The notes under the pieces: model-generated
What the model was told of the DNA's origin: nothing
Database searches by the model: none
What the model saw: the letters and a program-made list of their open reading frames with translations, nothing else
Made by a program: the position numbers and the translations under genes
Part shown: piece after piece, positions 1-32,000 of the stretch
Numbering within the stretch: position 1 is the stretch's first letter
Layout of the letters: each line of letters begins with the position of its first letter
Assembly: GCA_022843095.1 (NCBI GenBank)
Contig: JALHOH010000002.1
Location: 450,001-482,000 of the forward strand
Length of the DNA stretch: 32,000 nt
Direction of reading: 5' to 3'
DNA from: Candidatus Saccharimonadota bacterium
GTDB lineage: Bacteria > Patescibacteriota > Patescibacteriia > 2-12-FULL-60-25

Positions 1-113
1 TCCCGCGTTCGCACCGGAAGATACGGTGCCCCAATTCCAACCCCCACAAAATACCGCGCAAATAGTCCCAGCGCGCCAAGAATCACCAACAATTGGAGCA
101 AATCAATCCACAT
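1..113 (-). CDS. membrane-anchored class I SAM-dependent methyltransferase paralog (5' part only, continues beyond window start)
   Basis: ATG at 113-111, 2 nt after the stop of the upstream methyltransferase. Hand translation gives MWIDLLQLLVILGALGLFARYFVGVGIGAPYLPVRTR. That is the same TM helix plus GAP[FY]LPVR layout as the N-terminus of the 116-631 product. It is truncated by the window edge, so it is absent from the ORF track. Confidence 0.45.
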   Translation of the reverse strand, partial: MWIDLLQLLVILGALGLFARYFVGVGIGAPYLPVRTR

Positions 114-115
114 AC

Positions 116-631
116 TTACGACGGTCGCGTATACACGCGTACCTGCCCTTTGGATCCGATCTCTCGCCAACGCGGGGCACGAAACACAAACGAAACGAAG
201 GTCACATGCTTTTGTGTCGTGACATCCAACAGATCCACGATCTTCGGCATGATCGTCCCAAGCGCAAACGCCGTCACGATCGTCGCCTCTTGCAAATTTG
301 CATCAAAAAAATTGCGTCGATAGACCACGGCGCGATCCCCGAACCGTCGCAACCGCCATCGCGCAATCCCCGCCAAAATGGGATTTACTTCATACCCAAC
401 AACTCGCGCGCCCCGTTCTGCCGCGGCACACAGCACGCGTCCATCTCCGCATCCCATATCCACGACCACATCCGCCTCCCCTACGGGAACCAACGATAAA
501 AAATCCCGGATGTCCTTCTGCCGAACCGGCAAAAACGGCGCGCCCTTCCCACCTCCCATGAACCAAAACGCAAGCACGCCTAAAACACTCCACAAAACCA
601 CTAACACCAAGACACCAACCCAAGAGGCCAT
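116..631 (-). CDS. membrane-anchored class I (7-beta-strand) SAM-dependent methyltransferase
   Basis: 171-aa ORF. It has an N-terminal hydrophobic helix (WVGVLVLVVLWSVLGVLAFWF), a GAPFLPVR motif, SAM-binding motif I VVDMGCGDGRV and post-I GYEVNP. It lies 8 nt after the preceding gene on the same strand. Confidence 0.8.
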   Translation of the reverse strand: MASWVGVLVLVVLWSVLGVLAFWFMGGGKGAPFLPVRQKDIRDFLSLVPVGEADVVVDMGCGDGRVLCAAAERGARVVGYEVNPILAGIARWRLRRFGDRAVVYRRNFFDANLQEATIVTAFALGTIMPKIVDLLDVTTQKHVTFVSFVFRAPRWREIGSKGQVRVYTRPS

Positions 632-639
632 GTACGTCG

Positions 640-2175
640 TTAGTTAAACACCTCTGACCACAGAGAAAAGTCTTTCTGGAACTCCGCCACCGTAGCTCGA
701 TAGGCCGGCACCTCCATGAGCGTTCCCCACACATATTCACGAAACCAAGGATCTGCCTTAAAACGGAGGAAAAGTGGGATCAGATCCACAACACGCTTTT
801 CTTGAAGTAACCCTTCCGCAAGCGGCAGAAGGGTGAAATCAAAAGAACCGAGCGCCTCTCTCGTTCCTGGATCTGGATCTACGCATGTTAGAAGAATATC
901 AAGCGCGAGGGTAAAATCTCGCCCTTGAAGCGCTCTTGTAAACGCATTATTGATCCGATGATCCTCGTCTGCCTCAATAAATTCGCCACTTATTCGCGCA
1001 CGATCTCCTCCAAAAAAAAGGCGTATTGTCCGAAGCGCTTCGGCAACCTTTTGGGAGGAGAGGAGTTGCTGAATGGCGTACGCCCCTTCGGATTCGAGCT
1101 GTTCCGCACTCTGTCCAGAAAGTACGCCAAAATGAAACGCGCCCAATGGATCCTCCTCCTCGAGAAGCAAACGCTCCATCTCCGCTGAAGCGAGGGCGGT
1201 CAGCTCCTCGTCCCGTACAGAATAACGCTCGCGAAGCTTCGATGCGCTCGTTATCCATCCCTCGCGTAGCTCCCTTTTTATCGCCTCGATCACCGCAGCA
1301 TGAAACTCCGCCTCCGTGAAAGAAAAATACTCGCGGAATTCCTTGGCTCTCTCAAACTGAAGACTTCGAAGTAAGGTCACCGCCCCTTCGGAAGCAGCCT
1401 GTTTCAGCGCATCCTCAGGCACCTCATAGTCATCGCGTATTCGAATTGCGCCACGTAATGCCCCAACACGAATTGACTGTTGCGCGCCCGTTTTTGCCTC
1501 CTGCCTCAACGCCCGGTAAGGAATGCTATAGACTTCGCTCATTGCTTCCGCATCCGACACTCGTCCTGCACGCATTGCCGCGCACGCCCCTTCTTCTGCT
1601 AATGCTGCGAATTCTGCCTCAGGGATCCGAAATCGCGCTTGAAGGACTTGAGCGTTCTCCCAATCCCCTTTTTTCATCGCTGACCGAACAGCCTCCTGAC
1701 CCGCCATCATATACACCTCCTCTGAAACACTGAATTCCTGTCGGATTCGATCCGCAAATTGGATAGCTCCATCCTTTAACGCCGCACGCACCCCTTCTTC
1801 CGCAAACGGCGCTAGGAATACATTTGAAAAACCAAATGCATCTCGTAGTGGGAATACGCCATAGATACGCCCCTCCTGCAGCATTTTCTTTGCACAACGA
1901 AGTGCCTCCGGGACAAGTGCCTCTTTTGGAATCCCATACGCTTGGCCAAGCTCTTGAGCAGCAGGAGCACCCCAGATGACATACAACCTCGCGTACACAT
2001 TCTCTTTCACGACTTCCTGGATGACAGAATCCTGCTTCGCTTCTGGAGAAGCTTTTTCTAGATTCGTTAACGCTTCACGCCACAGATCCGCTCGATCACG
2101 CTCTTGTCGCTCTGGCACCTTCGATGCCGTTTCGCGGGACATATCTTCTTCAGAATACCATATTCGGGAACCCAT
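640..2175 (-). CDS. hypothetical cytoplasmic helical-repeat protein (about ten 34-residue repeats)
   Basis: 511-aa ORF with no signal peptide or TM helix. Its ATG overlaps the stop of the upstream permease (TAATG). The 34-aa periodic repeats are read directly from the translation. I recognised no family. Confidence 0.7.
   Translation of the reverse strand: MGSRIWYSEEDMSRETASKVPERQERDRADLWREALTNLEKASPEAKQDSVIQEVVKENVYARLYVIWGAPAAQELGQAYGIPKEALVPEALRCAKKMLQEGRIYGVFPLRDAFGFSNVFLAPFAEEGVRAALKDGAIQFADRIRQEFSVSEEVYMMAGQEAVRSAMKKGDWENAQVLQARFRIPEAEFAALAEEGACAAMRAGRVSDAEAMSEVYSIPYRALRQEAKTGAQQSIRVGALRGAIRIRDDYEVPEDALKQAASEGAVTLLRSLQFERAKEFREYFSFTEAEFHAAVIEAIKRELREGWITSASKLRERYSVRDEELTALASAEMERLLLEEEDPLGAFHFGVLSGQSAEQLESEGAYAIQQLLSSQKVAEALRTIRLFFGGDRARISGEFIEADEDHRINNAFTRALQGRDFTLALDILLTCVDPDPGTREALGSFDFTLLPLAEGLLQEKRVVDLIPLFLRFKADPWFREYVWGTLMEVPAYRATVAEFQKDFSLWSEVFN
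1018..2037 (-). repeat. protein-level tandem array of ~10 x 34-residue helical repeats (aa 47-386 of the 511-aa product)
   Basis: Cutting the protein every 34 aa from residue 47 gives units ending ..GQAY, ..RDAF, ..RQEF, ..QARF, ..SEVY, ..RDDY, ..REYF and ..RERY. Two more degenerate units follow. E-G/A recurs at positions 13-14 and units often start [SRE]-hydrophobic-[PST]-E. Confidence 0.65.
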
Positions 2176-3413
2176 TACTCATACCGGAGCGCCTCGATCG
2201 GGTTCAGGCGTGCGGCTTTGCGCGCAGGAAAAAATCCAAAGACAATCCCAATCGCGGCAGAAACACCAAACGCGACCATCATCCCGTTCCACGGCATCAC
2301 AAACGACCATCCATCTTGAAACCGCGAGATAATTTGAATCGCAAGTGCAGAACAGGCCACACCGAACAGAATCCCAAGAATCCCGCCGACGACCGTAAGC
2401 ACGACCGCCTCGGCAAGAAACTGCCCCAACACGTCCCGTTGCCGCGCGCCGATAGATTTACGCAAACCGATTTCCGACGTGCGTTCGGTCACCGTCACAT
2501 ACATGATGTTCATGATTCCGATCCCCCCAACAACAAGCGAAATAGCCGCGACAGACCCGAGCAAAATCTGCAAAATCTGTCCGATCGTATTCGCATTTCG
2601 GGCTGCATCTTCTTGCGAATTCACCTGAAAATCGTCCTTTGCCAGATCCCCGGTCGGATTATCCAGCCGATGCGTGTCGCGCAGCACCAATCGAATCTCC
2701 TCTTTGGCACGAGCGGGCGAAATCCCTTCCGGAAGCACGGAGATGAAATTCAATCGGTTGCGATTATACTGCCGCATCGCTGTCGTAAATGGGACGTACA
2801 GCACGTCATCCAACTTCGTAAAAAACCGGGTCCCGGCTTTCTGCATGACCCCTACCACGCGATAATTTTGCCGCTTTATTTTGATCAATTTTCCCACCGC
2901 CTCATCAGGATCACCAAACAAGCGCCGCGCCACCTCAAGTCCCAGCACCACGACACGAGACTCCGCGTCGATATCCTCTTCTAACAGAAATCTTCCGTGC
3001 AGAACGCCTGACGGAAAAATAGCGATTTCATCCGGCGTCGACCCGTAAATCTGTCCGAACAACGTCTCCGATTCGTAGGTCACGATATCCGACAAAATAA
3101 CGGTCGCATTCGCGTGACGCACCCAAGGCTTGCGATGCAATTCGCGATAATCGCGCTCGGTCAGCGACTGTTTTTGCAGTAAATTCGGCGGACCCCGCTG
3201 TTCATCCGCCCCGCTTCCATTCGCCACAAACAACACATCCGGTCCAAACGATGCCACCTGGGACAACAAATACTTTTCCGCAGCCTCGCCGATCGCCACC
3301 ATCAAAATCACCGAAGCGATCCCAATCACAATCCCGAGCGTGGTGAGCAACGCTCGTCCGCGCGTGCGGAGAATGTTTCCTAGAGAAACATGAAGTAAAT
3401 CCCGGAAACGCAT
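2175..3413 (-). CDS. ABC transporter permease, MacB/FtsX type (permease 2)
   Basis: Start chosen at MRFRDLLHVSLGNILRTRGRALLTTLGIVIGIASV, 1 nt after the upstream stop. It shows TM1, a large extracytoplasmic domain and a C-terminal FtsX region (GGIGIMNIMYVTVTERTSEIGLRKSIGA ... FFPARKAARLNPIEALRYE). Confidence 0.9.
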   Translation of the reverse strand: MRFRDLLHVSLGNILRTRGRALLTTLGIVIGIASVILMVAIGEAAEKYLLSQVASFGPDVLFVANGSGADEQRGPPNLLQKQSLTERDYRELHRKPWVRHANATVILSDIVTYESETLFGQIYGSTPDEIAIFPSGVLHGRFLLEEDIDAESRVVVLGLEVARRLFGDPDEAVGKLIKIKRQNYRVVGVMQKAGTRFFTKLDDVLYVPFTTAMRQYNRNRLNFISVLPEGISPARAKEEIRLVLRDTHRLDNPTGDLAKDDFQVNSQEDAARNANTIGQILQILLGSVAAISLVVGGIGIMNIMYVTVTERTSEIGLRKSIGARQRDVLGQFLAEAVVLTVVGGILGILFGVACSALAIQIISRFQDGWSFVMPWNGMMVAFGVSAAIGIVFGFFPARKAARLNPIEALRYE

Positions 3414-3414
3414 A

Positions 3415-4629
3415 TTACTCGCGACGAAGTGCCTCAATGGGATTAAGCAGGGCGGCACGACGTGCAGGGAAATACCCGAACACAAGCCCGATCACGGCGG
3501 AAACGACAAGCCCAAGCACGACGCCGCGCGTAGAAACCTGAAACGTCCAGCCCGTTTGGACGGTCGAAATCCCTTGAATCGCAAGCCAGGTAAAGAACAC
3601 GCCAAGCGTGATCCCAACAACGCCACCGATGGAGGTCAGCGTCATCGCCTCCACGATGAACTGCCCGCGAATGTCATTGTTGGTGGCCCCGATGGATTTT
3701 CTGAGTCCAATCTCACGCGTCCGTTCTGTCACCGTGACGTACATGATGTTCATGATCCCAATCCCTCCCACCAAAAGCGAGATCGCGGCGATAGAGGTCA
3801 GCAAAATCTGAAGAATATTGGTAATTTCGGAGGCGCTTTTAACGAAATCCTCTTGGGTTTGGACATTAAAATCATCTTCATCCCCAAGAGAAATGTTGTG
3901 TAAATCACGCAATTCATCCCGGACGCGCCAAATCGCCTCTCCAACAGGGATAGCGGACTTAAAAGTCATCGCCATCAAATACTTTCGATTGTAGAGATCC
4001 TGCGCCGAACTAACGGGGATGTAGACGTTCTTGTCGATGTTCTCAAACCCGCGCGTCCCCGAACGTGGCATCACCCCGACCACCCGAAAGTTCTGCCGGT
4101 TAATGCGGACCACCTGACCCAATGGATCCGTCTGTCCAAATAACGTCACCGCCACTTCATATCCAAGCACAGCGACCTTCGATCGTTCATCCACGTCTTC
4201 CCACTGCAAGAACACCCCGCGTTCCGGCTCCAGTTCATAAAACACGATCTCATCCGGGGTCGTTCCCGTCACTTTTACTCGCGTAATCTGACCATTCGCC
4301 TGCACCTCATCGTTTTGCTCAACCGCCCCGATGATGGCACGCACCCATTCCTTGGTACGAAGCGCCTTCAAATCACGAATCGTCAGCGATTCTGTGGTAA
4401 ACGCAGACGGGACCCCATCCCCTTGCGGCGGCCCGTTAAGGATGATGACCAGATCCGACCCAAACGACTGAATCTGCCCCAAAATAAACCTCTGCGCAGA
4501 CTCCCCGATCGACAACACCAAGATCACCGACATGATCCCGATGATGATGCCGAGCATGGTGAGCGCACTTCTCCCCTTCGTTCGCCGAAGACTCTGAAGA
4601 GCGCTCGAAACAAGGTCGCGCAATCGCAT
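3415..4629 (-). CDS. ABC transporter permease, MacB/FtsX type (permease 1, paralog of 2175-3413)
   Basis: Start chosen at MRLRDLVSSALQSLRRTKGRSALTMLGIIIGIMSV, 1 nt after the ATPase stop. Architecture and motifs match the neighbour (GGIGIMNIMYVTVTERTREIGLRKSIGA ... YFPARRAALLNPIEALRRE). Confidence 0.9.
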   Translation of the reverse strand: MRLRDLVSSALQSLRRTKGRSALTMLGIIIGIMSVILVLSIGESAQRFILGQIQSFGSDLVIILNGPPQGDGVPSAFTTESLTIRDLKALRTKEWVRAIIGAVEQNDEVQANGQITRVKVTGTTPDEIVFYELEPERGVFLQWEDVDERSKVAVLGYEVAVTLFGQTDPLGQVVRINRQNFRVVGVMPRSGTRGFENIDKNVYIPVSSAQDLYNRKYLMAMTFKSAIPVGEAIWRVRDELRDLHNISLGDEDDFNVQTQEDFVKSASEITNILQILLTSIAAISLLVGGIGIMNIMYVTVTERTREIGLRKSIGATNNDIRGQFIVEAMTLTSIGGVVGITLGVFFTWLAIQGISTVQTGWTFQVSTRGVVLGLVVSAVIGLVFGYFPARRAALLNPIEALRRE

Positions 4630-4630
4630 G

Positions 4631-5359
4631 TTATTTGAGCTCTTTTCCGTTTGCCGTTGCCCGACGATGCGGCATCGGTTCATCCGCAACCAATAAACCG
4701 TCCTTCAAACGCAACACGCGTTCAGAATATTCCGCAGTGTACGTTTCGTGCGTCACCAAGATGATGGTGTGGCCGTAATCATGGTTCAACGTCCACAACG
4801 TATCCATCACGATCGCTCCGGATTTGGAATCCAAGTTCCCCGTTGGTTCATCGGCAAAAATGACGGGTGGCTTCCGGACAAGCGCACGCGCAATCGCCAC
4901 ACGTTGACGTTCTCCACCGGAAAGCTGGTTGGAAAGATTGTTCATGCGATGTCCAAGCCCTACGATCTCGATCGCCTCTTTCGCCATCGCATCACGTTTT
5001 GATGCGGGAACATTGGAGTACAGCAACGGCAACTTCACGTTTTCCAGCACAGACGTCTTTGGAAGCAGGTTAAACGCCTGAAAGATAAACCCCACGCTTT
5101 CGCCACGGGTACGTGCCAATTCATCCTCCGAAAGAGATGAAACGTTGCGGCCGTTAAACAAATACTCTCCACCGGAAAGCGCATCCAAAAACCCAAGAAT
5201 GTGCATGAGGGTCGACTTTCCCGATCCGGATGGCCCCATGATCGATACAAACTGCCCTTCCGGAATCGTAAACGAAAGCCCATGGAGCACCGGGGTTTCC
5301 ACCCCTTCGTTCACATAGGCTTTCGTCAGATTTTTCACCTCAATCATCGCCTTTTTCAT
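4631..5359 (-). CDS. ABC transporter ATP-binding protein (MacB/LolD-like)
   Basis: Walker A GPSGSGKST, Q-loop, signature LSGGERQRVAIARAL, Walker B VIFADEPTGNLD and H-loop VTHE. Confidence 0.95.
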   Translation of the reverse strand: MKKAMIEVKNLTKAYVNEGVETPVLHGLSFTIPEGQFVSIMGPSGSGKSTLMHILGFLDALSGGEYLFNGRNVSSLSEDELARTRGESVGFIFQAFNLLPKTSVLENVKLPLLYSNVPASKRDAMAKEAIEIVGLGHRMNNLSNQLSGGERQRVAIARALVRKPPVIFADEPTGNLDSKSGAIVMDTLWTLNHDYGHTIILVTHETYTAEYSERVLRLKDGLLVADEPMPHRRATANGKELK

Positions 5360-5371
5360 GAGACCAAACGG

Positions 5372-7201
5372 TTACGGCGTTGCTGACTCTCCGGTAATCA
5401 CAAGCTGACCTTCATTCACCCCCTTCGTGACCTCGACACGCCCTTCATCTCCGCGGAGCCCTACTTCGATCTGAATCTCAATGGCTCGATCCCCCTCCAA
5501 GACACGGATCGCGCGCGTGCCGTTCCTTCCACGGATGGCGCGGCTCGGGATGTAGAGCGCGTTTTCTTTACGCCCCGTCTCCACGGTCAGGTTCGCCGTC
5601 ATCCCAGGCTTCACGTCGCGCCCAGACGGATCAATGGTGACATACGTCTTGTAGTAGATCGCATCCTGCACCTTGGTTTGGTCTGGATTTTCGGCGATCA
5701 CCTTCCCCGTAAATTTCACGTCATCCCCATACGCATCCAACGTCACCTGAACGGGCTGACCCGGCTCGACACGGGCGATGTCCGCCTCAGGCACAAGCGC
5801 TTCCACCGTGTACTGATCCGCGTTCACAAGCACAACCGCCATGGCGTTGGGTGCGACCTGTTCGCCCAATTCCGGTCCGATGTCCGCCACAATGCCATCC
5901 ACGGGGGCAAAAATACGTGCATCGTTGATGCGATCCTGCGCCTGCGCAAATGCCACTTCCGCATCCTGCACCTGCGCACGCAGCGAAGCGACGTCCACCG
6001 AACGCGGTGGCGCGATCTTGAGCGCGAGGGAAGCCTCCGCAGACGAAAGCGCGGCACGCTGAATCGCCAAATTCGTTTCCGCGGTTTTAACCTTCGTCGT
6101 CCGATTGGCGTTCGCGATCTGAAGGTTTTGTTCTGCGGTCTTCACGGCATTTTCTAGCGTCGAAAGATCGCTTGAATCTTTCAATTGCGCCGTCGTGAGC
6201 GCCTGGATCCCTGCCGTGACGTTCGCAACCTGCGCCCCCATGTTCGTGCGATGCCCCTCGAGGGTTGTTTTTCGGCTCGCCTGCTCGTTCAAGGTCAACA
6301 CGCTATTGTTCACGGACGCTGCGAGCACACGCAACGCCTGCTCCACAGACTGCTGGTTCTTGGCAAGCGATGCCTGCACCGTCGCCCCTACGGAACGCAA
6401 CGTCTCAACTGTCGGCGCCGAACCAAGCGACTTCACCGCCGCATCTGCCGTCACACGCGCCGCTTTTGCCTCGCCGTACAACGTTTTTGCTTGCAGGAGC
6501 GCCCCGGTATCCGTAATGCCAAGCACCGCCTCAAATCCATCGTTTGCAGGACCGTTATCCACCCCAAGCAACAGGTCCGTATCAAACAAGGCGTTCTGCA
6601 TCGCGCCGACGGCTGTCACAAGCGTGTTCTTGAGAGATTCTTGCGCATCCTTCACCCCTTTCCCCGTGGACAGCTGCCCATTCTGAAGATTCAGCCGCGC
6701 CGTTCCAAGGGCGATTTCCGCAACGCGGTATTCATCCTCCACCGTCTGCTTCGTGATATCCAGATCGGTTTCCGCCTTCTCCACATTCGCCTTTGCCTGA
6801 TCCACGGACGCCTGCGTGATAGCCACGGATTCCTTGGTCTCTCCCGCTAACCGTGCTGCCAAATTCGCACGCGCAATGGCAAGCGCCGCCTCCGCACGAC
6901 GCGCCTGGAACCCCAAATCTCCCGCATCCAGTTCTGCAAGCAAATCCCCCTTTTTCACGCGATCGCCAACTTTCGCCTGGACCCGTTCCAGCGTCCCGGC
7001 CGTTTGAAACGCCAGCGTAATGCGCGCATCCGGCTTCATTTCTCCTGTCACCTCGACGGTCTGAATCACGTCGCCGCGCTTCACCGCCTCGGTTTCATAG
7101 GTGACAGGCGTCTCGCCTCCTCGGCCAAACACCAAGTACCCGCCGACCGCAAGGACGACCGCTCCGATCACCCATTTATTCTTCAGCCAATTGAGTTTCA
7201 T
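5372..7201 (-). CDS. HlyD-family periplasmic adaptor (membrane fusion protein) with very long helical insertion
   Basis: Start chosen at MKLNWLKNKWVIGAVVLAVGGYLVF (signal anchor). The longer ORF-track start would overlap queA. Lipoyl/barrel-sandwich halves are present (LERVQAKVGDRVKKGDLLAELD ... RIFAPVDGIVADI), followed by beta-barrel and MP-like domains. About 340 Ala/Gln/Thr/Leu-rich helical residues lie between the lipoyl halves. Confidence 0.85.
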   Translation of the reverse strand: MKLNWLKNKWVIGAVVLAVGGYLVFGRGGETPVTYETEAVKRGDVIQTVEVTGEMKPDARITLAFQTAGTLERVQAKVGDRVKKGDLLAELDAGDLGFQARRAEAALAIARANLAARLAGETKESVAITQASVDQAKANVEKAETDLDITKQTVEDEYRVAEIALGTARLNLQNGQLSTGKGVKDAQESLKNTLVTAVGAMQNALFDTDLLLGVDNGPANDGFEAVLGITDTGALLQAKTLYGEAKAARVTADAAVKSLGSAPTVETLRSVGATVQASLAKNQQSVEQALRVLAASVNNSVLTLNEQASRKTTLEGHRTNMGAQVANVTAGIQALTTAQLKDSSDLSTLENAVKTAEQNLQIANANRTTKVKTAETNLAIQRAALSSAEASLALKIAPPRSVDVASLRAQVQDAEVAFAQAQDRINDARIFAPVDGIVADIGPELGEQVAPNAMAVVLVNADQYTVEALVPEADIARVEPGQPVQVTLDAYGDDVKFTGKVIAENPDQTKVQDAIYYKTYVTIDPSGRDVKPGMTANLTVETGRKENALYIPSRAIRGRNGTRAIRVLEGDRAIEIQIEVGLRGDEGRVEVTKGVNEGQLVITGESATP

Positions 7202-7243
7202 GGAAAAAATCTTTACCCTAGTCAGACCATTCTGGCAATCCGT

Positions 7244-8251
7244 ATGGACACCTCTGCATTTGACTATTATCTCCCAACCGAGCGCATTGCGCAAAATCCT
7301 GCAAATCCACGAGAATCTGCTCGGCTTTTGGTTATGAATCGCAAGACGGATGTCCTGCAAGACCGTACCATCGCAGATCTTCCAGACCTTTTGTCGCCGG
7401 GCGATTTGCTGGTTTTTAATGATAGCAAGGTGTTTAAGGCCCGTCTCCACGCGACCCGCGAAACCACAACGTTCGAGGTGTTTCTCTTGCGACCCGTCGA
7501 ACACACGACGCAGTGGATCGCGTTGCTGCAACCCGCACGAAAACTCTCACCCGAAGACACCCTCGTCTTGGCAGACGGAACGACGGTCACCCTTCACGAA
7601 AAACGATCCGACGGAACCTGTGTGCTTGAGACGCATCGCTCTGCAGACGCGATGTTCGCGGTATGTGACACCTATGGCGAGGTCCCGACCCCGCCCTACG
7701 TCGAGCAAGGGACCGATCTGAACGCCTACCAAACAGCCTACGCAAAAACAACAGGAAGCGTGGCAGCCCCAACGGCGGGGCTGCATTTTACCCCTGCGCT
7801 CTTGGATACCCTAGAAAAACGCGGCGTCCAGCGCGTGTTTGTGACGTTGCACGTAGGACTTGGCACCTTCCGCCCCATGAAAACAGACACACTGGAAGCG
7901 CACGTGATGCACGAAGAATGGGCGCACGTTTCACAAGAAACATTGGATGCGATCACCGCAACGCGGGCACGAGGCGGACGCGTCATCGCGGTCGGAACGA
8001 CCACGGTACGCGCGCTGGAAAGCGCCTGTGGAACCCCGTTTTCGGGATACACACGGCTCTTCATTACCCCTGGACACACTTTCACTTCCTTTGATGCGCT
8101 CATCACTAATTTCCACCTCCCAAAATCCACCCTCCTCGTGCTCGTGTCCGCATTTGCCGGCCGTGAACGCACCCTAAACACCTACCAACACGCGATCGAT
8201 CAGGGATACCGCTTTTACAGTTTTGGCGATGCGATGTTGATTACGTCGTAA
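7244..8251 (+). CDS. queA: S-adenosylmethionine:tRNA ribosyltransferase-isomerase
   Basis: Start chosen at MDTSAFDYYLPTERIAQNPANPRESARLLV, the canonical QueA N-terminus. Other QueA motifs are PPYV, AAPTAGLHFT, HVGLGTF, GGRVIAVGTT and FYSFGDAMLI. Confidence 0.92.
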   Translation: MDTSAFDYYLPTERIAQNPANPRESARLLVMNRKTDVLQDRTIADLPDLLSPGDLLVFNDSKVFKARLHATRETTTFEVFLLRPVEHTTQWIALLQPARKLSPEDTLVLADGTTVTLHEKRSDGTCVLETHRSADAMFAVCDTYGEVPTPPYVEQGTDLNAYQTAYAKTTGSVAAPTAGLHFTPALLDTLEKRGVQRVFVTLHVGLGTFRPMKTDTLEAHVMHEEWAHVSQETLDAITATRARGGRVIAVGTTTVRALESACGTPFSGYTRLFITPGHTFTSFDALITNFHLPKSTLLVLVSAFAGRERTLNTYQHAIDQGYRFYSFGDAMLITS

Positions 8252-9461
8252 CATGATACGCCTCCAGGACTGTTCGGAGATGCGCCTCCCAGGTATGGCG
8301 TTCGTGAATCCGTGCGCGTCCTTCGCGCCCCATCGCATCACGCACCTCTTTGGGCGCAGCTAAAAACCGGCGCAGGTTGCGCACCCAATCATCAACATCA
8401 CCAGGCGTCACCAAATACCCGTTCTCGCCATCTGTCACAAGCTCCGGATTCCCTCCAATCCGTGTGGCAAGACAAGGGATCCCGTCCGCCATCGCCTCAA
8501 GGAGAGATCCGCTGCAGTTTTCGTACATGAGCGTTGGCAGGAGCACCGCCTCGGCACGCGCACGCACGCGAGCTAATTCCGCCGGCGGAAGAAATCCCAC
8601 AAACTCAAGATTCGTGGCGCCTAATTGGTCCGCAAGTGTGCGTAATGCAGATTCTTCCGGTCCACGTCCAACGAACTTTACCGGCAATTCTGGAATCCGC
8701 GCCGCCGCTTCCACAAACGATCGAAGTCCTTTTTCGGCAGACAATCGTCCGGCATACAGCACATACCCCCCTCCGCGTGGCGCAGGAGCCGCAGGAAACG
8801 CCGTAGGATTTGGCGCATAGGTGAGTTTTCCCGGCGGCTGTCCCCAATCCTCCATCTTTTCACGCATGAACTTTGAAGGACACAAAAACGTCTGCACCGT
8901 TTTTTCATAGGAAAGACGCGTTTTTGCGAGCCCCATCTCCAACGCAGCAAGGACATTTGGCAGAAGCGCTTCGTTTACGCACCGATACCGCACGACATTG
9001 CGATAATCTCCCGTTTTACACCGTTCACAGGGTGCACCTTGCGTGTACATTTTGTAGTTCGCGCATCCGACCACTTTATAATCATGCAACGTCTGGACGC
9101 AGCGGATCCCTCGTTTTCGAATGGGCGCCAAAACCGAGGTCGAAAGATGGTTGTAGATATTGTGCAAATGCACCACGTCCGGCTTGATGCGATCCAAGAG
9201 CTCCGCCATCGCGCGACGCGCCTCCAAATTCCAAAGGTAATTCGCAGCAATCACGGCATCCGTACCGAGCCCATGGCGCTTGCCCAAATCATATCGCGTC
9301 ACAAATGCACCGGCATCCGCGCTTGCCAGATTCTTTTCTGAAGTCGTGGAAAACGCATGGACTTCATGTCCTGCTTCACGTTGTTTCTGCATGAGCTCGT
9401 GCATGTACACCTCTGCACCGCCATGGAGATCAAAAAACTTGTTTACGTGGAGGATTCGCAT
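8241..9461 (-). CDS. glycosyltransferase family 4 (GT-B)
   Basis: N-terminus MRILHVNKFFDLHGGAEVY. The C-terminal half has the EX7E-like region (PTLMYENCSGSLLEAMADGIPCLATRIGGNPELV). A Cys-rich insertion (C..C-x2-C ... C) is present. Confidence 0.85.
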   Translation of the reverse strand: MRILHVNKFFDLHGGAEVYMHELMQKQREAGHEVHAFSTTSEKNLASADAGAFVTRYDLGKRHGLGTDAVIAANYLWNLEARRAMAELLDRIKPDVVHLHNIYNHLSTSVLAPIRKRGIRCVQTLHDYKVVGCANYKMYTQGAPCERCKTGDYRNVVRYRCVNEALLPNVLAALEMGLAKTRLSYEKTVQTFLCPSKFMREKMEDWGQPPGKLTYAPNPTAFPAAPAPRGGGYVLYAGRLSAEKGLRSFVEAAARIPELPVKFVGRGPEESALRTLADQLGATNLEFVGFLPPAELARVRARAEAVLLPTLMYENCSGSLLEAMADGIPCLATRIGGNPELVTDGENGYLVTPGDVDDWVRNLRRFLAAPKEVRDAMGREGRARIHERHTWEAHLRTVLEAYHVTT

Positions 9462-10525
9462 ACTTCGCCGTACACACGCGCATACGCCTGCGCCATGGTC
9501 CCAAGAGAAAACCGCTCGCGCACAATCCGCTGCGCCCGCTTTGCCTTCTCTATTGCCCGTGCCGGGTCATCCAGAGACTGTGCAATCGCGGCCGACCATC
9601 CCGCCACATCGTCCGGCGCGACAAAGGTGGTTGAATCTTCGGTAAACGTCTCGTGCAACACCGGAAGATCCGAAGCGATCGTTGGAACACCCGAGGCCAT
9701 CCCTTCGAGCAATACGAGCCCCTGGCCCTCTTCACGCGACGGAAACAGGAGCAGATCGACATCGGGAAGGAGCGGTGCGATATCCGGTACCGCTCCAACA
9801 AATCGGACGCGCGGCAAGATACCCAACGTCTGCGCAAGCGCCCGCAAACGGTCCTCCTCGGGCCCCTCCCCGATCACGGTGAGCGTCCAGGGACGTTTCA
9901 CCTGGGCACACGCGCGAAAGACCGTCGCAAAGTTCTTACTGGGAACCAATCGGCCGATCACGGCACAACGCGGGATATCCCGGCGCCCCTGCGGACGCGA
10001 TGCGATAAATCGGGAAAGATCGATGCCTAAGCGCACAACCCCCGTCTGCGCCTCAGTCAACCCATACCGCTTGATTGCGAGCGTGCGCAATTCTTCCGAA
10101 ATTGCGAGGACCCGATGTGCGCGTCGATAACATCTCCCACGAAGATATGAACGGATTACCCCGTCTTCCGGCATATGGCTATGAATCGTCGAAATCCAGG
10201 GATAACGCCGGTCCCGCAGCGCCGCGATCCCTCCCCAAACATCCATGCCAAGATGTGTGTGCAACACCTCAGCGCGTGTTCGGCGCATGTGCTCGGAAAT
10301 CCAACCGGATAACGCAAGCCGTCGGTACGATCCGCCGATCGAAGGCGCCACCGCAACCGAGACACCCGTCGCACGAAACGCCGCCTCCAATTCTCCGCCC
10401 ACCGCCGCGGCGACGGAAGGGATCACGCCAAACGTCGGAAGCGTCCGACAAAGATCCAAGAGCATCCGCTCGGCGCCCCCCAAACCCAGCGACCACGTCG
10501 TGAGCAAAACGCGTTTAGACGTCAT
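9443..10525 (-). CDS. glycosyltransferase family 4 (GT-B)
   Basis: N-terminus RVLLTTWSLGLGGAERMLLDL. The C-terminal region reads FPSREEGQGLVLLEGMASGVPTIASD. It overlaps both neighbours by 11-19 nt, which indicates an operon. Confidence 0.85.
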   Translation of the reverse strand: MTSKRVLLTTWSLGLGGAERMLLDLCRTLPTFGVIPSVAAAVGGELEAAFRATGVSVAVAPSIGGSYRRLALSGWISEHMRRTRAEVLHTHLGMDVWGGIAALRDRRYPWISTIHSHMPEDGVIRSYLRGRCYRRAHRVLAISEELRTLAIKRYGLTEAQTGVVRLGIDLSRFIASRPQGRRDIPRCAVIGRLVPSKNFATVFRACAQVKRPWTLTVIGEGPEEDRLRALAQTLGILPRVRFVGAVPDIAPLLPDVDLLLFPSREEGQGLVLLEGMASGVPTIASDLPVLHETFTEDSTTFVAPDDVAGWSAAIAQSLDDPARAIEKAKRAQRIVRERFSLGTMAQAYARVYGEVCESST

Positions 10526-11954
10526 AGGAGGTCAAAAAATCCGGATCGCGTTGGACTTGCTTAGCAAAGAAAAACTGTCCGGCCGCCAGCGCGATCCCGA
10601 CCGGCAACCACCAACGAGCTGTCCAATATGTTGTATCAAACACCTGATACACCGACATCGCGATCACGCCAGCAAGTAAATAGGCAAACGCCGTCCGTTC
10701 GGGGGTCCCAACGATCATCCGCCGCCACTGCTTCCAAAACAACCAGAACCCATTTGCAACAACACCAAGCAAGGCAAGGAGTCCCACGATTCCGGTCTCG
10801 GCTCCCACCTTTTGCAGAACACCATGCGCATCAATCGGCGCTCCAAATTCGATGGTGTACGCATACGTCGAAGCCACATGCGACAGGAATGTTCCCGCCC
10901 CGACCCCGATCCATGGACTTTGTTGAAACACATGCCAGGCGATTTCGTTCACCATCTGCCGCGTGTCTGTGGATCCGCGCACACCGGGAGTAAAAAACGA
11001 TTGCACCAAAAGGAACGCGAACGGCGCAAGCAAAAACGCTGCGTACACCAACAGATCCGTTCGGGAACGGAGATAGGCGCGCCAGATGGTTGCCATCAAA
11101 AACACGCATCCGATCCCCAGCGCGAGCCATGCACTGCGCGCAAGAGTCAAAAGCGCAACCACGGCCATAAATGCCGCCCCAACATACGCCACGGCACGGG
11201 CACGTTCGACGCGCACGAGCGATGCAAACGCCATCGCTGCAGCTGCAGCAAAAATCAACACTTCCGCCAACGCATTATGATTCCCTCCCAATAAATTCAC
11301 CCCACCCAACACGAGAGGACGCGCTCGGTGGATCGTAAAGAGTCCCCCTTCAAACACAAACAGAGACGCGAATCCGTTCATGGCAAAATACGCCCCAATG
11401 ACGGCAATCACGCCAAGCACGACCAATAGTCGTTTCCGCGCATGAATAAAGTTTACCGGGATGAGCACGCAGGTCAGGTACACCAATAACACGGGACGAA
11501 ACGCATATTTGATGACAGCCGCTGCAGAGGGCTCGGTTGCAGATAAAAGCGACAACACATGCGCAGCAACGAGTCCCACCACGGAAAACAGCAGCGGCGC
11601 TTCCGGTTTCCAGTGCCAATCACGTCTGCCACGCCAAAGCGTCAACATGCGAATCCCCCACGCGACAAGCAACATGGCCGCCAACGCCTCGGAAACCTGA
11701 ATATCAATGGAACCCCGCACAATATCCGACACAAACAGGAACTGACCGGCGGGAATAGACACCTGCCAACCCAGCAAAAGCGATGTTCCCACAAATGCGT
11801 ACAACGCCGCATACGGAAAACGCAACACCAAGCCAAACACAATCGCGCCGATCACGGTCACAATCAGCGGCGCGCCTGCTCCAAACGCAGCGGCAAACGA
11901 CGTTCCGATCACGACAAGCAACGCCCCCCACCAAATACGCGGGAGCGATGCCAT
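10515..11954 (-). CDS. O-antigen ligase/polymerase-like (Wzy_C family) polytopic membrane protein
   Basis: About 10-12 predicted TM helices with a large loop carrying the H/R-containing Wzy_C-like region (LARSAWLALGIG...). The start is uncertain. I chose ATG at 11954 (MASLPRIWWGALL); the ORF track starts at GTG 12047. Confidence 0.72.
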   Translation of the reverse strand: MASLPRIWWGALLVVIGTSFAAAFGAGAPLIVTVIGAIVFGLVLRFPYAALYAFVGTSLLLGWQVSIPAGQFLFVSDIVRGSIDIQVSEALAAMLLVAWGIRMLTLWRGRRDWHWKPEAPLLFSVVGLVAAHVLSLLSATEPSAAAVIKYAFRPVLLVYLTCVLIPVNFIHARKRLLVVLGVIAVIGAYFAMNGFASLFVFEGGLFTIHRARPLVLGGVNLLGGNHNALAEVLIFAAAAAMAFASLVRVERARAVAYVGAAFMAVVALLTLARSAWLALGIGCVFLMATIWRAYLRSRTDLLVYAAFLLAPFAFLLVQSFFTPGVRGSTDTRQMVNEIAWHVFQQSPWIGVGAGTFLSHVASTYAYTIEFGAPIDAHGVLQKVGAETGIVGLLALLGVVANGFWLFWKQWRRMIVGTPERTAFAYLLAGVIAMSVYQVFDTTYWTARWWLPVGIALAAGQFFFAKQVQRDPDFLTSYDV

Positions 11955-12136
11955 CCAACCAACGCGAGTCGCCAGTGCCTCCACAAAAGAAGTGTACCAC
12001 AGCCCAAGTGCGTGCAAGCGTTTTCGCAACGATATTCCACAAGGCACACCCGGCGCACAATTTGATGGGATCCATGATCAGACAAGCGACGTTGAACTCG
12101 TCCTCATCTACCGGACAAACTAAAAACGCAGGCAAC

Positions 12137-12166
12137 AGAAAACCCCCGCACCAGTTGGTGCGGGGG
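12137..12166 (-). terminator. rho-independent terminator after lipoprotein A
   Basis: 10-bp GC stem cccccgcacc/ggtgcggggg (12143-12152 / 12157-12166) with a 4-nt loop. On the minus strand TTTTCTGTT follows. The plus-strand side is also T-rich (tgttgtttt). Confidence 0.7.
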
Positions 12167-12181
12167 TGTTGTTTTGAACGA

Positions 12182-13879
12182 TTACGGCGTGATACGCGTG
12201 CCGTCCGGGCACTGGCCACGGTACCAGCGCTCGATCGGCACCGCGAGCCGGATGAACTGCGGGTTCATCCGCGTCGGGTCCGAGTAGATGTCACGGCAGA
12301 CCCCGGTCTGCATCGTGATGTCCTCCATCCCCATGGTGACGGAAGAAATGCCCGCCGTCGTCGCGCTGCGGTGCAGGAACGGCGACCAATCGCGCTTCCC
12401 GGCACCGCAGTACGCGTCGACGATGAGCCATCCCGTCCACCAGGGCTGGACCGCGAGGTTGAGCGCGCCGCCCGGAGGAGCGTTGCGCTCGATCCCGCCA
12501 CTCCCCGCGACGGGCTCCCAGGCACGAAGCGTCCACCCGCTGGGGCAGGCGCCGAAGAGCGCGACGTTCGGAACGATCCGGAGGTCGTTGCACCCGACCG
12601 CGCCATCGCAGAACGACCCAGAAACGGGCACGTCCACGACCGCCGCATCCGCCATGGCGTCCGAGACGACGTCCGCAGACGCATCCATGGACGCCATCGC
12701 GTCTACGACATCGGCGGTCACGTCCGGAGACGCGTCCGCCATCGCATCCGCGGTGGCATCGACTCCGGCTTCCCGCACGTCAGCGACGTCTGCCGCGACG
12801 TCGGGCGCCGCATCCGGCATCACGTCCGCGACCGCGTCCATCCCGGCGTCTGCCACGACATCCGCCATCGCATCCGCTCCTGCCTCGCGCACGTCCGCCA
12901 CGACGTCCGGCTGCACATCCGCTGCCACGTCGGGCTGGACATCGGGCGAGGCATCCACCGCTGCTTCCGCCGCGGCATCCGTCCCCGCCTCGCGCACGTC
13001 CGGCGCATCCGCCTGGACATCCGACGTAGCGTCCGTCGCCATCATCCCGTCTGCCGGCGTCATCGCATCCACGACACCCGCGTCTCCGATCGGCGCCATG
13101 CACGCCAGAACCGCGAAGCAGAGCGTCGAACCCGCGCAGTAATCCGCGCAGGTCATGAGCCCGACGTTGTTGCAGCGATCCAGGCAGAGCAACGGCTGCG
13201 TCGGCAGCACGCACGGGCATCCGGAACGCGCCGCATCCGTCGTGGGAATGACGACGTCCGGAGGTACGACGACGTCGGCCGCCATCATGGCGTCCGCACC
13301 CGCATCCATCGGCATCGCCGCGTCCGCAGGCACCACCACGTCCATCGCCGGAGCGCTGTCCATCATGGCAACGTCCGCGCCGACATCCGCCATGGCATCC
13401 GCCGGGGTCATCGCGTCCGAAGATGCGTCCGCGACCGGCATCCCCGCATCTCCGCATCCGAGCGAGATCGGCTGGCACGAAGACCAGACGTTCATGCCCG
13501 GAAGGCAGATCTGCGCGACGACACAGGTCGCCGTGCTCGCCGCGCACGTCCGCGGTCCATCGACCGCCGCGTTGCAGGGCGAACCGGCCGGGACCTCCAT
13601 CGGCATGCATGCCGAGGCGGCGCGCACATCCGTAGGCAGACAGCGCGACCACCCGAACGATCCGGTCGACGGATCGCGCAAGCAGACGCTGACGCCCTCG
13701 GTGTTGCAGGCGGCCACGCAGGTGGTGGTCCGCCCCTCGTTCGCCATCCCGCACATCCCAGCATCAGCCGGCGGCGGGGTGGTGATCCCCCCATCCGGCG
13801 AACCGGACGGGAAGGGAAAAATGCAGCCGCTCATCCCCATGATGAGCGCGCAGACCAGAACCCAGTACGCGTGTCGCAT
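12182..13879 (-). CDS. secreted Cys-rich lipoprotein A (565 aa) with acidic D/A/V/M low-complexity linkers and the shared C-terminal RG[QR]CP domain
   Basis: Start ATG 13879 is preceded by AAGGAGGAACCA (SD AGGAGG, 5-nt spacer). The signal peptide has a lipobox-like motif: MRHAYWVLVCALIMGMSGC. The C-terminal ~145 aa align with the C-termini of the products of 14129-15706 and 15893-16360. Confidence 0.8.
   Translation of the reverse strand: MRHAYWVLVCALIMGMSGCIFPFPSGSPDGGITTPPPADAGMCGMANEGRTTTCVAACNTEGVSVCLRDPSTGSFGWSRCLPTDVRAASACMPMEVPAGSPCNAAVDGPRTCAASTATCVVAQICLPGMNVWSSCQPISLGCGDAGMPVADASSDAMTPADAMADVGADVAMMDSAPAMDVVVPADAAMPMDAGADAMMAADVVVPPDVVIPTTDAARSGCPCVLPTQPLLCLDRCNNVGLMTCADYCAGSTLCFAVLACMAPIGDAGVVDAMTPADGMMATDATSDVQADAPDVREAGTDAAAEAAVDASPDVQPDVAADVQPDVVADVREAGADAMADVVADAGMDAVADVMPDAAPDVAADVADVREAGVDATADAMADASPDVTADVVDAMASMDASADVVSDAMADAAVVDVPVSGSFCDGAVGCNDLRIVPNVALFGACPSGWTLRAWEPVAGSGGIERNAPPGGALNLAVQPWWTGWLIVDAYCGAGKRDWSPFLHRSATTAGISSVTMGMEDITMQTGVCRDIYSDPTRMNPQFIRLAVPIERWYRGQCPDGTRITP
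12626..13087 (-). repeat. low-complexity acidic repeat region (aa 265-418 of lipoprotein A); three imperfect ~35-38-aa units each starting DVREAG
   Basis: The translation shows DVREAGTDAAAEAAVDASPDVQPDVAADVQPDVVA / DVREAGADAMADVVADAGMDAVADVMPDAAPDVAADVA / DVREAGVDATADAMADASPDVTADVV.... A second D/A/M/V tract lies at 13232-13453. Confidence 0.7.
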
Positions 13880-13957
13880 TGGTTCCTCCTTGTGCGACGG
13901 GTTGGTGAGGCAACGTGCCTCGTTTTCGTTCGTCCTTCTGTGAATGAACGTGCGCTG

Positions 13958-13986
13958 ACCGTAGGCAAAAATGGCAAAAAAGTCAA
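13958..13986 (-). promoter_or_regulatory. putative sigma70-like promoter for lipoprotein A
   Basis: Minus strand reads TTGACT, then 17 nt, then TACGGT. The -35 is good and the -10 is weak (3/6). It lies between the terminator-like hairpin of gene B and the start of gene A. Confidence 0.3.
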
Positions 13987-14020
13987 GGGTCCCCTGCCAA
14001 TTTTTACGCTCAGACAATAA

Positions 14021-14064
14021 GAAAACCGGCGCACCCCCCTGTTTGTGACAGGCGGATACGCCGG
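14021..14064 (-). terminator. probable terminator after lipoprotein B
   Basis: Minus strand reads gCCGGCGtatccgCCTGTcacaaACAGGggggtgCGCCGGTTTTCTTATT. This is a nested stem followed by a T-rich tail, 65 nt after the stop at 14129. Confidence 0.4.
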
Positions 14065-14128
14065 CAAGCGATTGATTCTTCGTAGAATCAGCGGATTTTC
14101 GTGGAGATTCCGCACACTCCGAGATAGT

Positions 14129-15706
14129 TCAGGGGCAGCGGCCGCGGAACGTGGCGTCGAGCGGTGCAAGTGGACGATTGAATCCGCCCCACGTGCACAC
14201 CCGACCCGCATCACTACGCAGCTCTTCGCCTTCCCAGGTCATAGAAGCGATGCCGGCCTCCGAAACTGGACGCCCCTGGAGCGAAGCGGGCCAGGTCACC
14301 CAACGCGCAGATCCAAGATCGGACCCGCAGCGGACGGCGACCGCAGCCACGCCACGCCACGACTCGGGAAGGACCTCCCGGAAGGGCTGCCCCGCGACCG
14401 AATCCCGACGCTCACCGCCAGGACCGAAGACGGAAGTGATCCAGCCCGAGGCACACACACCACAGTTGGTGCAGTTCCCCGGGACATTGAACCACGCGAC
14501 GTCCGATGCGATGCGCAGCTCTCGGGCGACGCCCACCGGCGTTCCGCCCGAGCACCCTTCGTCGATGCTCCCGTCGCAGTCGTCGTCGATACCGTTGCCG
14601 CACACCTCTGCGACCGGCGTTCCCGTCGTGCAGACGTTGAGGGCACCGGCGACGCATCGATCCACGACCCGACGGCAGGCGCCAACGCCGCACTCGGTGG
14701 TGCCGAGCAGTTCGTCGGTCATTCCGTCACAGTCGTCGTCGCGACCGTTGCAGGTCTCTGCCACAGGCGTGCAGGTCGGCGTGGTAGCCGGGCAGGTCGC
14801 GACGATCCCGTCGCAGTTCTCGTCCACGGCATTGCCGCAGACTTCCGCCCCCGTGGGGACGCACGGCGCGGGGCACCCTTCGTCGATGCTCCCGTCGCAG
14901 TCGTCGTCCTGCCCGTTCGAGCAGATCTCCGCGACCGGGGTTCCGGCTACACAGATGTTCGGACCACCCGAAACACACATAGAGACCGTTCGGATACAGC
15001 GGCCAACGCCACAGGTGACATTCCCTTCATCGGTCTGGCCGTCGCAGTCGTCATCGCGACCGTTACACACCTCCGCGGCCGGGATGCACGCGGGCATCAC
15101 CGGACACATCGTGGCAACGCCGTCGCAGTTCTCGTCCACGGCATTGCCGCAGACTTCGGGCGACGAAGGACCGGGAACACACGTCACCGTCCCCTCGCAC
15201 CCCTCGACCTGGCGCTGGCATGCGCCGACGCCGCAAGTAATGCGGACACGGGCGCACACAGCGTCGGTCGGGATGATGACGTCCGTTACCGGAGCGACGT
15301 CAGAGCCATCCGCCGCATCGGTCACAACATCCGCTGACGCGTCCGCTGCACCGCTGCAGGCGCCGGCGACGCAGGTCTGACCCGCGTTGCAGGCGCGCCG
15401 ACACGCACCGCAGTGCGCGACATCCGTCTGCGTGTTCACGCAGGCGCCGCCGCAGGTCGTTTGCCCCTCGGCGCAGGCGCCGGGGACAGATGCCTCCGTC
15501 GGAATCGCGTCCGTTTCCACGGACGCCTCGCGCACCGGAACCGGCGTCACCGCCGTGTCCGGGATCGCATCCCCCACCGCGCCCTCACGGGCAACGGCGG
15601 CATCGGAGAGACGAGCCGCGTCCGTGGAATCGATCAACGACTCCACGTGGCAGCCCGCCAGAACGAGAACCATCGCGGCCAACAGGCCGCACATCCACTG
15701 CTTCAT
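14129..15706 (-). CDS. secreted Cys-rich lipoprotein B (525 aa) with six MopE-like CxxxDDDCDGxxDE motifs and the shared C-terminal RG[QR]CP domain
   Basis: ATG 15706 is preceded by GGGAGGAGAGTTCG. The lipoprotein signal is MKQWMCGLLAAMVLVLAGC (canonical LAGC lipobox). The N-terminal region has a CGGACVNTQTDVAHCGACRRACNAGQTCVAGAC motif. Repeat motifs include EVCNGRDDDCDGQTDEG, EICSNGQDDDCDGSIDEGC and EVCGNAVDENCDG. Confidence 0.85.
   Translation of the reverse strand: MKQWMCGLLAAMVLVLAGCHVESLIDSTDAARLSDAAVAREGAVGDAIPDTAVTPVPVREASVETDAIPTEASVPGACAEGQTTCGGACVNTQTDVAHCGACRRACNAGQTCVAGACSGAADASADVVTDAADGSDVAPVTDVIIPTDAVCARVRITCGVGACQRQVEGCEGTVTCVPGPSSPEVCGNAVDENCDGVATMCPVMPACIPAAEVCNGRDDDCDGQTDEGNVTCGVGRCIRTVSMCVSGGPNICVAGTPVAEICSNGQDDDCDGSIDEGCPAPCVPTGAEVCGNAVDENCDGIVATCPATTPTCTPVAETCNGRDDDCDGMTDELLGTTECGVGACRRVVDRCVAGALNVCTTGTPVAEVCGNGIDDDCDGSIDEGCSGGTPVGVARELRIASDVAWFNVPGNCTNCGVCASGWITSVFGPGGERRDSVAGQPFREVLPESWRGVAAVAVRCGSDLGSARWVTWPASLQGRPVSEAGIASMTWEGEELRSDAGRVCTWGGFNRPLAPLDATFRGRCP
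14549..15157 (-). repeat. intragenic tandem duplication, 2 x ~312 nt (2 x 104 aa), each copy carrying three MopE-like motifs
   Basis: The exact 37-nt string cgtcgcagttctcgtccacggcattgccgcagacttc occurs at 14809-14845 and 15121-15157, an offset of 312 nt. The protein copies aa 184-287 and 288-386 are collinear. Confidence 0.85.
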
Positions 15707-15798
15707 CGAACTCTCCTCCCGGGCTATGCCCGGATTGTTGAAAAATGAACCGAATTCACGAGAAAATCCGTGGTTACGGCTTTCGATCGTGACAAGAG

Positions 15799-15827
15799 AA
15801 TATAGCAGCTTTTTCCGATTTTGTCAA
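15799..15827 (-). promoter_or_regulatory. putative sigma70-like promoter for lipoprotein B
   Basis: Minus strand reads TTGACA (15827-15822), a 17-nt spacer, then TATATT (15804-15799). This is 6/6 and 5/6 matches to consensus. It lies just downstream of the gene C terminator and ~90 nt upstream of ATG 15706. Confidence 0.55.
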
Positions 15828-15839
15828 GCGTCGCTAGAC

Positions 15840-15867
15840 AAAAAAACCGCTTCCAGGACAGAAGCGG
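15840..15867 (-). terminator. rho-independent terminator after lipoprotein C
   Basis: Minus strand reads CCGCTTCtgtcctgGAAGCGG followed by TTTTTTT. It starts 26 nt after the stop at 15893. Confidence 0.75.
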
Positions 15868-15892
15868 GTGCGTCGAATCAGACGCGGAAACT

Positions 15893-16360
15893 TCAGGGGC
15901 AACGCCCCTCGTTGGTGGTGACGAGCCCGACCAGCGGACGGACCACGGTTCCCCAGGCCGGAGGCGCCCAGGGGTCCACGCAGAAGCGCGTGACGCCGGT
16001 CGTGTCGCGACCGCGGAATCGGACGCTGACGCCGCCATCTCCGGCCGTGCGCCCCAGCATCCCCTGGCCCCAACGGTGCCAGTCCGTCCCGCACCGCGCG
16101 CCAACCGCAGCGTACCCACGCCATCCCTCGTCCGTCTCCAGGCGGACGGTGCCGGAACGCTGGCTAAGCTCGACCCCACCCGGGCCGAACACGACCGCCT
16201 CCCATCCCCCAGCGCACGGGGGAAGGGCGCCCAAATTGAGCGAAACGACGAGGGTATTCGGGCCCTCGGTGGCCACCGGCTGCATGGCCGGCGGGGTGTT
16301 CAGGGACTCGACATGGCAGCCCAGCATGAGCGCCACGCAGACAAAAAAGGTGCGTCGCAT
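15893..16360 (-). CDS. small lipoprotein C (155 aa): signal peptide plus the shared C-terminal RG[QR]CP domain only
   Basis: ATG 16360 is preceded by GTAGGAGGTTTCG (GGAGG, 5-nt spacer). The signal is MRRTFFVCVALMLGC, followed by HVESL exactly as in protein B. The rest aligns with the C-terminal domains of A and B. Confidence 0.8.
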   Translation of the reverse strand: MRRTFFVCVALMLGCHVESLNTPPAMQPVATEGPNTLVVSLNLGALPPCAGGWEAVVFGPGGVELSQRSGTVRLETDEGWRGYAAVGARCGTDWHRWGQGMLGRTAGDGGVSVRFRGRDTTGVTRFCVDPWAPPAWGTVVRPLVGLVTTNEGRCP

Positions 16361-16378
16361 CGAAACCTCCTACGCCGT

Positions 16379-16407
16379 GGAGTACCGCATTTCCTGGATT
16401 TGGTCAA
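16379..16407 (-). promoter_or_regulatory. putative promoter for lipoprotein C
   Basis: Minus strand reads TTGACC, then 17 nt, then TACTCC. The -10 is weak (3/6). It would give a very short leader containing the SD. Confidence 0.25.
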
Positions 16408-16583
16408 CCCCTCCCTTGACAGCTCCCTCGCTTTCTGATGTTCTGACACGTCCGACACAACGGACCCGGCTGCGCACTCGCGCGTGCCCGGACGGTTCGT
16501 TTCTACACAAGAAACAAGGCGAGGCGTCCGGAAGGCGCGCGGGGTGAGCTCGGCCGGTCATCACTGACCCCGAGGAGGCTCTC

Positions 16584-16814
16584 ATGCATACTCGTTTGCA
16601 TCGTAGCGACGATATGAACCCGCAGGCCGCGCACTCCGTGGCTTGCCTTCCGCAACCCACGCTCGAGCTGCTCACGCCGCACGGTTCCATGCCGGACACG
16701 CGCTTGAACACTCTGACCAAGCTCATCTGCGGCTACCAAGGCTGCAGCCACAACGCCCCGCCAATCCCCTTCCGCGCCCCCTCGCGTCTCCGGACGCGCT
16801 GGACGCTGAACTGA
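16584..16814 (+). CDS. hypothetical small protein (76 aa), divergent from lipoprotein C
   Basis: ATG 16584 is preceded by GAGGAGG with a 5-nt spacer. The stop at 16812-16814 is followed 6 nt later by a strong plus-strand terminator. Third codon positions are GC-rich. I recognised no family; there are 3 Cys and no signal peptide. Confidence 0.4.
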   Translation: MHTRLHRSDDMNPQAAHSVACLPQPTLELLTPHGSMPDTRLNTLTKLICGYQGCSHNAPPIPFRAPSRLRTRWTLN

Positions 16815-16820
16815 CGCGCA

Positions 16821-16847
16821 CGCCGACCATCTCTGGTCGGCGTTTTT
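16821..16847 (+). terminator. rho-independent terminator (plus strand)
   Basis: CGCCGACCAtctcTGGTCGGCG followed by TTTTT. Orientation is clear: the T-run is on the plus strand only. It sits 3 nt from the stop of the convergent TrmB-like gene. Confidence 0.7.
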
Positions 16848-16849
16848 CG

Positions 16850-17635
16850 TTATCCGCGTTGTTTTCCCCATCCTGGCGGTGGTTCCCAAGGACGTGCGCC
16901 CGTCCACGCCAATTGAAACAACGCTTTCATGAGCTCCGCGATCTCGACACTTTCGATAACAAGCCCAATGCCAATCGACTTCAGACTCATCGCGTACACA
17001 CGCTTGTCCGTGATCGCCAAATTCCCCGAAAACGGGAACGACTGATACGGAACGACGCGCACATCCACGACCGATGTATCAAAATACCGTGGCTGCAACC
17101 CCGGCTTAATTGCCATGAGTGCGCGCCCCCGCATGCGACTGGTCAACTGAATACGCTCGTCTTCACGCACGGCGGCGAGTTCAAGCATCGGCTCATCCAC
17201 GGCAAAAAACTCCCACAATTCCCCCGGCGTTCCGGCAATTTCCCGTCGAATTTCCCCGATTGCGGCTTCCCCTTCAAAAAACCGCACCTTCGGCTTGTCC
17301 GATGCGTTGTTGTAGATCGCAAGAAGTCTAGGCAACGCAAGTTCGAGTCGTGCTTTTTTTGCATCCACCTTGGACAGCTCGCGCGTGATGATTGAAAGGA
17401 GACGTTGTGGCGTTTCCGCGGCGAATAACGTCTTTTTTCCCTTTTCAAACGTCGTCACAAGCCCATGTCTGGACAGTGCCTCGATCATCACATAGCAGGT
17501 GGTACGATTCACGCCCGATTTTTTACCAATCTCCTGGATGCTCGTCGGCCCAAGCTCAAGCATCGCCATGTACACGTCGATTTCTTTCCCGGATAACCCA
17601 AGCTCCGTCAAACTGGTTTTGATGTCATCGATCAT
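16850..17635 (-). CDS. TrmB-family-like HTH transcriptional regulator
   Basis: The N-terminal winged-HTH pattern is LTELGLSGKEIDVYMAMLELGPTSIQEIGKKSGVNRTTCYVMIEALSRHGLV. It is followed by a ~180-aa C-terminal domain. This is the last gene of the long minus-strand operon. Confidence 0.75.
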   Translation of the reverse strand: MIDDIKTSLTELGLSGKEIDVYMAMLELGPTSIQEIGKKSGVNRTTCYVMIEALSRHGLVTTFEKGKKTLFAAETPQRLLSIITRELSKVDAKKARLELALPRLLAIYNNASDKPKVRFFEGEAAIGEIRREIAGTPGELWEFFAVDEPMLELAAVREDERIQLTSRMRGRALMAIKPGLQPRYFDTSVVDVRVVPYQSFPFSGNLAITDKRVYAMSLKSIGIGLVIESVEIAELMKALFQLAWTGARPWEPPPGWGKQRG

Positions 17636-17641
17636 AAAAAA

Positions 17642-18766
17642 TCACCATTGCGTCAAAAGCGGCAAGGTCTCCCGCGCTGTCCGTTCCCAGGTATACTGCT
17701 TCGCCCACGCGATCCCCGCCTCGCGACGCTCCAGCGCCCCGGCCGGATCATCTACGGCACGCGTGATCTGCTGCACCAGCGAATCGATGTCACGCGGATC
17801 AAACCAAAGAGCATGCGGTTCCCCCACGACCTCCGGGAGGGAGGCGATCCAGGAACAAATGACCTGCGTTCCACAGGCTAATGCCTCCAAAGGCGGGATC
17901 CCAAACCCCTCATACCATGCCGGATGCACAAGCGCTGTCGCACGATTCAAGAGCGCCGCCTTGTCGTCTTCGTTCACATACCCAAGCAGACGAATCTGCG
18001 ATTTGGCCGGCGACGCCGCAATCGCGGCCTCGATCTCCTCGAACCCAACGCCGGTAAGTCCCGCAAGCGCCAAATGCAACGGATCTCCTTCGCCACGTAA
18101 CTGCTTAAACCGCGTAAATGCCTCCACGATCATCTTCACGTTTTTCTTGCGTTCCAACCGACCGACGAACAAGAGGTACGGCTCTGGCAACCGGTACCTG
18201 TCCACGATCGGCGTCGCATCCGCTTTTGCGATGGGGCGATAGCGCGCATGATCGATCCCGTTTGGCGTCACAAAAATCTTGTCCGGATGCGCTCCATAAA
18301 ATTCGATGATCTCGCGCTTCGAAAACTCGGACACGGTCAAAATCCGTGATGCCCGCTTTACGATATCCTTGGTCGCCCAATCGTGATACCAGCGCTGAAT
18401 CGGCTTGTAGAGTTCGGGTAATCGCGCAAACCCGACGTCATGAATCGTCACGACAGAACGTGCTGGGATGGCGCGCGGCAAAACATGCGCCGGCACATAC
18501 AACACATCCGGCGGACTGCGATACATTTCCCAAGACAGGCGCGTCTGCGTCCACAAATATTTCGGCGGCCAAGCAAGTCGCATCTCATGCCAATTCTTCG
18601 GCCCTTTTTCGAGCCCCATCATGAGCGGCTCGTTGGAATACAACAACCACGAATGCGCGTCTGATTCGGCAAACTGCTTGAGTTGCTGAATCACATGCCA
18701 CGCATACCACTCAACCCCCGTCTTTTCACGGCGGTTGGCGCGGGAAGCCTCAATCCCGATAAGCAT
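17642..18766 (-). CDS. glycosyltransferase family 4 (GT-B)
   Basis: N-terminus MLIGIEASRANRREKTGVEWY. The C-terminal region reads HPAWYEGFGIPPLEALACGTQVICS, typical of GT4/GT1-type mannosyl/glucosyltransferases. Confidence 0.85.
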   Translation of the reverse strand: MLIGIEASRANRREKTGVEWYAWHVIQQLKQFAESDAHSWLLYSNEPLMMGLEKGPKNWHEMRLAWPPKYLWTQTRLSWEMYRSPPDVLYVPAHVLPRAIPARSVVTIHDVGFARLPELYKPIQRWYHDWATKDIVKRASRILTVSEFSKREIIEFYGAHPDKIFVTPNGIDHARYRPIAKADATPIVDRYRLPEPYLLFVGRLERKKNVKMIVEAFTRFKQLRGEGDPLHLALAGLTGVGFEEIEAAIAASPAKSQIRLLGYVNEDDKAALLNRATALVHPAWYEGFGIPPLEALACGTQVICSWIASLPEVVGEPHALWFDPRDIDSLVQQITRAVDDPAGALERREAGIAWAKQYTWERTARETLPLLTQW

Positions 18767-18810
18767 CGTCTGTCATGATAGCAGACGCACGGGAACCGCG
18801 GAACGACTGA

Positions 18811-19815
18811 TTAGCTCGAAAACACGCTCCGCTTGTACGCTTCCAGGTTTTCGAGTGCGATCCCCGTCCCCTTGGCAACGCACAGCTGCGCGTTATCCGC
18901 AGTAAATGCCGGAACGCCGGTCGCTTCTGCAAACAACCGGTCGAGGTTACGCAATTGCGATGACCCTCCGGACAACACCATCCCTTTTTGCATGACATCT
19001 GCGGACAATTCCGGCGGAGTTTGACGGAGCACCTCCTTGATCGCTTCCACAATCCCCTGCAATTCATGCTGAATCGCATCGGTCACGTCGTCGCTTGTGA
19101 CGGTGATCGTGCGCGGCAACCCAGAAATCATGTCGCGTCCTTTCACCTCCATCTCGAGCTTGTCCTCCAAATACAACGCCGATCCGATCCGAATCTTCAC
19201 CTCTTCCGCCGTACGCTCACCGACGGCGAGGCTGTATTTTCGGCGGATGTGTTCTTGAATGGCGGCATCCAATTTGTTTCCTCCAATGCGCACGGACGCC
19301 GATGACACGATCCCACCAAGGGAGATCACCGCAATTTCTGAGGTCCCGCCACCGATATCGATGATCATGTGCCCGGCCGGCGAACCAATCGGAATATCCG
19401 CCCCAATCGCCGCCACCACCGGCTCTTTGATGATGTACGCGGTCTTGGCCCCGGCAGAAATCGTTGCGTCAATCACGGCGCGTCGTTCCGTCGAGGTGAT
19501 CCCGCCTGGCACTGCAACCATGACCTCCGGACGAAACAGACGCACGCCGCCTAAGGCTTTGTTGATAAAATAGCGCAGCATCGCCTCGGTGGTGCGATAA
19601 TCCGCGATCACCCCATCCTTCAGCGGACGTTTGGCAATGATGGAATCCGGCGTGCGCCCCACCATCTCTTTTGCTGCATTCCCCACGGCCAGCACCTTTT
19701 TATCCGCGACCGAAATGGCGACGACAGACGGTTCGTTAATGATAATCCCCCGCTTCGGGATGTAGACAAGGACGGTCGTTGTCCCAAGATCAATACCGAT
19801 TTTTTTCCCGAACAT
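18811..19815 (-). CDS. mreB: rod shape-determining actin homolog MreB
   Basis: Start at MFGKKIGIDLGTTTVLVY. Actin-fold phosphate and adenosine motifs are present (IDLGT, VVAVPGGITSTERRAV, IIDIGGGTSEIAV, LSGGSSQLRNL). Confidence 0.95.
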   Translation of the reverse strand: MFGKKIGIDLGTTTVLVYIPKRGIIINEPSVVAISVADKKVLAVGNAAKEMVGRTPDSIIAKRPLKDGVIADYRTTEAMLRYFINKALGGVRLFRPEVMVAVPGGITSTERRAVIDATISAGAKTAYIIKEPVVAAIGADIPIGSPAGHMIIDIGGGTSEIAVISLGGIVSSASVRIGGNKLDAAIQEHIRRKYSLAVGERTAEEVKIRIGSALYLEDKLEMEVKGRDMISGLPRTITVTSDDVTDAIQHELQGIVEAIKEVLRQTPPELSADVMQKGMVLSGGSSQLRNLDRLFAEATGVPAFTADNAQLCVAKGTGIALENLEAYKRSVFSS

Positions 19816-19869
19816 AAGAGAAATAAAAAATAGTCGTCGCACGTTAAGCGTCACGCAAAAACACGCCAC

Positions 19870-22017
19870 CTAAAATCGAATGAGCATTGGGCGGTCCGTT
19901 TGAAGCTCCCCACTCCACTCGTACAGCGCGTCTCCAAAGTCCGAAGGGTCTTCACCTGGTTCGGCGAATGACACCTTCTTATCGAACGCACCGCGCACCG
20001 TCAAACGCGCACGCGCCCCCGGCTGCTTTTGCGCATAGAACCGATACGTCCCCGCACGAATCTGATCACCGATCGCCATGGGCAAGCGATACTGAAAGGT
20101 CATTTGCTTGGTCGTGTTGGGCTCGATCGTCCAAAACGCGCCAAACACCGTCTTTCCAAATTCCCGGTACACCTCCACGCGTTGTTCTGAACCGGCAGAC
20201 GTCACAAGCTCGCTCCCTTCTGGCACGTAGATGCGGACATAATCGCGATACCGTGAAAAACGCCAGTTATCCGCCGTATTCGAACGAACATGCGTGTTGC
20301 GATACACAAGCGTCACCTTCGCGATCGGCGCCCCCGGGCCGGTCGCATCGATCTCGTACCGAATCTCTTTATCCATCGCCCCATCGGTTTTTAGCGCACC
20401 CATGTTCGCGTCCACGACCCACACATAATCCCCGGATGGCGATTGCACACGCCCCGTCCAATGCTTCGCATCCAATTTTTTGAGAAACGCCGGATCGCGA
20501 TCGTAGATCATGATGTCCTTTCGTGCGAGCGAACGCGTCACGACCTCCAATAACTTCGGCCAATCACGCGCAGGCAGAGAAAACAGCCGATCCGTCAGCT
20601 GATCTCCCAACCGCTTCACCAAATCCTTGCGTCGATCCCATGGAATCCCCAATTCATTGAACTCAACCTCTACCGCATACTGAATCTCATCAAAAAAGTT
20701 TTCCGCGTGAAACGTTTTTCCGTCCGTCTCAAGCGGCCCAACTAAGAGCAACAATTCCCGAAATAACCCAGGATTAAACGCGATCACGCCATTAAACTCG
20801 GTTGGCACGGCCCCCGCCTGAAGATGCTGTCGGTTGTATAAATCAAGCAACTTTTCCGCTGTCGTCGGAAAATCCGGAGACCAGTTCCCATCGCGGAAAT
20901 ACCACGCGTCCAACTGCATGTAGCGCTTGATCGGCTCAGGCAACGGCTCGCGCCATCGATTGATCACCAGTCGATCGATGTCATAGACGTCCTGAAAATC
21001 CTTTCGAACCAATTCCCCTTGATCGACAACGATCGTCCCGATATTCCCAATGAATCCACCGGTTGGACGCAATTCATTGGCGTTTTGTAGCAATGCCAAA
21101 TAGGTTTTTCGCTCGGGATACCCAGTTAATGGCAATAACGTATCCGCGAGCGCCACCGTCCCTTCCATGGTCCGTTGGTACTCCTCCAGCGCCTGCGTCA
21201 CCGGGGCGAGAGCGCGTTGAATCGGACCCGCTAAATCCGACTGTGGGATGCGATTCCAGGATTCCAGCGCAATCCGCGCTTTTTCATCCGCCACCTTTAA
21301 GCGCGGGATTTCTCCAGCGATCCGCGCGACAATGGCTCGCTTTTCTTCGCGTGAAAGATCTTTAAAGGCCCGTGTGTCTGAGACGCCCGGGGCTAAATTC
21401 GAAAACCCGACGCCGACGCTCGCGAATGCGGATTGAATTTCACCGGCGGCCTGCAGAATCTCCTCGACACTGCCAAGTGCCGCAATCCCCGCCTCTCCCG
21501 CATCTTCCGCGGCGCGCAAATGCGTCCCGACATAAGGCACATTGCGCCAAAAGAGCGTCGCCTCTACTCCATCACGAATACGTCCCGCTTCCGCTTTTGC
21601 CGTGGCAACGGATTCTTGGATCAACGCCACGTCCCGCGTCTCCGCAGCCGTACGCGCCGCCCGCAGCGCCTGCTCCGCCCGACGCGCTGCGAGCCCCGCC
21701 TGCACCCCGCCGTACACAAGCGGTCCAAGTGCGATCAAGCATCCCAAAAACACCGTGGTCCAAATCCATCCCCACGGTAACCGCACACGTTCCGGCTCAC
21801 CTTCCGGCAGATCTGCTGCGACGGTCTCCGGAAACGTCGGCGTTGGCACCAGAACCGGCGCATCCGGTTCAACAAACGACGGCTCCGGCACCTGTTCTGG
21901 AAGGGACGCAGGGGCAGGCAACTCCGGAACGGCCGGGCACGTTAAAAAATTGGTGGAAAAGTCCGATGCATCCGTGATTCCAGAGGATGGCTCCTCCTGA
22001 TCGTGCATGTCTTGCAT
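19870..22017 (-). CDS. DUF4012 domain-containing membrane protein
   Basis: Start chosen at ATG 22017 (MQDMHDQEE), just after the upstream stop at 22041. It has a Pro/Glu-rich N-terminus, one TM helix (WIWTTVFLGCLIALGPLVYGGV) and a large extracytoplasmic domain. The pattern LLQNANELRPTGGFIGNIG is one I associate from memory with DUF4012. Confidence 0.7.
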   Translation of the reverse strand: MQDMHDQEEPSSGITDASDFSTNFLTCPAVPELPAPASLPEQVPEPSFVEPDAPVLVPTPTFPETVAADLPEGEPERVRLPWGWIWTTVFLGCLIALGPLVYGGVQAGLAARRAEQALRAARTAAETRDVALIQESVATAKAEAGRIRDGVEATLFWRNVPYVGTHLRAAEDAGEAGIAALGSVEEILQAAGEIQSAFASVGVGFSNLAPGVSDTRAFKDLSREEKRAIVARIAGEIPRLKVADEKARIALESWNRIPQSDLAGPIQRALAPVTQALEEYQRTMEGTVALADTLLPLTGYPERKTYLALLQNANELRPTGGFIGNIGTIVVDQGELVRKDFQDVYDIDRLVINRWREPLPEPIKRYMQLDAWYFRDGNWSPDFPTTAEKLLDLYNRQHLQAGAVPTEFNGVIAFNPGLFRELLLLVGPLETDGKTFHAENFFDEIQYAVEVEFNELGIPWDRRKDLVKRLGDQLTDRLFSLPARDWPKLLEVVTRSLARKDIMIYDRDPAFLKKLDAKHWTGRVQSPSGDYVWVVDANMGALKTDGAMDKEIRYEIDATGPGAPIAKVTLVYRNTHVRSNTADNWRFSRYRDYVRIYVPEGSELVTSAGSEQRVEVYREFGKTVFGAFWTIEPNTTKQMTFQYRLPMAIGDQIRAGTYRFYAQKQPGARARLTVRGAFDKKVSFAEPGEDPSDFGDALYEWSGELQTDRPMLIRF

Positions 22018-22040
22018 GGCTCTATCATACGTCCTTTCCG

Positions 22041-23042
22041 CTAGACCATCCAACGACGCATAGCAGCCGGAGGGATCGTACGTTCCGCGGCAAGCGCGCG
22101 ACGCGCACGCCAAACTTGTGGAATGTATGCGCACATCTGAAGAATGCGCAGATAACTCACCGGATCAAAAAGGTATCCGACCCATCGCTTCATGAAGACA
22201 AAGAGGATCCATGGCGCATGCGCAAGTCGATTTGCGAGCGCATCGTGTTTGATACTCAGGAGGCCGGTTCGCCGCTGAATACGTGCCGCACGTGACTCTT
22301 CGGACCAAAATCGCCGCCACCAGGCGCTCGGGTACACCGATTCATGTCCGTGGTGCCACGCGATCGCCTCTTCCACGATCCGAATACCACCTCCGCGAGC
22401 ACGTAGACGCCATACAACATCGACGATGCTTTGTGCCTCCCCAAGCGGTTCATCCAGCAATGATCCCGGCGTTCCCAACGCAAACAACGCGGATGCACGA
22501 AAAACGGCGCAGGCTTCAGAGGGCGAAAAGACGCGTGCGGGATCTGCCACGGTATTTTTTTGCAGTTCGCGTCCGCGTGTCATCACATATCCAATCCGAT
22601 CGATCTGCTCGTCGCGCTCCACCTCTCGAAACTCAATATCTTCGGCCAACGAAAAACGCGCCCGTCGAAGCACCGGAACGCCGACCATCATCGTTGGATC
22701 GGCATCAAACGCCGCACAGATTGCTTCCACAAACCGAGTATCAAACACCACGTCCGGATGCGCGATCACAATCAGATGCGATGCAAGCGCCTCTTTCGAA
22801 AGACGCGCGGCCGAAAACGCAAGCGCAGCATTGTGGGCACGCACAAACGATGGCTGGTGAAATTGCCGAAGCGTCATGACATCATGCAGCACCCCTAACC
22901 GATCCGGAACATGGGCGTCCCCCACAACCAACGTCTGAACCTCACGGACGGTCTGCGCATCTAGGGATGACAAAAAATCAGGCAGATAAGCTCGTGCCTG
23001 CCACGCCGCTACGTGGACGATGACGCGGGTCGCCTCCTTCAT
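22041..23042 (-). CDS. glycosyltransferase family 2-like
   Basis: The N-terminal GT-A pattern is VIVHVAAWQARAYLPDFLSSLDAQT ... LVVGD ... VIAHPDVVFD. The start overlaps the upstream stop by 4 nt (ATGA). Confidence 0.65.
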   Translation of the reverse strand: MKEATRVIVHVAAWQARAYLPDFLSSLDAQTVREVQTLVVGDAHVPDRLGVLHDVMTLRQFHQPSFVRAHNAALAFSAARLSKEALASHLIVIAHPDVVFDTRFVEAICAAFDADPTMMVGVPVLRRARFSLAEDIEFREVERDEQIDRIGYVMTRGRELQKNTVADPARVFSPSEACAVFRASALFALGTPGSLLDEPLGEAQSIVDVVWRLRARGGGIRIVEEAIAWHHGHESVYPSAWWRRFWSEESRAARIQRRTGLLSIKHDALANRLAHAPWILFVFMKRWVGYLFDPVSYLRILQMCAYIPQVWRARRALAAERTIPPAAMRRWMV

Positions 23043-24538
23043 GGCTTGGATAGTGTAGGCGAATTGGAACGCTTTGGGGAGACGTTAAACCCAAGCGGTC
23101 GCCCAAACATCAACCGCGTCTGCGCATCGATCGCGGGAAGTGCGCCAAAAATGATGAACGTGACCGGCAAAAGCATCCACTGCGCGATCGCATACAAATA
23201 CGCATGATGGCGTTTCAGATGTGCCGGCGGCGGAGGCAGGAGCGTCATCGAGAGACCCGCAGACACGAACAACCCGATCATCGCAAGACGCATCAACCAC
23301 TGCAGCGTGAACGGGGTATTCTGAAACAATGCATAACTCCGATACGGCTCCGGTGCGACCCAAAACGGCAAATATCCCAAGACAAAAATGAGAAACGGCG
23401 CCGTTGCCCACGTGTACATCCCCTCCAATTGTTTAAACAACCAGATCAATTTTATCCGCCATGGCATCTTGCGATCCGCAAAAAACGCCTCGGCCATGTA
23501 CGGAAAGTTTTCTGCCCCCCACGCCCAACGCCGCAACTGCTTGTACAATGCGACCAACGCCTTCCCATAGTGCCCCGTCATCACCGTATCCATGGATACG
23601 GGCAAGTGAATCGGCGTAACCCGATACCGTCCGTGATACGCAATCAACCCCTGCAAAAAAATCCGTGAATCCTCTGAGACAATATCCTTTTCCCAATACC
23701 CGACGTCCATCAACATGCGCAAACTCATGGAATGTGAACTAAACGTCATCATCCCCTCCGGACGTGCGAGCTCAGTCATGAGCCAAAACGTCGTTCCAAA
23801 CATCGCGACGCGCACCGCCGCCGGCGATTCCCACAAATTGTTGTTATAGAGCGCAACCGGCTGATACGAGCTTCGCGTTGGCTCAGGAACGGTGGCGTAC
23901 AAATACGTTAAACACGAAAAATACTGCGGATGAACGATCGTATCCACATCAAACGAAGACACGATCACATCATCCGGATTGATCCCGGTTGCAAGCAATT
24001 GTGGAACCACCTGACGGGCAGCATACTGCAAATTCGACCCTTTCCCCGGGATTTCATCCGGTAATCCCTTCGGGTGAACGGTTGCATAAAACCCCGCAAA
24101 CTGCGGGCCGTACATGGGCTCAAGGGCGGCCAATGTTTTTCGAAAATTTTCGGCGTCACGCTCTTCCCCGGCGAGCACCACATACAACCGATCCGGCGGC
24201 GTCGAACAACGCGTCAGATGTCGCAACGTTTCTTCAACGACTTCGCGCGATTCTTTGTAGGTCGGCAAGAAAATCAAATGACGAAGCGCCGGATAGCGTT
24301 CGGTGGATTCCGCTTTCTTTTGCCAATCCGTTTTGAGTGCGACGCGATAGCGCCACCAAGACGTCAGCAAAAACGGAAGGAAATAACAGATCCGAAGCAA
24401 CCAGTACAAATCAAACAGGATGATGAAATACACCATCCACATGGGCTGTACAAAAGACAGGACGACGGAGGCGATGAGCGTCGTCCAGGTCAATATTCCA
24501 GGGATGATCTCGTAGATCCGTTTATAGCGACGATACAT
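23039..24538 (-). CDS. membrane-embedded processive glycosyltransferase family 2 (cellulose-synthase-like)
   Basis: N-terminal and C-terminal TM helices flank a GT-A domain (IFLPTYKESREVVEETL, SSFDVDT). The Q-x-x-R-W signature of processive GT2 enzymes is present (KQLRRWAWG). Confidence 0.8.
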   Translation of the reverse strand: MYRRYKRIYEIIPGILTWTTLIASVVLSFVQPMWMVYFIILFDLYWLLRICYFLPFLLTSWWRYRVALKTDWQKKAESTERYPALRHLIFLPTYKESREVVEETLRHLTRCSTPPDRLYVVLAGEERDAENFRKTLAALEPMYGPQFAGFYATVHPKGLPDEIPGKGSNLQYAARQVVPQLLATGINPDDVIVSSFDVDTIVHPQYFSCLTYLYATVPEPTRSSYQPVALYNNNLWESPAAVRVAMFGTTFWLMTELARPEGMMTFSSHSMSLRMLMDVGYWEKDIVSEDSRIFLQGLIAYHGRYRVTPIHLPVSMDTVMTGHYGKALVALYKQLRRWAWGAENFPYMAEAFFADRKMPWRIKLIWLFKQLEGMYTWATAPFLIFVLGYLPFWVAPEPYRSYALFQNTPFTLQWLMRLAMIGLFVSAGLSMTLLPPPPAHLKRHHAYLYAIAQWMLLPVTFIIFGALPAIDAQTRLMFGRPLGFNVSPKRSNSPTLSKP

Positions 24539-24547
24539 ACGCGCATC

Positions 24548-24946
24548 CTACCCGACCGACGCAGACTTGGGGATGGTAATATTCGGCTCCGCATCATAGA
24601 TCGGCGCGACATAGGACGATTCCGGGATCTCCCCCGCATCCAAACGCCCCACCAATGCACGCAAATCCGTGGTTTCGGTGACGTGAATTCCGTACAAAGG
24701 AAGCCGCAACAGTCGTGCAAGGAGATTCGCATCCAGTACCCCCGTCCGAACGGATGAAAAACTCCCCGGACCCGCCACCACCACGATTCCGTCTAACGCT
24801 GAGACTTCGACGGTTCCAAGCACGCGGGCAAGTTTTGGGAGCATCCCCGTTGCACGACCTGCATACCGCTGCAGGCGCGCGGACGTTGCTTTGATGACTC
24901 CCACCGCATACCCATCCCGCGCATGCGTATCCACAAAAAGATACAT
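24548..24946 (-). CDS. tsaB: short TsaB-like protein (tRNA t6A modification, N-terminal ASKHA half only)
   Basis: Start at MYLFVDTHARDG. The motif DGIVVVAGPGSFSSVRTGV matches the GPGSFTGLR signature of TsaB/YeaZ. The product is only 132 aa. Confidence 0.65.
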   Translation of the reverse strand: MYLFVDTHARDGYAVGVIKATSARLQRYAGRATGMLPKLARVLGTVEVSALDGIVVVAGPGSFSSVRTGVLDANLLARLLRLPLYGIHVTETTDLRALVGRLDAGEIPESSYVAPIYDAEPNITIPKSASVG

Positions 24947-24957
24947 AGTCTTTGCGC

Positions 24958-25566
24958 CTATGCCTTTTCCCGAGAAGAAAGGGTGTCCACCACCACGTTC
25001 TTGGGCGCTTCCAAAATGGCGTACAAAAATTTGTCCGTCATATCCTTGCGATAGGCGTATTCTTCCATGGACATCACGCAAAAGTTCACCTCACACGCCA
25101 TGTCGCGTTCGATCTCTTGAATCAACGAAGACAATTTTTCTCGATCCACGTCGCCGATAACAAACACATCGACCGGGGCGCGCGATTTGCCGGTGAACAC
25201 ACCAAGAAACGCCAAATACTTCACGTCCCCCATCCGCACGATTTCTTGGTCGAGCCGGCGTTCCAGCAATACCTGTGCTTTTGTAAACAAACTCGTAATC
25301 TCCCCGATCAATGGAAACGTCGGGTTGATTTTATAATATTTCTTTTTGAGTCCCGCCTGTTTTTTACCGGCCTCTTTTGGCTCCTCCTCGACGCATTCGA
25401 TAACCAGTCCGAAGCTCACCAGGTTTGCCAATTCACGGCGCACGGCGTTGATCTGTGTATCAATGAGCCGCGTCATTTCTCGCACAAAATGCGCTTGATC
25501 CGGCTGGCGTAAAAACAATCCAAGCAGTTTTACGCGGGTCCGTGAACCAAACAGGTGCTCAAGCAT
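24958..25566 (-). CDS. winged-HTH (ArsR-like) regulator with C-terminal nucleotidyltransferase-like domain
   Basis: The N-terminus LFGSRTRVKLLGLFLRQPDQAHFVREMTRLIDTQINAVRRELANLVSFGLV is a typical wHTH. The C-terminal domain assignment is tentative. Confidence 0.6.
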   Translation of the reverse strand: MLEHLFGSRTRVKLLGLFLRQPDQAHFVREMTRLIDTQINAVRRELANLVSFGLVIECVEEEPKEAGKKQAGLKKKYYKINPTFPLIGEITSLFTKAQVLLERRLDQEIVRMGDVKYLAFLGVFTGKSRAPVDVFVIGDVDREKLSSLIQEIERDMACEVNFCVMSMEEYAYRKDMTDKFLYAILEAPKNVVVDTLSSREKA

Positions 25567-25736
25567 ATTCTACGCGTATCGTGACCGATCCCGGCGCCCT
25601 TGACAAGAGCATGTGACGATACTGCATCGATCCCGGTATACTGGTGGATGATGCCGATCGGAGGGCTCGACACGTAAGCCGCCCAACTCTTCGCGTGTGG
25701 GCGCCTTGCGTTTCGTGCGGCACGCGCTATTTTCGT

Positions 25737-27875
25737 ATGCCAGACTCCCTCCAGTACCGCCTTGCAGAAATAGAGGTCACCGCCTCTATCGCTGATGAAA
25801 AAATCATCGGCCTCTTTCGATACGATGCGGGCGATAAATCAAAGCTCGCCGGAAAAAAAGCCCCGACCCTCGTCATTATCGCGGAGATCGCTTCAACGCT
25901 GTATCTCTACGAACAGCTGTTAGACACGATCAACGAAACGGCAGAACAGGTGCGTCTGCTCACGACCGGTGTGGACACCGATCCCATGACCCGGTTTGAA
26001 AAACTGGTCACCCGCTTGAATGAAGCGGTCCAGCGGTTTTCGGAAAAAGAACCCACGCCGATCGCTTGGAACCGCGTAAACATCTTTGTTCTGGAGCTCT
26101 CTGAAGGCGGCCAGCTTTGCCTTTCCGGCATCGGACGCCTGTGCAATATCTTTTTGCAAAAACAGGCGGATGGCACGACAAAAATGTTCGATTTGTTTGG
26201 TTCGCTGGAACAGCCCGCAGAGCCAGATCCAAAAAAGCCGTTCTCCTCGTTTATTTGCGGAGACATGAAAGAAGGTGATCTTTTGTTTGCTGGGACCATG
26301 AACTTTGAGCGGTACCGGAACGAACTCGCCATCGCAAATACCCTCAAAAGCACCCCTCCCGTTGCCGCCGCACAAGAGATCTCCAAAGAACTTGAACGAA
26401 AAGGCGTGCAAGATGATTTTGCCGGGATCATCATTTCCTGTACCGCCGCCCAAGCGATCCCTGCCCCGACCGTCATCGCAACAGAACCGGAAACGCTTTC
26501 GGTCAAAAAAAGCACGGCATCCGTAGAAAAACTCTACGAAGAAGAGCGCGCCGCAGAAACCATGCTGGGCCCCGCCCTTTCGCCCACCGCAGTTCATCCT
26601 GCAGGAAAACCTCTGGCCTCGCTCACAGAACGCGCAAAAACATGGGTGCAAGACCTTAAAGCCCAACGCGCGATGCAGCAGTCGCGGCCGGCAACCAAAG
26701 GCCGAGCAGACGACATCGCCATCAACAGCATGCGCGGGATGCATGCAGGCGCAGGATTTGCCCTGACTCTCAAACACAAACTCCTGATTGGCGTGGGTGT
26801 AGTGGTTGTTGTCGCAGCCCTTGGCGGGACGTGGTGGTATCGATCCGCACAAAAAGCGGCAGAAGCACAGGCAGCGTGGAATGTAATTTTTGATCAAGCA
26901 CAGGACAAAAAGAACCGTTCCGATGCGAGTGCTGTGTATGGGAACGAAGATCAGGCACGCAAACTCCTCCAAGAAGCCGAATCGCTGCTAAACGGGCTGG
27001 ACGGCTCCACTCCTGATCGCGCAACCTCCAAGCAAACGCTCTTGGGAGAAATCGCAGAAATGAAGACAAAATTGCGCCGCGAGGTGCGCATTGAGGCACC
27101 AGAACAGCTGGTTGCGCTCCCCATGAATGCGCCTGCCGGGTCACTGCAGCAGCTCGCGCTCTTCAAAGGAAACCTCTACGCCGTGGATGGGCCGGGACTC
27201 TCGGTAATGCAAGTAAACCCCACGACCAAGGAACAGAAAAAATTCTCGCTGTCCCCGGAACAGGTCCCTGCCGTTGGACTTGCCGCTGGAACTGATTCGC
27301 TCATTCTCGCAACCGCGGGGAACACCTGGGCCTCCATTTCACCCAGTGGGAATACCGTAAAACCACTTACCATTTCCGCAGCGAAATCCTCTGGTACACG
27401 CGGGATCGCCATCTATAACCGGCGACCTTACACCCTGGATCCAGACGCAAATCAAGTCTGGCGTTGGACAGCGGCAAGCGGTGGCTACGGAGGGGAAACG
27501 GGGTACATTAAACAGCTCAGCACTTCTCTTGGTAACGCGGTTGGCATCGCCATCGACGCCAACATTTACGTCGCATTGCAAGATGGTCGCGTTATCCGCT
27601 ACTACCAAGGCAATGAAGACCCATGGTCCCTTGGCGCAGCAGATCCGCCGGTAACCAACATTCACGATGTCTGGACCGCGGCCGATCTCGATCGAGTCGT
27701 CGTCACCGATCAAGCCGGTAAGCGCATCCTCGTGTATCGCAAACAGGATGGACGCCTGGTCGCACAACTCACCTCCCCTGTCCTCGAAGGACCAACACGC
27801 GTCACGGGCGACGCCACGACCAAAAAACTCTACGTGATCGACGGCAACAAAATCCTGGGATTCGATCTTCCATAA
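25737..27875 (+). CDS. hypothetical bitopic membrane protein: PP2C/SpoIIE-like (degenerate) N-domain, TM helix, C-terminal beta-propeller-like repeats
   Basis: Start chosen at ATG 25737 (MPDSLQYRLAEIEV). A TM helix LIGVGVVVVVAALGGTWWY lies at ~26781-26840. From ~27160 there are six ~40-aa units such as NLYAVDG, IAIDANIYVALQDGRVIRYY, RVVVTDQAGKRILVY and KLYVIDGNKILGFDL. Confidence 0.65.
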   Translation: MPDSLQYRLAEIEVTASIADEKIIGLFRYDAGDKSKLAGKKAPTLVIIAEIASTLYLYEQLLDTINETAEQVRLLTTGVDTDPMTRFEKLVTRLNEAVQRFSEKEPTPIAWNRVNIFVLELSEGGQLCLSGIGRLCNIFLQKQADGTTKMFDLFGSLEQPAEPDPKKPFSSFICGDMKEGDLLFAGTMNFERYRNELAIANTLKSTPPVAAAQEISKELERKGVQDDFAGIIISCTAAQAIPAPTVIATEPETLSVKKSTASVEKLYEEERAAETMLGPALSPTAVHPAGKPLASLTERAKTWVQDLKAQRAMQQSRPATKGRADDIAINSMRGMHAGAGFALTLKHKLLIGVGVVVVVAALGGTWWYRSAQKAAEAQAAWNVIFDQAQDKKNRSDASAVYGNEDQARKLLQEAESLLNGLDGSTPDRATSKQTLLGEIAEMKTKLRREVRIEAPEQLVALPMNAPAGSLQQLALFKGNLYAVDGPGLSVMQVNPTTKEQKKFSLSPEQVPAVGLAAGTDSLILATAGNTWASISPSGNTVKPLTISAAKSSGTRGIAIYNRRPYTLDPDANQVWRWTAASGGYGGETGYIKQLSTSLGNAVGIAIDANIYVALQDGRVIRYYQGNEDPWSLGAADPPVTNIHDVWTAADLDRVVVTDQAGKRILVYRKQDGRLVAQLTSPVLEGPTRVTGDATTKKLYVIDGNKILGFDLP

Positions 27876-27883
27876 GGCACCCG

Positions 27884-27914
27884 ATAAACCGGATACCATG
27901 CGTATCCGGTTTAT
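27884..27914 (+). terminator. perfect 13-bp inverted repeat, probable terminator or regulatory hairpin
   Basis: ATAAACCGGATACcatgcGTATCCGGTTTAT starts 9 nt after the stop at 27875. Only a short T-rich tail (TTTATGATAT) follows. The next ATG is at 27933. Confidence 0.45.
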
Positions 27915-27932
27915 GATATCGTTACGTCATCT

Positions 27933-28709
27933 ATGTCCCCCCAACGTCAATCCAACGCCCTTGGCTGGTCCGTGTTCGCAATGATTACCATCATCTGTGC
28001 GGCCATTGTCGTAAACGCCTGGGTGGATACAAAGCTCACAAAACTCCTGAGTCGCATCGAAAACGATCGCGGGATCGCCGACACCCAGCTCGTTGATCTG
28101 CAAGAGCGTGTCAAAAGTGACAACGAACAAGAAACTCAAAAACAACAAAAACCACCCGTAACTCTGATCCCCAAAGGCTTGCCGCGTATTCTCCTCACGG
28201 ATGCCTGGCTCGAGCATGCCGGCAGCGCCTTTTCGCAAGACACGATCGACCGACTCCCTCGTGCGAACGTCACTACTACGGTGGCGCAACGTGACTGGGG
28301 GATCTCGTTCGATATCCCATTTCATCTGGATTGGAAAACCGAGCAATTTGAGTTCCTTCCGTACAATGGGATCAATGGAAGCATGGAACGAGGCATTACG
28401 TTTGGACACCCCTCTCTCTATTGCATGAATACCTGCATGATCCGACGTGCGCTTTCCTTAGAAGTTGCCGCTCCGACCACCGCTTCGGCCCGCATGAAGT
28501 CCCTCCAATCCGATCCGCTCAACCTGAATCCAACGACCTCGCGGATCCCGGGCGGAACCCTCATTCGTTACAATGCGCCCGGCATGTGCGACGATATCGC
28601 CGCAGAAATCATCACCACGAAGCAGCGCTTCACATTCGCTACTGTCTGCGGAACGGATCAAGACAAGAAAGATCTCGAGGCCGTCATCAAAAGCATTCGC
28701 CTAGAATAA
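27933..28709 (+). CDS. hypothetical N-terminally anchored extracytoplasmic protein
   Basis: 258-aa ORF with a signal anchor (WSVFAMITIICAAIVVNAWV). A strong terminator follows. I recognised no family. Confidence 0.55.
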   Translation: MSPQRQSNALGWSVFAMITIICAAIVVNAWVDTKLTKLLSRIENDRGIADTQLVDLQERVKSDNEQETQKQQKPPVTLIPKGLPRILLTDAWLEHAGSAFSQDTIDRLPRANVTTTVAQRDWGISFDIPFHLDWKTEQFEFLPYNGINGSMERGITFGHPSLYCMNTCMIRRALSLEVAAPTTASARMKSLQSDPLNLNPTTSRIPGGTLIRYNAPGMCDDIAAEIITTKQRFTFATVCGTDQDKKDLEAVIKSIRLE

Positions 28710-28710
28710 C

Positions 28711-28739
28711 AAAACACCCCCGCCATCGGGGGTGTTTTT
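28711..28739. terminator. bidirectional rho-independent terminator between convergent genes
   Basis: AAAACACCCCCGccatCGGGGGTGTTTTT is a 9-bp GC-rich stem flanked by an A-run and a T-run. It serves 27933-28709 (+) and rplL (-). Confidence 0.8.
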
Positions 28740-28752
28740 GGATGCATCCTGG

Positions 28753-29142
28753 TTACTTCAAGTTCACCTTCGCACCCGCTTCTTCGAGCTTCTTCTTCAT
28801 GTCTTCGGCTTCGGCCTTGGCAACGCCTTCCTTCACGACCTTCGGCGCGGCGTCGACAATGTCCTTAGCTTCCTTCAAGCCCAACCCCGTGATTTCGCGG
28901 ACCACCTTGATCACCGCGATCTTGTTTCCACCGGCTTCGGCGATTTCGACGTTGAACGAGGACTTTTCTTCCGCGGCAGCGGCAGGACCCGCGGCCATCA
29001 TGACCGGCGCGGCAGCGCTCACCCCGTACTTCTCTTCCAACAATTTCACCACTTCGGCGAGTTCGACGACCGTGAGCTTATCGATGGCCGCCACGAGATC
29101 CGCGTACTTTGCCGGGATCTCCACGTTGTTCACTTCGGACAT
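28753..29142 (-). CDS. rplL: 50S ribosomal protein L7/L12
   Basis: Start at [41 protein letters not shown]. An Ala-rich hinge follows, then the C-terminal domain [24 protein letters not shown]. Confidence 0.95.
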
Positions 29143-29164
29143 AGCAATGCAATAAACAATGGAA

Positions 29165-29665
29165 TTACGCTGTAGTCGCGCCTTCGGCCTTTTCGCGCTT
29201 TGCATTCAGCAAGCGTGCGAGAGCCGCGGTCGGACCATTCATCACGGACAAAAGCTGCCCCAGGAGTTCGTTCTTCGACGGGAGCTTCGAGAGCGCCACC
29301 GCATAGGCCGCATCCACGACCTTGCCGTCAAAAATCCCTCCCACGAGCTTGATCGGCTGATTCTTTCCAGCATCACCGATCATCTTCACGCCGGCCATCT
29401 CCTCTTCCATGGCGAAGGCGACACCGACCATCCCAGGAAACTCCTTGAAGTTCACGTCGAGGCCAGCTTCCTTCGCGGCGAGCGAGAGCAACGTCTTTTT
29501 CGCCACGATGTACTGCACCTTCCCACCCGTGAGCTTCTTGCGAAGATCCGTCAGGCCGGACACCTTCATCCCCTGGTAGTCGGAAAATGTGACCGACTTC
29601 GCGCCCTTAAACGCCTGGGAAATCTCCGCAAGCGCTTCGGACTTTTGGGAACGTGTCTTAGGCAT
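29165..29665 (-). CDS. rplJ: 50S ribosomal protein L10
   Basis: Start at [45 protein letters not shown], the typical L10 N-terminus. It lies 22 nt upstream of rplL. Confidence 0.93.
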
Positions 29666-29865
29666 AGATAATTGAGAACAAAAACCGCAGGAGTGCGTCC
29701 TGCGGATTTCTCGCGTCTCGCCAAGAAGGCGACGACGTAGATTTCCTCGGCAAGGCGGGCTTACAAAAGCCACGTTTGAGCGGTTGCCCTTGCTGTCTCA
29801 GGACCCATGCGTTTTGTTCGCCGAGTACCTTACGAAACAAAGGCGGTGACGTCAAGTCTGACCTC
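29666..29865 (-). promoter_or_regulatory. 200-nt structured rplJ leader (candidate L10-leader autoregulatory element) with promoter-like hexamers
   Basis: The minus strand has TTGACG-17 nt-TAAGGT near the 5' end. It also has long-range complementary segments (CAAGGGC...GCCCGCCTTG; TCGCCttcttGGCGA). A terminal hairpin plus T-run lies just before the ATG. Confidence 0.4.
29680..29705 (-). terminator. terminator-like hairpin inside the rplJ leader (possible attenuator)
   Basis: Minus strand reads CCGCAGGAcgcacTCCTGCGG followed by TTTTTGTTCTC. It ends ~15 nt before the rplJ ATG. Confidence 0.5.
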
Positions 29866-30552
29866 TCATCCTATGATAATGGTGCCCGTAAACGACTGCC
29901 CGGCGATCGCTCGACGCATCGCCTCGAGATCCTTGCCGCTCACCATGCGCACCTCTATTCCATGGCGATGCGCGTATTTAGCCGCGACCGGATCAAACGG
30001 GACATTTGCTCCCGGATCCCACACTTCCCCCACAATCTCGCGGAATTGGCGCCAAGACATCCGCGTGAACGGAACGGCGTCCGCATGGGTGTGCGGATCA
30101 CGATCAAAGACCTGCGCCACGTTCGACACGTTAATCACGGTCTGTGCCTGAACCTTTTTTGCCATCCGTACCGCGATATCATCCGTTGAACGACCGGGCC
30201 GCCAACCCGCCGCCAACAACACCGGCTCCTTCCAAGCGCGAATGGCACGCATCGGATTCTTCACGACGACCGGATGCGCCACGTCCCGAAACACCGTTCG
30301 CAGCAGATGCGCGTTCAGTCGCGTCGCGTGAATCCCCAACCAATCTCGATCGTCATCCGTGACGTCCAACACCCGTGCGGCGGCCCGCATATACTGGCGC
30401 GCCGTCATCCCACCTCCAACCGTCAGCACAAATCGACGCCCGCGCTTGATCTCCTGAAGCAGGATCTTACGAAAATCCGCAAGGAAATTGGTATCAATCC
30501 CCTGTTCCGTGACAATCAATGACCCGCCGACGGAAATGACACATGGCTGCAT
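29866..30552 (-). CDS. pyrH: UMP kinase, archaeal-type (amino-acid kinase fold)
   Basis: VISVGGSLIV ... FVLTVGGGMTARQY ... LLAAGWRPGRSTDDIAVRMA ... VINVSNVAQVFDRDP. The length (228 aa) and motifs fit the short archaeal-type PyrH. Confidence 0.8.
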   Translation of the reverse strand: MQPCVISVGGSLIVTEQGIDTNFLADFRKILLQEIKRGRRFVLTVGGGMTARQYMRAAARVLDVTDDDRDWLGIHATRLNAHLLRTVFRDVAHPVVVKNPMRAIRAWKEPVLLAAGWRPGRSTDDIAVRMAKKVQAQTVINVSNVAQVFDRDPHTHADAVPFTRMSWRQFREIVGEVWDPGANVPFDPVAAKYAHRHGIEVRMVSGKDLEAMRRAIAGQSFTGTIIIG

Positions 30553-30582
30553 ACAAAAAAGAACGGATCACTTGATCCGTTC
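30553..30582 (-). terminator. rho-independent terminator overlapping the 3' end of the DUF360 gene and abutting the pyrH start
   Basis: Minus strand reads GAACGGATCaagtGATCCGTTC followed by TTTTTTGT and then directly ATG (pyrH). The upstream arm encodes the last codons (E R I K stop) of 30568-30918. Confidence 0.6.
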
Positions 30583-30918
30583 TGCGAGTAATGCGTTAGA
30601 AGCCCACGACACGATCCAGAACACGAGCGCCCCCCAAAATGCCGCGGAAAAACCGCGCACCTCAAACCCCGGCACAAGCCAGGCGGCGAGCCAAAACATG
30701 AGGGCATTGATCACGAGGGTAAAAAATCCGAGCGTAAGGATCGTGATGGGAAGCGAAAGAAGTTCGAGCAATGGTCGAACCAACGCATTCACAAACCCAA
30801 GGACGATCGCTGCGACAAACGCCATGGGAAAGCTCGCGACGCTTACCCCTGGAACCAATTTCGTGACGATAATCACGGCAAGCGCATTCAAAAAAAGACG
30901 AAATAAGAGATGCATCAT
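30568..30918 (-). CDS. phage-holin-family-4 / DUF360 small membrane protein
   Basis: 116 aa with 3-4 TM helices. The pattern LLFRLFLNALAVIIVTKLVPGV ... AIVLGFVNALVRPLL ... LGFFTLVINALMFWLAAWLVPGFEV is characteristic of this family. The start overlaps the xseB stop (ATGA). Confidence 0.75.
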   Translation of the reverse strand: MMHLLFRLFLNALAVIIVTKLVPGVSVASFPMAFVAAIVLGFVNALVRPLLELLSLPITILTLGFFTLVINALMFWLAAWLVPGFEVRGFSAAFWGALVFWIVSWASNALLAERIK

Positions 30919-31124
30919 AGTGATGTTGATTCACGACCGCGGATCTCGCGGACCGTATTTTCTGCCTCGACCAGGCGCTCCTTCAAGGCGGAAGAAAGCT
31001 CCATCGCGCGTTCAAACTTGGCAAGCCCGGCATCCAAATCCGGGTCGCCTTTTTCAAACCAGGCCGCGATCTCTTCGAGCTCGGCGAACGCCTTCCCCAC
31101 ATCCATCTCCTTCTTTTTTGCCAT
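30915..31124 (-). CDS. xseB: exodeoxyribonuclease VII small subunit
   Basis: Start chosen at MAKKKEMDVGKAFAELEEIAAWFEKGDPDLDAGLAKFERAMELSSALKERL, the typical XseB helical hairpin. The coordinate was derived from ORF-track arithmetic. Confidence 0.85.
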   Translation of the reverse strand: MAKKKEMDVGKAFAELEEIAAWFEKGDPDLDAGLAKFERAMELSSALKERLVEAENTVREIRGRESTSL

Positions 31125-31150
31125 AAAGAAACAATACCGCGAAGAACGCA

Positions 31151-32000
31151 TTACAACAACCGCGCCTGTTCGGCCGGGGTCGATCCCCCGAGCACCGCAG
31201 CATCCACCTGCCCATCCTGGAACTCCACGACAAGTCCGGACCCTGGTTTTAGCCCCGCAGCGTGCGTAATCGGTGTTCCATACGGGGAACGCACCAGCGC
31301 ATATCCGCGCCGCAGCACCGCCCGCGGATCCACGCTCGCAAGCAGTCGCTCCACCCCTTCTACCCGAAGTCGCAACGTCTCAAGCCAACGCGTTCCTGAC
31401 GTCTGAACACGCGAGGTATTCGTCTGGACCGTCATGCGTACCGCGTTGATCCAATAGTCTGCCCCAACCAACGCGCGATCCATCTGACGTCGCATCCGTT
31501 CCACCATGACGGAAAGCGCATCCGCAATCCCATCCGAGGTGGATGCGACCTGAAACAGCACCTCACGACGATCTGGTACCAAACGACGAGCACAATCGGT
31601 CGGCGTCGATCCACGGACATCCGCAACCTCTTCCGCGAGCGTCACATCTCGTTCATGCCCGATCCCCACCAGTGTTGGGGTTTTGCAAGCAAAAATCGCG
31701 CGCACCACCGATTCGTCATTAAACGCCATCAGTTCCTCCATAGACCCCCCTCCGCGCGTCACCACGACCACGTCATATCCAGGCGTCTGGTTGATGCGGT
31801 CCAGGGCGGAAACGATCGCGCGAGGCGCATCTGCCCCCTGAACCGCGACGTGGTACACATCGATATCTAAGCCACCCCAACGTTCACCCAAGATGCGTAA
31901 AAAATCTCCGTAGGCCGCGCTTTCTTTGGAGGCAACCAAGGCGATCCGTCCGGGAAACAAAGGCAGTGCACGCTTCCGCGCCGCATCAAACATCCCTTCC
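31151..32000 (-). CDS. xseA: exodeoxyribonuclease VII large subunit (C-terminal ~280 aa; N-terminus beyond window end)
   Basis: FDAARKRALPLFPGRIALVASKESAAYGDFLRILGERW ... VVVTRGGGSMEELMAFNDE ... TLVGIGHERDVTLAE matches the XseA catalytic and helical region. The N-terminal OB-fold is missing, so the gene continues past 32000. Confidence 0.9.
   Translation of the reverse strand, partial: EGMFDAARKRALPLFPGRIALVASKESAAYGDFLRILGERWGGLDIDVYHVAVQGADAPRAIVSALDRINQTPGYDVVVVTRGGGSMEELMAFNDESVVRAIFACKTPTLVGIGHERDVTLAEEVADVRGSTPTDCARRLVPDRREVLFQVASTSDGIADALSVMVERMRRQMDRALVGADYWINAVRMTVQTNTSRVQTSGTRWLETLRLRVEGVERLLASVDPRAVLRRGYALVRSPYGTPITHAAGLKPGSGLVVEFQDGQVDAAVLGGSTPAEQARLL

Follow-up and report, generated by a model that had tools for sequence, protein, structure and literature searches.

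The 32-kb stretch of DNA analysed here (the window) contains a GC-rich block, which raises the question of whether the block is a foreign cassette or a locus of the genome that carries it, and of what its proteins do. The reading considered probable, though not assured, is that the segment is this genome's variable surface-lipoprotein locus, fixed in a sub-clade of Candidatus Uhrbacteria (CPR/Patescibacteria), and that its products are adhesins with a shared C-terminal domain.

Composition and gene content of the block

The block appears to comprise three tandem paralogous lipoprotein genes on the minus strand (P1, P2, and P3) and one small divergent ORF (P4). The ORF list agrees with a preliminary description in this respect. 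The features are as follows.

10515–12047, minus strand: Wzy_C (O-antigen-ligase-like) membrane protein, Pfam PF04932; downstream anchor, position kept in relatives
12142–12167, both strands: terminator-like hairpin past the P1 stop, left border; 11-bp stem, 9 GC pairs, T-runs on both strands
12182–13879, minus strand: P1, acidic Cys-rich putative lipoprotein, 565 aa counted from the ATG that follows the SD (TTG 14017 opens the longest ORF)
12206–12610, minus strand: P1 C-terminal four-Cys domain, aa ~424–558 (alignments A2 and A3; HMM E=3.5e-36)
P1 aa 261–423, minus strand: long acidic spacer with 12-nt periodicity (imperfect 12-nt repeats)
13100–13219, minus strand: P1 second Cys module, aa 221–260
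13454–13753, minus strand: P1 Cys-rich N-terminal module, aa 43–142, followed by a D/A/V/M/P low-complexity spacer
13823–13879, minus strand: P1 signal peptide and lipobox MSGC, aa 1–19
13972–13999, minus strand: terminator-like hairpin after P2
14129–15706, minus strand: P2, 525-aa putative lipoprotein
14132–14530, minus strand: P2 C-terminal four-Cys domain, aa 393–525
14552–15151, minus strand: P2 six MopE-type repeats, aa 186–385; two-fold ~105-aa duplication
15179–15478, minus strand: P2 Stig1/MXAN_6577-like Cys-rich module, aa 77–176
15650–15706, minus strand: P2 signal peptide and canonical lipobox LAGC
15799–15827, minus strand: promoter-like site upstream of P2 (TTGACA, 17 nt, TATATT, with TG; 11/12 consensus positions)
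15847–15867, minus strand: terminator-like hairpin after P3
15893–16360, minus strand: P3, 155 aa; signal peptide and C-terminal four-Cys domain with almost no spacer
15896–16261, minus strand: P3 C-terminal four-Cys domain
16316–16360, minus strand: P3 signal peptide with lipobox MLGC
16584–16814, plus strand: P4, 76 codons; divergent from P3 and convergent with TrmB, with its own SD and terminator
16820–16843, plus strand: terminator-like hairpin after P4, right border
16850–17635, minus strand: TrmB-family regulator, Pfam PF01978; upstream anchor, adjacency to the lipoprotein block kept in relatives

The GC content is 0.667 at 12167–16821 versus 0.555 in the remainder of the window. In 500-nt windows it averages 0.668 (sd 0.034, minimum 0.584) inside the block and 0.555 (sd 0.028, maximum 0.638) outside, placing the means ~4 sd apart. 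In tetranucleotide usage, the block correlates with the rest of the window at 0.76, and other 4-kb windows do so at 0.85–0.93. GC3 reaches 0.834 in P1, 0.774 in P2, 0.827 in P3, and 0.805 in P4, compared with 0.48–0.67 in 20 other genes of the window. The distinct block of ~65–68% GC in the preliminary description is confirmed by the measured 66.7% and the GC3 shift, as are the many long spurious ORFs in other frames. However, the background given there (42–55%) was too low; as it measures ~55.5%, the jump is ~11 points and not ~20.

Host genes have a GC content of 0.554, while the amino acids of the island combined with host codon usage lead to an expected 0.629 and the observed value is 0.691; GC3 is 0.81 where 0.637 is expected. 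Approximately 55% of the excess stems from amino acid composition, with A, G, P, D, V, and C abundant and K, L, I, F, and Y scarce, and ~45% from a synonymous shift towards C-ending codons. Spacers between the island genes have a GC content of 0.49–0.52, near or under that of the window remainder. High GC is a property of the coding sequences, not of a foreign block.

GGAGG with an ATG 5–8 nt downstream is found at 4/4 island gene starts and 0/20 other gene starts in the window, the latter assumed to be those of the longest ORFs, and the remaining GGAGG sites all lie inside genes. The canonical SD thus appears specific to the island, as had been proposed. Own terminators were likewise recognised correctly, with a terminator-like hairpin behind every island gene, but among the three lipoprotein genes a promoter-like site was detected for P2 only (two sites in the region versus 0.7 expected from shuffles). 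No tRNA or flanking repeats were found at the island and no integrase or transposase among the neighbour genes scanned, extending the earlier observation. A phase-variation switch (invertible promoter or homopolymer tract) was not seen at the island either.

P1, P2, and P3 are Cys-rich, acidic, and almost lysine-free. Their signal peptide and lipobox patterns suggest lipoproteins, although the lipoboxes of P1 and P3 satisfy a relaxed pattern only. P2 and P3 share an identical CHVESL after the lipobox Cys. P1 has no match in Pfam, NCBIfam, or PHROG, and P3 has none beyond itself in a word-indexed database of 5.8 billion proteins. P4 has no match in Pfam or NCBIfam; its GC1/GC2/GC3 of 0.58/0.55/0.81 is compatible with a coding frame, and small ORFs in the same position and orientation in L006/L093, L095, and L007 likewise begin with MN[SR]Q and have a C-terminus of the form CG..GCS...W...N.

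The two Cys/Asp motifs quoted originally both lie within P2, which contains a 321-nt internal repeat. Its CNGRDDDCDG-type motifs match Pfam PF11617 over six stretches (85.7 bits, cutoff 27) and its CxGxCV...C motif (aa 85–117) matches Stig1, PF04885 (33.7 bits, cutoff 24.1), whereas NCBIfam NF041328 (MXAN_6577-like Cys-rich, Myxococcus) matches below threshold (39 bits, cutoff 100). Hundreds of database relatives carry the MopE-type repeat. The best matches are 39–56% identical and restricted to the repeat region (33–68% of P2); the best non-self matches trace to large-genome contexts and to records bearing Myxococcota names. The MopE-like 'putative metal-binding' annotation proposed earlier is consistent with the PF11617 match and with named matches being mostly Myxococcota. 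P2 resembles the MopE-related PF11617 proteins of Myxococcota and others in its repeats and Cys-rich N-terminal knot. However, the similarity is confined to the repeat region, P1 and P3 lack the repeat, and that family is not characterised by the lipoprotein anchor, C-terminal four-Cys domain, or fixed position in Uhrbacteria. To our knowledge, the PF11617 family has no established function except for MopE of Methylococcus.

Conservation of the locus in Uhrbacteria

The Wzy_C gene is followed by two GT4 glycosyltransferase genes. Relatives of MreB belong to Uhrbacteria MAGs, in which the order GT2-GT2-DUF4012-MreB-GT4-TrmB is kept. The window is that of a small-genome CPR bacterium resembling Candidatus Uhrbacteria. 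A locus in the same position occurs in at least 15 related genomes. All 17 related Uhrbacteria loci holding both TrmB and Wzy have a gap of 2.0–6.7 kb between them, filled with same-strand Cys-rich lipoprotein genes; the two anchors are never adjacent, and no empty junction was found among these loci. Incomplete related loci begin in the same way as full ones. In 16 of the 17, GC reaches 0.65–0.71 in the most GC-rich 1 kb of the gap versus 0.47–0.56 in the flanks. The exception is L114 (0.54 versus 0.41), which is not GC3-rich; all other positional counterparts examined have high GC3 irrespective of the GC of their genomes. In six genomes, island GC3 is 0.76–0.87 and flank GC3 0.47–0.75, and a C3-rich codon signature is common to the islands compared. 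Persistently high GC3 is also compatible with repeated import from high-GC donors.

Positional orthologs of P2 are present in L091, L092, L095, L097/L099, L100, L106, and L117 at 30–40% identity (tblastn). They have a lipobox, 3–6 MopE repeats, and an acidic linker, and the C-terminal domain was recovered nearly full length in L092, L097/L099, and L100 (E ~1e-14). Compared with the flanking genes (39–53% identity to relatives for TrmB, 35–45% for Wzy), their divergence appears close. A full-length relative of P3, P0123 in L170, is followed by a P2-like gene, the order seen in the window. In other counterparts the stalk modules differ, with thrombospondin type-3 repeats in L112 and collagen repeats in L119, and most relatives' islands have no detectable sequence similarity to P1–P3 beyond low complexity. 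The term 'same locus' is in part positional and architectural and does not denote strict orthology. Gene content at the fixed site varies among genomes, and some of the genes may have undergone non-homologous replacement, perhaps by transfer.

Alternative explanations

One alternative is an ancient import of MopE-type genes from a high-GC lineage into the sub-clade ancestor, followed by swapping between related populations through homologous recombination in the conserved TrmB/Wzy flanks, with GC-biased gene conversion or re-import keeping GC3 high. Modules with myxobacterial affinities and the variable gene content point in this direction, and the GC3 difference between islands and flanks is unexpected after long vertical descent under host mutation bias. 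Furthermore, L097 and L100 are 82–93% identical in the flanks, 92–100% in the island gene, and ~100% in a second block, a pattern that directly records how populations recombined in the recent past. However, the recombination tracts extend beyond the island, L114 carries the locus without high GC3, and no donor is identifiable. Gene conversion bias is a candidate process here. This history is possible, but on the whole doubtful.

Recent transfer, in which a high-GC donor (Myxococcota/Bdellovibrionota-like) supplied a 4.7-kb cassette that entered between two housekeeping operons, as the preliminary description had it, is very unlikely. It would agree with the discontinuity in GC and GC3, the lower tetranucleotide correlation, a qualitative change in codon usage, with C-ending codons replacing G/T-ending ones as is seen in high-GC bacteria, the island-only SD, the origins of the best P2 matches, and the sub-threshold MXAN_6577-like match. 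Nonetheless, it is contradicted by conserved synteny: like genes occupy the same site in all 17 related loci, and similar composition and synteny largely recur across the lineage. The P2 positional orthologs have diverged about as much as the flanking genes, the spacers within the island lack the high GC, hallmarks of insertion (integrase, tRNA, flanking repeats) are absent, and no close donor emerges from the repeat-restricted matches.

Metal capture had also been suggested and is highly improbable. In this view, the locus would serve to scavenge a metal, copper or another, bound by the MopE-type repeats. P2 strongly matches a Pfam family named Cu-binding_MopE, and P2-type motifs have been aligned with the copper-binding region of MopE (PMC3278476). 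However, the motif is restricted to P2, no metal transporter or chaperone was found in the neighbourhood scanned, and counterparts carry thrombospondin type-3 or collagen repeats instead, so a structural stalk fits better than a metal site. In addition, acidic D-x-D-x-D-G patterns typify structural repeats that bind Ca2+. The suggestion gained no specific support. A chimeric metagenome assembly, with a fragment of high GC wrongly joined to a CPR contig, can practically be dismissed: although the composition jump falls on intergenic regions, the borders are at terminators beside intact flanking genes, the arrangement recurs in independent assemblies from many projects, and an exact copy of P3 is found in a separate Logan assembly.

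The C-terminal domain and a putative role at the cell surface

P1, P2, and P3 each end in a common ~120-aa domain, with four invariant or near-invariant Cys in alignments A2 and A3, that is always located at the C-terminal end of the protein. AlphaFold2 models it as a compact all-beta sandwich (pLDDT 95.6, pTM 0.88). No relative was found in Pfam, NCBIfam, PDB, or BFVD, a PDB sequence search gave nothing significant, and Foldseek returned no significant structural neighbour (best E=0.04, TM 0.29–0.41, C2 domains and CBM60/36). It is a protein domain absent from all libraries searched. In a star-like, poorly resolved NJ tree, P1, P2, and P3 do not group with the L092/L097 positional orthologs; each instead has different metagenomic proteins as its partners.

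All ten longer domain relatives examined are fused to a hydrolase (M23 in eight, GH25 in one, C39-like in one), with the domain C-terminal and often preceded by linker repeats. As lysins carry wall-binding modules in this place, the domain may bind a cell-envelope ligand. Known wall-binding modules (SH3b of lysostaphin-type M23, LysM, CBMs) share the C-terminal position, here taken by a compact beta-sandwich, but neither in sequence nor, to a significant degree, in structure does the domain resemble them or any solved domain, and the copies in the window sit on non-catalytic lipoproteins.

Returning to the favoured reading of a variable surface-lipoprotein locus, its site always lies between the TrmB-family regulator and the Wzy_C/glycosyltransferase cluster, and the conserved small ORF P4 completes it. 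P1–P3 would each consist of a lipid anchor in the cell membrane, a spacer, and the C-terminal domain as the tip. The spacer of P2 comprises the Stig1/MXAN_6577-like knot and six acidic MopE-type disulfide repeats, and that of P1 two Cys modules with long D/A/V/M/P low-complexity tracts, while P3 has almost none. Such a stiff stalk, probably stabilised by Ca2+, could hold the domain away from the cell.

Variable surface lipoprotein loci are known from small-genome parasites, and the mycobacterial PE_PGRS proteins form a GC-rich repetitive surface gene family. Both resemble the window locus in lipid-anchored or surface location, repetitive low complexity, clustered paralogs, rapid divergence, and GC above that of the genome, but there is no homology, and the window genes have an ordinary SD and terminator-like hairpins. 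A hypervariable gene of Gracilibacterium, likewise CPR, encodes a membrane-anchored extracellular protein with low-complexity repeats for which an attachment role was proposed (Sieber et al. 2019, PMC6851277). There, one gene containing a PTD nonamer repeat varies within a single population, and the genome has 29% GC, whereas the window has a multi-gene, GC-rich locus with disulfide-rich modules and a position kept across species. The surface or attachment role suggested previously is plausible. P1–P3 may act as adhesins that target either another cell (a partner or host) or the wall of the organism itself, and stalked adhesins binding a cell envelope would be their most likely function.

Composition and translation signals of the island

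The GC-rich island lies at 12167-16821 of the window, between genes for a TrmB-family regulator (16850-17635(-)) and a Wzy_C protein (10515-12047(-)). Its GC content is 0.667, compared with 0.555 in the remaining window. In 500-nt windows the mean is 0.668 inside (sd 0.034) and 0.555 outside (sd 0.028, max 0.638), and the tetranucleotide profile of the island correlates with that of the remaining window at 0.76, vs. 0.85–0.93 for other 4-kb windows. This quantitative scan bears out the compositional discontinuity claimed in the preliminary description, which had placed the background GC at 42–55%, too low given the measured 55.5%. The four ORFs that it described are present and comprise three tandem Cys-rich lipoprotein genes (P1–P3) and a small divergent ORF (P4).

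Genes of the island (window coordinates)
12182-13879, (-): P1, 565 aa counted from the ATG preceded by a Shine-Dalgarno (SD) sequence
14129-15706, (-): P2, 525 aa
15893-16360, (-): P3, 155 aa
16584-16814, (+): P4, 76 aa

These ORFs have a GC3 of 0.77–0.83, vs. 0.48–0.67 in 20 other window genes. Combining the amino acids of the island with host codon usage gives an expected GC of 0.629 and GC3 of 0.637, while 0.691 and 0.81 are observed and host genes have a GC of 0.554. Hence ~55% of the GC excess comes from amino-acid composition and ~45% from synonymous codon choice. The codon shift is qualitative, with the island favouring GAC, GTC, GGC, CTC, and TGC where the host favours GAT, GTG, GGG, and TTG, and is common to the islands of genomes with a flank GC3 of 0.47–0.75. 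Spacers inside the island have a GC content of merely 0.49–0.52. P1–P3 contain 6.6% Cys and 0.2% Lys, compared with 0.8% and 3.9% in the other window genes; besides being nearly devoid of Lys, they are nearly devoid of Tyr and His.

All four island genes start with GGAGG followed after 5–8 nt by ATG, a combination present at none of the other window starts, which were assumed from the longest ORFs. A terminator-like hairpin lies 3' of each gene, and upstream of P2 there is a sigma-70-type promoter close to the consensus.

Conservation and probable inheritance of the locus

The island is surrounded by genes for an ABC/MacB/HlyD exporter, QueA, GT4 glycosyltransferases, the Wzy_C protein, the TrmB-family regulator, MreB, a DUF4012 protein, and GT2 enzymes. 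Among GTDB contigs, sampled at one genome per species, the relatives of MreB belong to Candidatus Uhrbacteria and related Patescibacteria (72–92% identity), and the gene order GT2-GT2-DUF4012-MreB-GT4-TrmB is kept across ~80 loci. Among the GTDB representative records with this CPR-type gene order (L003-L082; MreB 72–92%), many from binchicken TPA assemblies carry the title 'uncultured Gammaproteobacteria bacterium', a label that is probably wrong.

In the GTDB loci L006 and L011 the gap between TrmB and Wzy is 4.8 and 2.6 kb, respectively, with 65–70% GC over a background of ~0.50–0.51, and its genes encode same-strand Cys-rich lipoproteins with DAG-type acidic repeats. L007, L009, and L014 begin in the same way before their contigs end. 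TrmB as the sole query returned no related loci in genome or metagenome collections; an alignment of TrmB orthologs recovered 80 further loci from metagenomes. Over the GTDB and metagenome loci combined, in 17/17 loci holding both TrmB (39–53% identity) and Wzy, the gap measures 2.0–6.7 kb and contains Cys-rich lipoprotein genes. These loci represent at least 15 distinct sequences, as L006/L093 and L097/L099 look like duplicate records. The richest 1 kb of the gap has a GC content of 0.65–0.71, compared with 0.47–0.56 in the flanks, in all but L114, where the lipoprotein genes are present without high GC3.

The preliminary description had read the island as a horizontally acquired cassette and proposed a synteny comparison. 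When this was run, no junction lacking the island was found in the 17 loci: TrmB directly adjoins Wzy in none of them, the closest relative covered having only 53% TrmB identity. On that description's own terms recent acquisition is refuted, as the gap is filled with the same kind of genes in every case, and what stands of its interpretation is surface proteins with Myxococcus-like motifs.

Positional counterparts of P2, at 30–40% tblastn identity, occur in L091, L092, L095, L097/L099, L100, L106, and L117, and have diverged to much the same extent as the genes on either side of the island. Those examined carry a lipobox, 3–6 MopE repeats, and an acidic linker; the counterparts in L092, L097/L099, and L100 additionally have the C-terminal four-Cys domain of P1–P3, termed here the tip domain (iterated HMM, E ~1e-14). 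L170, a short contig from another sample, carries P3-like and P2-like genes arranged one after the other as in the window, and the CPR-type contig L171 from the sample of L170 has a P1-like gene among GC-rich genes for secreted proteins. Comparison of P1–P3 with the island proteins of L006, L011, L007, L009, and L014 found no similarity beyond low complexity. The top database matches of P2 come from non-CPR contexts and cover the repeats only; its positional orthologs and the tip-domain relatives are present in Uhrbacteria and other CPR contigs. P0100, a MopE match labelled 'Patescibacteria' (L083/L084), was set aside as probably mis-binned, since its neighbours, among them a sulfatase and a Ser/Thr kinase with TPR repeats, resemble those of a large genome.

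P4 likewise has counterparts and is not an orphan: L006/L093, L095, and L007 each have a small ORF at the equivalent site and in the matching orientation, the ORFs being 58–78 codons long.

P4-like ORFs, immediately 3' of TrmB and on the strand opposite to it
Window 16584-16814
L006 13433-13630, (-)
L095 10893-11069, (-)
L007 13448-13684, (-)

The ORFs share an MN[SR]Q start, and those of the window and L006 have an SD upstream of the ATG. A C-terminal CGTPGCSGF[ND]DQWGR[KR]LSCPG[YF] is common to L095 and L007 and is more diverged in L006; P4 retains CGYQGCS and then diverges. These peptides have no Pfam match and none above threshold in NCBIfam, and look like a leader plus core peptide, with a RiPP-like appearance. 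A conserved non-coding RNA just 3' of TrmB was considered and rejected, as the region aligns poorly save where the P4-like ORF lies.

The island is probably an inherited locus of the lineage and not recently inserted. It may go back to an ancient import into the ancestor of the clade. No tRNA was found, the neighbours scanned contain no integrase or transposase domain, no repeats flank the island, and the window has no Rfam match. A prophage or mobile element is rejected, with no PHROG match for P1–P3 or for the GC-rich ORFans of relatives and no integrase, tRNA, or att-like repeats. The island is not a diversity-generating retroelement target either, there being no long near-identical repeat pair involving the tip domains and no RT among the window ORFs scanned.

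Architecture of the lipoproteins and the tip domain

In P1 (MSGC), P2 (LAGC), and P3 (MLGC) a basic and hydrophobic N-terminal signal runs into a lipobox with a final Cys, as judged by eye and regular expression. That of P2 (...VLVLAGC) is canonical, and those of P1 (...IMGMSGC) and P3 (...ALMLGC) fit the relaxed pattern only. From the lipobox Cys on, P2 and P3 share the identical residues CHVESL. Neither lgt nor lspA is found in the 32-kb window.

P2 matches the MopE-type model PF11617 at 85.7 bits (cutoff 27) in six stretches that form a two-fold ~105-aa duplication, and is a new member of the MopE-motif proteins; P1, P3, and P4 have no match to this model. P2 also contains a Stig1/MXAN_6577-like Cys knot. 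Residues 77-163 of P2 score 39.3 bits against NF041328 (MXAN_6577-like), below the cutoff of 100; the module is related to this family, of which P2 is not a member. P1 has two Cys modules as well as long D/A/V/M/P tracts with a 12-nt period. In counterparts at other loci, the place of these modules is taken by thrombospondin type-3 repeats in L112 and by collagen repeats in L119. No metal-handling genes were found near the island among the neighbours scanned.

P1, P2, and P3 each end in the tip domain, ~120 aa with four conserved Cys and a terminal G-x-C-P in the alignment of the three proteins. When a profile was run exhaustively against 1.84 billion representative proteins, only 58 family members were recovered, in most of which the match ends a few residues from the protein C-terminus. 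Word-indexed searches were nearly blind to this family: P3 matched only itself, and a 27-sequence domain alignment retrieved P0148 only. Neither Pfam nor NCBIfam has a model for the domain, and it lacks sequence relatives in the PDB, where queries with P2, the Wzy_C protein, and the domain profile gave no or no significant matches. AlphaFold2, given the larger alignment with relatives, produced a confident all-beta model (pLDDT 95.6, pTM 0.88). Foldseek found nothing significant in the PDB, the best matches being C2 domains at E=0.038 and CBM60/36 at TM 0.35–0.41 (TM range 0.29–0.41), and nothing below E=0.1 in BFVD. Membership of the C2 or CBM60/36-type beta-sandwiches was rejected for lack of significant structural similarity. 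The tip domain is absent from Pfam, NCBIfam, PDB, and BFVD.

In all ten longer members examined the tip domain follows a hydrolase (Peptidase_M23 in eight, GH25 in one, C39-like in one), and MopE motifs were also detected in six of them. A GH25-fused member, L089 2025-3953, lies in an ordinary high-GC genome with a surrounding gene GC3 of ~0.9. Another, L087 10001-13465, combines M23 with six MopE stretches; its contig, 260 kb long, comes from the 0.1-um filter fraction of groundwater. The tip domain is thus not confined to Uhrbacteria.

Maintenance of high GC3 and proposed function

The relic of an old transfer should have ameliorated by now, implying that something maintains the bias. Comparison of L097 and L100, two related populations, shows flanks and most of the locus to be 82–93% identical, while an island gene (L097 11659-14064) is 92–100% identical, including 500 nt of full identity, and a second block at 17.0–20.5 kb is ~100% identical. 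Such mosaic tracts are typical of recent homologous recombination, and inter-population recombination is thus active at the locus. GC-biased gene conversion or repeated exchange is therefore a reasonable candidate explanation of the GC3.

Small lipoprotein-like genes elsewhere in CPR loci also exceed the GC3 of their locus median, namely L062 4102-4731(+) (0.81 vs. 0.34), L018 10-663(-) (0.66 vs. 0.32), and L039 2080-2958(-) (0.85 vs. 0.62). They hint that high GC3 may be a property of the gene class and not of one site. Distant Uhrbacteria (TrmB 33–37%) have a GC-rich segment after TrmB too, with opposite-strand ORFans.

GC-rich segments with ORFans
L020 14040-16567
L025 14793-15590
L028 14115-17063
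L032 15298-18387
L035 13891-15165
L050 14022-15838

The GC3 of these ORFans is 0.72–0.96, compared with locus medians of 0.32–0.53 (L025 0.69). They share no homology with one another and match nothing in Pfam or PHROG. In at least L020, L028, L032, and L050 the segment is followed by a holB-like gene. An rRNA operon behind the GC-rich segments downstream of TrmB in AT-richer relatives was rejected, as Rfam gave no match.

The analysis establishes an architecture of anchor signal, spacer, and conserved tip, together with monocistronic signals and a conserved position. P1–P3 would be lipid-anchored surface proteins holding the tip domain out on a stalk that is stabilised by disulfides and probably by Ca2+. 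The tip would bind a cell-envelope ligand, as it sits where lysins carry their wall-binding modules, and is a variant of lysin-type targeting modules. For a bacterium that presumably relies on other cells, attachment to a partner would be the most economical function, with binding of the organism's own wall as the alternative. An adhesin function of the island proteins is plausible but tentative. Because of the fusion to M23 or GH25 in nine of the ten longer relatives (the tenth being C39-like), the binding hypothesis can be tested directly.

The lipoprotein block is always set between the Wzy_C and GT4 genes (10515-12047; 8241-10525) and another GT4 gene (17642-18766). CPR bacteria are not generally known to possess an outer membrane or LPS. 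PglL/WsaB-type Wzy_C enzymes O-glycosylate low-complexity regions of surface proteins. The neighbouring lipoproteins, through their low-complexity linkers, are candidate O-glycosylation substrates of the adjoining Wzy_C protein, itself without a PDB relative by sequence search; the two pointers to this are adjacency and the linkers.

A more far-reaching reading, which we regard as unlikely, is that the tip is an undescribed envelope-targeting domain shared by CPR hydrolases and stalked lipoprotein adhesins that engage hosts. The TrmB-Wzy locus would then be the host-specificity determinant of this Uhrbacteria clade, its GC3 of ~0.8 being upheld (genome GC3 0.47–0.75) by GC-biased gene conversion fuelled by frequent inter-population recombination. 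If true, such locus-specific conversion at a surface-antigen site would be an unusually clean bacterial example.

Literature searches on Cys-rich CPR adhesins, Uhrbacteria islands, and PF11617 found tangential papers only. The locus is a variant of the known variable surface-lipoprotein loci. It calls for caution in island calling: marked deviations in GC and codon usage, even when accompanied by translation signals of their own, can be inherited stably with a class of genes and need not signal recent transfer. That high GC3 persists in genomes differing widely in base composition poses a small yet real evolutionary puzzle. For attachment to partner cells in uncultured CPR/Patescibacteria lineages such as Uhrbacteria, this locus offers a concrete, positionally conserved candidate with a recognisable architecture of lipid anchor, disulfide or Ca-type stalk, and conserved tip domain.

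Follow-up and report, generated by a model that had tools for sequence, protein, structure and literature searches.

A four-cysteine C-terminal domain shared by three lipoproteins of a Patescibacteria cassette and by relatives with cell-wall hydrolase heads

Introduction

The closest functional analogues of the domain described here are the wall-binding modules of secreted hydrolases, namely the SH3b domains of lysostaphin-type M23 enzymes, LysM/CBM50, and the choline-binding repeats of GH25 lysozymes. The likeness lies in an independent, non-catalytic module of ~100 aa placed C-terminal to M23 or GH25 heads that can be exchanged. Conversely, the new domain has no sequence or fold similarity to these modules, contains four invariant cysteines, and is found in lipoproteins, where Cys-rich stalks set it off from the head. 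It is also often free of any enzyme, as in the three proteins of the present locus. A second group comprises the Myxococcus-type Cys-rich/MopE proteins (PF11617, NF041328, and the acidic double-disulfide repeat NF033662), whose motifs also build the N-terminal stalks of one of the three proteins and of many family members. These models, however, cover the stalk only, whereas the C-terminal domain is a separate globular beta-sandwich in the predicted models.

A large fraction of bacterial diversity belongs to the Patescibacteria (CPR), which live attached to other cells; to our knowledge, almost nothing is known of the surface proteins that they use for attachment. The Cys-rich proteins of Peribacteria are the described counterpart: CPR genomes are reported to code for extracellular, Cys-rich proteins that weakly resemble the Cys-rich repeat proteins of Myxococcus and for which a role in attachment has been proposed (Anantharaman et al. 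2016, PMC4736985). They are likewise surface or exported proteins, but they are much larger (~1,655 aa on average) and their description contains no shared C-terminal four-Cys domain (PMC4736985).

The window analysed here, i.e., the whole stretch of 32,000 nucleotides (32 kb), carries three lipoprotein genes on the minus strand, in the order C-B-A, which the first-pass annotation had singled out for their similar C-termini.

Layout of the three lipoproteins

The three ORFs sit where they had been placed, and their architectures agree with the earlier description of a common module carried on variable N-terminal stalks (Table 1). Specifically, protein A combines two Cys-rich modules with two acidic linkers rich in D, A, and V, and the ~230 aa of acidic linker are probably disordered; protein B joins a Stig1-like Cys module to six MopE motifs; and protein C is essentially a signal peptide followed by the domain, with only a 17-aa linker in between. 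The ATG of gene A lies at 13879 with an AAGGAGG Shine-Dalgarno site ahead, whereas the product in the deposited record (P0002, 419 aa) begins only 146 codons further downstream and thus lacks the signal peptide. A Logan contig from SRR31730576 codes for a protein identical to C.

Table 1. Features of the cassette and its immediate surroundings
Feature	Position	Strand	Remarks
Intrinsic-terminator-like hairpin and T-run after gene A	12142-12167	minus	11-bp stem, 9 GC pairs
Gene A	12182-13879	minus	ORF; 565-aa lipoprotein
A C-terminal domain	12185-12613	minus	core 12206-12592, then 7-aa tail DGTRITP
A acidic D/A/V linker 2	12614-13093	minus	composition and Cys positions
A Cys-rich module 2	13094-13234	minus	composition and Cys positions
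A acidic linker 1	13235-13453	minus	composition and Cys positions
A Cys-rich module 1	13454-13822	minus	composition and Cys positions
A signal peptide and lipobox	13823-13879	minus	MGMSG-C19
Gene B	14129-15706	minus	ORF; 525-aa lipoprotein
B C-terminal domain	14132-14524	minus	C418, C460, C504, C524; FRGRCP, then stop codon
B MopE-motif repeat region	14552-15262	minus	PF11617 x6, E 2.4e-24
B Stig1/MXAN_6577-like Cys module	15353-15478	minus	PF04885, 5e-8
B acidic linker	between signal peptide and Cys module	minus	
B signal peptide and lipobox	15650-15706	minus	LVLAG-C19
Candidate sigma-70-like promoter for B	15799-15827	minus	TTGACA, 17-nt spacer, TATATT, TG extension; 11/12 consensus matches, consensus scan alone
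Terminator-like hairpin and T-run after gene C	15847-15867	minus	
Gene C	15893-16360	minus	ORF; 155-aa lipoprotein
C domain	15896-16264	minus	C49, C90, C127, C154; NEGRCP, then stop codon
C signal peptide and lipobox	16316-16360	minus	LMLG-C15
Small 76-aa ORF	16584-16814	plus	GGAGG Shine-Dalgarno site; terminator 16820-16843

The proposed lipid anchoring agrees with the N-termini, since a pattern check only (positive n-region, hydrophobic h-region, and lipobox) finds lipoprotein signals in all three. Against the pattern [LVI][ASTVI][GAS]C, the N-terminus of B (MKQW...LVLAG-C) is a canonical lipobox, and those of A (MRHAYW...MGMSG-C) and C (MRRTFF...LMLG-C) have Met at -4/-3 and Gly at -1. The residues C-HVESL from the lipobox Cys onwards, noted before as common to B and C, recur in both translations and in the DNA as repeat D20. 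Neither Lgt nor LspA is encoded within the 32-kb window; an LspA gene (Peptidase_A8) lies close to a family gene in a related Patescibacteria locus.

The Pfam assignment to PF11617 holds for the stalk of B only (85.7 bits against a cutoff of 27, over six stretches), and the Pfam scan found no such motifs in A or C. The NCBIfam model NF041328 (MXAN_6577-like) scored 39 bits on B, below its cutoff of 100. The small ORF upstream of gene C belongs to the same GC-rich stretch as the cassette (GC3 0.81) and had no family match in profile scans; whether it is part of the cassette is uncertain. Neither an Rfam scan nor a tRNA scan of the window gave a hit.

The four-cysteine domain

Homology of the three C-termini, as claimed from the sequence alone, is borne out by BLASTP of the C-terminal segments, in which all pairs align significantly (B-C, 37% identity, E 1e-15; A-B, 28%, E 2e-8; A-C, 29%, E 2e-7). 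Moreover, a test HMM made of 41 homologues from elsewhere, with A, B, and C left out, recovers the three domains in the six-frame translation of the window (A, E 8e-31; C, 1.7e-27; B, 8.7e-27; 88-102 bits) and nothing else at E<1; there is no fourth copy. The extents given at first (12185-12619, 14132-14524, and 15896-16273) are consistent with the envelopes of the HMM matches and with the core in the models, and the landmarks quoted with them (C-x-x-GW, W-x-G...C-G, the third Cys, and the terminal RG[QR]CP) were all found.

The domain spans ~125 aa and ends in G-x-C-P. Four cysteines are invariant in all 44 aligned family members, and conserved aromatic residues occupy positions W53, F58, W80, and W97 (C numbering). 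In protein A, the invariant cysteines are C445, C491, C528, and C557, with an extra pair (C424/C430) just upstream. All the landmarks that define the family are present in A, B, and C, i.e., the four cysteines in register, the aromatics after Cys1 and before Cys2, a D-W after Cys2, a P-x-x-P-L, the terminal G-x-C-P, and the position at the end of the protein. The cysteines are spaced by ~41, 37, and 27 residues on different strands, with no CxxC and no His cluster, and the mature proteins have even cysteine counts (A 26, B 46, C 4). The four invariant cysteines presumably form two disulfides.

AlphaFold2 predicts the domain with confidence in both C (pLDDT 94.4, pTM 0.87) and A (pLDDT 94.8, pTM 0.88), and the two independent models agree on an 8-strand beta-sandwich with the same strand order. 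Foldseek against the PDB gave no significant neighbour for the C model (best E 0.25, TM 0.37) or the A model (best E 0.24, TM 0.28), nor did the search of BFVD, which holds predicted viral structures (best E 0.38). The top matches of the C model were CBM60/CBM36 (PDB 2xhh, 2xfd), Ca-dependent carbohydrate-binding modules with a small beta-sandwich, aligned over nearly the full length of the domain, but the similarity is non-significant (E 0.25-0.49, TM 0.35-0.37, rmsd 7.5 Å) and these modules are absent among the matches of the A model. As the match was not reproduced in the second model, the CBM60 lead was treated as noise, and the domain was not assigned to the CBM60/36-like group.

The statement that the domain was not recognisable holds across the databases consulted. 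The curated families (Pfam-A 2025, NCBIfam 20.0 (2026), PADLOC, and PHROGs) had no match on the A, B, or C domain, a Pfam scan of all 44 family domains at E<=1 returned scattered single-member noise only, and a profile search of PDB sequences stopped at E 1. Likewise, no SH3b, LysM, PG_binding_1-3, SLH, CW_binding, or SPOR match was seen by Pfam in A, B, and C, in the 44 domains, or in 20 full-length members. On these comparisons of sequences and predicted folds, the domain is a previously undescribed extracytoplasmic domain family.

Family extent, architectures, and loci

The three proteins form a paralogous family within the window, as first described, but the family as a whole is larger: an exhaustive HMMER search of 1.84 billion representatives yielded 55 clusters at 50% identity, which still makes it rare. 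A word-indexed search of 5.8 billion proteins with 3- and 44-sequence profiles returned C and one other member only and is thus blind to this family, making the exhaustive search necessary. There were no matches in a genome-collection scan with C or in a metagenome scan with C plus P0004. P0044, P0047, and P0050 are repetitive proteins with repeated short profile matches and were excluded as false positives. An origin from phage lysins was dropped because the scan of viral contigs was empty.

The domain is extremely C-terminal in all true family clusters (55/55), with 0-16 residues after it. At least 33 of the 55 have a lipobox by the strict pattern and several more by eye, and in many short members there is nothing beyond a signal peptide and the domain. 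Hydrolase heads (M23, GH25, C39-like) occur in 14 of the 55 clusters and in 14 of the 21 members that reach at least 400 aa, leaving about three quarters of the clusters with no recognisable hydrolase domain. Specifically, Pfam finds Peptidase_M23 in ten clusters (six at the gathering score and four below it, at 25-27 bits and E ~1e-5), an N-terminally truncated M23 cluster was recognised by its HLH motif, one cluster has a GH25 head, and Peptidase_C39_2 is found in one by Pfam and in another by eye. Head and domain are hundreds of residues apart, separated by a Cys-rich stalk and an acidic linker; PF11617 motifs are frequent, and the stalks of many members are built from Cys-rich/MopE motifs. 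At one syntenic locus, upstream of nusA-yidC-secDF, the head is M23 in one case (L021) and C39-like in another (L004), and both retain the MopE stalk and the C-terminal domain. Moreover, an orthologue lies between comEC and recA in seven Patescibacteria MAGs, in which the neighbours are 80-92% identical, the whole protein 42-78%, and the domain 66-82%; the domain is more conserved than the protein as a whole and is therefore its constrained part.

For each of the three copies, the nearest relative is a protein of a different organism rather than one of the neighbouring copies. The cassette is found in the same C-B-A order in an unrelated metagenome contig (L020; E 5e-30, 1e-45, and 7e-20), the C-B pair is kept in L015, and the loci L002-L014 have a single family gene each. 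Since the best match of each domain is outside the window and the trio occurs elsewhere, a recent tandem triplication was rejected, and sequence relationships place A, B, and C in three paralogous lineages, each of them old.

As for the host, the MreB of the window is 86-94% identical to proteins of Patescibacteria, Uhrbacteria, and Magasanikbacteria, and one family member is annotated as Candidatus Uhrbacteria; these protein matches put the host within the Patescibacteria, close to Uhrbacteria and Magasanikbacteria. A Myxococcota origin, considered because of the MopE/MXAN_6577 motifs and the high GC, is not supported, as both the relatives that carry a name and the loci in synteny belong to Patescibacteria. 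At least one family member, however, is on a contig of uniformly 67% GC with biotin and aldehyde-dehydrogenase genes, which does not look CPR-like.

Horizontal transfer of the cassette was considered, and the observations point both ways. GC3 is strongly contrasted, at 0.77-0.83 in the cassette versus 0.48-0.67 in the flanking genes, but family genes are enriched in GC3 over their neighbours also in syntenic, vertically inherited loci. No direct repeats, tRNA, or integrase were found around the cassette in the window. In the nearest relative compared (MreB 94% identical), synteny ends immediately after mreB, so that no empty cassette site can be demonstrated.

Proposed function and alternatives

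The first-pass annotation had suggested a binding or assembly function, which gains support from the fusions to M23, GH25, and C39-like heads. Because the domain occurs elsewhere on enzymes that cut the cell wall, anchoring or targeting to a cell-envelope ligand is the likeliest role, and a module binding or targeting the envelope (glycan or peptidoglycan) is the reading preferred here, tentatively and at somewhat less than an even chance. Lgt and LspA would lipidate the N-terminal cysteine of A, B, and C, which would thereby be tethered on the outer side of the cytoplasmic membrane, with stalks setting the C-terminal domain at differing distances from it: B would carry it on a Cys-rich stalk with MopE motifs of the Ca type, A on Cys-rich modules and an acidic linker, and C would be a lipid anchor plus the domain. 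The domain would bind an envelope ligand of the cell itself or of a host; a glycan is the most probable one, such as peptidoglycan or a polysaccharide of the wall or surface. The M23, GH25, and C39-like heads of relatives would be directed to this ligand by the same module, and the conserved C-B-A trio would act jointly at the surface. Against envelope binding stand the fold searches, in which no module that binds carbohydrate or peptidoglycan matched significantly, the lack of a catalytic head in A, B, and C, the large headless fraction of the family, and the fact that three co-encoded paralogues with one domain suit assembly equally well.

Assembly is the main rival, although we consider it unlikely: the domains of A, B, and C would bind one another or self-associate into a hetero-oligomeric surface structure, a scaffold onto which the hydrolase relatives would dock. 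Paralogues kept together in a fixed order are typical of the subunits of one complex, and here three old lineages keep their order in two or three unrelated contigs, each domain being nearer to an outside orthologue than to its neighbours, as fits distinct subunit roles, and C being little beyond the domain on a short tether. Conversely, the many genomes with a single family gene per locus imply that hetero-oligomerisation cannot be the general role, and substrate-targeting modules are the more typical fusion partners of cell-wall hydrolases.

A broader proposal, quite unlikely in our estimate, would make the domain a new fold for host or cell-wall recognition in Patescibacteria and in a small number of other bacteria, the C-B-A set a laterally mobile three-protein surface adhesion complex that helps an episymbiont attach to its host, and the hydrolase-headed relatives the matching wall-breaching enzymes, aimed by that module. 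It draws on the GC3 contrast of the cassette and on its presence in unrelated contigs.

A regulatory role is very improbable. The domain would occlude or regulate the head in cis, and stand-alone forms such as C would be trans inhibitors or immunity-like protectors of the producer's wall, in keeping with the co-occurrence with M23, GH25, and C39-like heads and with the many short members made of signal peptide and domain. Yet hundreds of residues of stalk and linker separate head from domain, the window cassette has no hydrolase, and immunity proteins do not normally share homology with part of the toxin that they counter.

There is even less to recommend a C-terminal sorting, secretion, or attachment signal, which a machinery for export or anchoring would recognise and might cleave off. 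The type IX CTD (RgpB CTD, PDB 7pq4) is also a beta-sandwich that forms the very C-terminal end of various secreted proteins, and the invariable terminal position, the conserved G-x-C-P, and the diverse cargo of the present family would fit such a signal. However, no Pfam or NCBIfam model of the T9SS CTD or of other sorting tags matches, and the RgpB CTD appears at Foldseek E 1.4 only; the proteins are already anchored as lipoproteins, many members are stand-alone domains with no cargo, and no conserved processing gene adjoins the family genes at the loci inspected. Patescibacteria are not known to possess an outer membrane or a T9SS. Finally, a metal or redox domain, with the cysteines as ligands working with "metal-binding" MopE motifs, is scarcely credible: it could appeal to the four invariant cysteines and the frequent fusion to PF11617 motifs, but the wide spacing on different strands is that of structural disulfides in an exported protein, CxxC and a His cluster are absent, the mature cysteine counts are even, and the PF11617 motif is acidic and of the Ca-binding type, its metal binding being putative.

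Significance

The locus defines a new domain family with no Pfam or NCBIfam entry, whose confidently predicted fold lacks a significant neighbour in the PDB, and the tie to M23, GH25, and C39-like wall hydrolases gives the domain a testable function. Catalytic heads are swapped on a constant chassis of stalk and domain at one chromosomal locus, and the conserved three-lipoprotein cassette may work as one functional unit at the surface. If the domain is only structural or serves oligomerisation, it would still be a useful new family definition, of ordinary interest. If, as in the preferred envelope-binding reading, it is a module that recognises the wall or a host surface, it would offer a new targeting module for engineered lysins and a handle on the host-interaction proteins of uncultured CPR bacteria.

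A shared C-terminal domain in a rare protein family

The C-terminal segments of A, B and C, the three minus-strand lipoprotein genes of the window, are homologous, as the first-pass annotation had proposed when it correctly placed the three domains and their landmarks. BLASTP aligns B with C at E 1e-15 and 37% identity, A with B at E 2e-8, and A with C at E 2e-7. Moreover, a profile of 41 homologues from other organisms, with the window sequences excluded, was searched against all 442 six-frame pieces of the window and matches exactly the three ORFs A, C and B (E 8e-31, 1.7e-27 and 8.7e-27, respectively), with no other match at E<1; a fourth copy of the domain was looked for in the window and not found. 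Chance or artefact is excluded as the source of the similarity.

The description of a three-member family proved too narrow. When 1.84 billion cluster representatives were searched exhaustively with HMMER at E<=1e-3, 58 proteins were returned; three were removed as repetitive false positives, leaving 55 clusters, A, B and C included. A word-indexed search of 5.8 billion proteins matched only C itself, and a larger profile added one further member. A pattern scan for one subfamily found just 3 loci in 241 million metagenome records and 6 loci in 185,579 species genomes, so that the family is real but rare. The domain ends the protein in every member, followed by 0-16 residues and usually by none. 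A lipobox is present at the N-terminus of at least 33 of the 55 clusters by a strict pattern and of several more by eye, and most of the clusters that lack it are N-terminally truncated fragments.

Conserved features and predicted fold

An alignment of 44 members, in the numbering of C, shows four invariant cysteines (C49, C90, C127 and C154), a glycine after the first of them followed by an aromatic residue (W53), a further aromatic position at F58, and the conserved motifs S-x-P-G, W80-x-G, D-W97, A-G-x-x-S-I-x-L-x-G-x-E-L, C-x-D, P-x-x-P-L and the terminal G-x-C-P. The domain had been reported as unfamiliar, and it indeed has no match in Pfam-A, NCBIfam, PADLOC or PHROGs when taken from A, B and C; the 44 family domains scanned singly against Pfam at E<=1 return noise only, and the family profile finds no match among PDB sequences (best E 1).

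The domain is predicted to fold as a compact beta-sandwich, with very high model confidence. Specifically, the AlphaFold2 model of the C domain, made with the family alignment, reaches pLDDT 94.4 and pTM 0.87, that of the A domain, set up independently, reaches pLDDT 94.8 and pTM 0.88, and both contain eight main strands in identical order and one short helix. Foldseek finds no significant match among 350,542 PDB chains (best E 0.25 and TM 0.37 for the C model, E 0.24 and TM 0.28 for the A model) or in BFVD (best E 0.38). A likeness to CBM60/CBM36, the top match of the C model, was dropped as noise because it was absent from the second run, with the A model. It is thus established that the domain has no relative in the PDB, which does not establish a new fold.

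Architecture of the three lipoproteins

The N-termini of A, B and C each carry a short positive stretch, a hydrophobic stretch and then a lipobox-like cysteine, in agreement with their earlier assignment as lipoproteins. Without the cysteines of the signal peptide and the lipidated cysteine, the mature proteins hold 26, 46 and 4 cysteines, even counts that fit the expectation if every cysteine were disulfide-bonded outside the cell. The modularity that had been described, with one terminal domain on differing upstream layouts, holds for all three. A is composed of two Cys-rich modules and two D/A/V-rich acidic linkers of 73 and 160 aa, essentially devoid of basic residues, ahead of the domain; in B it is preceded by an acidic linker, a Stig1/MXAN_6577-like Cys module and six MopE motifs (PF11617, E 2.4e-24); and C joins it to a tether of 17 residues. 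A hairpin followed by a T-run lies 3' of both C and A, and a near-consensus sigma-70-like promoter match lies upstream of B.

Coordinates of the features discussed, given within the window
Feature	Position	Strand	Description
A	12182-14017	minus	open frame; likely start ATG 13879, giving 565 aa
A, lipobox-like site		minus	...MGMSG-C19, sequence pattern
A, 5' end	13439-13879	minus	in-frame ATG adds 146 residues to the deposited product
B	14129-15706	minus	ORF, 525 aa
B, lipobox-like site		minus	...LVLAG-C19, sequence pattern
C	15893-16360	minus	ORF, 155 aa
C, lipobox-like site		minus	...LMLG-C15, sequence pattern
Residues after the lipidated Cys, B and C	15634-15656, 16300-16322	minus	CHVESL in both
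Small ORF	16584-16814	plus	76 aa, GGAGG Shine-Dalgarno
Terminator of the small ORF	16820-16843		clean hairpin and T-run
Large ORF	640-2175	minus	511 aa
Large ORF	25644-27875	plus	743 aa
GT4, TrmB, cassette, Wzy, GT4 block	8241-18766		variable cell-envelope region
Segment syntenic with L022	18.8-27.9 kb		from mreB to the 743-aa protein

Translation of A most likely begins with the ATG of position 13879, 6 nt downstream of AAGGAGG. The deposited product of the gene (P0002) has 419 aa and begins MPVADASS, and the in-frame ATG with its Shine-Dalgarno sequence adds to it a lipobox signal peptide and a Cys-rich module; this module is kept in the A-like gene of a metagenome locus, L020 (E 7e-20), and the public start call is probably wrong.

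A small plus-strand ORF (MHTRLHRSDDMNPQ...) is convergent with trmB and lies inside the same GC-rich stretch as the three genes. It has no match in Pfam, PADLOC or PHROGs, and may be a member of the cassette or else spurious.

Conservation of the C-B-A cassette

Every domain of the window is nearer to an outside protein than to its two neighbours (about 33-38% identity): A to P0012 and P0018, B to P0019 and P0007, and C to P0026 and P0004. L020, a 2.4-kb JGI metagenome piece, carries three genes in the order and orientation of the window, coding for a C-like lipoprotein of 154 aa (38% identity, E 5e-30), the B-like MopE lipoprotein P0019 (41% identity over 211 aa, E 1e-45) and the first part of an A-like lipoprotein, with an initial Cys-rich module that can be aligned to that of A (35% identity, E 7e-20). 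At another locus, L015, the closest homologue of C (P0004) is followed by a B-like MopE lipoprotein. Local expansion as the origin of the trio is ruled out by the nearer outside proteins and by the retention of the cassette in L020. The residues that follow the lipidated cysteine are alike in the B-type and C-type proteins within a genome and different between the window and L020, where the two genes (131-595 and 779-1747) read CYHLEYG/CYHNVYG; this sharing points to concerted evolution or gene conversion, or else to a constraint that acts alike on both mature N-termini.

Composition and possible lateral acquisition

From about 12.1 to 16.85 kb the GC content is 65-67%, versus 52-60% around it, and GC3 is 0.83 in A, 0.77 in B, 0.83 in C and 0.81 in the small plus-strand ORF, versus 0.48-0.67 in 20 flanking genes. 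From this contrast in composition, lateral acquisition of the cassette is likely but unproven, and three observations weaken it. First, where family genes are inherited vertically (L003, L004, L013 and L016), their GC3 likewise exceeds that of the genes around them, so that the bias may be intrinsic to these genes as well as a mark of transfer. Second, the cassette is flanked by no repeats, tRNA or integrase. Third, the closest relative retrieved, L022, whose MreB is 94% identical, shares synteny with the window over mreB, DUF4012, GT2 genes, tsaB and the 743-aa protein, and carries entirely different genes on the cassette side of mreB (HD_4, HU, LOG, L28, S12, S7 and EF-G). Owing to this complete divergence, no empty cassette site is available there, and the window block that contains the cassette falls in a variable cell-envelope region.

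Host range and genomic setting

MreB of the window shares 86-94% identity with proteins named Patescibacteria group bacterium, Candidatus Uhrbacteria and Candidatus Magasanikbacteria, and the neighbouring genes, nearly all on one strand, include DUF4012, TrmB, GT2 and GT4 glycosyltransferases, a Wzy-like ligase, QueA, a MacB-type ABC transporter, TsaB and XseA, a set that fits a genome of the Patescibacteria/Uhrbacteria/Magasanikbacteria type. The two large ORFs of 511 and 743 aa have no Pfam match, and the 743-aa protein is conserved in L022 at 50% identity. One family cluster contains a protein annotated as Candidatus Uhrbacteria (PIP60911.1).

One subfamily occupies a conserved chromosomal position, tig-ychF-comEC-[family gene]-recA-ftsK...lspA-trmB, and is present there in seven related MAGs (L003 and the genome-collection loci L009-L014); a metagenome locus, L017, whose domain is 100% identical to that of the L003 protein P0006, was left out of this count. 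Among these MAGs the neighbouring proteins are 80-92% identical, the whole family protein 42-78% and its C-terminal domain 66-82%, indicating that constraint acts on the domain and that the stalk changes quickly. Among the seven, L009-L012 and L014 (binchicken/TPA assemblies) bear the title 'uncultured Gammaproteobacteria bacterium'. These five share synteny with a MAG labelled 'Patescibacteria group bacterium', and in RecA and FtsK they reach 80-92% identity with the Patescibacteria-like contig L003, which has the same gene order; from this shared lineage the title is taken to be a labelling artefact. Nor is the family restricted entirely to the CPR; a member with a GH25 head lies on a contig of uniformly 67% GC with aldehyde dehydrogenase, aminotransferases, IS110 and biotin-type genes.

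At L016, P0012 lies between two signal-peptide proteins (8542-9819 and 11161-12468) with a coiled-coil middle, a Gly-rich beta-like C-terminal half, elevated GC3 and no family assignment, which may be further surface components.

Hydrolase heads and the function of the domain

A Pfam scan of twenty long family members detects Peptidase_M23 in 10 clusters, six at or above the gathering score and four sub-threshold (25-27 bits, E ~1e-5), and an eleventh M23-type member, N-terminally truncated, retains the HLH motif. A Glyco_hydro_25 head is present in one cluster, and a Peptidase_C39_2 head in one cluster by Pfam and in one truncated relative. Overall, a cell-wall-hydrolase or peptidase head adjoins the lipid anchor in 14 of the 55 clusters (14 of the 21 members of at least 400 aa). 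In most cases MopE-type Cys-rich modules and acidic linkers come next, and the C-terminal domain is always the last element. At a syntenic locus upstream of nusA-yidC-secD-secF-DUF8128, the head differs between related Patescibacteria genomes: L021 has an M23-headed member of 1022 aa and L004-L006 a C39-like-headed member of 742 aa, and the two have nothing in common beyond the MopE stalk and the C-terminal domain. The catalytic head is thus swapped on a constant chassis, as one would expect if the domain were a targeting or anchoring module.

The leading, still tentative, explanation is that the domain is an envelope-ligand-binding module at the end of lipid-anchored surface proteins. A, B and C would be anchored on the outer face of the membrane, their stalks and acidic linkers would hold the domain outward at different distances, and the domain would bind an envelope ligand, most probably a glycan, either peptidoglycan or a surface polysaccharide, of the producer or of a host cell. 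It is likened to the SH3b, LysM and choline-binding modules of M23/GH25 enzymes in function only, because all membership tests against known binding modules failed. The main rival, rather unlikely in our judgement, is an assembly domain for oligomerisation, which the co-inheritance of three paralogues would suit and which is disfavoured by the many genomes with one copy per locus. A regulatory or inhibitor role is improbable, and a C-terminal sorting signal is slightly more so, as it sits poorly with the stand-alone copies and the existing lipid anchor; metal or redox chemistry is the least probable of all.

Large and very Cys-rich extracellular proteins have been described by Anantharaman et al. 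2016 (PMC4736985) in the CPR Peribacteria, with weak similarity to Myxococcus Cys-rich repeat proteins and a proposed role in attachment. This general theme includes the stalks of B and its relatives; the C-terminal four-Cys domain is mentioned neither there nor in other literature found by search. The functional suggestion of the first-pass annotation is still an inference, to which the architectures, namely the hydrolase fusions and the swapping of heads, now lend support, and the picture is that of a new domain family in a familiar role, as a terminal accessory to surface proteins and wall hydrolases.
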